Shown: piece after piece, positions 1 to 64,000 of the stretch
Layout of the letters: each line of letters opens with the position of its first letter
Position numbering within the stretch: the stretch's first letter is position 1
Source: a virus
IMG/VR virus record: IMGVR_UViG_3300025840_003125
Length of the DNA: 64,000 bases
Direction: 5' to 3' (one strand)
Notes under the pieces: generated by a model
Seen by the model: only the letters and a program-made list of their open reading frames with translations
What the model was told of the DNA's origin: nothing
The model's database searches: none
Program-made: the position numbers and the translations under genes

Positions 1-2
1 CA

Positions 3-1016
3 AGTAAAGCAGGTGTTATCAATTATAACCCTGGTAATGCAGATTACACATCAACAAGACACTCAATGAGCAATAACTTTTTTGTGTACCCTATAAACCA
101 TGAAGACCAAGAGCATTACATGTTATTTGATATTATAGAACGTGTAGCTGAAGAAGGTGGTGCAGGTAATAATAGAAGTGTAGGTAATCAATACTTAACA
201 AAAAGAGCAGATAACCTTAACAAGGTCGTGTACAATGCAAATAGATTTTTTGGTGAAGGTTCTTCTAACATAGGATTCGGTATACCTACAGGTAAAGGTT
301 CTGCTAGAAATATAAAAAATACAATTGCAATATACATGCCACAAACATTAAAATTCAATATGCAGGCAGACTATGGTGCTGAAGAGGTTGGTATGATAAC
401 AGGTGCAATGGCAAAACTAAAAGACGCAGTTAATAGTGGTAAATTCTTTGGGTCAGATTTAGGATCAATTACAGCACAATTAGGTAAGGCTGTATCAGGT
501 GTAGGTGCATTTGCCTCTGGTGGTCTATTGTCAGGTACACAGGCTGCATTGCAACGTAGAACAGGTATTGCCCCAGCAGCCATGCAAGAGATGATATTCA
601 ATGGCATAGATTACAGAAATTTTAGTTTTACATTTAAATTTACACCACGTAGTAAAGAAGAATCAGATGTGGTTAATAAGATATTACATGCTATCAAAGA
701 CGCTATGTTGCCTGAAAGATACGGTGACGGTAGTAGTATTGCAGCCTACAAGGTGCCACATGAATTTGTAATTAGATTTATGAAAGGTACAGCAATCAAC
801 CCATACATAGATCAAATAGGATTGTGTGCTTGTACAGGTGTTGATATAGATTATGGCTCAGACAAATTTAGTACACACCCTAGTGGTGATCCTGTGTCAA
901 TAGACGCAACATTAAGTTTTAGAGAACTAGAACTAATGGAAAGAAAACGTTACAACGAATTAAGATTGTCAGCAAGCAACGCACCGTCAGCTGCTGAAAC
1001 AAAGGGGGCTAGATAA
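3..1016 (+). CDS. Baseplate tail-tube cap, T4 gp48-like (5' partial; frame open from window start)
   Basis: Motifs IAIYMP..L and FNGIDYRNFSFTFKFTPRSKEES..V..I, ending LSFRELE; lies just upstream of gp53. No stop between nt 3 and the ATG at 66. Confidence 0.8.
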   Translation, partial: SKAGVINYNPGNADYTSTRHSMSNNFFVYPINHEDQEHYMLFDIIERVAEEGGAGNNRSVGNQYLTKRADNLNKVVYNANRFFGEGSSNIGFGIPTGKGSARNIKNTIAIYMPQTLKFNMQADYGAEEVGMITGAMAKLKDAVNSGKFFGSDLGSITAQLGKAVSGVGAFASGGLLSGTQAALQRRTGIAPAAMQEMIFNGIDYRNFSFTFKFTPRSKEESDVVNKILHAIKDAMLPERYGDGSSIAAYKVPHEFVIRFMKGTAINPYIDQIGLCACTGVDIDYGSDKFSTHPSGDPVSIDATLSFRELELMERKRYNELRLSASNAPSAAETKGAR

Positions 1017-1546
1017 TGCCATCATATTTTGAGAACTTTCCTAAAATTTACTATGACGCAGTAGGCAAAGGTGATTACAAGTTAGTCACAAACCTATTAA
1101 GACGTGTACAGATTAAAGAAGGATTAAGTGAAACGGCTGCTCTATTTGATCTATATGACATAGGTGGTGAAGACACACCAGAGTCAGTATCAGAGCAGTT
1201 TTATGGCGATCAACGATATTACTGGATAATATTGTTATTCAACAAAGTCAAAGATAGATTTTATGATTGGCCTTTACCTCAAGCACAGTTTGAGCAATAT
1301 GTAAATGACAAGTACAATGCACCTAATGGCATACATCATTACGAAGTTGCTCAGTCTTCTGGTTCAACATCTTCATTTGACGACTCACATATGATAGAAG
1401 TAAACAGCACCGTGTCAGGTGCTACGTCTGTTTCTAATTACGAGTATGAATTACGAATACAAAATAAGAAGGCAAGGATCAAACTAATCAAACCAGAATT
1501 TTTAGAACTGATTACACAAGAATTTAAAACCTTGATAGGAGGATAA
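1016..1546 (+). CDS. Baseplate wedge protein, T4 gp53-like
   Basis: MPSYFENFPKIYY start; LysM-like DTPESVSEQFYGDQRYYWIILLFN; DWPL; SNYEYE..N..K..IKLIKP. Confidence 0.9.
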   Translation: MPSYFENFPKIYYDAVGKGDYKLVTNLLRRVQIKEGLSETAALFDLYDIGGEDTPESVSEQFYGDQRYYWIILLFNKVKDRFYDWPLPQAQFEQYVNDKYNAPNGIHHYEVAQSSGSTSSFDDSHMIEVNSTVSGATSVSNYEYELRIQNKKARIKLIKPEFLELITQEFKTLIGG

Positions 1547-1547
1547 G

Positions 1548-3539
1548 ATGGCCGATAAGGCAGCTCCCAAATATGATGACCTGAACAACAGATTCCCTGG
1601 CGATTTTAGAGCAGGTGAGATAATACTTTACAGTTACGGTGGTTCGCAGTTAGAAATATCAGGTATGACAGCCGTAGTCAACGTCTACCAAGATTTAGAT
1701 TCAGCATTTTTATCAGGCAACCTCATGTTCATAGACAGCGTAGGTGCAGTTAATAAGTTGCCTATCATAGGTAACGAGTTTTTAGAGTTTAAATTTAGAA
1801 CACCTATAGACGCAGGTGGTGATGAAGAAATGAACGCTACAAACCACAGATTTCAAGTATATGAAAAACGATCAGTAAGATCAACACAAAACTCACAGGC
1901 TGTTGCCTTATTCTTTACATCAATCGAATCAATACGAAATGAGCGAATACGTGTATCAAAATCATTAACAGGATCATATGCAGAAATGGTTGACAAGATA
2001 GTCAAATCAGACAAATCCTTGCTCAACTCTAAAAAAGACCTATTCATTGACCCTACAAAAGGCGTGTACAAATACACGTTTCCTAATTGCAGACCTGCTG
2101 AAGGTGTAAGGCACATGACGTTTATGTCAGAGCCAGTCAATTACAAAACACCTGATTATATGTTCTATGAAAACAATAGAGGTTTTCATTTTAGATGTTT
2201 AGAGTCATTGTATAGAGAGAGTGGTGACACATCACGTAACAGACCATTTGTTGCCTTTGTAGACCTATTGTCAGCGTTTAATCCTAACTTTAGTACACCA
2301 GACGTAGAGTCAGAGTCGCCTATAACTAAACCATATTCATTTTCATTTAACGACTCATATAACACATTAAAAAATACAAGACGAGGCATGTTCGGTAGTG
2401 TGACCTATGCACACGACCTAATAGATAAGAAATTTGTAAAGAGTAAATTGACATACACAAACTACTATGAACAGGCATTACACATAGACGCACCGACAGG
2501 TGCTGGTGCAGTATATCAAGGTATCATGCCACCTGGGCCTGCTGACTTTGATGATGACTATACAATAGATGATAAATCATATGGTTCAAAAAACAAACAC
2601 CAGATCAATAGACTACATGCTAGTAAATTGACCAAGGCGTCAAGTGCTGACAATCGTAAGTACATGGATGATTATTTTGCTCGTGTATTTGTTGTACCTG
2701 ATACTAAATCAAATCACATTTTCAATAGTGAGGGTATGGGATCAGATCCTAGAATGACAGGAAAACAGAATTTATCAGAAGCAACGAGAGATTACTTCTC
2801 AATGAATATAGACGTACCAGGTAACTTTACATACAATGTAGGTGACCTAGTATGGTGTGAAGTGCCATCATATAACGCTGCAGATATGACAACAGATAAT
2901 AAGGTTATGAGAGAAGACGTGATAGACCCATTCCTTACAGGTCGTTATCTAATATCTAAATTACACCATCAAATTGATATGATAGATCAGAAACACACTA
3001 CAGCGATGACTGTGGTTAGAAACGTATTTGCTAATGATTTACCAAATGCTGATACATTTAAAGCAGGTGCTCACTTTAGATCACAACCTATAGATGTAAT
3101 CGGGTCAGGTGTAGATATATCAACGTTAACACCTATTAAGAACAAATTAGACGGCAAAATACCGTCACCACAGATTAGTAACGTAAATGACATTGCTAAG
3201 AAGTTAGGCGTAGATTTGAATAGTAGTGACATGTCCATCAAGGATGCCGCTAATAAGGCGGTTAATAACGTCCTAAACAGTACTTCCAATAGAGTTTTGA
3301 TGAACGAACACCTTGCAAAGATCAATAGCACAATACTACAAAGAAAGACCGTAGTAGAGAAAATTGCAGAAAAGGCTAAACTAGCATTAGGAGGCATAAA
3401 CCTCAGTAACGTAAACAACATACCACCATCAATGAGGGGCTCAATGCAAGGGAATATCAATAGCTTTGTACAATCTAGTATGGTTGCCTTTAAGAAGAAC
3501 TTATCTAGTGCTAAGAGTTTTTTTAAAGGATTCTTCTAG
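1548..3539 (+). CDS. Putative baseplate hub protein (gp27/late-control-D-like) with basic C-terminal extension
   Basis: Between gp53 and gp5; LPIIGNEFLEF, YMFYEN..GFHFRCLESL, VPGNF...VGD, TGRYLISKLHH are typical of hub proteins. Confidence 0.6.
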   Translation: MADKAAPKYDDLNNRFPGDFRAGEIILYSYGGSQLEISGMTAVVNVYQDLDSAFLSGNLMFIDSVGAVNKLPIIGNEFLEFKFRTPIDAGGDEEMNATNHRFQVYEKRSVRSTQNSQAVALFFTSIESIRNERIRVSKSLTGSYAEMVDKIVKSDKSLLNSKKDLFIDPTKGVYKYTFPNCRPAEGVRHMTFMSEPVNYKTPDYMFYENNRGFHFRCLESLYRESGDTSRNRPFVAFVDLLSAFNPNFSTPDVESESPITKPYSFSFNDSYNTLKNTRRGMFGSVTYAHDLIDKKFVKSKLTYTNYYEQALHIDAPTGAGAVYQGIMPPGPADFDDDYTIDDKSYGSKNKHQINRLHASKLTKASSADNRKYMDDYFARVFVVPDTKSNHIFNSEGMGSDPRMTGKQNLSEATRDYFSMNIDVPGNFTYNVGDLVWCEVPSYNAADMTTDNKVMREDVIDPFLTGRYLISKLHHQIDMIDQKHTTAMTVVRNVFANDLPNADTFKAGAHFRSQPIDVIGSGVDISTLTPIKNKLDGKIPSPQISNVNDIAKKLGVDLNSSDMSIKDAANKAVNNVLNSTSNRVLMNEHLAKINSTILQRKTVVEKIAEKAKLALGGINLSNVNNIPPSMRGSMQGNINSFVQSSMVAFKKNLSSAKSFFKGFF

Positions 3540-3683
3540 TATGCTCAAAGTTTATTGCGAGTTTAGAAAAAAATTTCCATATAAGGGTATGGCCACATGA
3601 GAGGACACAATAGAATAGACCTACAAACAATGTAAGAACGAACTATTACAAACTTACAAAGGACCAAAGACAATTTGAACAAT

Positions 3684-3842
3684 ATGAAAGAAATATACAC
3701 AAAAAGATCAATGAATATAAGAGGTATCAACGATAGGCCTCTAATAAGTGCTTCGCACCGCGGCGCCTACGCAATCCTTTTAAATACGGATAAATATAAG
3801 GAGGTGACCGCTTTAAATACGGTCATTTATGGGAAAAAATAA
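3684..3842 (+). CDS. Possible 52-aa ORF (MKEIYTKRSMNIRG...VIYGKK)
   Basis: Translated by hand; TAA stop abuts the gp5 ATG; no homology recognised. Confidence 0.3.
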   Translation: MKEIYTKRSMNIRGINDRPLISASHRGAYAILLNTDKYKEVTALNTVIYGKK

Positions 3843-4934
3843 ATGAGTACTACAGATTTTATGGGCAGAGATGGCTTCATCTGGTTTACAGGTGTCGTTG
3901 AGGATAGAAAAGACCCACTTAAATTGGGCCGAGTAAGAGTAAGATGTCTAGGTTATCACACGGAAGACAAAGAGGCCTTACCTACTACAGATTTACCTTG
4001 GGCACATCCAATGTTGCCAATTACTGCCAGTGGCACATCTGGCATTGGGCAAACTCCCCTTGGCCTTTTAGAAGGCTCGTGGGTGGTTGGTTTCTTTAGG
4101 GACGCAGATACTAAACAAGACGCAGTAATTATGGGGAGTTTGCCAGGCAGACCCATTACTACAGGCGCACAGAATTTAGCAGAGGGCCTTGGGTTTAGCG
4201 ACCCTAATGGCAATTACCCACGTTACGCAGGCGAATCAGATGTTAATAGACTAGCACGGAATGACGCAGATAATCAGAGCATTACGCTAGAAGCACGTAA
4301 GACATTTAGAGCGGCCTCTTATACAAATATACCTAGTGCAAATATACTCCCTATCGCAGATGGCATAGTAGATATAGCACAGTCGGAGGGTGATGTATGG
4401 TCCTTACCTGAAAATACATATGCAACTGAATACCCATACGGCCATGTATATGAGAGCGAATCAGGCCATCTATTAGAGTTTGACGATACACCAGACCAAG
4501 AGCGTATTCTATTATATCATCATAGTGGTACTGAAACAGAAATCACGGCCGAAGGAACAAAGAACGAAGTAAACAAAGATTCAACTCATACGATAACCGA
4601 GAAAGACAATAAGGTCTATATCAAAGGGTCCTCTGACCTAACAATCGGTGGTCGCCATAAGATAACAATAAACGCTGATGGTGCTGCTAATAACAATTAC
4701 GATATACAGGTAGGGCCTAACGCTAATGTCAATATACAAGTAGATAAAGGTAACATTAATATGGCCGCTTTAGATGGTGATATTAATATGTTTGCTAATA
4801 ACAATATGAATGTAAGAGTAGGTGGTACGTATAAACTTGTTGCTGGTAAGATATTAGAAACATCACAAAGTACAACCACACGTAGCGCTCAGAATGAGTA
4901 TCACACGTATGGTAACCCAATTGACCACAACTAA
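3843..4934 (+). CDS. Baseplate hub/spike, T4 gp5-like (OB fold + beta-helix, no lysozyme domain)
   Basis: FIWFTGVVEDRKDPLKLGRVRVRCLGYHT, LPWAHPMLP, YPYGHVYESESGHLLEFDDTP. Confidence 0.92.
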   Translation: MSTTDFMGRDGFIWFTGVVEDRKDPLKLGRVRVRCLGYHTEDKEALPTTDLPWAHPMLPITASGTSGIGQTPLGLLEGSWVVGFFRDADTKQDAVIMGSLPGRPITTGAQNLAEGLGFSDPNGNYPRYAGESDVNRLARNDADNQSITLEARKTFRAASYTNIPSANILPIADGIVDIAQSEGDVWSLPENTYATEYPYGHVYESESGHLLEFDDTPDQERILLYHHSGTETEITAEGTKNEVNKDSTHTITEKDNKVYIKGSSDLTIGGRHKITINADGAANNNYDIQVGPNANVNIQVDKGNINMAALDGDINMFANNNMNVRVGGTYKLVAGKILETSQSTTTRSAQNEYHTYGNPIDHN

Positions 4935-5012
4935 AACTGGCTAGGCTTTCTAATCTATAAAAGTAGTAAGTAACATAGAGATATAACGAAGCGGTATTTT
5001 ATGGTTTTATAT

Positions 5013-5162
5013 ATGAGAATTTTTTTCGTGCTATTTTTTGTGTTATTAGTCGGCTGTGTCAAAGTGTCGGTATCATGTAAAGTAGATAATATAGATGAAA
5101 TCGCATCCGCGGTCGAAGACTGTAAAGAACAACCTAACATGGCTATATCAAAGGAGTTTTAG
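5013..5162 (+). CDS. Small predicted lipoprotein (49 aa)
   Basis: MRIFFVLFFVLLVGC-VKVSVSCK...: hydrophobic signal ending in an LVGC lipobox; missed by ORF track. Confidence 0.55.
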   Translation: MRIFFVLFFVLLVGCVKVSVSCKVDNIDEIASAVEDCKEQPNMAISKEF

Positions 5163-5207
5163 AAGTTATTACTTTTATACATAGTTATGTTGAAACCCAA
5201 AGGAACC

Positions 5208-5516
5208 ATGCTAGAGCTAACAGATAACGCAATAAAGAGATTAACTTACATTGCCAATAAGGCAGGCACTCGTTATGTGAGATTAGACATTAAGGGTGGT
5301 GGATGTGCAGGCTTTGAATATAAGTGGAGTACTACGGATACAAGGGAAGATACTGATTGTTTATTAGGCGATATATTAGTAGCGTCTTTAGAATTAGAGA
5401 TGTACTTATTAGGTACAACGCTTGATTGGGTAGAGGAAGAGTTTAGTAGTGAATTTAAGATAACTAATCCTAATAGTAAAAGTAGTTGTGGCTGTGGGGA
5501 GAGTTTTAGCGTCTAG
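5208..5516 (+). CDS. iscA: A-type Fe-S cluster carrier (IscA/SufA/HesB family)
   Basis: GGGCAGFEY and NPN...CGCGESF; all three Cys present; AGGA SD before ATG 5208. Confidence 0.92.
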   Translation: MLELTDNAIKRLTYIANKAGTRYVRLDIKGGGCAGFEYKWSTTDTREDTDCLLGDILVASLELEMYLLGTTLDWVEEEFSSEFKITNPNSKSSCGCGESFSV

Positions 5517-5583
5517 GAACTATCGTTAAAAATTTTTCGCTTTACTGTGCGAATACTTTGATGTTAACTTGTGCGGAAACTAT

Positions 5584-6390
5584 ATGAAATATGAAAAAGC
5601 AGATTTACCTGTATTAATCTCTATGCCACGTGCTGGTTCGCATTACGTAGGTCATTATATAAGACAAGCATATCTTAAACGAGGTATTGTAGGACCTGAA
5701 AATCGTAGTTCGGAGTTTTTTAATAACGAAGACTATAGACAACCTATACAACAGAAAATAAAGTTATTTGAAGATTTAAGAGATAACTTTGGTGTAAATA
5801 TGTTTTCTATCTATCATGGCCATCATATGAGTCAACATATATCAATGCCTAGTAAACCTCATTACACTTATCTATTTGATTGGTTTAAAGACTTCTATTT
5901 AGGTTATACGGTTGTTTTATTAAGACGTAAGAATATATGGAAACACTTTGTATCTTTTACGTTTCATAATATTATTAGAGATGAATTAGACAAGTATGGT
6001 AAAGAAAATGAAATAACACATCCTTGGCATTCTATGAATGTTACAGATGATGATGTATTAAAATCAACAATACAAACATACAACATAAAGTTTAAGTTTA
6101 CGGATGCTCATTTTGAAAAGTTTTTATATTATGTAAGATTTTTTAATGAACATGTAATCAACTATTATAAAGATAAATTAAATGTACATAATCTATGGTT
6201 AGAGGATTGTACTCATAGTAAAATGGTTGATATGTTTATACCAGAAGAACGTAAATTAACTTATACAAATCCTTTTGAACCTAGTAAGATAAAGTATTTA
6301 ACATATTTTAACAATACAATAGAATACAAAGCAAAGTTTACTAATTTATATAATACTCATTTTAAGCCATATGGGTATGAGGTAGATTAA
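5584..6390 (+). CDS. Sulfotransferase-like protein (Stf0-like)
   Basis: 5'-PSB-like SMPRAGSHY and 3'-PB-like LLRRKNIWKHFVS. Confidence 0.6.
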   Translation: MKYEKADLPVLISMPRAGSHYVGHYIRQAYLKRGIVGPENRSSEFFNNEDYRQPIQQKIKLFEDLRDNFGVNMFSIYHGHHMSQHISMPSKPHYTYLFDWFKDFYLGYTVVLLRRKNIWKHFVSFTFHNIIRDELDKYGKENEITHPWHSMNVTDDDVLKSTIQTYNIKFKFTDAHFEKFLYYVRFFNEHVINYYKDKLNVHNLWLEDCTHSKMVDMFIPEERKLTYTNPFEPSKIKYLTYFNNTIEYKAKFTNLYNTHFKPYGYEVD

Positions 6391-7222
6391 ACGCCCACGC
6401 TTTTTCATAACACCAAAAACATTGCCAACACCATGCAGTAAAGTCTTTAGTTTGTTTACCTGAACCTACACAAGAACGTGTAATAGGAAACAAGTCTTCC
6501 ATTAAACCTTCTTCTTTAAATACACCAGCAACAAATCTTTTATTTACATTTATATAAGGTTGATATACGTTATATGTTATATTAGGTTTGTTTGAAACAT
6601 CACGTCTTGTTTCACCTTGTATTCTTTCTAAATTTTTAGGAGTATAATTGATTTCAGGAAATCTTTCTTTTGCATATTTGGCAAATGCCATACGTATTTG
6701 TACAGGTGGGTTTGCTGTCATACCATCTAATCTAATAGGTCCTTTAAATTGACTCATAAATTCAGGTATTAGTTTATCTAATTGTAAAATCTTTGCAACA
6801 GCAGTTACAGACATATTGCCATATAACTTTTGATTTTCTAACATACTATCTCTTGCTTTAGGCCACCAGCCACCTACTTCTCTATCGTTAAAGTCTTTGA
6901 TTGTTATGTCATTTAACTTACCATTAGGAAACTTCTTTTGTAAATATTCAACTATTTCTCTAGCTGCGTCAGCGTCTTTAGGGGCGTTTACGTCATTACA
7001 CATAAAAGGAAATATTTCTATTTGCGGAAAGTGTTTTAATGTTAAGTATGTTGCTGACGCTGAGTCACAACCACCTGATAATGACATAACTATTTGTTTA
7101 GGTAAAAAATCATCATCAAAGTCAATATCTTTTAATGCTTGTTCTTTATATGGTGATTTGTTTATTTGTTCTTTTATATTTGTCCAAAATTCAATTGTTT
7201 GATTTCCATATGTTAAGTTCAT
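6362..7222 (-). CDS. QueC-like PP-loop ATPase
   Basis: SLSGGCDSA PP-loop; C-terminal TRSC...CWQCFWCYEK Zn motif. Confidence 0.7.
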   Translation of the reverse strand: MNLTYGNQTIEFWTNIKEQINKSPYKEQALKDIDFDDDFLPKQIVMSLSGGCDSASATYLTLKHFPQIEIFPFMCNDVNAPKDADAAREIVEYLQKKFPNGKLNDITIKDFNDREVGGWWPKARDSMLENQKLYGNMSVTAVAKILQLDKLIPEFMSQFKGPIRLDGMTANPPVQIRMAFAKYAKERFPEINYTPKNLERIQGETRRDVSNKPNITYNVYQPYINVNKRFVAGVFKEEGLMEDLFPITRSCVGSGKQTKDFTAWCWQCFWCYEKAWAFNLPHTHMA

Positions 7223-7977
7223 TTTAATGCTCCTTGTCTAACTTGTCTCCAACGTTGTAGTTCTGGTGTAACGTTAAAGTATTCTTCACTTTTTATTTTT
7301 TTAACTCTATTCTTGTCACTAGGTACAGCAAAGTTATCATAAGCCTTTTGTACATTTTTTCTTAATTTTCTACTTCTAGGATCAAAACCTCTATTTGTTT
7401 TTACTAATAATAATGTTATGCCTTCTTTATGTGCAATCTCTTTTGCTTGTTCTATTTCATGTTCATTGTATCCAAATATTATATATTGCCACACTATAGG
7501 GTGACCTGCCTGTACTCCCATTTTCATAGTTTCCCATACTTGTTTAAAATTAGAACCTATACGATACAATTCTGATTTCTCATCTAAACCATCAACACCA
7601 AAGTACCAACAATTTTCTCCTAGACCATAACTATATGCTTTTTCCCACCACTTCTCATCCATGCCTTTTGTATTAGTACCATTAGTTGCAACTCTTAAAC
7701 CTTTACCTAAACCGTCCATCATTTCTAAAAATGCAAGAAAGTCAGGATGATATATTGGGTCTGATATTTGACCACAAAAGGTTATCTGATTTTCATAATA
7801 GTTTAATACTTTTCTAAATTCTGCTTTACCTATATCAAATGATCTTGCTATTCTAGGTAGACCTTCTACCTTTTGTCGTAAACATTGTGGGCAACGTAAT
7901 ATACATCTATGTGATAGATCCATATTAGGTGAAGATAGTTTTTGATTTTGAATATAGAAGTCTGTTAAATGGCTCAT
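7219..7977 (-). CDS. Radical SAM protein (short, no attached SPASM)
   Basis: CILRCPQC; FCGQISDP; ATNG; FGVDG; WQYIIFGYNEH. Confidence 0.88.
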   Translation of the reverse strand: MSHLTDFYIQNQKLSSPNMDLSHRCILRCPQCLRQKVEGLPRIARSFDIGKAEFRKVLNYYENQITFCGQISDPIYHPDFLAFLEMMDGLGKGLRVATNGTNTKGMDEKWWEKAYSYGLGENCWYFGVDGLDEKSELYRIGSNFKQVWETMKMGVQAGHPIVWQYIIFGYNEHEIEQAKEIAHKEGITLLLVKTNRGFDPRSRKLRKNVQKAYDNFAVPSDKNRVKKIKSEEYFNVTPELQRWRQVRQGALK

Positions 7978-8297
7978 TTTTTATAAGTATCTTTTTCTAA
8001 ATTACCACACTTGTATTGGCATTGTTTCAAAGCACAACTTGGATTATTTATTAGCGTATCAAAGAAGTGTTCCCACTCTTTAGATCCATATATATCTTCT
8101 AACTTGTCAACATTTTTTAGTGCAAGGTGATCGTCTTTTAAATGAAAGACTTCCGTTACACCGTGATCGTTTTTAGGATCATCTAACCAACAACAAGGTA
8201 ACATATAACCATCAGATGTATAGGCTGCTGGTTTATGATAACTTTTAGGTTGATATGTTAAACATCTAGGTTTAATTTTTATATCTTTAGGATTCAT
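7974..8297 (-). CDS. Stand-alone SPASM/twitch-like Fe-S protein
   Basis: C..(x)..DGYMLPCCW..(x)..C...C...C; start moved to MNPKD (8297) because a promoter occupies the sequence upstream. Confidence 0.6.
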   Translation of the reverse strand: MNPKDIKIKPRCLTYQPKSYHKPAAYTSDGYMLPCCWLDDPKNDHGVTEVFHLKDDHLALKNVDKLEDIYGSKEWEHFFDTLINNPSCALKQCQYKCGNLEKDTYKK

Positions 8298-8303
8298 TTT
8301 TAT

Positions 8304-8332
8304 ATTGTAACACAATCTTAACATAAAGTCAA
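8304..8332 (-). promoter_or_regulatory. sigma70-type promoter TTGACT-N17-TACAAT, probably leaderless
   Basis: Minus strand reads ttgact ttatgttaagattgtgt tacaat ataaaa ATG. Confidence 0.7.
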
Positions 8333-8333
8333 G

Positions 8334-9755
8334 CTAGTAATACTCCTTTAGTTCAGGAAATACATCAAATAAATTGTACTCCCATTTAGTTCCCTTGTAA
8401 CGTTCATCTATTTGTAATAAGTATTTAATTGTTTCTTTATAGTCATACCCATTATTGTCTTCTCGTAATACTTGTTGTATATCTGGCCACTTTTCATATT
8501 TAGGTATCAGTTCTTGTTTGAGTTTATCAGGCAATACGTTTGCAGCTAATTTTTCGGGACTTCTTATATTAGACCAGTTTATCATAGAGCCTCTTTCCCT
8601 TGTTTCAAATATATCAATATTTTTGTCGTACCATTCAGGCAACTCATAAAATCTAAGCACACTTAAAAACGATATAGCGCCATTAATATTTATTTTTACA
8701 TTAGGGTACTTTCTAACGGTCTTAATGTTATTAACAATCTCATCCCAATTTGATCTTCTTCTAATATAGTTATTATATATTCCTACACTATCAAGTGATA
8801 CGGTAAACTCAAATAAACCAAACTTAGGAATAAAATCTGTAACTTTCATTTTATCCATATTCATAGTTTGCATATTTGTCTGAAATTTTAAAAGCATTTT
8901 TTGACAATCATCAGGCGCCTTTTCTACCAATTTTTCAAGTAACTTATAATATGGTTTCATAACTAATGGTTCACCACCTATAAGTTTCATTGCATAGATG
9001 TAAGGTGCTATATCTACTACCTGATCTGATATTTTATCTAAACTATCATTATCTAAATTAAATGATACTCCTGCTCTAGCATACTTTTGTAATTTTTGTG
9101 AATATATGGTTTGATTATCTAATGCCTTGTGTTGTATTGTTTCTATTCTTTTTGTTGAATCCCAAGGATGGCACATAAAACAATCAAGGTTACATTTGTT
9201 ACCATATACTTTTATCTGTACCTCAAAACATCTATCTTTTATATGACCTCTCAAATCTTCTTGGTATCTTCTTACAGATTTTTTTAGTTCAGGCCATATA
9301 AGTGAATCATTAGTTTGTATTTTAAGTGCAGCTTGTCGCCTTGATCTTCCGTATAGTTTTTCTTGTTTTCTACAAGTTCTACACCATTCATTTGTAAGTT
9401 TTAAATCAGAATTTTCATCTAGCATTTCTGCTCTTAACTTGTTTAGATTTTCATTATTTTCAAACCAATCTCTAAATGTAACGTCATGTATTTTAGGTGC
9501 TAAATGATCGTTGTTTAATTCAGCCCAAGAGCATGGTGCATATCTGCCTCTTGTATTGGTGTATAACATTTGAAAGGGAGCGCTACAGAAAAACATTTTT
9601 TGATCTTTGATTTTTTGTTCAAACTCACCATCACTCCAAGGTTTCATACAACCTGCTTGAAACCATTGACTAGTATCAACTTTACCATCGCCAAGATATT
9701 TGTCGCCTGGACCACCTTTTGTTAGATGTGATTTATCTTTTGTATCTTTTGTCAT
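8334..9755 (-). CDS. Radical SAM protein with N-terminal SPASM/twitch-like domain
   Basis: N-terminal FFCSAPF...APC...CRTC; then CNLDCFMC, IGGEP, QTN, VSLDS. Confidence 0.88.
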   Translation of the reverse strand: MTKDTKDKSHLTKGGPGDKYLGDGKVDTSQWFQAGCMKPWSDGEFEQKIKDQKMFFCSAPFQMLYTNTRGRYAPCSWAELNNDHLAPKIHDVTFRDWFENNENLNKLRAEMLDENSDLKLTNEWCRTCRKQEKLYGRSRRQAALKIQTNDSLIWPELKKSVRRYQEDLRGHIKDRCFEVQIKVYGNKCNLDCFMCHPWDSTKRIETIQHKALDNQTIYSQKLQKYARAGVSFNLDNDSLDKISDQVVDIAPYIYAMKLIGGEPLVMKPYYKLLEKLVEKAPDDCQKMLLKFQTNMQTMNMDKMKVTDFIPKFGLFEFTVSLDSVGIYNNYIRRRSNWDEIVNNIKTVRKYPNVKININGAISFLSVLRFYELPEWYDKNIDIFETRERGSMINWSNIRSPEKLAANVLPDKLKQELIPKYEKWPDIQQVLREDNNGYDYKETIKYLLQIDERYKGTKWEYNLFDVFPELKEYY

Positions 9756-10518
9756 TTATATACACTTCAATTTTTTCAAACCCATAGTGATAATTTTTAT
9801 ATAGGTCTTCATTTAACATAGATGGGAAAGTCCATCTCTTATCTTCATCGCCATGTTTACCTTCTTTGATACTTATGTCTTTATTAAGTACTTCAGGATG
9901 TTCTAATCTATCCATATCTGGATGAGGATATCCTACACCCACAAGTAGTTTAGGTTCTGACTCTAGTTTTAATAATTTTTGTACATTATCGCCTTTTACA
10001 TCTCTTTCAAAGGCACTACAATAACCTGTTTTATATCCTAGTAAAGCTGCAGCCATAACTAATTGACCAGATGATATACCTATTGATGTATTCTTTTGTT
10101 CTTCTAAAGTATCTATTGCTATTTTAGTTGCGTTTGGTTGTGTAGCAACAATGTGTGTACCACTTCTTATATTTTTAGTTTCATCACAATACACAAAAAC
10201 AACAGGCGCTAGTATTTGTGAATTTGTTACAGCATATCTATGATCGGTAACAAACTTCTTTTTAGTATCTGTAAATATTTTATCTGTTTGAGTATTTGTT
10301 TGAAAAGTAAATAACTTTGTTCGGTTATAGATTTTTCTTATAACATTAGGATTAGTATATACTCTTAAACTATAATGTGTTTCATTTTGCTTTGATGGTG
10401 AGTTAGCTGCAACATAGATAAGTGTTTCTAAATCTTCCTCTGATACAGGTTTAGTCAAATCATAATTACGCTGTGCTTTTTTACATACATCAATAGCATT
10501 CTTTATTTCATCATTCAT
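9733..10518 (-). CDS. Nitroreductase-family flavoprotein
   Basis: AQRNYD...A..SPSKQN; GISSGQLVMAAALLGYKTGYC; LLVGVGYP. Start at MNDEIK, after the promoter. Confidence 0.8.
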   Translation of the reverse strand: MNDEIKNAIDVCKKAQRNYDLTKPVSEEDLETLIYVAANSPSKQNETHYSLRVYTNPNVIRKIYNRTKLFTFQTNTQTDKIFTDTKKKFVTDHRYAVTNSQILAPVVFVYCDETKNIRSGTHIVATQPNATKIAIDTLEEQKNTSIGISSGQLVMAAALLGYKTGYCSAFERDVKGDNVQKLLKLESEPKLLVGVGYPHPDMDRLEHPEVLNKDISIKEGKHGDEDKRWTFPSMLNEDLYKNYHYGFEKIEVYINDKRYKR

Positions 10519-10523
10519 ATGCC

Positions 10524-10538
10524 TATTTATTATAAATA
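10524..10538. promoter_or_regulatory. Back-to-back T4-type late promoters
   Basis: TATTTATTATAAATA: TATAAATA on +, AATAAATA on -. Confidence 0.65.
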
Positions 10539-10597
10539 TAACTAATATAATCTTATATTTACATTCCCGAACATTGCAGATAACTAGGAGGTAGTCT

Positions 10598-10855
10598 ATG
10601 CCAAAGAAGCATAAGAAAATAACTATATCCTCTCTAAAAAAGAAGGCACCTAAAGTACCTCCTTTCACGTGTATAAAGATTGACAATGTTATAAGTAAAT
10701 TAGAGAAGATAGTAGATAAGAAAAAAGCGTTAGATAAGAAACAATTAAAAGAATTAGTAAAGAAACTTGAGGTATTAAGGGACGCCAATGATAAACTACG
10801 TGATAGTGGGATATATTGGTATGAAAAATTAAAACACTTATTAAAAACGAGGTAG
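10598..10855 (+). CDS. Hypothetical basic coiled-coil protein
   Basis: 85 aa, strong SD TAGGAGGT. Confidence 0.7.
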   Translation: MPKKHKKITISSLKKKAPKVPPFTCIKIDNVISKLEKIVDKKKALDKKQLKELVKKLEVLRDANDKLRDSGIYWYEKLKHLLKTR

Positions 10856-10865
10856 GAGGTCTTCT

Positions 10866-10943
10866 ATGAATTATTATTTTACAGGTGCTCTTATAATATT
10901 GTTTATTTTGTTTACTTTATTTGTTACACCCTACCCATATTAA
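10866..10943 (+). CDS. 25-aa membrane peptide MNYYFTGALIILFILFTLFVTPYPY
   Basis: Same TAGGAGGT-N3-CTATG leader as the preceding gene; single hydrophobic helix. Confidence 0.5.
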   Translation: MNYYFTGALIILFILFTLFVTPYPY

Positions 10944-10958
10944 AGTTTTGTTACAATC

Positions 10959-11027
10959 GGTTTTCCTATGTTAAATACTAGCGATAGTTATTAAACTATC
11001 AATCTCTAAAGTAAAACATAGGAAACC
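10959..11027 (+). promoter_or_regulatory. RNA stem-loop occluding the pstS ribosome-binding site, with an internal late-promoter-like TAAATA
   Basis: TTTCCTATGTT (10962-10972) pairs with AACATAGGAAA (11015-11025); inner hairpin GATAGTT/AACTATC (10983-11000). Confidence 0.6.
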
Positions 11028-11030
11028 TAG

Positions 11031-11963
11031 ATGAGAAAATTATTATTCAGTTTAATTATGATTTTGATGACAACTACATTATATGCAAGGGATCAAATTA
11101 ACATTGTTGGTTCTTCAACAGTTTATCCATTTTCAACAGTAGTCGCAGAAAGATTTGGTAAGTCAGGTAAGTTTCAAACACCTGTCATTGAATCAACTGG
11201 TACTGGTGGTGGAATGAAACTATTTTGTAAAGGCATTGGTACAAACACACCAGATATGTCAAACGCAAGTAGAAAAATAAAACCAAAAGAAGTTAAACTT
11301 TGTAAAGATAATGGTGTTACCGATATTACACAAGTGATTGTAGGTTTAGATGGTATTGCTTTTACAAGTTCAGTACAAGGCAAACAATATAACTTTACAA
11401 AAAAACAACTTTGGGAAGCGATGGCTGATCTAGGATCAAAACCAACTAAATGGTCAGATATTGATCCTTCTTTACCAGACATTAAAATAGCAATACTTAC
11501 ACCACCTGCTACAAGTGGTACAAGGGATGCTTGGAATGATCTAGTAATGAAAAAAGGATGTCCTGAAACTATAAAAGGCAAAGAATGTTTTTTATTAAGA
11601 GAAGATGGTGCAGTAATTGAAGTCGGTGAAAATGATACTTTGATTATTAACAAACTTGTAGGTGAACCAACATACTTTGGTATATTTGGTTTTAGTTATT
11701 ACGATAATTCAAAAGATAAAGTTCAAGCACATACAATTGAAGATGTTAAAATATCTTTATCATCAATACAAGATGGTTCTTATCCAATAAGTCGACCATT
11801 ATACTTTTATGTAAAAAATCAACACATTGATGTAATACCAGGTATTGAGGAATTTGTAAAAGAGTTTACATCTAAAAGAGCTGCAGGTAAAAGAGGTTAT
11901 CTTTTAGATTTAGGATTAGTACCTTTGAAAAGTTTAGATGAATCTATTTCTAAAGTAGAATAA
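11031..11963 (+). CDS. pstS: Phosphate ABC transporter substrate-binding protein
   Basis: Signal peptide; ARDQINIVGSSTVYPF, ESTGTGGG, NASR, SGTRD, YPISRPLYFYVK. Confidence 0.95.
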   Translation: MRKLLFSLIMILMTTTLYARDQINIVGSSTVYPFSTVVAERFGKSGKFQTPVIESTGTGGGMKLFCKGIGTNTPDMSNASRKIKPKEVKLCKDNGVTDITQVIVGLDGIAFTSSVQGKQYNFTKKQLWEAMADLGSKPTKWSDIDPSLPDIKIAILTPPATSGTRDAWNDLVMKKGCPETIKGKECFLLREDGAVIEVGENDTLIINKLVGEPTYFGIFGFSYYDNSKDKVQAHTIEDVKISLSSIQDGSYPISRPLYFYVKNQHIDVIPGIEEFVKEFTSKRAAGKRGYLLDLGLVPLKSLDESISKVE

Positions 11964-11987
11964 AAAAAAGGGCGCCAAAAGGCGCCC
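11962..11987 (-). terminator. Rho-independent terminator of the leftward early operon
   Basis: GGGCGCC-AAAA-GGCGCCC hairpin preceded by A8 on + (U-tract on -). Confidence 0.85.
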
Positions 11988-12008
11988 CTAACAAACAACA
12001 AAGGTATT

Positions 12009-13313
12009 TTATAATTTTTCGTGTACCAACTTCATCCAATTATAATTTCTATGGATTGCCATTGTGCTAATGATTTTATTATTTTCAAAATCAATTGTAA
12101 TTGTTTGACCACCAAAACCATCTAATATGAATATTGGTTTATCTCTCTTACCAGAGATACCCATATGAAATTGACCACCGTATGATTTAGTGTGTGAAAA
12201 TGCGTCTGTTGTATTTGCATTATTAGTTTTACCTTTTTTAATTCTGTTTTCATGTAAAGATTTTAAATATTGACCTTCACAAGTATTGTTGTTCCAATCA
12301 TCTAACATTGCAACAGCAACTCTCATATAATCATATCTGGTTAGGTACATTCCATAATTTATAGACAAGTCAGATTTTTTAGATTCACTAGGTTGTTTCA
12401 TCACAACATTATATTCAATACCAATTTTATTTTGAAATATATCTTTTAACATTTTTTTGTATTCTTTAGCACCCATAGTTGACATAACATAACTAGCAAA
12501 AACGTTTGTATTTAAATTTGCATAGTGATATTTGTTTTTACCAGGTGTAGTATTTTTTAATTCTTTTTTTGCAATACTATTTACTGACCATCTATTAGAC
12601 CATCTTTTTGAATTTTTAAAACTACCACCACCTTTGTTATCAACATATTTTTGTGAACCTGACGCCATATTAAGCACGTTAATTATAGGTTGATTTTCAA
12701 ATAAAGTATTTTCTAATACATCCCAGTTCATAGTTTCATGTATACCATTAACATATCCTCTACAAAGAGCATGCCCGTATATATATGACATAATTGATTT
12801 ACCCATAGAGTTTGAAACATACAAAGAATTGTTTTTAAATATTTTACCAAATCTATCTTTAGGTGTAATTTGATCTATTACTATCTCACCATCAACATAC
12901 ATAAGGTAACTTAATAGAGCAGTTTTTTGAAATGCCTTTGTAACTTTCTCATCTTCTGTAAGATTAAAAGTAAACTCTTTATAATTTTTTGATTTCTTTA
13001 TAACGATTTTGTGTTTTTCTTTTACTGGTTCGTTAATATATTTTTTTAGATATTTTTTTAATATCCTATAATCTGGATTTGCATCCCAAGGTATTTCAGA
13101 TGAAGTGCCATTTTCGTAACCTTTCCAAGGTGTATTCTTTGTATTCTTACCTGATACTTTTTTTATTTCTAATGTTTCGCCATCACAACCATTGATGTAC
13201 CATATCTGACTATATTTTTGTTCATGTTTACAAACGTCATGTTCTTCAGCGAATACAGCAGCGGCAGAAAATATAAATGAAAATATTAATATTGTTATCC
13301 AAAGTCTAAACAT
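12009..13313 (-). CDS. Secreted serine hydrolase, beta-lactamase/AmpC-PBP family
   Basis: Signal peptide; SxxK (SMGK), LNMASG, YxN (YANLN), DGFGGQ. Confidence 0.85.
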   Translation of the reverse strand: MFRLWITILIFSFIFSAAAVFAEEHDVCKHEQKYSQIWYINGCDGETLEIKKVSGKNTKNTPWKGYENGTSSEIPWDANPDYRILKKYLKKYINEPVKEKHKIVIKKSKNYKEFTFNLTEDEKVTKAFQKTALLSYLMYVDGEIVIDQITPKDRFGKIFKNNSLYVSNSMGKSIMSYIYGHALCRGYVNGIHETMNWDVLENTLFENQPIINVLNMASGSQKYVDNKGGGSFKNSKRWSNRWSVNSIAKKELKNTTPGKNKYHYANLNTNVFASYVMSTMGAKEYKKMLKDIFQNKIGIEYNVVMKQPSESKKSDLSINYGMYLTRYDYMRVAVAMLDDWNNNTCEGQYLKSLHENRIKKGKTNNANTTDAFSHTKSYGGQFHMGISGKRDKPIFILDGFGGQTITIDFENNKIISTMAIHRNYNWMKLVHEKL

Positions 13314-13591
13314 TATATTCCCATCCCTTCTAATCTAAAATCTACAACAGGTACAAAGTCGTAAGCGTATTCTTCATCCTCACCCATAGGACCTGACATC
13401 TTAACAACACAATCATTTTTCTTTCTGTTGTCAAAGAAAGTTTGTAAAGCAAGTTTTAAACTATCTGCCATTTGTTGATGTACAGATACGTTAAACTTCG
13501 TAAACAAAGTACCACAACAAATTGTAATACCATCAGCAGACTCTGCCCTTGCAATGTTCATTATATCTTTTTTCAATTGTGTATCTTTCAT
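13313..13591 (-). CDS. Hypothetical early protein
   Basis: 92 aa; leader GGAGATATAACACTATG. Confidence 0.7.
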   Translation of the reverse strand: MKDTQLKKDIMNIARAESADGITICCGTLFTKFNVSVHQQMADSLKLALQTFFDNRKKNDCVVKMSGPMGEDEEYAYDFVPVVDFRLEGMGI

Positions 13592-13595
13592 AGTG

Positions 13596-13724
13596 TTATA
13601 TCTCCCTTTTAGTTTTCATTATTTGTATTACTTCAAATAAAGATTTTGTTTTAAGTAATTTGTTTCCGTAAGCAAGTCTTTTTTCAAGTTTCTTAATTGC
13701 AGTTTTTAACTCTTTATTATTCAT
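13596..13724 (-). CDS. Hypothetical 42-aa early protein (MNNKELKTAIKKLEKRLAYG...)
   Basis: Fills the gap between neighbouring operon genes; translated by hand. Confidence 0.55.
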   Translation of the reverse strand: MNNKELKTAIKKLEKRLAYGNKLLKTKSLFEVIQIMKTKREI

Positions 13725-13961
13725 TTATTTGTTTTGTAATGCGATTGTTATTAAACCAGATACTATACCTGTTAAGGCCATCATAGCACCTATCATAAAG
13801 TTATTTGCTTCGATAGCACCAACAGATCCTACCATACTGAATAAAAATACAATAGCAGTAACTAATGATATGTTTTCTTTTATTTTTTTCATAATTTCTT
13901 CCTTATATCTCAACTGATTGTAAGCTTCAATTTGATTAAGTGCTTGTTTTTGTAGTGTCAT
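13725..13961 (-). CDS. Hypothetical membrane protein (2 TM)
   Basis: Two hydrophobic segments; leader AAGGAGAAAACACTATG. Confidence 0.7.
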   Translation of the reverse strand: MTLQKQALNQIEAYNQLRYKEEIMKKIKENISLVTAIVFLFSMVGSVGAIEANNFMIGAMMALTGIVSGLITIALQNK

Positions 13962-13973
13962 AGTGTTTTCTCC

Positions 13974-14177
13974 TTATTTAATTTTTAATACACCAGTTTG
14001 TTGGTATACTTTGTAGTTGTTAATGATTTTATTAATTGCATTTTTCATATTAATATCAATCATTTCTAAAAGAGTATTATCAACTTCAATAATTTCTTTT
14101 ATATTTTTGTTTATTTTACCGATTTGTCTATATGCAACGTTTCTAACAATTGCCATATTCATATTATTTGTTTTCAT
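13974..14177 (-). CDS. Hypothetical early protein
   Basis: 67 aa; first gene after the sigma70 promoter. Confidence 0.65.
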   Translation of the reverse strand: MKTNNMNMAIVRNVAYRQIGKINKNIKEIIEVDNTLLEMIDINMKNAINKIINNYKVYQQTGVLKIK

Positions 14178-14185
14178 ATACTACT

Positions 14186-14214
14186 AATATACCGTATTTT
14201 TATGTAAAAATCAA
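14186..14214 (-). promoter_or_regulatory. sigma70-type early promoter TTGATT-N17-TATATT
   Basis: Minus strand reads ttgatt tttacataaaaatacgg tatatt agtagtat ATG. Confidence 0.7.
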
Positions 14215-14273
14215 CAAAAAAATGGATTAATTGTCCGATTCTTCCGTAGCTTGTCGGCATTCTGGCGTATATA

Positions 14274-14288
14274 GAACAAAAGTAGAAC
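14274..14288. promoter_or_regulatory. Alphaproteobacterial LexA (SOS) box-like direct repeat
   Basis: GAAC-AAAAGTA-GAAC = GAAC-N7-GAAC. Confidence 0.5.
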
Positions 14289-14297
14289 AAAAACCCT

Positions 14298-14305
14298 TAT
14301 AAATA
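14298..14305 (+). promoter_or_regulatory. T4-type late promoter
   Basis: TATAAATA upstream of the structural operon. Confidence 0.8.
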
Positions 14306-14334
14306 GTAGAAAAACATCAAAATATGAGGAAATT

Positions 14335-14598
14335 ATGAAAAAAATGAGAATTTTTAAGTTTTGGAACGAATCGGGTGACGAAAAAGAGAAGGAAGCCATG
14401 AGTTTGAAGAAAGCCACTATGTCCGTACAAGGGGATTTCAAGGATAAAATCATTGGAGTTGAATATATCAGTAAAAAAGGCAAAAAAATCGTAGATTCGG
14501 TAAAAATACCAGTAGGACGGAAGATTCGTCAATCAATTATTATTGAACAAAGAAGATTAGCAAGAAAAGCTGCGTTAGAACAAAGACAAAGAGGATAA
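14335..14598 (+). CDS. Hypothetical basic protein
   Basis: 87 aa, SD GAGG, heads the PAAR-gp25 operon. Confidence 0.7.
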   Translation: MKKMRIFKFWNESGDEKEKEAMSLKKATMSVQGDFKDKIIGVEYISKKGKKIVDSVKIPVGRKIRQSIIIEQRRLARKAALEQRQRG

Positions 14599-14599
14599 T

Positions 14600-14899
14600 A
14601 TGGCTGTTAGAGAAGGAGATCCGTTGACTACAGGTCATGCTTGTACTGGAATTACTAATTTAGCAACTTCATTAGTAAGAACGGTTAAAGCAAATGCGAT
14701 TCCAGGTGCTGTACAAGGCACTCCTACCGTATCTCACACTTTTCCACCAGTTCCTTTGTGTCCTGCCCATGTTGCAAATTTAAACAAAGGATCAACAAAC
14801 GTTAAAATAGGTGGTATACCTTGGGGTCGTGTGGGAGATAGTGCTGACGCAGGTGCAATGATTTCAGGTTCTTTAAATGTATTAGTAAATGGTCTGTAA
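14600..14899 (+). CDS. PAAR spike-tip protein (T4 gp5.4-like)
   Basis: AVREGD...GH.C; GSTNVKIGGIPWGRVGD; GSLNV. Confidence 0.88.
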   Translation: MAVREGDPLTTGHACTGITNLATSLVRTVKANAIPGAVQGTPTVSHTFPPVPLCPAHVANLNKGSTNVKIGGIPWGRVGDSADAGAMISGSLNVLVNGL

Positions 14900-14904
14900 A
14901 GTCA

Positions 14905-14912
14905 TATAAATA
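14905..14912 (+). promoter_or_regulatory. T4-type late promoter
   Basis: TATAAATA. Confidence 0.75.
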
Positions 14913-14917
14913 TTGCT

Positions 14918-15349
14918 ATGGCTTATTCAAACTATGACGCAAGTACAACGAATCAAAGTAAACGATCAAATCGTATTTACAAAGATTTAAATTTAAACTT
15001 TACTAAAAATCCAGCAACTAAAGATGTTGCAAGATTATTTGATGTACAGGCAATTAAGAGAGCTGTTAAGAATATAATCTTAACAAACAAATACGAAAAA
15101 CCTTTTAATTCTGACTTTGGTTGTAATTTAAGAGGTTTCTTATTTGAGAACATGACCGAACCTATGATGGTAATCATCAAAGATAGGGTTGCAATGGCAA
15201 TTGAGAAATACGAACCTAGAGTTTCAGTAGAAGATGTAGTTGTTCGGGAAGATGAAAACAATAATGGGTTAGATATTATGGTTTCATTTTTAATTAATGG
15301 TGCAGAAGCGCCTATATCAGTATCAACATTTTTACAAAGAGTAAGATAA
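14918..15349 (+). CDS. Baseplate wedge subunit gp25
   Basis: YKDLNLNF; AIKRAVKNIILTNKYEKPF..DFG; YEPRV. Confidence 0.93.
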   Translation: MAYSNYDASTTNQSKRSNRIYKDLNLNFTKNPATKDVARLFDVQAIKRAVKNIILTNKYEKPFNSDFGCNLRGFLFENMTEPMMVIIKDRVAMAIEKYEPRVSVEDVVVREDENNNGLDIMVSFLINGAEAPISVSTFLQRVR

Positions 15350-15350
15350 G

Positions 15351-17207
15351 ATGGCACAACACAAATTAGAAATTTCAGAATTAGATTTTGAAAATATAAA
15401 AGGTTCACTCAAAAGATTTTTAGCAAATCAAAACGAATTTAAAGATTACGACTTTGAAGGTAGTTCAATGGCAATATTGCTTGACCTACTTGCTTACAAT
15501 ACACATTACTTGGCTTACAATGCAAACTTTGTAGCAAACGAAATGTTTATGGACACAGCACAGTTAAGATCAAGTGTTGCGTCATTGGCTAAATTAGTAG
15601 GATACACACCTAACTCTGCTAGAGCACCAATCGCTGATTTAAAATTAGTAATCAACGATGGTACAGGTGCTTCAATTACAATTCCTGCAGGTACAAAATT
15701 TACTTCATCAATAGATGGTTTAACTTACACGTTTGTTTCAGTATCAGATAAAGTTGTACAACCAATTGATGGTATTTACACAGCACAAAGTTTAAATGTT
15801 TACGAAGGTACATATGTTACCTATGCTTACACATATGACAGCCAAGATATAGATCAAAGATTTTTAATACCTAGTGACAGAGCAGATACAACTACAATAA
15901 AAGTTGTAGTGCAAAATAGTGCTTCAGATGTAACACAAACCACATACACTAAAGCAAGTTCAATAACAGAATTAGATAGTACATCAAAAGTTTATTTCTG
16001 CCAAGAGGCTGAAGACGGTCAATTTGAAATTTACTTTGGTGATGGTGTAATTGGTAAATCATTAGACGATGGTAATATAATTAGTATTAGTTATGTTGTT
16101 ACAAACAAAACAGAAGCTAACGGTGCAACTGCATTTACATTATCAGGCTCTATTTCTGGATTTACAGACGTAACTACAACTGTTAACTCATCAGCACAAG
16201 GTGGTGCTGAACCTGAAAGTTTACAAAGTATAAAATTCAATGCACCTAATTTTTATGCCTCACAAGACAGAGCAGTTACAATAGAAGATTATAAATCAAA
16301 AGTAAAACAACTTTATGCTAACACACAATCAGTTAGTGCTTGGGGTGGTGAAGACGCTGAAACGCCATTCTATGGTAGAGTTTATCTTTCTATTTTACCA
16401 ACAAGTGGTTCTAATCTTACAGACGCTACAAAAGATAAAATAGTAAAAGATTTAAAAAAATATTCAGTTGCTTCAGTTACACCAGTTATCATTGATCCTG
16501 AAACAACAGATATATTAATTACATCTAACGTTAAGTTTAATGAGGCAACAACACCCAAAACTGCTGACACAATTAAATCAAACGTTGTTACAACAATAAC
16601 AGATTACAACGCAAATACATTACAAAAATTTGATACAATGTTTAGACATTCAAAACTTACAGGATTAATTGATGATACAGATGAAAGTATTTTATCAAAT
16701 GTTACTACAGTTAGATTGAGAAAATCTTTTTTACCAACAATTGGAAGTTCTACAAAATATACAATTAACTTTGCAAACGCATTATACAATCCACATTCAG
16801 GTCACAATTCTGCTTCTGGTGGTATTTTAGAATCAACAGGATTTAAAATTGATGGCGACACTACAAACATTTGGTTTTTAGATGATGATGGACAAGGTAA
16901 TGTAAGAAGATATAGAAATGATGGTTCTGTAAGATCATATGCTAACAGTACACAAGGTACAATAGATTACTCAACAGGTAAAGTTGAAGTAAACTCTTTA
17001 AATGTTTCTAATATAGAAAACGTAAGAGGTGCAGCTTCAACAGTTATAGAAGTTACGGTTAAACCTAATTCAAACGATATTGTTCCTATCAGAAATCAAG
17101 TATTAGATATTGATGTTGCAAACAGTTCAGTTACAGTTGAGGCTGACACATTAGCAGGAGGCTCAGCAAACGCTGGTATAGGATATACCACGACTAGTAG
17201 TTATTAG
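15351..17207 (+). CDS. Baseplate wedge subunit gp6
   Basis: LDFENIK..LK.FL; DYDFEGS; LAYNTHY; FGDGVIGK; QDRAVT..DY; WGGED. Confidence 0.95.
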   Translation: MAQHKLEISELDFENIKGSLKRFLANQNEFKDYDFEGSSMAILLDLLAYNTHYLAYNANFVANEMFMDTAQLRSSVASLAKLVGYTPNSARAPIADLKLVINDGTGASITIPAGTKFTSSIDGLTYTFVSVSDKVVQPIDGIYTAQSLNVYEGTYVTYAYTYDSQDIDQRFLIPSDRADTTTIKVVVQNSASDVTQTTYTKASSITELDSTSKVYFCQEAEDGQFEIYFGDGVIGKSLDDGNIISISYVVTNKTEANGATAFTLSGSISGFTDVTTTVNSSAQGGAEPESLQSIKFNAPNFYASQDRAVTIEDYKSKVKQLYANTQSVSAWGGEDAETPFYGRVYLSILPTSGSNLTDATKDKIVKDLKKYSVASVTPVIIDPETTDILITSNVKFNEATTPKTADTIKSNVVTTITDYNANTLQKFDTMFRHSKLTGLIDDTDESILSNVTTVRLRKSFLPTIGSSTKYTINFANALYNPHSGHNSASGGILESTGFKIDGDTTNIWFLDDDGQGNVRRYRNDGSVRSYANSTQGTIDYSTGKVEVNSLNVSNIENVRGAASTVIEVTVKPNSNDIVPIRNQVLDIDVANSSVTVEADTLAGGSANAGIGYTTTSSY

Positions 17208-17212
17208 ATGAA

Positions 17213-19786
17213 ATGGCCGACTTTAAAGATAAAATATCAAACCTTATAAATTCACAAGTACCTGATTTTGTACTTGAAGACCACCCATTATTTTTAGACT
17301 TTGTAAAAGCATATTATCAGTTGATGGAATCAGCTGAGATTACATTAACAAACATTGGCGATCCAGATCATTTAGTATTAGAAGGTACAACAGCTGCAAA
17401 GATTGTACTTGATGGTACAAACGTAAGTAAAGATGATGGTGACGATAACGTTCTTTTAGAAGACACAAGTTATGGTGATTTTATAAACGGCGAAACTATT
17501 ACAGGTTCTACATCTGGTGCAACGACAACAGTAATAATAGAAGACGTTGATGGTGGTGGTCGTTTGTTTGTTACTCATCAAAATAAATTTATAGAAGGTG
17601 AATTAATAACAGGTTCGTCTTCAGGTGCTCAGGCAACTATAGGTAAGTACAGAGCAAACCCAGTTCAAAATATTCAACAACTTTTAGATTACGCTGATGT
17701 AGATAAAACTATATCAGGTTTCTTATCTAAATTTAGAAACTCATTTTTAACAAGTGTACCTGATAGATTATACGAAGGTATAGATAAAAGAAATCTTACA
17801 AAAAATATTAAATCACTATATCAATCTAAAGGTACAAAACGTGCAAGTGAAATATTTTTTAAATTACTTTTAAACGAAGACGCTGAAATAAGATACCCTA
17901 AAGATGAAATATTAAGGGTGTCTGATGGTAAATGGGATACTAAAAAAATAATTCGTTGTTTAGCATTAGGTAATTCAGAGCCTACAAATCTTATAGGTCA
18001 AACAATCACACAAGCAAACAACCCGACAGATACAAATATAAATGAAGCGACTGCAATTGTAGAAGATGTATTTAAATTTTTAATAGGTGGTGTAGAAGTT
18101 ACTGAATTAGTTGTAGGTGATAATTCTGTTTCTGGTACTTTTGTTGCTGGTGAAACAATTACAGGTACAGATAATACAGACGCTGATGTTTTAGTTTCAT
18201 TAACAGTTTCAAAAATTATAGATCAAAAAACAATTACAAATGATGGTGCATTATATAACGAAGATGACCAAGTAGAAATAACAGCAGGTGGTACAGGTGC
18301 AAATGTTAAAGTTGGTACAATAGGTCCTGGTACAATACAAGAAGTATTAGTAGATACAGGTGGTACAGGTTACGCTGTAGGTGATACCATAAACTTTGGC
18401 ACAGGAAATGCGACTGCAAGAGTATCAGTTGTAAATGGTGGTGTTACATTAGAGTCTGGTACAGGTCAATTAATATTAGAAGATGAAACAGGTAAGAATG
18501 ACCAATATTTTGGTAACAAAGTTGTACAAGAAGCAGGTTCAGGTAACGAAGATATTACAGATGTTAGAATGATTGAGTTTGGTAATGGTTATACATCTTT
18601 ACCTAGTGTGACGGTTACGTCATCTGGTGGTAGTGGTGCAAAACTATTAGCATATGGTTCTGAAATAGGACGTGCATTAACAATGAAAGTAATTGAGTCT
18701 GGTTATAATTATCAAGCAAGTCCTGCACCAACAATAAAGTTACCAACTTATATTTTATACAATGGTCTTTCAGGTGGTTTAAGTGAAGGAGAAACAATAA
18801 CTGGTGGTACTAGTAGTGTTACTGCTGAGATAGTTTCTATAGATACGGATTTGAATATTGTAAAAGCAAAAAATCATAGTGGATCATTTGTAGAGGGAGA
18901 AACAATTACTGGTGGTAATGGCGCTACATTTACTGCATTAAGATTACAACAAGCAACTGGTACAGTTTCAACAGGTACAGTTGTAACTACAGATGGTACT
19001 TTTATAAACGAAGATGGTTGGGTATCTGAAAACTCAATGAAAATACAAGACAGTTTATTATACCAAGATTATTCATATATCATAAAAGTTGGTAGATCAA
19101 TTAATGAATGGCGTGACGCATATGTAAAAACTTTACACTCTGCTGGTTTTTATTTTCAAGGTGAGATTGCCATACAGTCAAGTTTAAATGCTCAGATTAG
19201 AAGAATAACTGGAGTAAACTCTGGTGTAGAAGGTATCTTAAAAACTCTACTTACAAGAATTTACTCAAAACTTATTGGTCGTAGATTGGGTACAGAAACA
19301 GATGGTACAAGTTTAAGAGCAAATGCAAAAGCGGCTGTTGCAGCTGATTTTGATACAGATACTATAACACAATTTGATAAAACAACAAGAGATGTAACTT
19401 TAAAAACACAACCACTTGTAATAGATTATGTAAGTAGAGTTAGACGTACTATAAACAATGTCAATGTAAGACAAGGATTTGTATATGCAGGACCTAGATT
19501 TGGCACAATAAACAAAATGATACAAACTGCATTTGGTCTTACAGCAAACGGAACGCCTAGTAGTAGTGGTATTACATTTGAACAATTAAGTGCTATTAAA
19601 GTAAAAGGTACAAGAACATCACTAGATGGTTCTAACGCAATATTTTTAATGACATCTTCAGAGGATGGTAGAAAAATCAAAACAAATTTCACAATTCCTG
19701 CACAAATAGGTGTTTTACAAGGTGATACTTTTGATGAAACACAAACCACATTTGATAATACTAATATTACAATGGATGCAGGTTAA
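17213..19786 (+). CDS. Baseplate wedge initiator gp7-like
   Basis: QVPDFVLEDHPLFLDFVKAYY; YQSKGT..A; IQDSLLYQDYSY; LHSAGF. Confidence 0.85.
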   Translation: MADFKDKISNLINSQVPDFVLEDHPLFLDFVKAYYQLMESAEITLTNIGDPDHLVLEGTTAAKIVLDGTNVSKDDGDDNVLLEDTSYGDFINGETITGSTSGATTTVIIEDVDGGGRLFVTHQNKFIEGELITGSSSGAQATIGKYRANPVQNIQQLLDYADVDKTISGFLSKFRNSFLTSVPDRLYEGIDKRNLTKNIKSLYQSKGTKRASEIFFKLLLNEDAEIRYPKDEILRVSDGKWDTKKIIRCLALGNSEPTNLIGQTITQANNPTDTNINEATAIVEDVFKFLIGGVEVTELVVGDNSVSGTFVAGETITGTDNTDADVLVSLTVSKIIDQKTITNDGALYNEDDQVEITAGGTGANVKVGTIGPGTIQEVLVDTGGTGYAVGDTINFGTGNATARVSVVNGGVTLESGTGQLILEDETGKNDQYFGNKVVQEAGSGNEDITDVRMIEFGNGYTSLPSVTVTSSGGSGAKLLAYGSEIGRALTMKVIESGYNYQASPAPTIKLPTYILYNGLSGGLSEGETITGGTSSVTAEIVSIDTDLNIVKAKNHSGSFVEGETITGGNGATFTALRLQQATGTVSTGTVVTTDGTFINEDGWVSENSMKIQDSLLYQDYSYIIKVGRSINEWRDAYVKTLHSAGFYFQGEIAIQSSLNAQIRRITGVNSGVEGILKTLLTRIYSKLIGRRLGTETDGTSLRANAKAAVAADFDTDTITQFDKTTRDVTLKTQPLVIDYVSRVRRTINNVNVRQGFVYAGPRFGTINKMIQTAFGLTANGTPSSSGITFEQLSAIKVKGTRTSLDGSNAIFLMTSSEDGRKIKTNFTIPAQIGVLQGDTFDETQTTFDNTNITMDAG

Positions 19787-19788
19787 GA

Positions 19789-19796
19789 TATAAATA
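19789..19796 (+). promoter_or_regulatory. T4-type late promoter
   Basis: TATAAATA. Confidence 0.75.
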
Positions 19797-19809
19797 GTAA
19801 GAGAGATAT

Positions 19810-20976
19810 ATGGCAAAACAAACAATAAACATCGGATCAATCGCAAATGACGGCACAGGTTCAACACTTCGAGCCGCTGGTGATTTAGTTAATGATAACT
19901 TTAATGAAATTTACACAGCAATAGGTGACGGTACAACTTTAACAAATATATTAGCTGCTGGTTATATTACATCATCAAGTACAGATACATTAACTAACAA
20001 ATCAGGTAATATAAGTCAATGGACAAATGACTCAGGTTATTTAACTTCATTTTCTGAAGCTAATGATTTATCATCAGCAGTTACTTGGGCTGATGTTCCT
20101 GATGCTAATATTACACAATCAAGTGTAACACAACACCAAGCTGCAATAAATTCAGGTGTTTCCATTACAGAAAGTCAAATAAGTGATTTACAAAGTTACA
20201 TAACTGCAGGCTCAACAACAGCACTTACTAATAAAACTTTTGACGCAAATGGCACTGGTAATTCAATTTCAAACATTGAAGTTGCTGACTTAGCGTCTGG
20301 TGTATTAGACACAGATTTAACTACAGTTGCAGGCACAGATACTACACTTGCTTCAGCAAAAGCAATTAAAACTTATGTTGATAATGTTGCAGCTGCAGGT
20401 ATACATTATCATACAGCAGTAAGAGTAGAGTCGCCAATAAATTTAAATGCTTCATATGATAACGGTACTTTAGGTGTTGGTGCAACTTTAACTAACACAG
20501 GTACTTTAGCAGCCATTTCAATTGATGGTGTTGCTTTAAATTTAAATGATAGAGTTTTAATTTATAATCAATCAAATGCAGCTCACAATGGTGTATATTA
20601 TGTATCAACTGTTGGTGATGGTGCAACTGCTTGGGTATTAACAAGAACAACAGATACAGACAGTTATGGTGCTTCTGATCCAGACTCTTTGGGGGAAGGT
20701 GATGCCTTTTTCGTAAGTGAAGGGAATACAGGTGCTGGAGAATTATATGTAATGAATACTAATGGTACAATTACATTTGGTACTACAAATATTACATTTT
20801 CTGTAATTGCCGAAACAGCAGTATATTCAGCAGGACAGTCATTAACACTATCAGGCACAGTATTTTCAGTAACATCGGGTTCTATAAGTTCAACACAACT
20901 AACAAGTGCTGTTGAATTGCAAATATTAGATAGTTCTGGATCAACAGTTAAATCACTATATGGTGCAGGATCGTAA
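19810..20976 (+). CDS. Baseplate-attached fibre protein (gp9/gp10-like N-terminus)
   Basis: MAKQTINIG..ANDGTG.TLR.AG..VN.NF.EIY; shares fibre modules with 57966 and 60839. Confidence 0.75.
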   Translation: MAKQTINIGSIANDGTGSTLRAAGDLVNDNFNEIYTAIGDGTTLTNILAAGYITSSSTDTLTNKSGNISQWTNDSGYLTSFSEANDLSSAVTWADVPDANITQSSVTQHQAAINSGVSITESQISDLQSYITAGSTTALTNKTFDANGTGNSISNIEVADLASGVLDTDLTTVAGTDTTLASAKAIKTYVDNVAAAGIHYHTAVRVESPINLNASYDNGTLGVGATLTNTGTLAAISIDGVALNLNDRVLIYNQSNAAHNGVYYVSTVGDGATAWVLTRTTDTDSYGASDPDSLGEGDAFFVSEGNTGAGELYVMNTNGTITFGTTNITFSVIAETAVYSAGQSLTLSGTVFSVTSGSISSTQLTSAVELQILDSSGSTVKSLYGAGS

Positions 20977-20985
20977 TAAAAAGAT

Positions 20986-20993
20986 TATAAATA
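20986..20993 (+). promoter_or_regulatory. T4-type late promoter
   Basis: TATAAATA. Confidence 0.75.
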
Positions 20994-21008
20994 TAAAGAG
21001 GAATAACA

Positions 21009-22505
21009 ATGCCAGCAATAATAACAAATAAATTTAGAATGAACAATGCGGAACAGTTTCAGGAATCATTTTCTGAAGCTTCTCCAACAGTTTACTACTT
21101 AGGAATAGGTAGAGCACAAGAATTTGGTACTTTAACAAGACCAGATGGTAGAACAGACTACGAAGGTACAGAAACAGCACCTACTACACCAGGTGATAGT
21201 GTACTAAATGAATTTAAAAACTATGATGATCTGCTGGCTGCAAAAAAGATCACAGGTTCAGACGTTTCATTTGTTATTCCTAGAAGAAACTGGACATCAG
21301 GTACAACATACGATATTTACAGACACGATTACGAGGAGTTTGTAACAGGTAGCACATCAACAAGGGTTACATCAAATAGTGGTGCAACAACTTTGTTTGA
21401 CTCTACTTTTTATGTAATAACTTCAGATAGAAACGTTTACAAGTGTTTAGACAATGATGGTAATACTGCTTCGACAGTAGAACCAACAGGTACTGGTACA
21501 ACTTTAATTACAACTGGTGATGGATACAAGTGGAAATATATGTACACTTTATCTGCTGCTCAACAATCAAATTTCTTATCAACTGACTTTATGGCAGTTT
21601 CAACTGACTCAACTGTATCATCAGCTGCTGTTGATGGCGCACTAGACGTAGTAAAAGTTAAAACTGGTGGATCAAGTTATACAGTTTCAGGTGGTGGTAC
21701 ATCAGGAACAATAACTGCTGTGCCAATTAGAGGTGATGGTAGTGGTGGTGTTTGCTCTGTAACTTTAACTTCAGGCGCTATAACTGCTGTATCTATAACA
21801 ACTGCTGGTACTGGTTACACTTCAGGTTATATTAAAAATGCTGACATCATTGCAGCTACAAATGCTGGTGGTGCTGGATCAGGTGCAGAATTAGACGTAA
21901 TCATTCCACCAAAAGGTGGTCATGGTTTTAACGCCGTAGAAGAATTAGGTGGATTCTTTGTTATGTTAAATACAACATTAGAAGGAACTGAAAGTTCTAA
22001 CTCTGGTGATTTTACGGCTGCAAACGACTTTAGAAAAATTACTTTAATTAAGAATCCAAACAACGCAGCTGGTTCGGCTGCTTCTGCGTCAACATTAAGA
22101 GGCACATATGCTGTTAAAATTAATACTTCACCCACTCCAGGAACATTTGTTGTTGATGAAGAAATTAATCAGGCAAGTACAGGTGCTGTAGGTAAAGTTG
22201 TTGAATGGGATGCTACAAATAAAATTTTATATTATGTTCAGACTAGACACAATGGCGCTGGTGCTGATACAAATGGTAACGTTACTGCTTTTAGTGGTAC
22301 AAATGTAATTACTGGACAAACATCTAGTGCTACAGGTACTCCCGAAAATACTACTTCAACTGTTAACAATGTTTCATTCACTTCTGGTTATGCTACTCCT
22401 GAATTGAAACATGATACTGGAGAAATCTTATACGTTGAAAATAGAACAAAAATTGCAAGAGCGACTGACCAAACTGAAAACATCAAACTCATTATTGAGT
22501 TTTAA
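21009..22505 (+). CDS. Baseplate wedge subunit gp8
   Basis: MPAIIT.KFR; VIPRRNW; VYKCLDN; DGYKWKYMY; PKGGHG; ENIKLIIEF. Confidence 0.92.
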   Translation: MPAIITNKFRMNNAEQFQESFSEASPTVYYLGIGRAQEFGTLTRPDGRTDYEGTETAPTTPGDSVLNEFKNYDDLLAAKKITGSDVSFVIPRRNWTSGTTYDIYRHDYEEFVTGSTSTRVTSNSGATTLFDSTFYVITSDRNVYKCLDNDGNTASTVEPTGTGTTLITTGDGYKWKYMYTLSAAQQSNFLSTDFMAVSTDSTVSSAAVDGALDVVKVKTGGSSYTVSGGGTSGTITAVPIRGDGSGGVCSVTLTSGAITAVSITTAGTGYTSGYIKNADIIAATNAGGAGSGAELDVIIPPKGGHGFNAVEELGGFFVMLNTTLEGTESSNSGDFTAANDFRKITLIKNPNNAAGSAASASTLRGTYAVKINTSPTPGTFVVDEEINQASTGAVGKVVEWDATNKILYYVQTRHNGAGADTNGNVTAFSGTNVITGQTSSATGTPENTTSTVNNVSFTSGYATPELKHDTGEILYVENRTKIARATDQTENIKLIIEF

Positions 22506-22521
22506 TAGGGGAAAATAGATA

Positions 22522-25500
22522 ATGCCAAGTCCAACTGATTTTAATGTCAGTCCTTACTATGACGATTTTACAGAGTCAAAAAAGTTTCACAGAATACTTT
22601 TTAGACCTGCTTTTGCTGTTCAGGCTAGAGAATTAACTCAATCTCAAACACAATTACAAAATCAAATAGAAAGAATGTCAGATCACCTTTTTGATAAGGG
22701 ATCAATGGTCATTCCTGGTGAAATTGGTTACGATTTAAAATACTATGCTGTTAAGTTAACATCTAAATCTGCTTCAACTGTAGATAGTTATATTGACACT
22801 ACACTAACAGGTGGTACTTCAGGCGTTACTGCTAAAGTTGTAAACGCTGTTGCTACAGACGGTACTGATCCAGATACACTATTCGTTAAATACATGAATA
22901 CTGCTTCTGATGGTGCACAAATTCCTTTTACACATGGTGAAACAATAACATCATCTAATACTTCAACAGCTGTTGTTGCTTCTTGTCATACAGGATCAGC
23001 TGCACAGATTAAAGAAGGTGTATATTACATCAATGGTTTTCACGTTCAAGTATCTGCACAAACTTTAATACTTGAAAAATATTCAGATACTCCTAGTTAT
23101 AGAGTTGGTTTATCAGTAACAGAATCTTTTGTTGCACCTGGTGATGATACATCTCTAAACGATAACGCACAAGGCGTATCAAACTCAAACGCTCCTGGCG
23201 CTCACAGATTTAAAATACTTTTAACATTAGGCAAAAAAGCATTAAACAATACTGAAGATAGTAACTTCTATGAATTGTTAAGATTGTCAAGTGGTGTATT
23301 ACAAAACCAAGTTAGAACAACTGAATACGCTGTATTAGAAGATACACTTGCTCGTAGAACATTTGACGAAAGTGGTGACTATGTTGTAAGACCTTTTGAT
23401 ATAGATGTTAGAGAACATTTATCTTCAGGCAACAATAGAGGTATCTTTACATCATCAGCAGGTGGTGACGCAACTAAACTTGCAGTAGGATTCTCTCCTG
23501 GAAAAGCATATGTAAAAGGTTATGAGATAGACACAATCGCAACAACTTTTTTACCTGTAGATAAGGCAAGAGATTTTGACACACAAAATAATTTTAGTAC
23601 TAGATTTGATGTAGGTAACTTTGTAAACGTAACAAACGTTTATGGTTCTCCTGACATTTCAACTGCTTCAGGTGTAGAAGGATTTAAAGGTTTAACTTTA
23701 CACAATACAGCAACAAGTTCACGTGGTACTGCAAACACAGGATCAAGTTCAGATATTACTACAATTGGTAGAGCAAAAAGTAGAGGCTTTGAATATTCTT
23801 CAGGTACTGCTGCTTCAAACATATTTTCAAGTTCAAGTGTAACAAGTGCTGTTTATAAACATTATCTTTTTGATATAGTTTTATTTACACACTTAAATAT
23901 TAAAACTGCACAAGCATTTACAACAGGTGAAACTGTAACTGGTAGTACTTCTGGTGCTACTGCAACAGTTCAATCTGTATCTACTACAGAAAGTGCTACA
24001 ATCACAGGTGCAACAGCAGCTGATCCTGTAGTTATTACATCTTCAAATAAATTTAAAGAAGGTCAACAAGTAACAATAACAGGTGTAGGTGGTATGACTG
24101 AATTAAATGGTAACGTTTATACGGTTAGAAATCCATCGGCATCAAATTTTGAATTATACGACACAGACGGCACTACTTCAATTGATGGATCAGGATTTAC
24201 TAGTTATACTTCAGGCGGTGCAGCTGCACATGGTGTAGTTATAGTATCAAACGTACAAGGTACTTTTGCTACTGGCGAAACAATAACAGGTGGCACATCA
24301 AGTAACACAGCAGTTATTCAAGCAGACGCTGTTGGTTTAAAAGGTGTTACTGCATTTGATATACCACAAGTTAAACAAATTGCAATGGCAGGTTCGCCTA
24401 CATTTACTGCTGATACAGCATTAGACGCTACAAATGGCGACAATGCAACATTAACAGGTACACTATCTATCGCAAATAGTGGTACATCTGTAACAGGTTT
24501 CAATACAAGATTTACATCTGAATTATTAGTTGGCGATTCAATATCATTTACTACAGACGGTGGTACCTCTTTAACTAGAATAGTTGAGGCTATCATTAGT
24601 GATAGTTCAATAACACTATCAGCTGCTGTTGGTGGATCAGACGTATCCACAAAAACAATTGCAACGAGAAGAAGAACAAAAATACAATCACCTGATAAAA
24701 ATATTTCTATATTCAAACTGCCGTATGAAAATATTAAAACATTAAGAACAACTGCAAATGGTAATGCTTCAGATACAAGTTATACATTTAGAAAACATGA
24801 AATTAAAACACTAACTGGTGATGGTATTGCAACATTTACTGCTGGTGTAGATGAAACGTTTGCCGATTTATCAGAAAATGATTTTACTATTTCAATTACA
24901 AGTTTAGGTTCTGGTGGTTCTGGTGCTGTAGGTGATGTATTAAGTTTGACAGGAAATAACCACGAAGGTTCTGCAATCTTTACTTTAAATGTTGCTAAAA
25001 CACAATTAACTATTGACTTTGGTGCTAACTACGCTTCACATGACGTTAAAGCATTATTAACTATAAACAAAACGGTAGGTACTTCGAAAACAAAAACACT
25101 TAACAGTAATGAAACACTTGCTGTATCTACACAGGCAACAATAGAGAGTGGTGTAATTAGTTTAGCAAAAGCAGACGTAATTGCTATCAATTCAATTTAC
25201 ATGGCACCTGACTTTAGTACGGATGCAACAATATCACATACAGACGTTACAGATAGATTTGATTTAGATACAGGTCAAAGAGATAACTTCTATGATGTTG
25301 GTAGAATAAAATTAAAAACTGGTGCGTTAACACCAACAGGTAGATTACTTGTAAACTTTAACTATTACTCTCATAGTGCAGGAGATTATTTTGATGTTGA
25401 CTCATATTCAGCAATTAATTACGAAGACATTCCTGCTTACACTTCAGACCATACAGGTGTTAGATATGAATTAAGAGATAGTTTAGACTTTAGACCAAGA

Positions 25501-28500
25501 GTTGATGACGCAAGTACAATCAGTTCAGGTAACCAAGATAGATCATTTGATGGTACTGGTAATTCAGTAGTACAACCTATCAAATTTAATTCAGACGTTA
25601 GATCAGACTTTGAATACTATTTAGGAAGAGTAGATAAAATATTTTTAGATAAAGATGGTAACTTTAAAGTATTAAAAGGTGCTAGTTCATTAGAACCAAG
25701 AGTACCTGGTACATTAGATAACGCAATGCACCTATACACATTGTTTTTACCTGCATATACATTGGATACATCTGAAGTTGGTATAGAACACGTTGACAAC
25801 AAACGATATACAATGAGAGATATTGGTAGAATAGAAAAGAGAATAGAAACTACAGAATACTATACTCAATTATCTCTACTAGAAACAGCTGCACAGAATT
25901 TACAAATACAAGACTCAAATGGTTTTGATAGATTTAAAAATGGTTTCGTTGTAGATAACTTTACAGGTCACGGTATTGGTGATGTAGGAAATAACGATTA
26001 CAAAGTTTCTATAGATTACGCAAACGGTGAGTTAAGACCTACATTCCATGAAGACGCTGTACAACTTATTGAAAGAGATGATGATGGTACTGCAATTACA
26101 GCTGATGATAGAACAACACATAACTATCAAAAGACTGGCGACTTAATAACATTACCATATACTGAGGAAACATTAATAGATCAACCTTATGCAAGTAAGG
26201 CTATCAATGTTAACCCATTTGGTGTATTTACATGGATAGGTGCAATAGAATTAACACCTCCAGGTGATGAATGGAAAGAAACAGAAAGAGCACCTGAATT
26301 AGTTATCAACAACCCTAATGGTAGTTGGGACAACTTAACTAAAAACTCTGGTAACTCTAATCAGTTATCTGAATTTCCTATGTCAACAGTTTGGAATTCA
26401 TGGCAAGATACATGGACAGGAAGACCTGTTGAAACAGAAAGAAAAAATGTAGGTACATATAAGAAAAGAGGTGGTCATGGTTGGAGAGTAATTGCAAAAG
26501 AAGAAGTAACTACTGCTCAACAAGTATCACAAACAAGAACAGGAATTAGAGCAGTTGCTGTACCTGAAACAGTAAGAACATCTATCGGTGATAGAGTTGT
26601 TTCAGTTGCATTTGTTCCTTTTATTAGAAGTAGAACATTAACATTTACTGCAACAAGATTAAAACCTAATACAAGAGTTTATCCATTCTTTGATAATATA
26701 GACGTTACTGCATATGTAACTCCAGACGGTGGTGCATTAGGTGGTAATTTAGTTACAGACGCTAATGGTAAGGTTGAAGGTACATTTGCAATACCTGATC
26801 CTAAAACAAATTCAAATCCTAGATGGAGAACAGGTCAAAGATTATTCAGATTAACAAGTTCATCTTCAAACAGTTTAACAAACGCAAACGTAGAAACGGC
26901 TGCAAACGTTGAATATGTTGCAAGAGGTCTATTAGAAACAGTAAGAGAAACTATTATTTCAAGTAGAGAAGCTCGTGTAGAGATGAGAAGTGTAACAGAA
27001 AGTCAAAGTATTACTAGAACATCCACAAGAACGGAAGAAAGACAAGTTGGTTACCATGACCCACTTGCTCAAACTTTCTTAATTGATGATGAAGGTGGTG
27101 TATTCTTAACATCTATTGATATATTCTTTAGTACAAAAGACGCTGCAATACCAGTAACAGTTCAAGTAAGAGATGTTGTAAATGGTTATCCAGGTCAGAA
27201 AATATTACCATTCTCGGAAGTAACTTTAAATCCTAGTGCTGTAAATACAAGTACAGATGGTACAACTGCAACTAAATTTACATTTGCAAGTCCTGTTTAC
27301 ATACAATCAAACGTAGAGTATTGTTTTGTTGTAATGGCAAACTCACAAGACTACAATGCTTATGTGGCAAGAATAGGTGAAACATCTTTAGATACAAATA
27401 GAACAATATCTGCTCAACCATATGCTGGTGTATTATTTAAATCACAGAATGGTATGACATGGTCTGCTGAACAAAATGAAGATATGAAATTCAAATTAAG
27501 AAGAGCAGAATTTAGTAACGTAACTGGTACAGTTACATTAACTAACGATACATTAGGAACAAGAACACTTAAAAATAATGCTTTAAGAACAACAAATGGT
27601 TCTGGAGTAATTAGAGTATTCCATCCTAACCATGGTATGCACGGTACAAGTAATAACGTAACAATTGCTGGTGTACCTAGTGGTGATCACAATGGTATTG
27701 CTCATAGTGATATTAATGGAACATATACATCTATTTCAAATGTAACTTTAGATAGTTACGATATTACAACTTCTGGAACTGCAACTGCAACAGGTGATGT
27801 TGGTGGTGTTGCTGTAACAGCAACTCAAAACAGATTGTTTGATGTATTAAATTTAGGTGGTATTCAAACCGTAACTTTACCTGATACTAATATAGATTTC
27901 TATGTTAGAACAACATCTGGTAGATCAATACACGGATCAGAAACAGAATTTGATTTAACAACAGCTGCAAATAAAGTTGCTGTAATAGGTAACGACAATA
28001 TTGCTTTCACAGCACCTCAAATGGTTGCAAGTGAAATAAATGAAACAAACGAAACGCAAATTATAGGTGGTAAATCTTTCTATACAATATTAGAATTGAC
28101 AACTGCAAATACTAAACTTTCTCCTGTATTAGATACTCAAAGAATGAGTGCCTTTACTATTCAAAACAGATTAAATAGTCCAACATCAAGTAACACACCT
28201 AATTTTGTTGCTGATACAGCAAGTATAGGTACATCATCTGCTGCTGTTTATTGTACTAAACCAGTATTGCTAGAAAACAACTCAAAAGCGTTAGACATTA
28301 GATTAACTGCAAACATAAGAGCAACATCTGAAGTTGAAATGTACTTTAGAGCTGCAACAGATGGCGACAAACTAGATGATTTGGGTTGGACACCTTTCAA
28401 TACAGATGGTAGTCCAGATTCATCTATTGTACCTGCTGAAGATGATACAACATTTAAAGAATACAAATATACAGCAAGTGATATAAATGACTTTACTAAC

Positions 28501-28587
28501 TTTCAACTTAAAATAGTTATGAAAGGAACAAATTCATCATATCCACCTGTATTAAGAGATATGAGAGGAATTGCATTGGCGATATAA
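22522..28587 (+). CDS. Large virion structural protein, VrlC/DUF4815-like
   Basis: FNVSPYYDDF; LFRP..AVQARELTQ.Q; LARRTFDESGDY; RYTMRDIG; DPLAQTF; internal E1-FCCH-like module near 24001-24220. Confidence 0.85.
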   Translation: MPSPTDFNVSPYYDDFTESKKFHRILFRPAFAVQARELTQSQTQLQNQIERMSDHLFDKGSMVIPGEIGYDLKYYAVKLTSKSASTVDSYIDTTLTGGTSGVTAKVVNAVATDGTDPDTLFVKYMNTASDGAQIPFTHGETITSSNTSTAVVASCHTGSAAQIKEGVYYINGFHVQVSAQTLILEKYSDTPSYRVGLSVTESFVAPGDDTSLNDNAQGVSNSNAPGAHRFKILLTLGKKALNNTEDSNFYELLRLSSGVLQNQVRTTEYAVLEDTLARRTFDESGDYVVRPFDIDVREHLSSGNNRGIFTSSAGGDATKLAVGFSPGKAYVKGYEIDTIATTFLPVDKARDFDTQNNFSTRFDVGNFVNVTNVYGSPDISTASGVEGFKGLTLHNTATSSRGTANTGSSSDITTIGRAKSRGFEYSSGTAASNIFSSSSVTSAVYKHYLFDIVLFTHLNIKTAQAFTTGETVTGSTSGATATVQSVSTTESATITGATAADPVVITSSNKFKEGQQVTITGVGGMTELNGNVYTVRNPSASNFELYDTDGTTSIDGSGFTSYTSGGAAAHGVVIVSNVQGTFATGETITGGTSSNTAVIQADAVGLKGVTAFDIPQVKQIAMAGSPTFTADTALDATNGDNATLTGTLSIANSGTSVTGFNTRFTSELLVGDSISFTTDGGTSLTRIVEAIISDSSITLSAAVGGSDVSTKTIATRRRTKIQSPDKNISIFKLPYENIKTLRTTANGNASDTSYTFRKHEIKTLTGDGIATFTAGVDETFADLSENDFTISITSLGSGGSGAVGDVLSLTGNNHEGSAIFTLNVAKTQLTIDFGANYASHDVKALLTINKTVGTSKTKTLNSNETLAVSTQATIESGVISLAKADVIAINSIYMAPDFSTDATISHTDVTDRFDLDTGQRDNFYDVGRIKLKTGALTPTGRLLVNFNYYSHSAGDYFDVDSYSAINYEDIPAYTSDHTGVRYELRDSLDFRPRVDDASTISSGNQDRSFDGTGNSVVQPIKFNSDVRSDFEYYLGRVDKIFLDKDGNFKVLKGASSLEPRVPGTLDNAMHLYTLFLPAYTLDTSEVGIEHVDNKRYTMRDIGRIEKRIETTEYYTQLSLLETAAQNLQIQDSNGFDRFKNGFVVDNFTGHGIGDVGNNDYKVSIDYANGELRPTFHEDAVQLIERDDDGTAITADDRTTHNYQKTGDLITLPYTEETLIDQPYASKAINVNPFGVFTWIGAIELTPPGDEWKETERAPELVINNPNGSWDNLTKNSGNSNQLSEFPMSTVWNSWQDTWTGRPVETERKNVGTYKKRGGHGWRVIAKEEVTTAQQVSQTRTGIRAVAVPETVRTSIGDRVVSVAFVPFIRSRTLTFTATRLKPNTRVYPFFDNIDVTAYVTPDGGALGGNLVTDANGKVEGTFAIPDPKTNSNPRWRTGQRLFRLTSSSSNSLTNANVETAANVEYVARGLLETVRETIISSREARVEMRSVTESQSITRTSTRTEERQVGYHDPLAQTFLIDDEGGVFLTSIDIFFSTKDAAIPVTVQVRDVVNGYPGQKILPFSEVTLNPSAVNTSTDGTTATKFTFASPVYIQSNVEYCFVVMANSQDYNAYVARIGETSLDTNRTISAQPYAGVLFKSQNGMTWSAEQNEDMKFKLRRAEFSNVTGTVTLTNDTLGTRTLKNNALRTTNGSGVIRVFHPNHGMHGTSNNVTIAGVPSGDHNGIAHSDINGTYTSISNVTLDSYDITTSGTATATGDVGGVAVTATQNRLFDVLNLGGIQTVTLPDTNIDFYVRTTSGRSIHGSETEFDLTTAANKVAVIGNDNIAFTAPQMVASEINETNETQIIGGKSFYTILELTTANTKLSPVLDTQRMSAFTIQNRLNSPTSSNTPNFVADTASIGTSSAAVYCTKPVLLENNSKALDIRLTANIRATSEVEMYFRAATDGDKLDDLGWTPFNTDGSPDSSIVPAEDDTTFKEYKYTASDINDFTNFQLKIVMKGTNSSYPPVLRDMRGIALAI

Positions 28588-28588
28588 G

Positions 28589-28810
28589 ATGAGCAAATTA
28601 AGAGTAGAAGGATTTTCTGGACTAGTAAGAGATACCAACTCAAATGCCATCGTTAATGTAAACAGGACTGAATATCAAGTTTATATGTCACGTCACAAGA
28701 CTAGACAAAAACAAGGTGATGAGTTAAGAGAAGCAATAAAAGAAATAAATACTTTAAAACAAGAATTGTTTGAAATAAAAAGATTAATAAAAGAGGTAAT
28801 TAAAAAGTAA
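28589..28810 (+). CDS. Small conserved T4-like phage protein
   Basis: VEG..GLVRD..SNAIVN followed by coiled coil. Confidence 0.7.
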   Translation: MSKLRVEGFSGLVRDTNSNAIVNVNRTEYQVYMSRHKTRQKQGDELREAIKEINTLKQELFEIKRLIKEVIKK

Positions 28811-29643
28811 TGGCTGCACGACAAATAACTGCTACACAAACATTAGAAGACTTTAGAACACAGTTTAATGCTCTATCGGCTACTGATTTTGGTGATATTG
28901 CTACGTTAGATTCTGGTTTAACCGCAACGTCTGTAATAGGCGCTGTTAATGAATTATACGCTGCGATTGCTGGTGCATTATCTTTTACAATTTCAGATGG
29001 CAATGGTGGTAATGAAACACTTGTAAATGGAAATACATTATCATTTAGAGGTACAGTAAATCAAATTACAGCAACGGTATCACCAACAGATACGGTTACA
29101 TACTCATTAACCGATGATGTAACAATTGCTGGTGAGTTTACTGCTTCAGGCACAGGTGCTCACACATTAGGTGAGTTATCATTTACAGGCAGTACAATTG
29201 CAAGTTCAGGCTCTACTATCACAATGAGTGATGATGTAACAATGCCTGCAACTAAAACGCTAACTGTTGATAAGATTTCAAGTAATCAATCATTTGTTGA
29301 TTTCGGAAGTAAAAACGTATCAACTGACGGATACTTCTACACAACATTAGCAAGTGGAGGTCTGGTATTTGAAGGAACAACACCAGACGCACACGAAACT
29401 ATAGTAACCGTTGTAGACCCCACAGCAGATAGAACAATCACTTTGCCTAATGTGACAGGAACAGTTATAACTACTGGCGATACAGGTACTATCGTTGGTT
29501 CTATGATTGCAAACGACACTATAGGTGAGGCAAATATGGCTGATGACGCCATAGGGCAAGATCAACTAAAAAGTGTAGTAACCTTGCAGATTTTAAATTC
29601 TAGTGGCGTTGTTGTTAAAACAATGTATGCTGCAGGTGCATAA
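28810..29643 (+). CDS. Tail-fibre-like virion protein
   Basis: TLEDFR.QFN N-terminus; FEG.T.D..ET...DPTADRTITLP module; C-terminal motif shared with 19810. Confidence 0.7.
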   Translation: MAARQITATQTLEDFRTQFNALSATDFGDIATLDSGLTATSVIGAVNELYAAIAGALSFTISDGNGGNETLVNGNTLSFRGTVNQITATVSPTDTVTYSLTDDVTIAGEFTASGTGAHTLGELSFTGSTIASSGSTITMSDDVTMPATKTLTVDKISSNQSFVDFGSKNVSTDGYFYTTLASGGLVFEGTTPDAHETIVTVVDPTADRTITLPNVTGTVITTGDTGTIVGSMIANDTIGEANMADDAIGQDQLKSVVTLQILNSSGVVVKTMYAAGA

Positions 29644-29647
29644 ATAG

Positions 29648-29655
29648 TATAAATA
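29648..29655 (+). promoter_or_regulatory. T4-type late promoter
   Basis: TATAAATA. Confidence 0.75.
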
Positions 29656-29710
29656 AGTAAAGAGAGGTACTTACTGAAAGACGTGGTACCAGATAAAAAA
29701 TGGAGAAATT

Positions 29711-30652
29711 ATGGCAGTAAGAAAACCTTTATATGTAGATTCAGGCAATCTACGAGAGATGGACACTACTATGGTCGAACAGATCGTAGATCAGGCTGTC
29801 TATCAATATTCATTAAATCCTAGTGTTGCATTATCTGTAGTTGGATCAGGTGGTAGTTTAGGTTCAATGAACGACACAAGAAAACAAGCAGGATCATATT
29901 CAACAAGTACTACTTCATTCCCAAGTGAGGCAACAACAGCAGAACCAAGTACGGTTACAGTAACTTACGATAAAGTTTCTGAAACTAGAACAGCAGGATC
30001 GCCTACGGCAGATACTGGTAAAACATGGCCTGTGTATTACAACACATCTGGTCAGATACAAGCAATGAATTTATCGGATGTAAAAGATACATTTTTACAC
30101 CCAGCAATTGATCTATTGGCTTCAGGATCAACAGGTACTCAACAAGGTGGAACTTATCACGTTTCAACAAGTGCTTCTGTTGCAGGTTCAACTGAAGTGT
30201 CTGGTGCTTCAACACCAATCTTTTCAGATACAAGAGCAGATACATCTTTATATACTGCTGGTGGTATTCCTGAAGCGCTTGACCAACCTACAACAGTTAC
30301 AAACTATTACTTACATAGAATTGATGGTTCTCAAATTACATATACTGAACCATACTTTTTAGATGGTTCTAATAACATCAAAGAATTTACAACATCTGCT
30401 TTTGATACATTGTTACAAGAATGGATGAAGTACACAGCAGTATCATCTGCTGATGGTTATTCTTTAAGTTATAACATTGGTACTTCTGGTTCTGGTAATA
30501 CAAGAGGTTCTGGTATGGGTGATACTATATTAGATGGTTCTGGTAACTATCAACAATTGTTTGTAAACGCTGATGACTATAGAGCACAGGAATTTCCAAA
30601 TGGATCTGCAACTACAGCTGCAACATATTATTTAAGAATATATAAGTCTTAA
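29711..30652 (+). CDS. Probable virion structural protein
   Basis: S/T/G-rich, late promoter, internally repeated YYL.I motif. Confidence 0.6.
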   Translation: MAVRKPLYVDSGNLREMDTTMVEQIVDQAVYQYSLNPSVALSVVGSGGSLGSMNDTRKQAGSYSTSTTSFPSEATTAEPSTVTVTYDKVSETRTAGSPTADTGKTWPVYYNTSGQIQAMNLSDVKDTFLHPAIDLLASGSTGTQQGGTYHVSTSASVAGSTEVSGASTPIFSDTRADTSLYTAGGIPEALDQPTTVTNYYLHRIDGSQITYTEPYFLDGSNNIKEFTTSAFDTLLQEWMKYTAVSSADGYSLSYNIGTSGSGNTRGSGMGDTILDGSGNYQQLFVNADDYRAQEFPNGSATTAATYYLRIYKS

Positions 30653-30678
30653 TAGACTTATAAATTATATTATGAATT

Positions 30679-31410
30679 ATGAAAATATTATTAACAGGTA
30701 GTGAAGGCTTCATAGGTCAACACTTAAATAAATTCTTAACAGATCAAAAACACGAAGTAATTTGTCTGGACAAAAAAACAGGCAATGATTTACTTACTTG
30801 CGACTTAAAATATTCTGTAGATTTAGTTATACATCTCGCTGGTTTATCTGGCGTTAGAGATAGTTTAGATAAATCGGAAGAGTATTGGATACAAAATGTA
30901 ATCGCAGGTCAAAGACTTTTTGATTTTTTCAAAGATACAAGAATCTTATACGCAAGTTCATCAACAGCACACGAACCTTGGAAAAATCCATATGCAATGA
31001 GTAAATATGCTTTAGAGCGTATTGCTCCTGCAAACAGTATGGGTATGAGATTTACAACCGTGTATGGTCCTAATGCTAGAGAAACAATGTTGATACCAAG
31101 AATCTTACGAAATGATGTTCCTTATATCAACACAAATCATAGTAGAGATTTTATACACGTTGACGATTTAGTGAGAGGGATAGATACTTTAATTAAATCA
31201 AATTTAAGAGGTGTAACAGATTTAGGTTCTGGTACTACAAACAATCTTGTAGAGTTAATTGAATACTTTGGAATTAATTGTAAACGTGTTGTGGGAGAAC
31301 AAAACGAAAGATTGAATAACCTTGCTGATAATACACTACTAAATAAAATAGGTTGGTCACCTAAAATAAACTTATATGACTATATTAAGGAGAACAAACA
31401 TGTTAACTGA
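30679..31410 (+). CDS. NAD-dependent epimerase/dehydratase (extended SDR)
   Basis: TGSEGFIG; HLAG; ASSS; YAMSK; RF.TVYGP; RDFIHVDD. Confidence 0.92.
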   Translation: MKILLTGSEGFIGQHLNKFLTDQKHEVICLDKKTGNDLLTCDLKYSVDLVIHLAGLSGVRDSLDKSEEYWIQNVIAGQRLFDFFKDTRILYASSSTAHEPWKNPYAMSKYALERIAPANSMGMRFTTVYGPNARETMLIPRILRNDVPYINTNHSRDFIHVDDLVRGIDTLIKSNLRGVTDLGSGTTNNLVELIEYFGINCKRVVGEQNERLNNLADNTLLNKIGWSPKINLYDYIKENKHVN

Positions 31411-31894
31411 AGAATATTTAAAAGAACATTTTATAACTGCTCATTTTTGTGACAATGAAAGACAAAACATTGAGATATTAATGACAAATGAAGATAAGAC
31501 AGCAACAATACCATATTACATTCCTTTTGATGAAAATGATGTAAAATATAAAGCATTATCAACCGTTATGAATTTAGATCAATTGCATGAGGCAACGTAT
31601 CAGAAAAAGAAAGACGAAAGACGAGATTTTGAAAATATGGTTTTAGAAATTGCAAAAAAAGACGGTCTAATAATGGACTCAAATAAGATTGACACTAAAT
31701 TTTATCCTAGAGTAGTAGAAGCTATTTTTGGTGATGAAGAAAATTTAGATCACGTTTTTGCTTTAAAACTTGCAATATTTGAGTTAGACGGAATTAAGGA
31801 TTCTAAAAAAGAAGAATTAAAGAAAAAGCTAAGACAATCAAAAACTAAAAGAGATATTATTGCTACTGCTTGTCAGATTTTAGAAAATAGTTAG
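31400..31894 (+). CDS. Hypothetical protein
   Basis: 164 aa, SD AAGGAG before ATG 31400. Confidence 0.7.
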   Translation: MLTEEYLKEHFITAHFCDNERQNIEILMTNEDKTATIPYYIPFDENDVKYKALSTVMNLDQLHEATYQKKKDERRDFENMVLEIAKKDGLIMDSNKIDTKFYPRVVEAIFGDEENLDHVFALKLAIFELDGIKDSKKEELKKKLRQSKTKRDIIATACQILENS

Positions 31895-32441
31895 AATACC
31901 AACCAGTCCAACCTTTTTCCATTATATGTTGCATTTGACCAAGTGTACATATACTATATGACAAAGGTTTATAATACAGATAGTCTTTAATTGAAGGACA
32001 TACTCTTTCATACGTTTTATAGTCAATGAATTTATAGTACCATTCATCACTTCCTCTAGTGTAGGTATCCACGTAGAAAGAGTCTTGTTCTTTAAACTTA
32101 TCCCATATATAAGATACATCACCAGTCCATGATACTATAGATGAGTTTAAAGGTGTGTGAGCAGGTTCTCTCCACCACGTATCATCTAATAACGTAAAAT
32201 CTTTTCTTACTAGATTAGGTAACTTGTTGTAGATAATCATATCTAAATCAAAATACAGGTTCTCCCCATCTCGGAACCTATCGTACATCTGAAATTTGTT
32301 AAACCAATTACCATATAGGTCGTCTTCTATAACTTCAAAACTATCATACTTTAGACCAGAGTATTCATCTATCATATGTTTTAAGTTATCAACGTGCCAT
32401 TGAGTAAACTTATTACCAAATCTACAACAAATAATTCTCAT
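31863..32441 (-). CDS. GT-A glycosyltransferase-like protein
   Basis: WFNKFQMY; NLYFDLD (DxD); NSSIVSW. Confidence 0.7.
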   Translation of the reverse strand: MRIICCRFGNKFTQWHVDNLKHMIDEYSGLKYDSFEVIEDDLYGNWFNKFQMYDRFRDGENLYFDLDMIIYNKLPNLVRKDFTLLDDTWWREPAHTPLNSSIVSWTGDVSYIWDKFKEQDSFYVDTYTRGSDEWYYKFIDYKTYERVCPSIKDYLYYKPLSYSICTLGQMQHIMEKGWTGWYSNYFLKSDKQ

Positions 32442-33141
32442 TTATCTTTCTTCCTACACCTGTAAAGTGTACTACTTTTAATTTTTCGTTTACTTCTTTA
32501 TCTAATATCATAAAGTCAGTATCAAACTTTTGCATATACATTTGATTTAGTTTTAAATTTTCATTGTAGTCATCTGTATATTTCGCAATCCATTCACTAG
32601 GTGTTTTAGTTAGTTTTGCTTTATGTTCTAATATCTTCCACTTGACATAATTTTGTTCGCCATAATATTTCTTATGTACTGTTCCTTCGTTATAGAAATG
32701 TAATTGCCAGTATTCAGGATTAAGTGCAAAGTCATCCCATAAAAATTTTAAACTACCTGATTTAAACTTATAGAAACCACCATTGATACCTAGTTTGTTT
32801 TCCCACCATTGACCATATGTTACTAATTCATCATCTGATACAGGATGCCCTAGTAAATCATCTATATTACTTACTATGACTTGATCTATATCCATAATGA
32901 TTATATCATCATCTGGTTTCTGATATGCAAATTGAGGACTAAAGAATTTTAGTTTATGCCAATGTTTTACTATATTACTATGATGATTGTAAGGTAGGAC
33001 TAAATCTGCTTTGACATCTGTATCACTTAAACATACAAACTCAAAGTCTATTGATGAGTGTTTACGTAAACTATCGTGTAGTCTTTCAACGTAATCGGGT
33101 GTGTAAAAACCATCAAAGTATACCGTACATATTTTAAGCAT
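32422..33141 (-). CDS. GT-A glycosyltransferase-like protein (paralog of 31863)
   Basis: YVERL..SL; FVCLSD; WHKLKFF; MDID; GEQNY; VVHF.G. Confidence 0.72.
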   Translation of the reverse strand: MLKICTVYFDGFYTPDYVERLHDSLRKHSSIDFEFVCLSDTDVKADLVLPYNHHSNIVKHWHKLKFFSPQFAYQKPDDDIIIMDIDQVIVSNIDDLLGHPVSDDELVTYGQWWENKLGINGGFYKFKSGSLKFLWDDFALNPEYWQLHFYNEGTVHKKYYGEQNYVKWKILEHKAKLTKTPSEWIAKYTDDYNENLKLNQMYMQKFDTDFMILDKEVNEKLKVVHFTGVGRKINENYLL

Positions 33142-33997
33142 TAAGTCTTCTCCACACAAGATCAAAGTCTTTGTTGATAGTGTGGCAAAGTATAGTATCT
33201 TTAGGTATGAATCCTTGTTGATATAAAAAATAATGCCATTTGTCATCTAACCATTGTACAGATACATTGTTTTCTTTTATTTTAAATGAAAATAATGTTT
33301 CATTATCCCAACCAAAATATTGTAATACTTTTTTAGGGAATATATCACTGCTATTTTTTAATTCAGACATCATAGCTAAATTATCTTTAAAATTTTCAAA
33401 GTAGTTTAGTTTTACTAAATGATCTTTGTTAATACCTACGATACCTGTATTAATAACATCATTTTTAGGACTTAATCCTTTTTCTATCAACATTGCCTGA
33501 GTATTGAAATATTTTGATGATGGACTTCTTATTGTTTGTGATGTATCTGTAACTGAATCTATTTTTGTGATTTTACTATTATTGTTTAGTACAGCAATAC
33601 CTTTTGTTAAATCCCACACCTCAAAAAAGTTTTCATTTTTCATAGGCACAACATCAAAATCTAAAAATAATATTTCATCATATTTCGTAGATAGTTCATA
33701 CATTAAATGTATCTTATAAAAATTTATTATATTATACATTGTAAGGTATGGATATTGTTTTTTTATATTTTCTGACCATAATGTAAAGTTTGTATCATAT
33801 TCATATAAAATAAAATCAGCACCAATAGCGTCAGCGTAGATTTGTTTACAAGCACATAGATCACCATAATGTTTTGCGAATTGCTCTTTAGTTCTTATGT
33901 TCATAGGTGTATCACCTGTCTTCAAAATGTTTTTATCAAAAATATCAATATCTTCTGAAGGTATATCAATATACAAACTAAAAATTACTCTTTTCAT
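33134..33997 (-). CDS. GT-A glycosyltransferase-like protein
   Basis: YA..IGADF; YDEILFLDFDVV; NTG; DNETLF; W...WH. Confidence 0.65.
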   Translation of the reverse strand: MKRVIFSLYIDIPSEDIDIFDKNILKTGDTPMNIRTKEQFAKHYGDLCACKQIYADAIGADFILYEYDTNFTLWSENIKKQYPYLTMYNIINFYKIHLMYELSTKYDEILFLDFDVVPMKNENFFEVWDLTKGIAVLNNNSKITKIDSVTDTSQTIRSPSSKYFNTQAMLIEKGLSPKNDVINTGIVGINKDHLVKLNYFENFKDNLAMMSELKNSSDIFPKKVLQYFGWDNETLFSFKIKENNVSVQWLDDKWHYFLYQQGFIPKDTILCHTINKDFDLVWRRLNA

Positions 33998-34725
33998 AAT
34001 ATTTTTCCTATTAATGTAAATCTTGTTCCTCTTTCATCATTAATTTCATCTTCAACAAGCACTTCGGTGTTTTTAGGTAATTGTGTTTTAAATTCATCGC
34101 CATTGTTTACACAATTTATATGTGTATCAATATTGAACATGTCATTTGATTGAAAGGCAAAATGTGCTGTTTTTTTCATTCTTGTCCACCATGGAACTTT
34201 ACGTGTAACAGGCACACCAAATTTTGAATTGAAATATAGTGATTTAGGTCCTATAGGTCCCCATTCAGACATTGGTCGCATATGTTCACACGAAGTATTA
34301 ATGAATAAATCTGTTTTCTCATATTCGTTTCTAAAATCTTTGAATATGTCATCTGATATAAAGGTAACATTTTCATAGTTGTAAAACAATTTATTTTTAG
34401 CAATCTTTATAACTCTATCGTCCATATCTATTGCTGTAATCTTTTTTACTCTAGGTGCTAATTCAGGTATTAGAATACTACCATACCAACAACCGAATAT
34501 TGTTATTTCAGTTTGATCTGTTATTAAACCAAGTTTATCACAATGTTTTACAATATTCATCTTTGCGTTTAATTGAGGAGTACTAAAAGAGTCTAGTATA
34601 TTATGTTCTAAATCAGGCTCTTCTTTAATAGTATAAATTATTTTTTCCAATAAATTATAATCTATATGATTATTATGTAAGCTCAATATATTTTTTAAAT
34701 ATTGTAATTGATCTCTTTCTATCAT
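33994..34725 (-). CDS. Class I SAM-dependent methyltransferase-like protein
   Basis: IFGCWYG motif I; AIDMD; DLFINTSCEHM. Confidence 0.65.
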   Translation of the reverse strand: MIERDQLQYLKNILSLHNNHIDYNLLEKIIYTIKEEPDLEHNILDSFSTPQLNAKMNIVKHCDKLGLITDQTEITIFGCWYGSILIPELAPRVKKITAIDMDDRVIKIAKNKLFYNYENVTFISDDIFKDFRNEYEKTDLFINTSCEHMRPMSEWGPIGPKSLYFNSKFGVPVTRKVPWWTRMKKTAHFAFQSNDMFNIDTHINCVNNGDEFKTQLPKNTEVLVEDEINDERGTRFTLIGKIL

Positions 34726-35426
34726 TTAACCCAACTTACTATATCTGATAATGGCGGACATGTGTCTAATCCCAATTGATTCTTTTTCTCTAGCCATTGC
34801 TGTCTTGTTTCTTCAGCATAACCACAACTCATCATTAATATAGGTCTTCTTTTTACCCAACTAAAACCTAAATCATGCCATTGTTTTACATCTCTTATAA
34901 AACAAATATTGTACGATACATCTAATCCTTCTTCTAATAGATAACTTGATAGATTGGTTGCAAACATTCCTACTTCTAAAGCGATATGATCTATAATTTT
35001 TTCTACGTATTCTGGATATTGCTCATCTGCCGTATGACTACCATTGTCTATCTGTTTTTGATAGAACGCATTTGGTTTATGCACAACTCTGCTATGAAAT
35101 GCAAACAAGTAAGGATTAGTTCTTACATGATTGTAGTTTGGATTAGGATTCTTTTTTGCGTCATGTGTTACTTTAGATAAACCTAAAGCATTTGTATCTT
35201 TGTCAACTTGTATATGATTTCTATTAGATAAAATCCATATCTTTTCTTTCCATTCTTGTTGTTCAGGACCATAGACATTTATTCTATATGCAAACATATT
35301 ATTTTTAGATGATGTTGTTATTAATGCTTTTTCTAAAGCTCTATCTATGATTTCTTTTGGTGGAACATCTTTTTTATAAGTGATAACGTGTCTTCGTTTA
35401 TCTTTTAATAAGTCGTAGTGTTTCAT
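34722..35426 (-). CDS. Nitroreductase-family protein
   Basis: RRHV..Y; TSSKNN; EVGMF...L....LEEGLDVSY..C; MSCGY. Confidence 0.7.
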   Translation of the reverse strand: MKHYDLLKDKRRHVITYKKDVPPKEIIDRALEKALITTSSKNNMFAYRINVYGPEQQEWKEKIWILSNRNHIQVDKDTNALGLSKVTHDAKKNPNPNYNHVRTNPYLFAFHSRVVHKPNAFYQKQIDNGSHTADEQYPEYVEKIIDHIALEVGMFATNLSSYLLEEGLDVSYNICFIRDVKQWHDLGFSWVKRRPILMMSCGYAEETRQQWLEKKNQLGLDTCPPLSDIVSWVK

Positions 35427-36937
35427 TTTTTTATTACCCAATCTCCTATTACTAACATATTCAATGCCGTTCTCTTAAACGTTCTAATTGCATGTTGTGG
35501 TGTTTCAACAATAGGTTCCTGACAATTAAAACTTGTGTTTAACAACATAGGTATGCCTGTTATTTTGTAAAATTCATTTACTATATCATAAAATTTTTTA
35601 TTATCTTTTCTATTTATAGTCTGTATTCTAGCAGTATTATCAACGTGTGTAATGCCTGGTACTTTATCAGTTTTTACTTTACATATCCTAGACATGTAAG
35701 GACTAGGACCACCTCTTGTATCAAAGTATTCTTGGTAATGTTCTTCTAATACTACAGGTGCAAATGGTCTAAAGTCTTCTCTCATTTTTATAGTGTGATT
35801 AATGATATTTTTTATATCAGGATTACGAGGGTCTGCTAATATGCTTCTATTACCTAATGCTCGATTACCACTTTCTGATTTGCCTTGAAACCAACCTATA
35901 ATAGAACCATCTGCTATTGCTTGTGCTACTTCTTTATAATTTACTTTTTCTTCACCTACATAATCATACTCCTTACCAGCATACAATTCTGATTTATGTA
36001 CATTTTTATTTAAGACAAAATCAGCGTGTTGATATGCACCAATGGCTTGTCCCTCATCACCAACTGCAGGTGGTACAAATACATTGTTATAATGTTTAGT
36101 AAATTCTTCATTCATATAACCATTGTAAGCAACACCACCTGCAATACATAAGTTATCACAAGTCTTTAATGGATATACATGTTCTTTTATTTTATCTAAA
36201 GTAAATCTTTGTAGTGTGTATGCTAAATCATCTACACCGTGCGTATCAACATCTATTTGCTTAAAGTGTTCTTGTTTCTTTTCAGTTATAGGACCATCAA
36301 GTATAACTTCAAAACATGTATAGTAATATCTACTAAACTTACCATATCCTACTTTACCCATAAGTTTACTTGCACCTAATGTACCAAAACCTGTAAGACC
36401 AGACATGTGATTCCATAACCAACCTATAGGTAGTTTATCTGATAGATCAATTAAGTTTTGTTCTTTATCAAAAAATACACATCTAAATTTAGAACCTATG
36501 CCATCTATCGCAAGTATATCAGATTTTTCATAACCTGAATTAAGAAACGTATAAGCAGCATGTGATTGATGATGATCTATAAAGTAAACATTATCTTTGT
36601 AATAGTGATCCCATAGTTTTTTAGGATTGTAATTAAATATCTCATCATGCCCTTTTAATATTGTACTCCACAATTCTTCTTTTGATTTTCTAATACCACC
36701 AAACGTATATGTAAATGCTAGTATGGCGTCATCTGGTTTTTTAAAGTATTGTTCAGTAAACTCATCATTCAATCTATAATCACTTACGTTAAGTATATCT
36801 GATTGATGAGCATATGCCTCAGCGTGGTAGGGTAGATTATGTTTAAATCTAGTTTCTCTTTCTCTTTGATTATGATACACACCATCATATGTATTATGAT
36901 CGTGTAGATTCAAAGCAACTGCAAATATTTTATCCAT
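35423..36937 (-). CDS. O-carbamoyltransferase (NodU/CmcH/TobZ family)
   Basis: HHQSHA; DGIG; AGGVAYN; GDEG.AIG; GNRALGNRSILADPR; FRPFAP; LLNTSFN. Confidence 0.93.
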   Translation of the reverse strand: MDKIFAVALNLHDHNTYDGVYHNQRERETRFKHNLPYHAEAYAHQSDILNVSDYRLNDEFTEQYFKKPDDAILAFTYTFGGIRKSKEELWSTILKGHDEIFNYNPKKLWDHYYKDNVYFIDHHQSHAAYTFLNSGYEKSDILAIDGIGSKFRCVFFDKEQNLIDLSDKLPIGWLWNHMSGLTGFGTLGASKLMGKVGYGKFSRYYYTCFEVILDGPITEKKQEHFKQIDVDTHGVDDLAYTLQRFTLDKIKEHVYPLKTCDNLCIAGGVAYNGYMNEEFTKHYNNVFVPPAVGDEGQAIGAYQHADFVLNKNVHKSELYAGKEYDYVGEEKVNYKEVAQAIADGSIIGWFQGKSESGNRALGNRSILADPRNPDIKNIINHTIKMREDFRPFAPVVLEEHYQEYFDTRGGPSPYMSRICKVKTDKVPGITHVDNTARIQTINRKDNKKFYDIVNEFYKITGIPMLLNTSFNCQEPIVETPQHAIRTFKRTALNMLVIGDWVIKK

Positions 36938-37784
36938 TTAGCACACTCGCATATTTTGATAAAGGAAAATGACCTTTAGGCTCAACCCATTCCATACATG
37001 TTTTACAATAGTTCTCATATTTAAATAATCTAAAATTCATCATCTTATCTATATTCTCCTGTGTTATGTCAAATGTTTTTGAGTGAATTATATTATTGGC
37101 AAACTTCTTACTACAATGTACAAGTTTTCTTGTTTCAAAATTGATAACAGGAACCATAGGAAAAGCTGCACACATCTTACGATCTATTTCAGCAGCTTGT
37201 TTGTGTACGGCTGTGACATCATCTTTATTAGGTGTTCTACCATTAAATGATTTCCACATTGTATTTTTATGATTTAACTTTTTCATTTCTTCAGGAAACT
37301 TATCTTTGTATTTAAAGTAATTGGGTGTTTTTACACATAGATTATAATTGTTATAATCATTTGGTTGTATAAAACCGTAAGGTTCTAATTTATCTAAATT
37401 ACCTAGTTTTTTAATACCGTCTTCGTAAAAATCTAATATGTTATGTTCAATATAAAGTATATCAGGATCTTTTAGTATATGTGGATATCTTTTACGTACA
37501 AAAGAGTTTGATAGTACTGAACATACGTGATTAGGTCTGCTTTTAACTTCAGCAATTACATCATCTAAATTTTTAATTAGTCCTGGTTCACCACCTAGAA
37601 GACAAACACGTATCTTATAGTTTTTTAAATAGTCTAGTGTTTGTTTTAGGAAGTCAATATCAACTGTCAAGTTTCTCATCTCTAAAGTATAACTTGTACA
37701 GTAATGACAATCTTTGTTACAAGACATAGACATAAAAAAATCTATGGCTAAATAATTCTGTTGTATTTCTTTTAACGTTATCAT
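36930..37784 (-). CDS. Radical SAM protein with C-terminal Cys cluster
   Basis: CNKDCHYC; LLGGEPG; C-terminal C..(x)..HC..(x)..CKTC. Confidence 0.85.
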   Translation of the reverse strand: MITLKEIQQNYLAIDFFMSMSCNKDCHYCTSYTLEMRNLTVDIDFLKQTLDYLKNYKIRVCLLGGEPGLIKNLDDVIAEVKSRPNHVCSVLSNSFVRKRYPHILKDPDILYIEHNILDFYEDGIKKLGNLDKLEPYGFIQPNDYNNYNLCVKTPNYFKYKDKFPEEMKKLNHKNTMWKSFNGRTPNKDDVTAVHKQAAEIDRKMCAAFPMVPVINFETRKLVHCSKKFANNIIHSKTFDITQENIDKMMNFRLFKYENYCKTCMEWVEPKGHFPLSKYASVLNG

Positions 37785-38101
37785 CTATTATCAAATTTAG
37801 TAAAAAATAATTTATTAAATGCTATTAGTAATTGTTCCTTTGCTAATGTTTTAAATCTTGTTTGTTTAAATAAAAAGTCTTCTCTTTCATAAGCCTTTTC
37901 TATAAGATACTCGTAAATATCTTCATTGTGTTTTTCTAGTAATGCTCTATCTAAAATTATATCATCACCAAACAACCACTTTGATCTCTTTACAAATTTA
38001 AGCAACCTTTGAGGTATCTTATCTGTTATATCAATCATATTATTGTTATCATCTACATAACAAAAACTAGTGACATTTGGACTTATAATTATTTCATTCA
38101 T
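37781..38101 (-). CDS. Hypothetical protein
   Basis: 106 aa, overlapping start/stop junctions within the operon. Confidence 0.65.
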   Translation of the reverse strand: MNEIIISPNVTSFCYVDDNNNMIDITDKIPQRLLKFVKRSKWLFGDDIILDRALLEKHNEDIYEYLIEKAYEREDFLFKQTRFKTLAKEQLLIAFNKLFFTKFDNR

Positions 38102-39153
38102 ATTGTTGCCATTATAATATTACATGTATTATCCACCTCATTATCCGTTAAATATGGATGAATAGGTAATGTTAGTATTGTATCACATATTAACTGGGAA
38201 TTCAAGCAGTTATCTTTTCTATGTATGTGTGTTTTATACAAGGGGTTTTCTGATATAGGTATAGGATAATGTACATTAGCGTTAAGTCTTTTCTTTAGTA
38301 AATCCCTTGTTTCTTTGTTTTCTAATCTTATGACGTATTTGTGATAACAATGATTTACAACCTCATCAACATGTGGTATAATTACAGGTAGATTTTTTAA
38401 ATTGTTAGTATATCGTTTTGCAATTCTAAAACGTTTATCTTGCCATTCGTGCATTTTATCCATTCTATGACTAATAAACTCAGCATTGATTGCTAACATT
38501 TTAGAGTTGTATCCTAACACATCACCGTTGCCGTGTCTTCTTACTTTTCTTAAAAATTCTGCTTGTTGTTTACCATCTAGTAAAATAGCACCACCACCTG
38601 ATATACCTGCAACAGGTTTATTTGCATTGAAACTCAATGTTGCAATATCGCCAAATGTACCTGCATATTGACCATTTCTACTTGCACCAAATGATTGACA
38701 GGCGTCCTCTATGAGTGGGATGTTTTTTTCTTTACAAAAGTTTTGTATTTCTGTCATGTCAGATATATTACCAAATAAATGAGGATATACAATTGCTTTT
38801 GTTTTGTCTGAATACATACGTTTAATACTATCAATTGACATATGATTTGTTTTTGGATCAACATCACAAAATACGGTTGTTGCACCATTCATTGCTACAC
38901 ATGACGCTGAAGATATCCATGAGAAGTTTGTAACTAACACTTCATCGCCAGGTTTTATAGCATATGCCATAAGAGCATATTGTAAAGCGTCTGTACCACT
39001 AGCACAAGCAACGACATACTTTCTATTGATAAGTTTTTGTATTTTCTTTTCTAAAAACTCAATGTTTCTTTCATTTTCTTTTTGCATAACATTATCAAAA
39101 AGTTTTAAATATTCGTCTTTGTTTGCTAGATAATCTCTATCCCAACCTGTCAT
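38098..39153 (-). CDS. DegT/DnrJ/EryC1/StrS sugar aminotransferase
   Basis: SGTDAL; GDEV; HLFG; IEDACQSFG; SFNANK (PLP lysine); HYP; LPIHPYL. Confidence 0.95.
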   Translation of the reverse strand: MTGWDRDYLANKDEYLKLFDNVMQKENERNIEFLEKKIQKLINRKYVVACASGTDALQYALMAYAIKPGDEVLVTNFSWISSASCVAMNGATTVFCDVDPKTNHMSIDSIKRMYSDKTKAIVYPHLFGNISDMTEIQNFCKEKNIPLIEDACQSFGASRNGQYAGTFGDIATLSFNANKPVAGISGGGAILLDGKQQAEFLRKVRRHGNGDVLGYNSKMLAINAEFISHRMDKMHEWQDKRFRIAKRYTNNLKNLPVIIPHVDEVVNHCYHKYVIRLENKETRDLLKKRLNANVHYPIPISENPLYKTHIHRKDNCLNSQLICDTILTLPIHPYLTDNEVDNTCNIIMATI

Positions 39154-39868
39154 ATAATAACCTCGCTATTTCTTCATGCCCTTTTTTACTAGGGTGTTCA
39201 TCAATTTTACTTATAGTATATCCATTTATATCTAAAAATTTAAAAAAATGTAATTTTATTAAAATATTTAAATTATTAGCTTTTGAATATCCTATAAAAT
39301 TATCAATATCAATAAATTTTTCGTATTCATCTATTAATGTTCTTATGTATCTTCTAATAATTTTTTGATTTTTTAAAGGTTCATATCTAGGCAAACCTTT
39401 AAGTTGATCTGCTTCTGATCTTTTAAGTCCTGCTAACCAAGGTTCAAACAAACCAATCATTTGAAATTGTTTGTAAGGTATGTTATACCTTTTACATACA
39501 TTTTGTAAAGTTATGTAACCTAGTAATGATTCTCTTACCCAACCATAAATATCGCCAGGTCTTTTTATTCTACTATTAAACCATTTTGATATAGGCATAC
39601 CATTCTGCCAATCATCTCTATTTGATTGTGACCATGCAGCCATAACAAGACCTATCTCATCTTTAGGTGTTCTTTCTATTGTGTCTAATAAAGTTTGCAA
39701 TATATACCTGTTACCTGCACCGTTAGTTGCTAAATTAATTACTTCCATATTCAATTTCTTTCCAAGTAGTTCAGGCCATTTTGACCACGAAGTATCCATA
39801 TCAGGATACGCTGAAGAAATATATTCTTTAGCTGTATAACTACAACCACTTACTATTAATTTTTTCAT
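39137..39868 (-). CDS. SGNH/GDSL hydrolase-like protein
   Basis: GCSYT; NLA..GAGN; DEHPS..GH. Confidence 0.7.
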   Translation of the reverse strand: MKKLIVSGCSYTAKEYISSAYPDMDTSWSKWPELLGKKLNMEVINLATNGAGNRYILQTLLDTIERTPKDEIGLVMAAWSQSNRDDWQNGMPISKWFNSRIKRPGDIYGWVRESLLGYITLQNVCKRYNIPYKQFQMIGLFEPWLAGLKRSEADQLKGLPRYEPLKNQKIIRRYIRTLIDEYEKFIDIDNFIGYSKANNLNILIKLHFFKFLDINGYTISKIDEHPSKKGHEEIARLLYDRLG

Positions 39869-40700
39869 ATAATATTTCCGCTATTCTCACTTGTCCTAGT
39901 GCGTTAGGGTGTCTGTCCAATTCAGATACTCTATGTTTTTCTTTTAATAGACTTTCAATAGTGTATCCTTCTAATTTTTGATCTGTGGGCCAACCTAAAA
40001 AATTATCTTTAAACTTATATCTGCTACTTTTTAAAGTTTTTAAATAAGTCATCATCATGGTATCACGTACATATTCTATTCCATGTTTTTGCATTTCCGC
40101 AAATTGTTGAAATTTATCTAACTTTGCTTGCATGTCATTTTCATTTAAAGCTGAATAATCTATACCGTTTGTTATTTCCCAAATATGACCTCTAATTAAA
40201 CTTATCATTTGAACTTGATTGTAAAAAAGTGCTTGATCGGCAACTCTAGTTTTTTGTTGTTCCATTAAATTTTGAAACGCATATTGGTATCTTATAGTTT
40301 TATTAATCCAATATTTTATATCTCCTTTTGTATCCGTTCTAATATTATTCCAATTTGTAACATTTTTTATTATATCTCTATACTTATTGTTAGCAAAGGC
40401 TTTATCATTTCTCGTACCTGTCCAACTAGATGTTTTTTCCCAATCACGTCTTGGTGCTGATGACCATGCAGCTATAACATGACCTACTTTATTAATATCA
40501 ATTTCTGTTAAATAATCTGATAAAGAACTATAGATATATTCATTTCCCATTCCTGACTTGCAAAGATTAACTGGTTCCATATTCATTTTCTCTGCTAAAA
40601 TTTCAGGCCATTTAAGCCACGTAGTATCCATTGAGGGATGTTGCATAGAAATAAAATGAGGATCACCCCAACTACAACCACTAACTACAAGTTTCTTCAT
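39840..40700 (-). CDS. SGNH/GDSL hydrolase-like protein (paralog)
   Basis: GCSWG; NL..SGMGN; DRHPN..G. Confidence 0.7.
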   Translation of the reverse strand: MKKLVVSGCSWGDPHFISMQHPSMDTTWLKWPEILAEKMNMEPVNLCKSGMGNEYIYSSLSDYLTEIDINKVGHVIAAWSSAPRRDWEKTSSWTGTRNDKAFANNKYRDIIKNVTNWNNIRTDTKGDIKYWINKTIRYQYAFQNLMEQQKTRVADQALFYNQVQMISLIRGHIWEITNGIDYSALNENDMQAKLDKFQQFAEMQKHGIEYVRDTMMMTYLKTLKSSRYKFKDNFLGWPTDQKLEGYTIESLLKEKHRVSELDRHPNALGQVRIAEILYEKINSKWL

Positions 40701-41071
40701 ACTTTATTTTTTACTATTGATTTACCTTTTTCATCTAAATGATGTTCTATTTTTATATTATCATCTGGTCTAATTAAACAATGATACAGACAATTTTTAG
40801 GCACTTTACTATGATCGCCTGCCTCACCGTCTTTCATAATTTGTTCAAACTCTCTCCATTCATCTGACAATACTATTTCATCTATGTTTTCTGCCTCACT
40901 TACTTTACTTACTTTTAACATTTTTTGAAATAATGGTGTGCTTAATGTCCATTCTTGGTCGCACCAACAACAAGGTAATAGATGACCTCTATTACTCATA
41001 GCCATTTGCATTTTGCCGTTCATACATTGAGCAACAAATTTACCTTCTAGTTTATCTTTTTTATCTGACAT
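40697..41071 (-). CDS. Stand-alone SPASM/twitch-like Fe-S protein (paralog of 7974)
   Basis: C...GHLLPCCWCD...I..S.EW..F...C...C. Confidence 0.6.
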   Translation of the reverse strand: MSDKKDKLEGKFVAQCMNGKMQMAMSNRGHLLPCCWCDQEWTLSTPLFQKMLKVSKVSEAENIDEIVLSDEWREFEQIMKDGEAGDHSKVPKNCLYHCLIRPDDNIKIEHHLDEKGKSIVKNKV

Positions 41072-41717
41072 TAGGTCTTACGTATCCTTTATATCCTAAA
41101 TTGTATTCTTTTGATTGAGGTCTTAATGGGTCATCTTCTCCCATCCACCTTGACGAGTGTAACACTATGAACATTAAACCCTCATCTATTGCCATTTGTT
41201 TCGCCTTTTCTAAATTGTGTTCATTGTAACTAAACACTATAAACTGCCAAGATGGCGTTTGTTTTAAGTGTTTCTTTGCTTCTAACATAACTTCATATAA
41301 TTTTTTACCGTCTTGGTTAACACGATACATGTTACTTTCTTCAGGTAAACCATCTATTGCAAATATCCATTTTGCTTTAGGGTGTGCCTTAAACGCTTGT
41401 ACGTACCAACTTTTAGATTTGGCAGATGAGGCATTATGTACTGTAACTTGTATATCTTTATTATACAGGTACTCTAATATCTCAACAAACTTTGGATGAT
41501 GTACAGGATCAGATAACTGACCACAAAAATTAAATGATGAAAAATAATCAGATAACTTTCTTATCTCGTCCATTGTAGCATCCCGACCATAAACTTTTCT
41601 GCCTTCAAGTGTAAAGTTAGTTTGTCTTTGACATCTCATACACTCTAAAGGACACCTATTGCTTATGTCAATATTTATTCCTTTCTTTGATCTTCTATAA
41701 AATGCTATATCACTCAT
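41061..41717 (-). CDS. Radical SAM protein (paralog of 7219)
   Basis: CPLECMRC; FCGQLSDP; FAIDGL; WQFIVFSYNEH. Confidence 0.88.
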   Translation of the reverse strand: MSDIAFYRRSKKGINIDISNRCPLECMRCQRQTNFTLEGRKVYGRDATMDEIRKLSDYFSSFNFCGQLSDPVHHPKFVEILEYLYNKDIQVTVHNASSAKSKSWYVQAFKAHPKAKWIFAIDGLPEESNMYRVNQDGKKLYEVMLEAKKHLKQTPSWQFIVFSYNEHNLEKAKQMAIDEGLMFIVLHSSRWMGEDDPLRPQSKEYNLGYKGYVRPNVR

Positions 41718-42577
41718 CTTAAATGTTTTAGTAAATTTTCTATTTTATCTTTTTGTTCAGTTAAACATTTTGCAGGTCTTTTCCAATATACAGGTCCACC
41801 ATCTTTAATAGATTTATCTCTTAAATAAATCACTTCTTTTCCTAACCATTTACATTCTTGTATAATTCTAGGTGCAGGATCAAAGTTAGGTTTAGTGTAA
41901 ACATAAGTGTCAAATAAACCTAATAGATTTTTAACAGGTACGAATACATGATTATGTTTTTGACTTATGTACTTATCTTTGTATGCTATGATACCATGTG
42001 ACGTATAATTTTTTATATGTTTTTCTACTTCTCTATAATATGTTTTATTTGTTCCTAAGAATAGATATTTAAATTGTATGTTATCTTCTATAGGTTTGTA
42101 TATACTAAAGTTTATTATTTTTTCAAATTGTTCGCCTACACCATTTACATATACCTCATGGTCGCATAAGTCAATTACTTCTTTGGGTTCATAAAAATCT
42201 AGTGCGATAGGATATTCTTTAACATGGTTTTCTGAATATACAGATATAAGTTTATTACTAAACAAACTGTGTAATGTTAATTTTTGTTCTTCAGTATAAC
42301 TATTGTAATCAAGGTATGCAAGTGTTAACATACTTCTACCCATAATCAAAGTTACGTCATCTGACCGTGGCATATAGTCATTAAACACTATGTTTTCAAA
42401 CTTTGTATAACACTCATTTATTGCGTCAATGTAATCTTGTATTATGTGTTTTTTATTGGGTATAACAATCAGTTTGGCACTTATACCTAGGTCGTTGAGA
42501 AAACAACAATGTTCATAACTGTAATGAAACAGACCATCACCTGGTTTACTTGTACATACTATATTTACATTTTTCAT
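41714..42577 (-). CDS. Hypothetical protein, possibly a degenerate GT-B glycosyltransferase
   Basis: C-terminal DPAPRIIQEC..LGKEV resembles the GT4 E-x7-E region. Confidence 0.4.
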   Translation of the reverse strand: MKNVNIVCTSKPGDGLFHYSYEHCCFLNDLGISAKLIVIPNKKHIIQDYIDAINECYTKFENIVFNDYMPRSDDVTLIMGRSMLTLAYLDYNSYTEEQKLTLHSLFSNKLISVYSENHVKEYPIALDFYEPKEVIDLCDHEVYVNGVGEQFEKIINFSIYKPIEDNIQFKYLFLGTNKTYYREVEKHIKNYTSHGIIAYKDKYISQKHNHVFVPVKNLLGLFDTYVYTKPNFDPAPRIIQECKWLGKEVIYLRDKSIKDGGPVYWKRPAKCLTEQKDKIENLLKHLR

Positions 42578-42582
42578 AATAT

Positions 42583-42611
42583 ATTATAACATATTTATGT
42601 ATAAATATCAA
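42583..42611 (-). promoter_or_regulatory. sigma70 promoter TTGATA-N17-TATAAT (extended -10) overlapping divergent late promoters
   Basis: -35 at 42606-42611, -10 at 42583-42588; spacer contains CATAAATA (-, 42592-42599) and most of TATAAATA (+, 42600-42607). Confidence 0.75.
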
Positions 42612-42644
42612 TAGAGGGTAGAGTAGAGAATTAAGGAATGAAGC

Positions 42645-44495
42645 TTGAAAAAGGTATATTTTACTCAAATAAACAATCTAATTGCTGACGCTATCTTTTT
42701 ACCGTTAAGTGTTGCTTACATATGGGAATATTGTAAGACACAGGTAACAGATTGGGAATTAGGAGACATCTTCTTTGAAAGAGAGTCCGTAGAGGACTAT
42801 CTAAAAAAGATTGACAATCCTGACATCTTAGCATTATCAACATACGTGTGGAACTGGGACATAACTTGTCAGTTAGCAAGAGCAGTCAAAAAGAAATATC
42901 CTAATTGCAAAATAGTAATGGGTGGACCACAAGTGCCATTCAAACAAAGTTGGTTAGAAGACAATACTGACCTATGCGATATTATAGTTACATATGCAGG
43001 TGAAAGAGCATTTGCTGAAATACTAAAAGGTAACTATACGTACCCAGGCGTAATGACAAAAGACTCTTATACGCCACCTAAACCAGATAAAGAATTAAAC
43101 GACATACCAAGTCCTTATTTAAGTGGGTTGATGGATAGTCTTATGCAACCTGGTAAACAATATAGTGCTATCATAGAAACTAATAGAGGTTGTCCATATA
43201 GTTGTTCTTTCTGCGATCAACAAGATTTATATTACAATAAGATTGCCATGTTTGATTATGATAGAGTAATAGGTGAGATAGATTGGATTGTAAAAAATAA
43301 AATTGACTTCTTATACTTTGGTGATAGTAATGTAGGTATGTTCAATAGAGATGTTGACTTTATAAGACACATCGCTAAACGTAGAAATGAAACTGGTTAT
43401 CCTAGACAGATAGATTATAGTACAGCAAAACAACAACCAAAACGTATTGTTGAGTTGGGTGAAATACTTAATAAAGAAGCAAAGATAAGACGTGGTGTTA
43501 CTATTGCTTTACAAAGTATGAATCCTAAAACATTAAAAGCAATCAAAAGAATTAATCTTGCAAATGAAAAATTAGAACAAATTGTTGGCGACTATAATAA
43601 AGCAGGTGTTGATAATTATTGTGAACTAATTGTAGGTTTACCTGAAGAAACATTAGACACATGGATTGAAGGTATAGGTAAGATACTAGAATTAGGAAGT
43701 GACCATGCGTTAACAGTACACCCTTTGAGTATTGTACCTAATACTCCTTTTTCTGATCCTGAATATAAAAACAAATACGGATACAAATATACAAAGACAG
43801 CTGCACCTGCAGGTGGTAATACTTATCCTAAAGATAGTAATGGTGAGATTGATTATGTTGCATATGAAAGTAAAAGTTTTAGTAAACAAGATTATATAGA
43901 CATGTATTTTTTCGCTAAAGGTCTTGTGATACCTCATCACTATCATGGTGTTAGTCAAGTTGCAGCCACATATCTTAACCGAGAACACAATGTACCATTT
44001 ATAGATTTTTATAAAAAACTATTTGAGTATAGTAGAAATGGTAATGGCATACTAAATGAAGAATATAAAAATCACACAAACAGTTTGAAACAAAGTTTAT
44101 TTGAAGATAAGACATGGGGTAGAACTATTGAAGGTGGCGATGATTTTCATATACAAGATAATGGTGCAACAGCTTCTTTCTTATATAAAAACATAGACAA
44201 GGTACATAAAGAAGTTATAGACATATGTAAGAAAGAATATAATGTAGATGTATCAGAAGCGTGCCAGTTTAACAAGCACATTATTGACACATACGAAAGA
44301 GATGATACAGAAAAACAATTTGATAAGAATTGGTATAGTTGGTTCTACGATAACAAACCATTAGTCGCTGTTAATAATATCGTATCTGTAGCCGTTTATA
44401 AATATAAAGATATAGTAGACCACTCAAAGCATTTATTCTGGTGGGGAAGAAAAGCCAAGAGATGTTTTTTGAAATCAAAGGAGATTATGTTATGA
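42645..44495 (+). CDS. Cobalamin-binding radical SAM enzyme (class B type)
   Basis: B12 domain LPL.VAY..PDILALSTYVWN..IVMGGPQ..GE; PSPYL; ETNRGCPYSCSFC; DSNVG; LQS; ELIVGLPEET. Confidence 0.9.
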   Translation: MKKVYFTQINNLIADAIFLPLSVAYIWEYCKTQVTDWELGDIFFERESVEDYLKKIDNPDILALSTYVWNWDITCQLARAVKKKYPNCKIVMGGPQVPFKQSWLEDNTDLCDIIVTYAGERAFAEILKGNYTYPGVMTKDSYTPPKPDKELNDIPSPYLSGLMDSLMQPGKQYSAIIETNRGCPYSCSFCDQQDLYYNKIAMFDYDRVIGEIDWIVKNKIDFLYFGDSNVGMFNRDVDFIRHIAKRRNETGYPRQIDYSTAKQQPKRIVELGEILNKEAKIRRGVTIALQSMNPKTLKAIKRINLANEKLEQIVGDYNKAGVDNYCELIVGLPEETLDTWIEGIGKILELGSDHALTVHPLSIVPNTPFSDPEYKNKYGYKYTKTAAPAGGNTYPKDSNGEIDYVAYESKSFSKQDYIDMYFFAKGLVIPHHYHGVSQVAATYLNREHNVPFIDFYKKLFEYSRNGNGILNEEYKNHTNSLKQSLFEDKTWGRTIEGGDDFHIQDNGATASFLYKNIDKVHKEVIDICKKEYNVDVSEACQFNKHIIDTYERDDTEKQFDKNWYSWFYDNKPLVAVNNIVSVAVYKYKDIVDHSKHLFWWGRKAKRCFLKSKEIML

Positions 44496-45076
44496 TAAGA
44501 GTTGGCGATATAATACCAGATATAAAAACTATGCACAAAGATAGTGCAGCCACAAACTGGTATTCTACACACGAATTATTTAAAGATAAAAAGATATTAC
44601 TAATAGGATTGCCTGGCGTATTTCTTGTTGAGTATGCAGCCACACATTTAAAAGCATACGACTTCTATTACAGCAAGATAAGAGAACTAGGTATTGATGA
44701 AGTATATTTTACAAGTGTTGATAATTGTTACGTACAAAACGCATATCACAAATCAGAAAATTTATCGTACCTAAAAAACTTACCTGACCCTAATGGTGAT
44801 TGGGCCACATCTATAGGTATGTTAGAGAGTATGAGTAAAGAAGGATTAGGAAATTGTAGTCATAGATACGCTATGATTATAGACAATCTAATTATGAAAC
44901 ATTGTAAGTATGAAGACTTTACACACAACCCTATGACGTGTTTTCAAGTATCAGACGCTGATACAATGATTAAGTATTTAGAAATTATACAAACAAATTA
45001 TGAAAGGTTTAATGATGACGCCAGAGATAAGGTTGACGTCCTTGGAAGAAACAAGATCAGCACCGTATTGTCGTGA
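44492..45076 (+). CDS. Peroxiredoxin (Prx5-type) homolog lacking the peroxidatic Cys
   Basis: VGD.IP; LF..KK; PGVFLVEY in place of PGAFTPTC; GIDEVY..SV; LPD.NG; S.RYAMIID; VSDA.TM..YL. Confidence 0.8.
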   Translation: MIRVGDIIPDIKTMHKDSAATNWYSTHELFKDKKILLIGLPGVFLVEYAATHLKAYDFYYSKIRELGIDEVYFTSVDNCYVQNAYHKSENLSYLKNLPDPNGDWATSIGMLESMSKEGLGNCSHRYAMIIDNLIMKHCKYEDFTHNPMTCFQVSDADTMIKYLEIIQTNYERFNDDARDKVDVLGRNKISTVLS

Positions 45077-45656
45077 GCTAAAAACTCTTTGGTACGATAG
45101 AGAATATCTATTAAATCATTTAGAGAATATAGACGAAAACAATTGGTATCTGTTTGATTGTGGTCATATAAGATGGACTGTACAAGAGGCATTTAATGCT
45201 AGACGAGAATGTAAAAACTATCCTTTTAGTGAGTTTCATTATGAGTTGATAAATCTTTTTACACCTGCAATATCTTTTGATACTGTATTGTACACACAAA
45301 CAGCAATAGGTGGTGCACCACCACACCAAGATAGAAACAGACCTACTGCTTTAAACTTTGCAATACGAGGTGAGTTTAGTGATACAAGTCCACAAGTTTT
45401 CTATGATAGTTTTGATAGAAGTACAGAAAAGTATAGAATGACATATGAGAAAAATGATATTACAAATGAATTTGCACCTTGGATATTTAAAGGTCCTGAA
45501 ATACATGGTGTAGAAAACAAGACAGAAAAAAATAGAATTATTATAACTTGTGCTTGGCGACATAATAGTTATGAAGATATAGAAAAAAGATTACTAGATG
45601 GTACGTTAGTAAACTGGGAACAGAATGAAAAAAACAAAAGGATAAAATTTATATGA
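45012..45656 (+). CDS. 2OG-Fe(II) oxygenase-like (DSBH) protein
   Basis: HQD...ALNF...HGVEN....RII. Confidence 0.65.
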   Translation: MMTPEIRLTSLEETRSAPYCRELKTLWYDREYLLNHLENIDENNWYLFDCGHIRWTVQEAFNARRECKNYPFSEFHYELINLFTPAISFDTVLYTQTAIGGAPPHQDRNRPTALNFAIRGEFSDTSPQVFYDSFDRSTEKYRMTYEKNDITNEFAPWIFKGPEIHGVENKTEKNRIIITCAWRHNSYEDIEKRLLDGTLVNWEQNEKNKRIKFI

Positions 45657-46306
45657 GCAGTGTAGATAGAACAAACAAAGCGCTTCAAAGACTTTCTACT
45701 ATGGGTGATTGGTTGCAAATGAAACAACACATTAATACTAGACAGATAATGAAAGACCTTGAGCCATACAAAGACTCATGGAAACCTTACAATTTAAGAA
45801 ACCCAAATAACAGGTGGGGATTAAGTGTAACAAGTTTAGATGGCAAGTTAAGTGGTATACCTGATTTAGATAGTTTACTACAATACAATAAGATACATGG
45901 TACTAGTATTACAAATCATCACATAAAAGAATACACCGAAGTATATGATAACTCAAAAGAATTACAGAAACTCATTGAACCATGGAAACCTTGGTTAGGG
46001 AGATGTCACTTTCTAAAACTAAACACAGGTGGTTATTTTCCTGAACACTATGATGTAAACAAATTAGAATATGGTTATGATGAAATAAGATTTATTGCTT
46101 TCATTAACAGGTGTGATAAAAAAGATTTAAAGTTTATATACGAGGATACAGTTAGAGATGTTAAAGATGGCCAGATGTTTTTCTTTAACGCAAACAAAAG
46201 ACATTCAGTTTTTAGTACATCGGACGATATTATTATGTTAGTATTTTGTATGAAGTTTGATGAACATTTATTTGAAAGATTAATAGAACAATATAGGTAT
46301 GCGTAA
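45653..46306 (+). CDS. Asp/Asn beta-hydroxylase-like 2OG-Fe(II) oxygenase
   Basis: GGYFPEHYD; FFFNANKRHSVF. Confidence 0.7.
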   Translation: MSSVDRTNKALQRLSTMGDWLQMKQHINTRQIMKDLEPYKDSWKPYNLRNPNNRWGLSVTSLDGKLSGIPDLDSLLQYNKIHGTSITNHHIKEYTEVYDNSKELQKLIEPWKPWLGRCHFLKLNTGGYFPEHYDVNKLEYGYDEIRFIAFINRCDKKDLKFIYEDTVRDVKDGQMFFFNANKRHSVFSTSDDIIMLVFCMKFDEHLFERLIEQYRYA

Positions 46307-46839
46307 TGTGGTATCATAAAAAATTTAAATTACAATACGATAAAAACGTTTTCAATGAGATAATTGAATATGCTGAAAGAGCAACATGGAGACAAGGGTA
46401 CGATCAAAATGGTTTACTTTGGAATGTTGAAGAACTACCTTTAAACCCTAAACAGTTTCCTATACTAAATGAATTGTATGAAGGTCTAAATACAGAATTT
46501 AAAAGACCATCATTTTTTATTAGTAATGTGAAACCTGGTGGGTTAGTAAACCATATTGACCACAACAAATGGGGCAATCTAGGTATACCTTTGAAAGGTG
46601 ATTTTGAAAATACACCTCAATACTTTTACGATCAATTCAATCATCCAGTAGAGTCATTCGTAGTTGATAGTCCTGTTATATTCAATACACGTATGTTACA
46701 CGCTGTACCTAGACAGTTAACTGATACAGGACCTAGATGGGTATTGATGATGGATTTATTTGAGTGGGTTGATAAATTGTTTGCAAAGATTGACAACAAA
46801 ACTATATGGACAGACACAAAGAATTTCAAAAATGCGTAA
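46306..46839 (+). CDS. 2OG-Fe(II) oxygenase-like protein
   Basis: PGG..NHID; PVIFNT..LHAV; RWVL. Confidence 0.7.
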   Translation: MWYHKKFKLQYDKNVFNEIIEYAERATWRQGYDQNGLLWNVEELPLNPKQFPILNELYEGLNTEFKRPSFFISNVKPGGLVNHIDHNKWGNLGIPLKGDFENTPQYFYDQFNHPVESFVVDSPVIFNTRMLHAVPRQLTDTGPRWVLMMDLFEWVDKLFAKIDNKTIWTDTKNFKNA

Positions 46840-48496
46840 CTTCTATTTTCTACAGATACCTTTAGGTACAGACGCAGCCTATCTGCCACAAGCAGTAGGT
46901 ACGATCTGGTCTTATTGTAATCAGTTTGAAGAAGTACGAAAGAAATATAAACTTGCAGGTGTATGGTGGAACAAAGAGATTGATATAGTTGAACCTGATT
47001 TTATAGCTGCAAGTTGTTATATGTGGAACTGGAAAATAACATATGACGCATTGAAAGAAATAAAAAAGAAGTATCCTAAATGTAGAATAGTTGTAGGTGG
47101 ACCTGAACCACAATATACATCAGAATGGTGTAAAAAACATCCTGAAATAGACGCTGTGTTAGCATACTATGGTGAAGAAACAATGAGAAGATTACTAGTA
47201 GATGATGAACTTAACATACCAGGTGTTGTTACAAAAGACTTTAACAATGCAGCCGAGGCAGAATATGCCGACCCTAAAATGATACCTAGTCCTTATCTTA
47301 ATGGTTTCTTTGATAGTTTACTAGAAGGCAACACACAAAAAGTCAGAGCAATCTTTGAAGGCAATAGAGGTTGTCCTTATACTTGTTCTTTCTGTGACAT
47401 AGGCCATAAGAAATATACAAAGATACAAATGTTTGAAACAGAAAAATGTTTAAAAGAACTAAAATGGATGTGTGATAGAAATGTAACTGCTATAGATGTA
47501 GCAGATAGTAACTTTGGTATATTTCCTAGAGATGAAAAACTTGTAGATTTTGTAGTAGAACAAAAGAAGGCAGGTAAATTCAATGGTAGATTTATGCCTA
47601 CGTGGGCTAAGACACATGGTGAAAAGATAATGAAGTTAGCAAAGAAATTGCAAGACGCAAATGTAGATGACACTTTTGGTTTTAGTTTACAATCTACAAA
47701 TCCTGAAACTTTAGATAATGTCAATAGAAGAAATGCGTTTGATATTAAGAGTTTCAAACCTATCATAAAGAATTTAAAAGACAAAGGTGTTTCATCATAT
47801 ACAGAATTAATCTTTCCTTTGCCTGGTGATAGTTTAGAAACATTTAAGTATGGTCTACACGAAATAGTTGACATGCCTGCACCATTTGATATGATACAGA
47901 TTAATACTTTAAGTAGATTAAGTAATACAGAATTTAACACAGGTTTTCCTGAAATGATATGGCAAAATATTAAAGGTACTGCAAAGCCATATAACAATGA
48001 TGTAATAGATGAGATTGCTGTTGCAACAGATAAGATGACAAGAGATCAAGTCTTTGAAGGTTTCTTTTATAGTAGAAGTTTCTTAATACCAATGTACTGG
48101 TATGGTCTAGCAAAGTATCATGCTGATTGTTATTATGAAATTAATGGTAATAGAAGTGAATTATTTAAAGACATATATTCAAAACTATTTAAAAACAAAA
48201 CATTTATGAAACACAAACTAGATGTTAGAGAACATTATTTTAAAGCACTTAATGAGTACAAAGACATTGGATATAAGATACTTAATAAAGATATAAATTA
48301 TTATACAGATACAGCTTATTCTCACTTGTTCTATACCGAGAATAATATATTTGATGTGTTCAAAGAAATGTATCCAGAATATGATGAGATTATTGATCGC
48401 AACAAAAAAGATTTCAGACCTATTGACGATAAGATGGAATGGCTCAGAGATATACACGTTAGAGGTAGATTTAGTGAGTCTTGGAGAATAAAATGA
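46832..48496 (+). CDS. Cobalamin-binding radical SAM enzyme (second copy)
   Basis: YLP.AVG.IW; SCYMWN; IVVGGPE; GEE; PSPYL; EGNRGCPYTCSFC; DSNFG; SLQS; ELIFPLPG. Confidence 0.9.
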   Translation: MRNFYFLQIPLGTDAAYLPQAVGTIWSYCNQFEEVRKKYKLAGVWWNKEIDIVEPDFIAASCYMWNWKITYDALKEIKKKYPKCRIVVGGPEPQYTSEWCKKHPEIDAVLAYYGEETMRRLLVDDELNIPGVVTKDFNNAAEAEYADPKMIPSPYLNGFFDSLLEGNTQKVRAIFEGNRGCPYTCSFCDIGHKKYTKIQMFETEKCLKELKWMCDRNVTAIDVADSNFGIFPRDEKLVDFVVEQKKAGKFNGRFMPTWAKTHGEKIMKLAKKLQDANVDDTFGFSLQSTNPETLDNVNRRNAFDIKSFKPIIKNLKDKGVSSYTELIFPLPGDSLETFKYGLHEIVDMPAPFDMIQINTLSRLSNTEFNTGFPEMIWQNIKGTAKPYNNDVIDEIAVATDKMTRDQVFEGFFYSRSFLIPMYWYGLAKYHADCYYEINGNRSELFKDIYSKLFKNKTFMKHKLDVREHYFKALNEYKDIGYKILNKDINYYTDTAYSHLFYTENNIFDVFKEMYPEYDEIIDRNKKDFRPIDDKMEWLRDIHVRGRFSESWRIK

Positions 48497-49398
48497 TAAA
48501 CAAATTAATATGGAATAAAGTAGAAGAATTATTTTACTGGAACATATCAGTAGATAGCCCTATCAATCAATTACCTTTTACAATGGATTTTATTCTTGCT
48601 TGTCAAAAAGAATTTTCTATGACAGTAAGAGATAAAGAATACCCTATACATCTAGGTGGTATAATGGATTGGCACGATAAAACAATGGGCGATTTCGTAA
48701 AAGAAATAGATAAACAATATCAAAGTAATTACTTTGTAGCAGAAAATGGCACAAGTACAACAGGTGTCGTAGGTGAAATAAAAGATGTAAACGATAAACC
48801 TATTACAAACAAATGGAATATAAGAGGTGAAGCTCTTGTTAAAAGATTACAAGCAATGCAAAAAGAAAGACCTAATTTAACAATATTAGATATGGGTTGT
48901 GGTGTAAATGAATATAAGAAACATTTAAATAATGTTACAGGCGTTGATCCATATAGAAAAGAAGCAGACATAATCTGTAGTCAAGCAGATTTTAAACCTG
49001 CTGATGATATAAAATGGGATGTAATTATATGTTTTGGTCCTCAAAACTGGTATACGTATGATGAACAATATAGAAACTTTATGACGTTAAAGAATTGTTT
49101 AGCACCTAGTGGTCTATTATTATGGTCACATGTTCATAATTACTATAAAGTATTTCAACCAGATCACCCACATGGTCATACTTGGATACATGGCGATTTA
49201 GAACATGCACAAAAAAATAGTGCGTTTTATTTTTATGATAGAAACTGGAAGTACACATGGTACTTTAACTGGACTGAACATGCTGTAAATACACTTGCAG
49301 GTCATGTAGGTTTAAAAATAAACAAAGTTGATTACGACCATTGTAATTTATACAGACCACCTATGTACAGAATATTTACGGAGATGACACATGGTTGA
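48493..49398 (+). CDS. Class I SAM methyltransferase with N-terminal ACP-like domain
   Basis: ILDMGCG; GVDPY; DVIICFG; L...G. N-terminus resembles acyl carrier protein helices but lacks the DS site. Confidence 0.7.
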   Translation: MINKLIWNKVEELFYWNISVDSPINQLPFTMDFILACQKEFSMTVRDKEYPIHLGGIMDWHDKTMGDFVKEIDKQYQSNYFVAENGTSTTGVVGEIKDVNDKPITNKWNIRGEALVKRLQAMQKERPNLTILDMGCGVNEYKKHLNNVTGVDPYRKEADIICSQADFKPADDIKWDVIICFGPQNWYTYDEQYRNFMTLKNCLAPSGLLLWSHVHNYYKVFQPDHPHGHTWIHGDLEHAQKNSAFYFYDRNWKYTWYFNWTEHAVNTLAGHVGLKINKVDYDHCNLYRPPMYRIFTEMTHG

Positions 49399-49999
49399 AC
49401 AAGGTAACTTCTTTGTCAAATGTCATAACATTTATTACAATCAACAATGGTTGATAGATGTATTAGATAGTTTGAAACCTAGTGATTGGGTAAACGGAGT
49501 TAGTAGAACAGGCGTAGCATGGAATGTTAGTGAGTGTAGAAATATACCATATGAGAATATGTGGAAAGATATTGTAGAGAATATGAATTTAGATCAAGTC
49601 GGTAGTACAGAAAGAACATTCCATGGTGAAAAACCATGGGCATTCTTTTCTAAATTACCACCAGGTGGTATAAATTTACACTACGACCACAGACGTTGGG
49701 GTGCAATATTATTTCCTGTAAGAGGTAAGTTTGAACTCACACCTCAAATATTTGCAACAGAAAACTATACAGAAATAGAAAGATTTAATTTTGAAAAAAG
49801 TAAGATACATGATAATGGTACACCTGTATTTTTTGATAGCAGAGTTTTACATGCTGTACCTACACCTTTAGATTTAGAGGAAGAAAGAGTTGTATTTTCT
49901 GTTAACATACACTCACATCCTACAGAAATGTTTAAGAAAGCTGTTGATGGTACATGGTTAAATAAGAATACAGAAAACATAGGTGTATCTAATGACTAA
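49391..49999 (+). CDS. 2OG-Fe(II) oxygenase-like protein
   Basis: PPGGINLHYD; PVFFDS.VLHAV; RVVFSV. Confidence 0.7.
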   Translation: MVEQGNFFVKCHNIYYNQQWLIDVLDSLKPSDWVNGVSRTGVAWNVSECRNIPYENMWKDIVENMNLDQVGSTERTFHGEKPWAFFSKLPPGGINLHYDHRRWGAILFPVRGKFELTPQIFATENYTEIERFNFEKSKIHDNGTPVFFDSRVLHAVPTPLDLEEERVVFSVNIHSHPTEMFKKAVDGTWLNKNTENIGVSND

Positions 50000-50558
50000 T
50001 TTCTATTCTATACAAGCAGATAAAATGAAATTTAATTTAGATATGTTAGTTGATCTATACAAAACAGTAGATCAAACAAAGTGGGTACATAGACAAGATA
50101 AGTTACCACAGTATTGGCCTATTGATGAAAACAGCACGTTTGATCGTAACCATGAATTTTACAGACTACTAAAAGAAAACATAAATGCTGATATAGATGA
50201 AACGAGAGTATATTTCAGTAGAGTACATCCAGGTGGTATACCTAACCATTGGGATTTTGAAAATTTTACTAAACTACAATTTCCTGTTATATGTGATGAA
50301 GAAGATAACGATTGGTCAAAGTCGCCTGTTATCTTTATAGATCAATTTGACCAAGTTGTAGAAAGAGTAGAACATACGAATAATACGCCTATAATTTATA
50401 GTGCGAATTACATGCACGGAACAATCAAATCTTTAGATAATACAAACGATAGAATTACTTTTGTTGTTGATATTAAGTATTGGTTTGCCAGAGTTAGATC
50501 AAAATATAACAACGGTACTTTGTTTACAAACAACAAAGCGTTTTGGAGTATGGCATGA
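49992..50558 (+). CDS. 2OG-Fe(II) oxygenase-like protein
   Basis: HPGGIPNHWD; MHGT; RITF. Confidence 0.68.
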   Translation: MTNFYSIQADKMKFNLDMLVDLYKTVDQTKWVHRQDKLPQYWPIDENSTFDRNHEFYRLLKENINADIDETRVYFSRVHPGGIPNHWDFENFTKLQFPVICDEEDNDWSKSPVIFIDQFDQVVERVEHTNNTPIIYSANYMHGTIKSLDNTNDRITFVVDIKYWFARVRSKYNNGTLFTNNKAFWSMA

Positions 50559-51211
50559 ACAGGTGGGATATAACTGTTAAACAAAGTAACTATGATTTCA
50601 ATCCTTTTAGAGAAAGCGATCATGGTAAATACTTTAAGACAGTTACAAACATTTATGAGGACTGGTCAAAGGAATTAGAATATGCAAACAAGCAACAATA
50701 TGATTTCTATTGGCCTAGTCCTGTAAAACCAGGTGGCGATCATTTTGATTATGAGTATGAAAATAAACTAGTAGAAGATTGGGGTATACCTAAAGACTTT
50801 GTAATCTACAGAATGTGGACTGCAACAAAGAAAGAGTGTCCTATATTGTGTGGTCTAGCAGACAAGTTAGGTTTAGAAGACGCACAGGTAAATATACAAA
50901 CTCAAACTACAGGTATGATGTTACATTTACATATTGATAGTTTAACAGGTTTAAGAAAAGAGAGAAAAGATCAATCATCAAGCAGAGCAACTGATCCTGA
51001 ATGGGGTAGAGTTTTTGTTATGTTAGAAGATTGGAAACCAGGTCATATTATTCAATTTGGGAATACATATGTACCACCATGGAAAGCAGGTGATGTAGTA
51101 TGGTTTGATTGGGCAAACATACCACATAGTACTGCTAACACAGGACCATGGCCTAGAACAATTGCAAAAATAACAGGTAAACAAACGCCTAAATATAAAA
51201 AACTACTATAG
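50555..51211 (+). CDS. 2OG-Fe(II) oxygenase-like protein
   Basis: LHID; MLEDWKPG; WKAGD; PHSTAN.G..PR...ITG. Confidence 0.7.
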   Translation: MNRWDITVKQSNYDFNPFRESDHGKYFKTVTNIYEDWSKELEYANKQQYDFYWPSPVKPGGDHFDYEYENKLVEDWGIPKDFVIYRMWTATKKECPILCGLADKLGLEDAQVNIQTQTTGMMLHLHIDSLTGLRKERKDQSSSRATDPEWGRVFVMLEDWKPGHIIQFGNTYVPPWKAGDVVWFDWANIPHSTANTGPWPRTIAKITGKQTPKYKKLL

Positions 51212-51219
51212 GATAAATT

Positions 51220-52860
51220 ATGAGATTATTGATTATATTATTATTTTTATTTGTATCTACAAAAACTTTCGCTGAAGACAATCGTTTTGATTGTAGTTGG
51301 GATGATGACCCACCTTGTATAGTGATTCCTGTAGGTAGCTTAAATAATTCAAACGCATTAGGTGATAGAATAACACCTACAACAACAATTACAAAAACAG
51401 AAATAAGAGAACACAATCTAATTGATTTACCAAGTGTTTTAAATTACGTATCAACACTAGACGTTACACAATCAGGACCAAAAGGACAAACTGGTTCTGT
51501 ATTTTTAAGAGGTACAAACTCTAATCACACTTTAGTTTTATTGAATGGTATACCTATCAATGATACATCAACACCTACAGGTGCATTTGACGTTGGGCAA
51601 GACTTTATGTTTAACGTTGTACAAATAAATGTATATAAAGGTGGTGCAGGTGCTCATTGGGGTGCAGACGCTGTAGGTGGTGCAATTAATTTTATAACAA
51701 CTGTAGATTACGATAAAAGATATAATGTATCAGGTAATGGTAATGATAAAACTATAAGTGGTAATTATTATACTAGATTAAATGACTTTGATATATCTGT
51801 TTCAGCAGGTGAACATGAGTCTAAAAATGTTTCTGCTTTATCAGGTGCTGATGAAAAAGACGGTACAAAAAATCAGACTATAGGTGTCAATGTAAGTAAA
51901 TGGTATGATATGATACATTGGCGAGCATCTTGGTTTACAAGAAATACGTTTACAGATATTGATGGTCATAGTCTTGCTGTACAAGATGACAAATGGTCTG
52001 ATAATAGTTTTTATGCTTTTCAAACAGGTATAGATTACTTTAATAATAGTTTAACTTTTCATACACACGAATATGAAAGAATTTATGATGACGCTAATTA
52101 TGATAGTCAAAATTGGTCGTTAAGAGGTGTTCATCAAAGACAAAATTGGGGAATAGGTTTTGATTATAAACATGATGAAAATTATGGTAAATCTGCATGG
52201 TCAGAAAACACAGGTAGAAATCATGGCATGGGATACTTCTTTAATTTTTCATACAACATATTATCATATCATCATAGATTTGATGAAGACCATGAAACTT
52301 ATAAAATAGGATTCTTACAAGAATTAGACGATGGTTTAAGTATAAGTGGTAGTCACTCAACGTCATATAAAGATAAAACATTATACAGCGATGTAGTATA
52401 TGGTGACTCACAAGAGGTAACGTTAACTAAAAATAACTTTGCTACTACTATCTTTCAAAATGATATAGGTGATCTGAATACAAATGGTGTAGAGATGTCA
52501 TATAATACAGGTGATTGGAAACTTTTTGCAAGTAATTTAACAAGTAAAACAAAAGATGTATTATCATTAAGAAGACCAGAATGGTCACTTGGTTTTATTC
52601 ACAATAAGAAGTTTGAAAATAACTTTACTTTAACTACTAACTACAAATACAAAGGTAAACATTTAGATATACATAACTCAAACTGGTCTACAATATCAAT
52701 GCCAGAAACACATTTAGTTGATTTAAATCTAGGTTATAACTATCATGGATTTAATTTTGGTGTAAGTCTAAACAATCTATTGAATGAGAAGTATGAATCA
52801 CCTCATGGTTTCTCACAAGAAGGTAGAAAGTTTACTTTAGGTTTTAACAAATCATTTTAA
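51220..52860 (+). CDS. TonB-dependent outer-membrane receptor, BtuB-like
   Basis: Signal peptide; plug QSGPKGQTGSVFLRGTNSNHTLVLLNGIPIND; GADAVGGAINFIT; NLLNEKYE...GR; C-terminal Phe. Confidence 0.88.
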   Translation: MRLLIILLFLFVSTKTFAEDNRFDCSWDDDPPCIVIPVGSLNNSNALGDRITPTTTITKTEIREHNLIDLPSVLNYVSTLDVTQSGPKGQTGSVFLRGTNSNHTLVLLNGIPINDTSTPTGAFDVGQDFMFNVVQINVYKGGAGAHWGADAVGGAINFITTVDYDKRYNVSGNGNDKTISGNYYTRLNDFDISVSAGEHESKNVSALSGADEKDGTKNQTIGVNVSKWYDMIHWRASWFTRNTFTDIDGHSLAVQDDKWSDNSFYAFQTGIDYFNNSLTFHTHEYERIYDDANYDSQNWSLRGVHQRQNWGIGFDYKHDENYGKSAWSENTGRNHGMGYFFNFSYNILSYHHRFDEDHETYKIGFLQELDDGLSISGSHSTSYKDKTLYSDVVYGDSQEVTLTKNNFATTIFQNDIGDLNTNGVEMSYNTGDWKLFASNLTSKTKDVLSLRRPEWSLGFIHNKKFENNFTLTTNYKYKGKHLDIHNSNWSTISMPETHLVDLNLGYNYHGFNFGVSLNNLLNEKYESPHGFSQEGRKFTLGFNKSF

Positions 52861-54146
52861 TGTACGATACAATATTTTGGGCTATAATAGGAACTTTAAG
52901 TGGTGTCATCTTTGGTGTAATACCAGGTGCAGGACCTTTTGTTGCAACGGCAACTCTATATCCTTTTCTAACACATATAGAGCCTGTCAATGTTATGATG
53001 TATTACGTAACAGTTTTGATTGCAACTAATTATACAAATAGTGTAACTGCTATTCTGTATGGTATACCTGGTGACGCCACAGCAATGAGTACTGCAAGAT
53101 ATGGTCACAAATTATTCTTAAAAGGTTTTGGTAATCTAGCAGTTGCTTCTAACGCTGTAAGTAGTACAGTAGGAGTTATATTTGCTTTTACTGTTTTTAT
53201 TTTTGTATTGCCTTGGATCATAGAAGTTTTTAGATTTTATAATAGTGTACTACAGACAGTTATTGTTGCAGCTGCAATTATAATGATTACACTATTGACA
53301 AAACAAAATAAATTGTTTACAATAATACTGTTTTTATTCGGAGGCATGATTGCAAAAGTAGGTATAGACCCTATTACATTTGATAGTTTTTTGACTTTCA
53401 ATAACTCATACCTCGCAATCGGAATACCTTTTGCAAGTGTGATGATAGGATTATACATAGTGCCAGAACTAACAAAGTTAAATAGTTTTAAAGTAGAAGT
53501 ACCTAAACGTATAAATACTTTTACAGTTGGTAAAGATACAACTACGCCTACACTCATAGGAAGTTTTGTAGGATTTTGGTGTGGTCTTATACCAGGTGTA
53601 ACAAATATTCTTGGCAGTTATGCAAGTGCAAATATTGTTAAAAGGTTTTTCAAAAAACCTGTACTTAAAAGCATAGCAGCCGCAGAGGCAGCAAATAATA
53701 GTGGCGCCTTATCATCACTATTGCCTTTGCTTATACTAGCGATACCCATTACGGGAAGTGAAGTTTTGATTTATTATATTATGTTAGAAGATGGTTTCGT
53801 TTTCAACGCTCAAAATACAGTCAAACATTTAGAAAGTATAATTTATATTATACCCTTTGTTACTGCCTTTTGTTTGGGGTTAAGCTGGTACGGTTTCAAT
53901 CTGTTAGGTAAGATTGCATATCTCTATAAACAATATAGAACAATTGCAAACATCTTACTTCTCTCAATAATTAGCATTGCAAGTATATCAATATTCGCCA
54001 TACGTGAATGGATGATTATCTGTATATTTGTTTTGTCTATAATCGGGTTCTTAATTAGACGCTGGGATACTAGTCCTATTATTTACGGATACTTTCTAAG
54101 CGATCTATTTTACGAAAATTTAATTAGAACATTAATAATCTTATAG
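52860..54146 (+). CDS. tctA: Tripartite tricarboxylate transporter large subunit (TctA family)
   Basis: G...GVIPGAG; AILYGIPGD; G.IPG; AAEAANNSG; LL.LAIP; polytopic. Confidence 0.85.
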   Translation: MYDTIFWAIIGTLSGVIFGVIPGAGPFVATATLYPFLTHIEPVNVMMYYVTVLIATNYTNSVTAILYGIPGDATAMSTARYGHKLFLKGFGNLAVASNAVSSTVGVIFAFTVFIFVLPWIIEVFRFYNSVLQTVIVAAAIIMITLLTKQNKLFTIILFLFGGMIAKVGIDPITFDSFLTFNNSYLAIGIPFASVMIGLYIVPELTKLNSFKVEVPKRINTFTVGKDTTTPTLIGSFVGFWCGLIPGVTNILGSYASANIVKRFFKKPVLKSIAAAEAANNSGALSSLLPLLILAIPITGSEVLIYYIMLEDGFVFNAQNTVKHLESIIYIIPFVTAFCLGLSWYGFNLLGKIAYLYKQYRTIANILLLSIISIASISIFAIREWMIICIFVLSIIGFLIRRWDTSPIIYGYFLSDLFYENLIRTLIIL

Positions 54147-54157
54147 GAGATAAAAAA

Positions 54158-54934
54158 ATGAAAAAAATAATGTTAATAATAATGAGTATGTTGTTCAGTA
54201 CAATGGCATATGCTCAAGTACAAATAATCAATCCTGGTTCACAAGAAGGTGTCTTCAGACAAATTCTTTCTACAATAGGTGATACAACTGACCATAACTT
54301 TGTTCAGGCAGATAATCCAGTTACTGCATACACTTATATTGAAGGTGAATCTAATAAACCTATCTTAACGATATGGTCTAGTGAATGGCCAGGTGACGAT
54401 AGTTTGAAAAGTCCGAAAGTATCTAAAGATAACATTGTAGCTTTAATGACATATGAAACTCTTATGTGTAGTAGAGCATACAATTCACTTGAAGATATGG
54501 GTGGACAAACTGTTAAGATTGCGACATGGGGATCAGAACCAGTTGCAAAATTCTTAAAAAATTTAGGTGCAAAATATGATGTAAATTTTGTAGTTGTACC
54601 TTATTCTGGCAGCGGAAGTACTACTAAAGGTTATGTTGGCAAAGACGCCGATACTGTCTTTACAATTACTTCACGTCAAGCCGCATTAGAGGAAGATGGT
54701 TCTAAATGTATTGCCTTTTCAGAAAAAGGTGAATTAGGTTTTAGATTTGTTGACGCAATCATCACCATTAATGCTAACTACGCCTTAACAAATGAATTAC
54801 GTTCTGCTGTAACAAACCTCTCTACAACTACCGAGTGGAATAGTAAATTCAAAGGCTCTGTAACTTATGTTGGAAATGGTTCTAATCAAACTATAGAAAT
54901 GTTTGAAGAGGCTGTTGCTAACTTTAGTAAGTAA
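54158..54934 (+). CDS. Periplasmic substrate-binding protein, divergent TctC/Bug-like
   Basis: Signal peptide; VVPYSGSG..(x)..G.D resembles TctC VPYxG; follows tctA. Confidence 0.6.
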   Translation: MKKIMLIIMSMLFSTMAYAQVQIINPGSQEGVFRQILSTIGDTTDHNFVQADNPVTAYTYIEGESNKPILTIWSSEWPGDDSLKSPKVSKDNIVALMTYETLMCSRAYNSLEDMGGQTVKIATWGSEPVAKFLKNLGAKYDVNFVVVPYSGSGSTTKGYVGKDADTVFTITSRQAALEEDGSKCIAFSEKGELGFRFVDAIITINANYALTNELRSAVTNLSTTTEWNSKFKGSVTYVGNGSNQTIEMFEEAVANFSK

Positions 54935-56252
54935 TACAATTATGTAAGAGCTGGTTGGCATCCTTATAGTTGTCAAACAGCTCTTGCTGATCTCTACCAG
55001 TTATGTTAAGATTTACATTAAACTTTTTGTTTTGTAGATTTTGAAATTCAGGTATATTCATACCGACTTCTAACTTCTTATTCAGATAATTTAGATATTG
55101 TTCAACGATTTCTATATTCTTTATTTCTTTAATTACACCAGGTTTTAATTGAGTACAACCCCATAGTAGATGATTTGTAATTTCTGGTTCTTTGTTGTTA
55201 CCTATATTGTTAAATATATTATTGCCAGGTAACTTATCTAATATATTAATAAACTGACCTATACGTGTATTAAAGTCTATTGCAATTAATTTTTTACCTG
55301 ATATGTGAAAGTCAGGACCTGCAAAGTACATATCTTTTACTTTTAGTTTATCAACTATAGTCTGTACGAAACCATACATTATTCTATGTTGCTCTTCATC
55401 TACTTCACTCACAGGTATAGACCATACTGCCATATCTTTTGCGATATCACTTTTCTTACTGATTGAATGTTGATCTATAGGATTTTTATGAAAGTCTAAT
55501 ATGTCGCCATACTTTACTTTAGCATTTCTTACATAGAATAAACAATCTACTTTACCATCTTTAACATAACCATAAGGTGATATAGATGGCTCTTCAGACC
55601 AATAGTATTCTTGTGCCATAATTTTACAAGGTACATTATTAAAGTTTTCATTTTGAATACCTGTTTTATTGATTTCAAAAAAATCATTATGATAATTTAG
55701 TTTACTTAAATGATCTAAAAAATGATGTTTGTTATTCCATCTTCTATACTCTATTATAGGTGTATTCTGATCTGATTTAGGATAGAAAGAATTACTACCA
55801 GTACCGATGTCAGGTTTTGTAAAAAACTCATTGCCATCAAATACATCTAGTTGACTATGAAAGGTAGGTGTAATACTTTTAGGTACGTTATGTTGTAGTC
55901 CTATTACTCTACAAAAATCATCAAGTTTCTGTTTATTACTAAACACTTCAGCTGCAAAGGCAGACATATTGTTTATACCGTAATAACTTTCTAATTGTGC
56001 TTGAATAGGAAATAAATTTTCTGATACACAAAACACTTTATCACAAGATATAATTTGTTTTGTGATTTCTATTATATCAAACTTCTTTGATACAACTAAA
56101 TCGTCTATGTGTTTTATGAAAGGTTTGTAGCGATCGCCTGACTTGTTTGGCACCACATCACAAACCAATGTGATGTGGTTATTTAAATTCGCTGTGATAA
56201 GACCTTCGGTCTTGTTAAGACTACGCTTATGTGATAATATAACTACATTCAT
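54924..56252 (-). CDS. ATP-grasp fold ligase
   Basis: VSENL; NKQK..F...G..VP; FTKPDIGTGS; MAQEY; IDFNTRIG. Confidence 0.75.
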   Translation of the reverse strand: MNVVILSHKRSLNKTEGLITANLNNHITLVCDVVPNKSGDRYKPFIKHIDDLVVSKKFDIIEITKQIISCDKVFCVSENLFPIQAQLESYYGINNMSAFAAEVFSNKQKLDDFCRVIGLQHNVPKSITPTFHSQLDVFDGNEFFTKPDIGTGSNSFYPKSDQNTPIIEYRRWNNKHHFLDHLSKLNYHNDFFEINKTGIQNENFNNVPCKIMAQEYYWSEEPSISPYGYVKDGKVDCLFYVRNAKVKYGDILDFHKNPIDQHSISKKSDIAKDMAVWSIPVSEVDEEQHRIMYGFVQTIVDKLKVKDMYFAGPDFHISGKKLIAIDFNTRIGQFINILDKLPGNNIFNNIGNNKEPEITNHLLWGCTQLKPGVIKEIKNIEIVEQYLNYLNKKLEVGMNIPEFQNLQNKKFNVNLNITGRDQQELFDNYKDANQLLHNCITY

Positions 56253-56283
56253 TCATAATATATATGTGTTGATTAAATATTAA

Positions 56284-56634
56284 CTATTCAGCTGATGTAT
56301 CAAAATGATTCAAAACTCTTTCATCCGTAACAACCGCTCCTAATTCTTCAGAATTTATAAGATCATCAACAACTGGTAAAGCAGCTGCTTTTTCTTTCCA
56401 CTCTTTGTATAAAGCTTCAGTTTCAAATTCTTTTACAATTAAAACTGATTTCTTATCATCATTTAAAGTAGCATACTTATCTATTACATATAGTGCTTCG
56501 TTGTTAATGTGTTGGTTTATGTCATCTTCGCTTATTTCTGTTGATGAACTTTTATTAAAAAATTCCTCTACTGATCCAAACGTTAACGACTCATTTTTAT
56601 TAGTTAATTTCCATTGTTGAATATGTGTTTCCAT
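56284..56634 (-). CDS. Hypothetical acidic protein (paralog of 56634)
   Basis: SVEEFF...L.DDKKSVLIVKEFE....Y.EWK.K...LP. Confidence 0.7.
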   Translation of the reverse strand: METHIQQWKLTNKNESLTFGSVEEFFNKSSSTEISEDDINQHINNEALYVIDKYATLNDDKKSVLIVKEFETEALYKEWKEKAAALPVVDDLINSEELGAVVTDERVLNHFDTSAE

Positions 56635-56999
56635 TAGTTAAACTCCTCTATTGTTTCAGTTTTTCCGTTATCGTTTGTACCCCAAGGTGTTATTTCTGCA
56701 AACAATCCTTCTTGTTCCGATAAATTAAAATCTATATTGGGCAATAAGCTTCTTTTCTTTTTCCATTCGTTATACATTGTAATGTTTTCAAATCTTCTAA
56801 CAATTATAACTGCTTTGTTGTCATTTGTTAAGACACCCATTTTTTCATATATATAAGTTTTATTTACTTCTTCGTGTGCCTTTAAATCTTCTTCATCTGT
56901 AGTTCCAGTATATGCTGAGTCAAAAAATTCATCAACTGACTCATAAGTTTTGTTTGGATCTACTAAATTTTTATATAAAAATTGTATATCTATTGCCAT
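56634..56999 (-). CDS. Hypothetical acidic protein (paralog of 56284)
   Basis: SVDEFF...LTNDNKAVIIVRRFE....Y.EWKKK...LP. Confidence 0.7.
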   Translation of the reverse strand: MAIDIQFLYKNLVDPNKTYESVDEFFDSAYTGTTDEEDLKAHEEVNKTYIYEKMGVLTNDNKAVIIVRRFENITMYNEWKKKRSLLPNIDFNLSEQEGLFAEITPWGTNDNGKTETIEEFN

Positions 57000-57027
57000 A
57001 ATTTAACCCCAAATTGATTAATACTAT

Positions 57028-57045
57028 TATTTATACGTATAAATA
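57028..57045. promoter_or_regulatory. Perfect palindrome of two divergent late promoters
   Basis: TATTTATA-CG-TATAAATA. Confidence 0.85.
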
Positions 57046-57050
57046 CTACT

Positions 57051-57386
57051 ATGGCAGCTACAGCTAATTATAATATAGACCAAGGTGCAACTTTCAGTTC
57101 AACTGTAACCGTAAGGGATAACAGCGGAGATCCGTTAGATTTAACGGGTTATACGGCAACTGCAAAAATGGCTTTGGGATATAGTTCCACAAGAACGAGA
57201 ACAGATTTAACTATTGTGTTTGATAGTGATAGAACATCAGGAAATGTTACAATGTCATTAACTGCAACACAAACGGCTGCTTTAGAAGCGCCTGCAAGAT
57301 ATGTTTATGATTTAGACATAACAGATTCTTCAGGAACAGTAACAAGAATAATTGAAGGTCTAATTACAACTAGACCTAACGTATAA
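57051..57386 (+). CDS. Conserved T4-like virion protein (fibre-adaptor type)
   Basis: N..IDQGATF; LDLTGYT; LTATQT..L...RYVYD; RIIEG. Confidence 0.7.
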   Translation: MAATANYNIDQGATFSSTVTVRDNSGDPLDLTGYTATAKMALGYSSTRTRTDLTIVFDSDRTSGNVTMSLTATQTAALEAPARYVYDLDITDSSGTVTRIIEGLITTRPNV

Positions 57387-57397
57387 TAGGAGAAAAT

Positions 57398-57649
57398 ATG
57401 AGTAGTGAATTGAACACAGCAACAGACGTAACTAAAGAACAAACTTTTACAATTGATGGTAAAGACTATAAAAGAAGTGAGTTAAATACAAAAACTTTAA
57501 ATAGTATTATCATTAGACAAGACTTACAAGCAACCAGAGTTAAGTTGTCTTTAGAGTTAGAAAAAGTTGCTATTTTACAAAAACACTATGATGATATTAT
57601 TGCCAGTGAATTGGGTATTGATACATCAAAAGAAGCTGAAAAAAAGTAG
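57398..57649 (+). CDS. Hypothetical protein
   Basis: TIDGKDY followed by coiled coil. Confidence 0.65.
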   Translation: MSSELNTATDVTKEQTFTIDGKDYKRSELNTKTLNSIIIRQDLQATRVKLSLELEKVAILQKHYDDIIASELGIDTSKEAEKK

Positions 57650-57679
57650 TTATTAATTAGTTTTACATTACCTTATTAT

Positions 57680-57687
57680 TATAAATA
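57680..57687 (+). promoter_or_regulatory. T4-type late promoter
   Basis: TATAAATA. Confidence 0.75.
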
Positions 57688-57714
57688 TTATAAACTTACT
57701 AGTAATAAGGTAAT

Positions 57715-57945
57715 ATGTCAGACAGAATAACAGCTACAATTAATAATAATACTTCGGGACCGAGAAGCGTTTCCGTTACCGTACCATCAGCTTCAACAAG
57801 GTTAAATGCTTTGAGTGATGTAAATGCCACATCATTGGCAGATGGTGCAATGTTACAATATGATAATGATTCTAAAAAATGGACAAGTCGAAATGATATA
57901 AAAACTGAAAGTGGTAATTTAATTCTTAACGGTGGCACATTTTAA
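57715..57945 (+). CDS. Small virion/fibre-associated protein
   Basis: L..LSDV....L.DG..LQYD...KW; ends LNGGTF. Confidence 0.65.
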   Translation: MSDRITATINNNTSGPRSVSVTVPSASTRLNALSDVNATSLADGAMLQYDNDSKKWTSRNDIKTESGNLILNGGTF

Positions 57946-57965
57946 AAAAAAGGGAGAGATTTTAA

Positions 57966-60353
57966 ATGGCAACAATAATCAAAATTAAACGAACCACTGG
58001 TGCTAATGCACCCAGCGGCCTTAACCAAGGGGAACTAGCTTATGTCTATGATACTTCAGCAACCGATAGTGGTGCTGGTGGTAACGGTTATAGGTTATTC
58101 ATTGGTGATCCAACATCTTCATCTAATTCAGCAATTGAAATTGGTGGAAGATATTACACACAACTTTTAGACCACACACCAGGAACGCTAACTGCGTCTT
58201 CTGGTTTAATAGTAGATTCTAATAAAGCAATTGATGAATTGTTTATTGGTAATAATGCTACTACAGGTGGTACAATAAAATTAAACGAAGGTACTAATAA
58301 CGGTGCAAACTTTGTAGCTCTTAAATCTCCCAACTCATTAGCTGCAGACGTTACTTATACTCTTCCAGGTACTTACTCAAACGGTCAATTTTTAACAGTT
58401 GATGGTTCTGGTAATTTAAGTTTTGCTGCTATTCCATCAGGTTCATTTACACTTGCTGGTGATAGTGGTACTGACACATTTACTACTGGTCAAACTTTAA
58501 CGTTTACTGGTGACACAGGAATTACTACATCTATTACAGATAATGAAATAACAATAGATTTAGATGACACTGCTGTAACTCCAGGTAGTTATGGTTCTTC
58601 AACTGCAATTCCAACATTTACTGTTGATCAACAAGGTCGTTTAACAGCGGCTGGTACGGCTACAATATCAACAACTTTAGATATTGCTGCTGATAGTGGT
58701 ACAGACGATGGTGTTGCGTTAGGTTCAGACACATTAACATTTACTGGTGGTACAAACATTGATACTTCAGTTTCAGGTGATACAATTACAATTAGTACAC
58801 ACGCTGACGTACTAACAGCTTCATCAACACATACTTTAACAAATAAAACATTTGACGCAAATGGAACTGGTAACTCTATATCTAATATAGAAGTTGCTGA
58901 TTTTGCTTCAGGTGTTGTTGATACAGATTTAAGTTCTGTTTCTGCAAGTGATAATACACTTGCTTCTGCTAAAGCAATTAAAGCTTATGTTGACTCACAA
59001 GTTACAGCACAAGATTTAGATGTAACAACAGATTCAGGAACAATTGCTATTGATTTAGATAGTGAAACATTATCTGTTTCTGGTGGTACTGGTATTGATA
59101 CGTCTGCTACAGGTAATGCAATTACAGTAGCTATAGACAGTACTGTTGCTACATTAACAGGAAATCAAACTTTACAAAACAAAATAATTGATAGTGCAAA
59201 CAACACTTTAACATTAGATTTATCTGAAGGTACTTTAACTGGTACAATTGCTGAATTTAATAGTGCGTTAAGTGATGGTTCTTTTGCTACATTAGCAGGA
59301 ACAGAAACACTATCAAATAAAACACTTACAGCACCTAAATTTGCTGACGCTGGTTATCTTGCTGACGCAAATGGTAATGAGTTAATTCTATTAAGAACAA
59401 CTGCAAGTGCTGTTAATGAATTACAAGTTACTAACGCTGCTACTGGTGATGGTGTAGAGATTGCTACAACTGGTGGTGATACTAATATTGATTTAGTATT
59501 AAATCCAAAAGGTTCTGGTACTGTTGATGTTAATTCAAGTAGAATTACAAACGTTACTGATCCTTCAAGTGACCAAGACGCTGCTACAAAAGCATATGTT
59601 GATAGTGTTGCAAACGGATTAGATGTAAAAGAAAGTGTTAAAGTTGCTACAACAGCAAATTTATCTGCTACATATGATAATGGTGCAGGAACATTAACAG
59701 CTGGTTCAAATGGTGCAATATCAATTGACGGTGTTACTTTAAGTCAAGGTGACAGATTATTAGTTAAAGATCAATCAACAGATACTCAAAACGGTATCTA
59801 TACTGTAACAACTGTTGGAGATGGTTCAACTGCATATGTATTATCAAGAGCTCCTGATGCTGACACAGCTTCAGAATTAACTGGTGGTACTTTTTTCTTT
59901 GTTGAACAAGGTTCTACAAATGCTGATAATGGTTATGTTGCTACACATAACGGTACACCAACATTTGGTTCTACAAGTATTACATTTGCTCAATTCTCTG
60001 GTGCTGGTCAAATAAGTGCTGGTGATGCTTTAACAAAAACTGGTAATCAATTAGATGTTGCTGTTGACGACACTACAATTGAAATATCATCTGACGCATT
60101 ACAAATTAAATCAACTTATACTGGTCAAACATCAATCACAACATTAGGAACTATCAATCAAGGTACTTGGAATGGTACAGTTATTGACGAAGTATATGGT
60201 GGTACAGGACAATCTTCTTACACTACTGGTGATATTTTATATGCAAGTGGATCAAACACACTTGCTAAATTAACACTTGGTGCAAGTGGTAAAATTTTAC
60301 AATCAGACGGTAGTAATATTGCGTACGGCGACCTAGACGGCGGAACTTACTAA
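57966..60353 (+). CDS. Tail fibre protein
   Basis: MATIIKIKR...GELAY N-terminus; TPGSYGSSTAIPTFTVDQQGRLT; DAATKAYVD; ends LDGGTY. Confidence 0.85.
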   Translation: MATIIKIKRTTGANAPSGLNQGELAYVYDTSATDSGAGGNGYRLFIGDPTSSSNSAIEIGGRYYTQLLDHTPGTLTASSGLIVDSNKAIDELFIGNNATTGGTIKLNEGTNNGANFVALKSPNSLAADVTYTLPGTYSNGQFLTVDGSGNLSFAAIPSGSFTLAGDSGTDTFTTGQTLTFTGDTGITTSITDNEITIDLDDTAVTPGSYGSSTAIPTFTVDQQGRLTAAGTATISTTLDIAADSGTDDGVALGSDTLTFTGGTNIDTSVSGDTITISTHADVLTASSTHTLTNKTFDANGTGNSISNIEVADFASGVVDTDLSSVSASDNTLASAKAIKAYVDSQVTAQDLDVTTDSGTIAIDLDSETLSVSGGTGIDTSATGNAITVAIDSTVATLTGNQTLQNKIIDSANNTLTLDLSEGTLTGTIAEFNSALSDGSFATLAGTETLSNKTLTAPKFADAGYLADANGNELILLRTTASAVNELQVTNAATGDGVEIATTGGDTNIDLVLNPKGSGTVDVNSSRITNVTDPSSDQDAATKAYVDSVANGLDVKESVKVATTANLSATYDNGAGTLTAGSNGAISIDGVTLSQGDRLLVKDQSTDTQNGIYTVTTVGDGSTAYVLSRAPDADTASELTGGTFFFVEQGSTNADNGYVATHNGTPTFGSTSITFAQFSGAGQISAGDALTKTGNQLDVAVDDTTIEISSDALQIKSTYTGQTSITTLGTINQGTWNGTVIDEVYGGTGQSSYTTGDILYASGSNTLAKLTLGASGKILQSDGSNIAYGDLDGGTY
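59217..59299 (+). repeat. 83-bp exact repeat shared with 62024-62106
   Basis: gatttatctgaaggtact...gctacattagcagg identical in two different fibre genes. Confidence 0.85.
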
Positions 60354-60374
60354 TCGTTTATATAAGAGAGATAT

Positions 60375-60833
60375 ATGGCGACAGTTATTAAGTTAAAAAG
60401 AGGTACTGGCACTCCAACTATAAGTGATCTTGTAAGTGGAGAGGTAGCAATTGATACATCATCTCAAAAGTTTTATATCAATGACGCTGGTGTTATAAAA
60501 GAAATAGGTGGTGCGGCTGCTGCTGGTAATGGTGCATTAGTTGATTTAACCGATACAAATTTTACAACTCAACTACCTAGTCAAATTTTAAATTATAATG
60601 GTACTGAATGGAAAAATGATTTTCAACATAATGTTGGTAAAAGAGTACCCTTTACAAAAACAGATGGTACAGAAACCACTCTTGCTCTTGTAAATAATAA
60701 AGATATGACTACAGTTAATGGATTTTTAGATCACGTTGTTGTGCAATCATATTATTTACCGTTTACAACTGCAAATGGAACATCAATACAAACAATTAGA
60801 CCAGGCCATATGCCAACAATGGAAGGAATATAA
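60375..60833 (+). CDS. Short tail-fibre-related protein
   Basis: MATVIKLKRG...L..GEVAI N-terminus like 57966. Confidence 0.7.
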   Translation: MATVIKLKRGTGTPTISDLVSGEVAIDTSSQKFYINDAGVIKEIGGAAAAGNGALVDLTDTNFTTQLPSQILNYNGTEWKNDFQHNVGKRVPFTKTDGTETTLALVNNKDMTTVNGFLDHVVVQSYYLPFTTANGTSIQTIRPGHMPTMEGI

Positions 60834-60838
60834 GATAA

Positions 60839-63800
60839 ATGAGTTCTAAAACACCAATACGAGCAACGTTTAATGGATCTGAAGTATCAGGTCTTGCCGA
60901 ATATCAATCAGGTGAATTTATTGATCTATCACACGGAGGTCTTGGTGCCTCTTTATCTATTGGTACCACAGGTCAGGTTTTAAAAGTCAACTCTGCTGGT
61001 ACAGCTTTAGAATTTGGTAACGTTGAAGCGATTGTAAACATTGATAACGCTATTGATTTAACAAGTTCAACACTTGCGGCTAGTGATCAAATTTTATTAT
61101 CAGATGGTGGAACTGAAGGTAGAGTTACATTATCACAATTAGATACTTTATTTTCTGGCACTACACAAACTCTAACAAACAAAACTTTAACCGACCCTAT
61201 TATTTCAAATACAATTATATTTGAAGGTTCTACAGTTAATGATTATGAAACAACTTTACAAGTTACAGACCCTACTGCTGATAGAACAATTACTTTTCAA
61301 AATGCTAGTGGTACAGTTGCTTTCTTATCAGACGTATCTGGTGGTGGTCAACCTGGTGCATTTACAACATTAACACTTGATAACAACATTGTTTTTGAAG
61401 GTGCTACAGCTGATGAATATGAATTAACTTTATCTGTCGCTGATCCAACAGCAGATAGAACAGTTACCATACCTGACGCCACAGGCACAATAGTATTAAA
61501 AGATACTACAGATACTTTAACTAATAAGTCAATCAGTTTAACAAACAATACATTAACAGGCACATTAGCAGAATTTAATTCTGCTTTATCAGATGGTTCT
61601 TTTGCTTCATTAGCAGGAACAGAAACACTTACAAATAAAACTATTGATAGTGCTAATAACACAATTACTTTAGATTTATCTGAAGGCACTTTAACTGGTA
61701 CTTTATCAGAATTTAATTCTGCTTTATCAGATGGTTCTTTTGCTTCATTAGCAGGAACAGAAACGTTAACTAATAAATCTATAAGTTTAACAAATAATAC
61801 TGTAACAGGTACTCTTGCTGAATTTAATAGTGCTTTAAGTGATGGTTCTTTTGCTACATTAGCAGGAACAGAAACACTTACCAATAAAACTATTAACACT
61901 GCTAATAACACAATTACAATTGTCGAGGCAGACATATCTGATTTACAATCTTACATACTCGCTGACAGTACTGATACGTTATCAAATAAAACAATTGATA
62001 GTGCTTCTAATACAATTACGTTGGATTTATCTGAAGGTACTTTAACTGGTACAATTGCTGAATTTAATAGTGCGTTAAGTGATGGTTCTTTTGCTACATT
62101 AGCAGGTACTGAAGCTCTTACAAATAAAACTATTAGTGGTTCAAGTAACACACTAACTAACGTTGCTAATGCGTCTTTAATTAATTCAACAATTACACTT
62201 GCTGGAGACTCAGGTTCACAAGCAATAGACTTAGGTGACACTTTAACAATTCAAGGTACATCAAACGAAATAGAAACATCACAATCAGGCGATACATTAA
62301 CTATTGGTTTACCAAGTGATGTAACTATCGGACAAGATTTAAGCGTAAGTAGAAATTTAACAGTTACAGGAAACTTAACTGTAAATGGAACTACTACAAC
62401 AGTTAATACAACAAACACAACTGTTTCAGATTCAATATTAGAATTAGCAACAGGTACAACAGGAACACCTGCTAATGACGCTGGTATCGTAATTGAAAGA
62501 GGAGATAGTAACAACGCATTTATCGGATTTGATGAAAGTGCTGACAAATTTATTGTTGGTACTGGTACGTTTACTGGTGCAACATCTGGTGATTTAACAA
62601 TTACAACTGGTACATTAGTTGCAAATTTAGAAGCTACAACTGCTACACTAGGCGGTAGTGATATTCTATCAACTGATAACACTAAAACTTTATCAAATAA
62701 AACTATTAATCTTTCAAACAATACTTTAACAGGTACAGCTGCAGAATTTAATAGTGCATTGAGTGATGGAACATTTGTTGAAATTGACGCTTCACAAACA
62801 TTAACAAACAAAACTTTAACTACTCCTGTTATTTCATCTATTTCAAATACAGGAACATTAACACTTCCTACAAGTTCAGATACATTAGTCGGAAGAGCTA
62901 CAACAGACACACTAACTAATAAAACAATTAGTGGTTCAAGTAACACTTTATCTAATATTGATAACTCATCTTTAAGTAATTCTACAATTACTATTCAAGG
63001 AAGTGATTCAAGTTCAGACGCTGTTGCTCTAGGAGAAACATTAATAATTGCAAACGGTGAAGGTATTACTACAGAAATTGCTTCAAATACTTTAACAATT
63101 ACTGGAGAAGACGCTACAGATACAAACAAAGGTTTGGCTTCATTTAATGCTACAGACTTTTCAGTATCTTCAGGAAATGTTACTTTACAAACAGAAAGAA
63201 TACAAGATATTGCTGGTGCAATGTTCAGTTCAAATACTGAAACATTAATTACAGCAACTTACCAAGATGTTGACGGCACAATAGATTTAGTTGTAGATAG
63301 TAATTTAGCAAACTATGATAACTCATCTTCTGGTTTCATAACAGCTTCATCTACATCAACGTTAACAAATAAAACTTTTGACGCAAACGGTACAGGTAAC
63401 TCAATTTCAAATATTGAAGTTGCTGATTTAGCGTCTGGTGTTTTAGATACAACTTTTTCAAGTGTATCTGTAAGTGATAACACACTTGCTTCAGCAAAAG
63501 CAATTAAGGCTTATGTTGACGCTCAAGTAACTGCTAGTTCATTGGAAATTGCTGGTGATAGTGGTACTGGTTCAATAGATTTAGACACAGAAACTTTTTC
63601 AGTTTTAGGTGGTACAGGATTAACAAGTGCAAGTAGTGGAAATGCTATTACACTTAATATAGACAATGGCGGAGTTGATACTACACAACTAGCAGACGCT
63701 GCTGTTGAAACAGCTAAAATAGATAACCTTGCTGTAACTACTGCTAAAATAAATGATTTGGCTGTAACTAATGCTAAATTAGCTGCTGACTCAGTTGATG

Positions 63801-64000
63801 GAACAAAAATTGCTGATGACAGTATAAATTCAGAGCATTATGTAGATGGTTCAATTGATACTCAACACATTGGTGACGACCAAGTTACAACAGCTAAAAT
63901 TGCTGACTTAAATGTAACTGAAGGTAAAATTGCAAACAATGCTGTTACTGTTGCTAAATTGGCAACTACTTTAGATTTATCATCTAACACAGTAACATTA
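60839..64000 (+). CDS. Long repetitive tail fibre protein (3' partial, at least 1054 aa)
   Basis: ATG 60839 (MSSKTPIRATFNGS...); no stop seen to the window end; TLTNKT repeats; absent from ORF track because unterminated. Confidence 0.85.
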   Translation, partial: MSSKTPIRATFNGSEVSGLAEYQSGEFIDLSHGGLGASLSIGTTGQVLKVNSAGTALEFGNVEAIVNIDNAIDLTSSTLAASDQILLSDGGTEGRVTLSQLDTLFSGTTQTLTNKTLTDPIISNTIIFEGSTVNDYETTLQVTDPTADRTITFQNASGTVAFLSDVSGGGQPGAFTTLTLDNNIVFEGATADEYELTLSVADPTADRTVTIPDATGTIVLKDTTDTLTNKSISLTNNTLTGTLAEFNSALSDGSFASLAGTETLTNKTIDSANNTITLDLSEGTLTGTLSEFNSALSDGSFASLAGTETLTNKSISLTNNTVTGTLAEFNSALSDGSFATLAGTETLTNKTINTANNTITIVEADISDLQSYILADSTDTLSNKTIDSASNTITLDLSEGTLTGTIAEFNSALSDGSFATLAGTEALTNKTISGSSNTLTNVANASLINSTITLAGDSGSQAIDLGDTLTIQGTSNEIETSQSGDTLTIGLPSDVTIGQDLSVSRNLTVTGNLTVNGTTTTVNTTNTTVSDSILELATGTTGTPANDAGIVIERGDSNNAFIGFDESADKFIVGTGTFTGATSGDLTITTGTLVANLEATTATLGGSDILSTDNTKTLSNKTINLSNNTLTGTAAEFNSALSDGTFVEIDASQTLTNKTLTTPVISSISNTGTLTLPTSSDTLVGRATTDTLTNKTISGSSNTLSNIDNSSLSNSTITIQGSDSSSDAVALGETLIIANGEGITTEIASNTLTITGEDATDTNKGLASFNATDFSVSSGNVTLQTERIQDIAGAMFSSNTETLITATYQDVDGTIDLVVDSNLANYDNSSSGFITASSTSTLTNKTFDANGTGNSISNIEVADLASGVLDTTFSSVSVSDNTLASAKAIKAYVDAQVTASSLEIAGDSGTGSIDLDTETFSVLGGTGLTSASSGNAITLNIDNGGVDTTQLADAAVETAKIDNLAVTTAKINDLAVTNAKLAADSVDGTKIADDSINSEHYVDGSIDTQHIGDDQVTTAKIADLNVTEGKIANNAVTVAKLATTLDLSSNTVTL
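61540..62140 (+). repeat. Tandem coding repeats (TLTGTLAEFNSALSDGSFATLAGTETLTNKT, about 4 copies)
   Basis: 58-bp exact repeat at 61569-61626 and 61707-61764; further copies near 61800 and 62030. Confidence 0.85.

Follow-up and report, generated by a model that had tools for sequence, protein, structure and literature searches.

Introduction

Nutrient importers encoded by phages are already known, and in enterobacteria BtuB is a known phage receptor. Literature searches returned no paper on a phage that imports a coenzyme for its own enzymes, and none describing the operon or pathway considered here. The closest described setting is the host recognition cluster of pelagimyophages, in which radical SAM cassettes and glycosylation genes were noted, modification of the host O-chain was proposed, and no riboswitches were found (PMC7029224). 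The operon reported here lies at the equivalent place in the island, with baseplate and fibre genes around it, but the published account does not mention cobalamin and describes neither a B12 importer nor a TctA/C module. Its parts have separate counterparts: the B12-dependent radical SAM enzymes TokK, ThnK, CysS and KedN5 (PMC9204698), the E. coli receptor BtuB (PDB 2GSK/1NQH), BtuM of Thiobacillus denitrificans (PDB 8OVV; PMC6072759), and TctABC, a TTT system, TTT systems being importers of carboxylates (PMC5812351). Cultured SAR11 were reported to lack TonB-dependent transporters (PMC3400609).

A 13-gene operon behind a late promoter

The window, a stretch of 64,000 nucleotides, is part of a 165.7-kb T4-like phage genome whose nearest relatives are pelagimyophages, with the OM43 phage Melnitz almost equally close. 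We infer that the host is a SAR11-type ocean bacterium. As the preliminary description had it, 13 plus-strand open reading frames, overlapping or at most 11 nt apart, form an operon, which is situated in the host-recognition island; coordinates below refer to the plus strand unless stated otherwise. A T4-type late promoter sequence, TATAAATA (42600..42607), is intergenic, lies 38 nt before the first gene, and is kept in the related loci L001 and L008. Its count in the window (13, with 14.8 expected by chance) is uninformative on its own, but 19 of the 29 copies genome-wide are intergenic, and intergenic sequence makes up ~7% of the genome. This bias and the conservation in relatives support the late promoter proposed earlier. 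RNA-library contigs begin at 42624-42678, which is a weak hint and no proof of transcription.

Predicted enzymes

The products of rSAM1 (42645..44495) and rSAM2 (46760..48496; probable start, ATG at 46832) are predicted B12-dependent radical SAM enzymes, the former a TokK/CysS-like C-methyltransferase and the latter likewise TokK/CysS-like. Both combine an N-terminal B12-binding domain with a CxxxCxxC radical SAM core and, in agreement with the first reading, pass the Pfam cut-offs for B12-binding (42.3 bits for rSAM1 and 43.5 bits for rSAM2) and Radical_SAM (44.7 and 54.6 bits). TokK was matched with E values of 1e-66 and 4e-46, respectively, and CysS with 6e-48 by rSAM1, which has the A-x-S-x-Y-x-W motif of TokK. 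The phage enzymes share the B12 domain, CxxxCxxC, A-x-S-x-Y-x-W and, with D-S-N, the DAN position with TokK, ThnK, CysS and KedN5; they differ in a replacement of the Trp after the Cys loop, and they fall far below the KedN5 subfamily cut-off (190 and 162 versus 700 bits). The set is viral, with no carbapenem, NRPS or PKS genes.

Six genes encode putative Fe(II)/2OG oxygenases, a call made at the motif level. These are ox1 (45000..45656; conserved H109-x-D111...H169 and R179, no Pfam match), ox2 (45653..46306; Asp/Asn beta-hydroxylase-like, with H132-x-D134...H184 invariant among 46 homologues and weak Cupin_2 and Asp_Arg_Hydrox matches), ox3 (46306..46839; conserved H83-x-D85...H132 and R144), ox4 (49391..49999; an H97-x-D99 motif and a resemblance to ox3), ox5 (49983..50558; H89-x-D91...H145 and R157) and ox6 (50543..51211; H130-x-D132...H195 and R205). 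The conserved HxD...H(+R) motifs uphold the six oxygenases first described, but Pfam matches were sub-threshold and confined to ox2.

The pseudo-peroxiredoxin (44492..45076) has a Redoxin fold by Pfam and is also present in bacterial copies of the enzyme set. In line with the pseudo-Prx label of the preliminary description, the peroxidatic Cys of PxxxTxxC that would mark a peroxiredoxin is missing; Tyr replaces it in 11 homologues. The gene at 48481..49398, previously called an ACP-methyltransferase, encodes a probable SAM methyltransferase with a Methyltransf_23 match under the cut-off. Its N-terminal region is ACP-like but has no phosphopantetheine serine, no DSL-type serine in homologues and no PP-binding Pfam match.

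A compact receptor of the BtuB type

The gene at 51220..52860 encodes a predicted cobalamin receptor with a plug, which passes the Pfam cut-off, a 22-strand barrel, and Cys-x-Trp...Pro-Cys at the TonB-box position. Plug and barrel are nearest to BtuB, which was the best match by phmmer (3e-21; PirA, 5e-5) and filled the top 12 rows in Foldseek. The NCBIfam BtuB equivalog cut-off was missed by far (91.5 versus 599.7 bits). Judged by sequence, the receptor is a member of a divergent BtuB subfamily and not an E. coli-type equivalog; unlike E. coli BtuB, it is phage encoded, with 546 aa, 18% identity and a Cys pair at the TonB-box position.

An AdoCbl-II riboswitch (Rfam) lies immediately upstream of receptor orthologues at 73% identity. 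Such riboswitches precede orthologues in 29 phage loci (partly redundant) and 24 SAR11 genomes, all receptor-positive. Rfam detected none between 38 and 60 kb of the window or in the whole genome of the studied phage, but its receptor gene adjoins the B12-dependent radical SAM genes. Because BtuB is the best match and close orthologues stand behind cobalamin riboswitches, the receptor very probably imports cobalamin. The phylogenetic placement proposed earlier made it sister to a SAR11 clade and separated it from FepA, CirA and FhuA, but did not place E. coli BtuB firmly. That loose placement, together with the general similarity of TBDR folds (TM 0.74 for PirA versus 0.80 for BtuB), is what could be said for import of an iron-siderophore or of the operon's own product in place of B12. 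Given the riboswitches just upstream of orthologues, the BtuM-fold partner described below and the separation from FepA, CirA and FhuA, we attach almost no weight to that reading.

Distribution of the receptor

The receptor is accessory in SAR11: it occurs in 31 of 161 genomes and is missing from the other 130. A B12-binding domain was found in 29/31 receptor-positive and 16/130 receptor-negative genomes. Since none of the five SAR11 genomes tested has a MetH domain, the visible B12 users are the radical SAM enzymes. Among phages, a B12-dependent radical SAM gene lies within 6 kb of the receptor in 12 of 17 clusters and is not nearby in 5, whereas tctA/C adjoin the receptor in only 2 of the 17. 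The co-occurrence proposed in the preliminary description therefore holds for the receptor and the radical SAM genes, not for the receptor and tctA/C; these counts are phylogenetically non-independent. Two receptor types, 27% alike, are each found beside two different types of B12-dependent radical SAM gene. One complete sister phage has such a gene and DUF6580 (see below) and no receptor, and no receptor was seen in the 35-72% complete records of larger phages with one to three such genes. In cultured phage records, neither the receptor nor rSAM1 nor TctA had a full-length homologue, and comparison with PHROGs yielded nothing useful.

The receptor might instead serve mainly the host or phage competition, by boosting host B12 enzymes or masking host BtuB, with its place in the operon due to hitch-hiking. 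The phage has no inner-membrane carrier of its own, in some phages the receptor adjoins nrdAB or tRNAs with no B12-dependent radical SAM gene nearby, and the use of BtuB as a phage receptor in enterobacteria fits masking. We nevertheless regard this as quite improbable, in view of the repeated independent adjacency to unrelated types of B12-dependent radical SAM gene in several phage groups and the lack of MetH in the tested SAR11.

The inner-membrane step

TctA is the only protein of the genome with at least three predicted TM helices. The scan for polytopic proteins thus found no TctB, BtuC or BtuM-like carrier in the phage, and TonB_C was absent from the whole phage genome and from all 161 SAR11 genomes; the lack of TctB, BtuC and TonB noted for the window extends to the genome. 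Modelling gives weak support for energisation through TolA, and the Cys-flanked motif of the receptor sits at the TonB-box position.

Sister phages retain tctA/C, with TctA 94-98% identical, and carry a BtuM-fold protein, DUF6580, in the same slot. DUF6580 is encoded by 30/31 receptor-positive versus 2/130 receptor-negative SAR11 genomes, and those that have it mostly already carry btuB. [quoted passage not shown] In structure comparison, BtuM ranked first for DUF6580 (Z 13.8, rmsd 3.0, 159 aligned), a rank it shared with other S-components. The link came from VIA-align only, with none from sequence-profile searches and no Foldseek match at E < 0.001. DUF6580, as encoded by SAR11 and sister phages, resembles BtuM in being a lone protein with the S-component fold, but it is only 11% identical and has no invariant cobalt-ligating Cys (one column has Cys in at least half).

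DUF6580 is absent from the studied genome, and was not found in 24 records, mostly partial, with the same receptor type. The B12 route is therefore incomplete without the host. Compared with BtuB plus BtuM, the genome has neither riboswitch nor carrier, and TonB went undetected both in the phage and in SAR11. Host BtuCDF is unlikely as a general partner because BtuF-type proteins occur in only 6/161 SAR11 genomes. The inner-membrane step and the energy would come from the host, probably through DUF6580 and TolQRA.

The TctA module

The TctA-family membrane protein (52860..54146; Pfam TctA, 196 bits, above the cut-off) has both G-rich repeat motifs and is 24-27% identical to SAR11 TctA. It is followed by a secreted solute-binding-like protein (54158..54934), a weakly TctC-like member of a virus-specific family that was not found in 161 SAR11 genomes. 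Atlas, PDB and Pfam gave leads only for this protein: profile matches were weak, the PDB profile search was not significant, hhalign to SAR11 TctC gave a probability of 4%, and the P-F-x-A-G-G-x-x-D carboxylate-pincer motif is altered. Of the TctA and TctC-like pair first described, the TctA call is thus firm and the TctC call weak. Convergent to tctC, beyond the span of the preliminary description and absent from it, is an ATP-grasp ligase-like gene (54924..56252, minus strand). Its top Atlas matches are to ATP-grasp_4 at 0.96; a weak Pfam match was seen in only 2 of 26 members, and no PDB profile match was significant. A homologue occurs in one bacterial copy of the enzyme set.

All 17 tctC clusters contain TctA and the ATP-grasp gene; the receptor is nearby in 4, and 11 have no nearby B12-dependent radical SAM gene. 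The usual partner is ox2, near tctC in 13/17. Judged by gene content, TctA, the TctC-like protein and the convergent ATP-grasp gene make up a module of their own, apart from the receptor. The module resembles TctABC (PMC5812351) in the G-rich repeats and the adjoining secreted binding-protein-like gene, but differs in its tie to the ATP-grasp gene, its TctA of just 428 aa, its 258-aa binding protein with an altered pincer, and the lack of TctB, which was not seen in related loci either.

The earlier proposal that the receptor and TctA/C form a cobalamin route replacing BtuCDF finds no support in this distribution. A role of TctA and the TctC-like protein as the inner-membrane cobalamin route of the studied genome would suit the adjacency of the three genes, the altered pincer, and a genome with TctA as its only polytopic protein and without DUF6580. 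We consider it very unlikely: 13/17 tctA/C modules lack the receptor, 15/17 receptor clusters lack tctA/C, and sister phages carry DUF6580 alongside a nearly identical TctA. The other earlier proposal, in which imported citrate or 2-oxoglutarate would serve the six oxygenases as co-substrate, had the carboxylate direction right. It is in line with the intact TctA motifs, the company of ox2 and the import of carboxylates by TTT systems (PMC5812351). However, it is the ATP-grasp gene that always accompanies tctA/C, most tctA/C modules have one oxygenase only and do not track the oxygenase set, and hosts have a TctABC of their own. Moreover, three bacterial versions of the set include PrpD and aminotransferase genes as well as genes resembling those for homocitrate synthase and homoaconitase; none of these turned up in any of the phage loci searched, and they suggest a special precursor. 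The co-substrate reading is unlikely, and supplying the ligase with a precursor is the better fit. Because the bacterial copies hold homocitrate-synthase- and homoaconitase-like genes in place of tctA/C, the phages may import the precursor; what the importer takes up is probably a carboxylate building block of the pathway, not B12.

Discussion

In the account we hold to be probable, the operon, within the host-recognition island, would combine three modules that are each exchangeable, and the phage would provision itself with B12 for its own enzymes. This self-provisioning idea was part of the preliminary description and is supported by the identity of the receptor and its B12-dependent radical SAM neighbourhood. 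In the first module, two TokK/CysS-type radical C-methyltransferases, the hydroxylases, the methyltransferase, the pseudo-peroxiredoxin and the ATP-grasp ligase would build one modified molecule, by analogy through hydroxylation, O-methylation, methyl-group extension and ligation. In the second, the BtuB-type receptor, expressed from the phage late promoter with no riboswitch, would move cobalamin over the outer membrane for the two radical SAM enzymes; the family's predicted function as a cobalamin receptor is well supported. In the third, TctA and the binding protein would bring in a carboxylate that serves the ligase as precursor and that the bacterial copies may make themselves.

A more specific version is tentative and, on balance, doubtful: a TonB-free BtuB subfamily common to marine phages and SAR11, powered by host TolQRA via a disulfide-closed N-terminal box, might supply B12 to a viral (also bacterial) cluster whose homocitrate-type precursor enters by a two-component TctA/binding-protein transporter.

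The bacterial copies offer a handle on the pathway's product. With the receptor in about one-fifth of SAR11 genomes, which lack TonB, TonB-independent or TolA-driven import becomes testable. If the account is true, abundant marine phages would vie for B12, which is scarce, and would carry out B12 radical chemistry inside hosts that mostly lack the receptor.

Operon structure and enzymes

All 13 genes of the plus-strand operon proposed in the preliminary description (42645-54934) were found, tightly packed. The late-promoter motif was not more frequent than expected, but by position it exceeded expectation, with 19 of 29 copies being intergenic. The entire operon was present in several 2017 metatranscriptome assemblies. 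Metatranscriptome contigs started at 42624-42678 and leftward contigs stopped at 42550-42561, leaving the promoter gap between them without coverage; these contig ends faintly hint that the operon is transcribed.

Both radical SAM (rSAM) proteins exceeded the B12-binding and Radical_SAM cut-offs, had TokK and CysS as nearest matches, and retained the cobalamin-face motif of TokK. Conserved HxD...H motifs supported the six putative oxygenases. The catalytic Cys was absent from the peroxiredoxin-like protein, as was the catalytic Ser from the ACP-like part of the methyltransferase. Every part of the operon can be assigned to a known family or resembles one.

A divergent operon (31863-42577, minus strand) encodes a carbamoyltransferase, a DegT-like aminotransferase, a radical SAM/SPASM pair, and further genes. 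It may be part of the same pathway, since one bacterial copy of the enzyme set (locus L385) is also flanked by a carbamoyltransferase and similar rSAMs. In a second, small island (5569-10788), a nitroreductase gene accompanies radical SAM genes of the twitch type. The product of 11031-11963 (plus strand) we take, from recognition of its sequence alone, to be a PstS-like phosphate-binding protein.

Virus and host

The source record is a T4-like virus of 165,693 bp and 33% GC, rated complete. SAR11 is its likely host, because the baseplate wedge is closest to those of the Pelagibacter phages Mosig (60% identity) and HTVC008M (56%), followed by the OM43 phage Melnitz (53%). Baseplate and fibre genes surround the operon, and this island has been named the host recognition cluster (PMC7029224). 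Two small paralogous genes (56284-56999, minus strand) diverge fast between islands otherwise 95% identical, and RNA-library contig depth was raised there.

Receptor identity

BtuB was the top match of the receptor (51220-52860, plus strand) by sequence and by fold, and the predicted structure comprised a plug and 22 strands. In the phylogeny, the protein fell in a phage clade whose sister is the SAR11 clade; FepA, CirA, and FhuA lay elsewhere, and the placement of E. coli BtuB was not settled. Rfam AdoCbl-II riboswitches lay immediately upstream of receptor orthologues (two of them 73% identical), and a model built from these detected 14 SAR11 loci along with 29 phage loci, the latter partly redundant. 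Among 150 SAR11 genomes, riboswitches scoring above the cut-off numbered 24, each directly upstream of the receptor. The receptor is very likely a cobalamin receptor.

The phage riboswitches upstream of btuB included L080:9895-9975, L045:9835-9913, L037:4634-4714, and those at 26 more phage loci; pelagimyophages have been reported to be without riboswitches (PMC7029224). The window receptor copy had none in an Rfam search of positions 38-60 kb and of the whole genome. A thyX-like gene immediately followed btuB in the riboswitch-bearing phages L045, L055, L074, and L080, and two receptor-bearing phages carried a permuted tmRNA of alphaproteobacterial type (L068:9544-9895 and L011:4788-5143).

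Association with B12 users

The receptor travels with B12 users, although exceptions to this pairing occur. Among 17 phage receptor clusters defined at 90% identity, 12 had a B12-dependent rSAM within 6 kb. In SAR11 the receptor is accessory (31 of 161 genomes); a B12-binding domain was found in 29 of 31 receptor-positive versus 16 of 130 receptor-negative genomes (Fisher p 3e-18, not corrected for kinship). It frequently resides in SAR11 glycosylation islands, in the order B12-rSAM, receptor, DUF6580, the last being a candidate B12 carrier. The fold of DUF6580 is that of an ECF S-component, with BtuM top-ranked but tied with others. A second receptor type, 27% identical, occupies the same slot in sister phages, always with DUF6580, and also adjoins a B12-rSAM, of a different kind.

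One sister-phage DUF6580 (L013:7882-8271, 129 aa) lacks the first helix and the RxxPHP motif and may be a truncated or five-helix form. Stand-alone DUF6580 genes occur among replication genes in many marine phages (L283-L293, L317-L360), and six of seven near-complete records of such phages have a B12-rSAM elsewhere in the genome. In smaller phages (L073, L077-L079; 44-52 kb, 71-85% complete), btuB immediately precedes a 632-aa TokK-like rSAM.

Energization of the receptor

TonB_C was found in none of 161 SAR11 genomes, nor in the phage genome; tolQRA(B) was the only motor observed. Where a TonB box would lie, the receptors of phages and SAR11 have a Cys-x-Trp...Cys motif in common. When the receptor N-terminus was modeled together with SAR11 TolA, the score was 0.53 versus 0.00 for the best control, in a range (up to 0.60) into which, in calibration, 7 of 80 solved pairs fell along with both of the mismatches that passed; resemblance to the solved BtuB-TonB complex may add to this score. 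Runs agreed in at least 38% of contacts, with a partner pLDDT of at least 68. The models tentatively point to pairing of SAR11 TolA with the receptor N-terminus. Were OM43 the host, TolA-type energization would not be needed.

The TctA/TctC-like module

TctA (52860-54146) and the TctC-like protein (54158-54934), both on the plus strand, form a module distinct from the receptor. All 17 clusters of the TctC-like gene contained TctA and an ATP-grasp-like gene; 13 had ox2 (a putative oxygenase), 6 had a B12-rSAM, and 4 had a receptor. The ATP-grasp-like gene (54924-56252, minus strand), which overlaps the end of tctC, belongs to this unit.

The enzyme set was also found on three large bacterial contigs. 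These bacterial copies carry homocitrate-synthase-like, homoaconitase-like, MmgE/PrpD, and aminotransferase genes, and tctA/C was not found within the three loci; none of the four gene types was found in the phage loci searched or in this genome. From this contrast we infer that phages import a carboxylate precursor that bacteria with the enzyme set make, a proposal based on few cases, as only one of the three bacterial loci reaches beyond the ATP-grasp gene.

Product and cofactor supply

Analogy with KedN5 and CysS suggests a pathway of hydroxylation, O-methylation, and methyl extension. The CysS side of this analogy draws on PMC9204698. There is about an even chance that the product decorates the virion or cell surface, a reading favored by late-promoter control and by the glycosylation genes in the island; the main alternative is a diffusible ligated small molecule.

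Our literature search returned no description of a cofactor importer encoded by a phage for its B12 enzymes, of a TonB-less receptor subfamily, or of a ligase-linked transport module that lacks TctB. The idea that the phage provisions its own cofactors is supported for the probable cobalamin receptor with its B12-rSAMs; a cobalamin route through TctA/C, a separate module tied to the ATP-grasp gene, is not supported. The 24 records with the window receptor type, most of them partial, yielded no DUF6580. It was also absent from this genome, where TctA was the sole polytopic membrane protein found, and therefore the inner-membrane B12 step is probably provided by the host. Such dependence weakens the idea of full phage independence.
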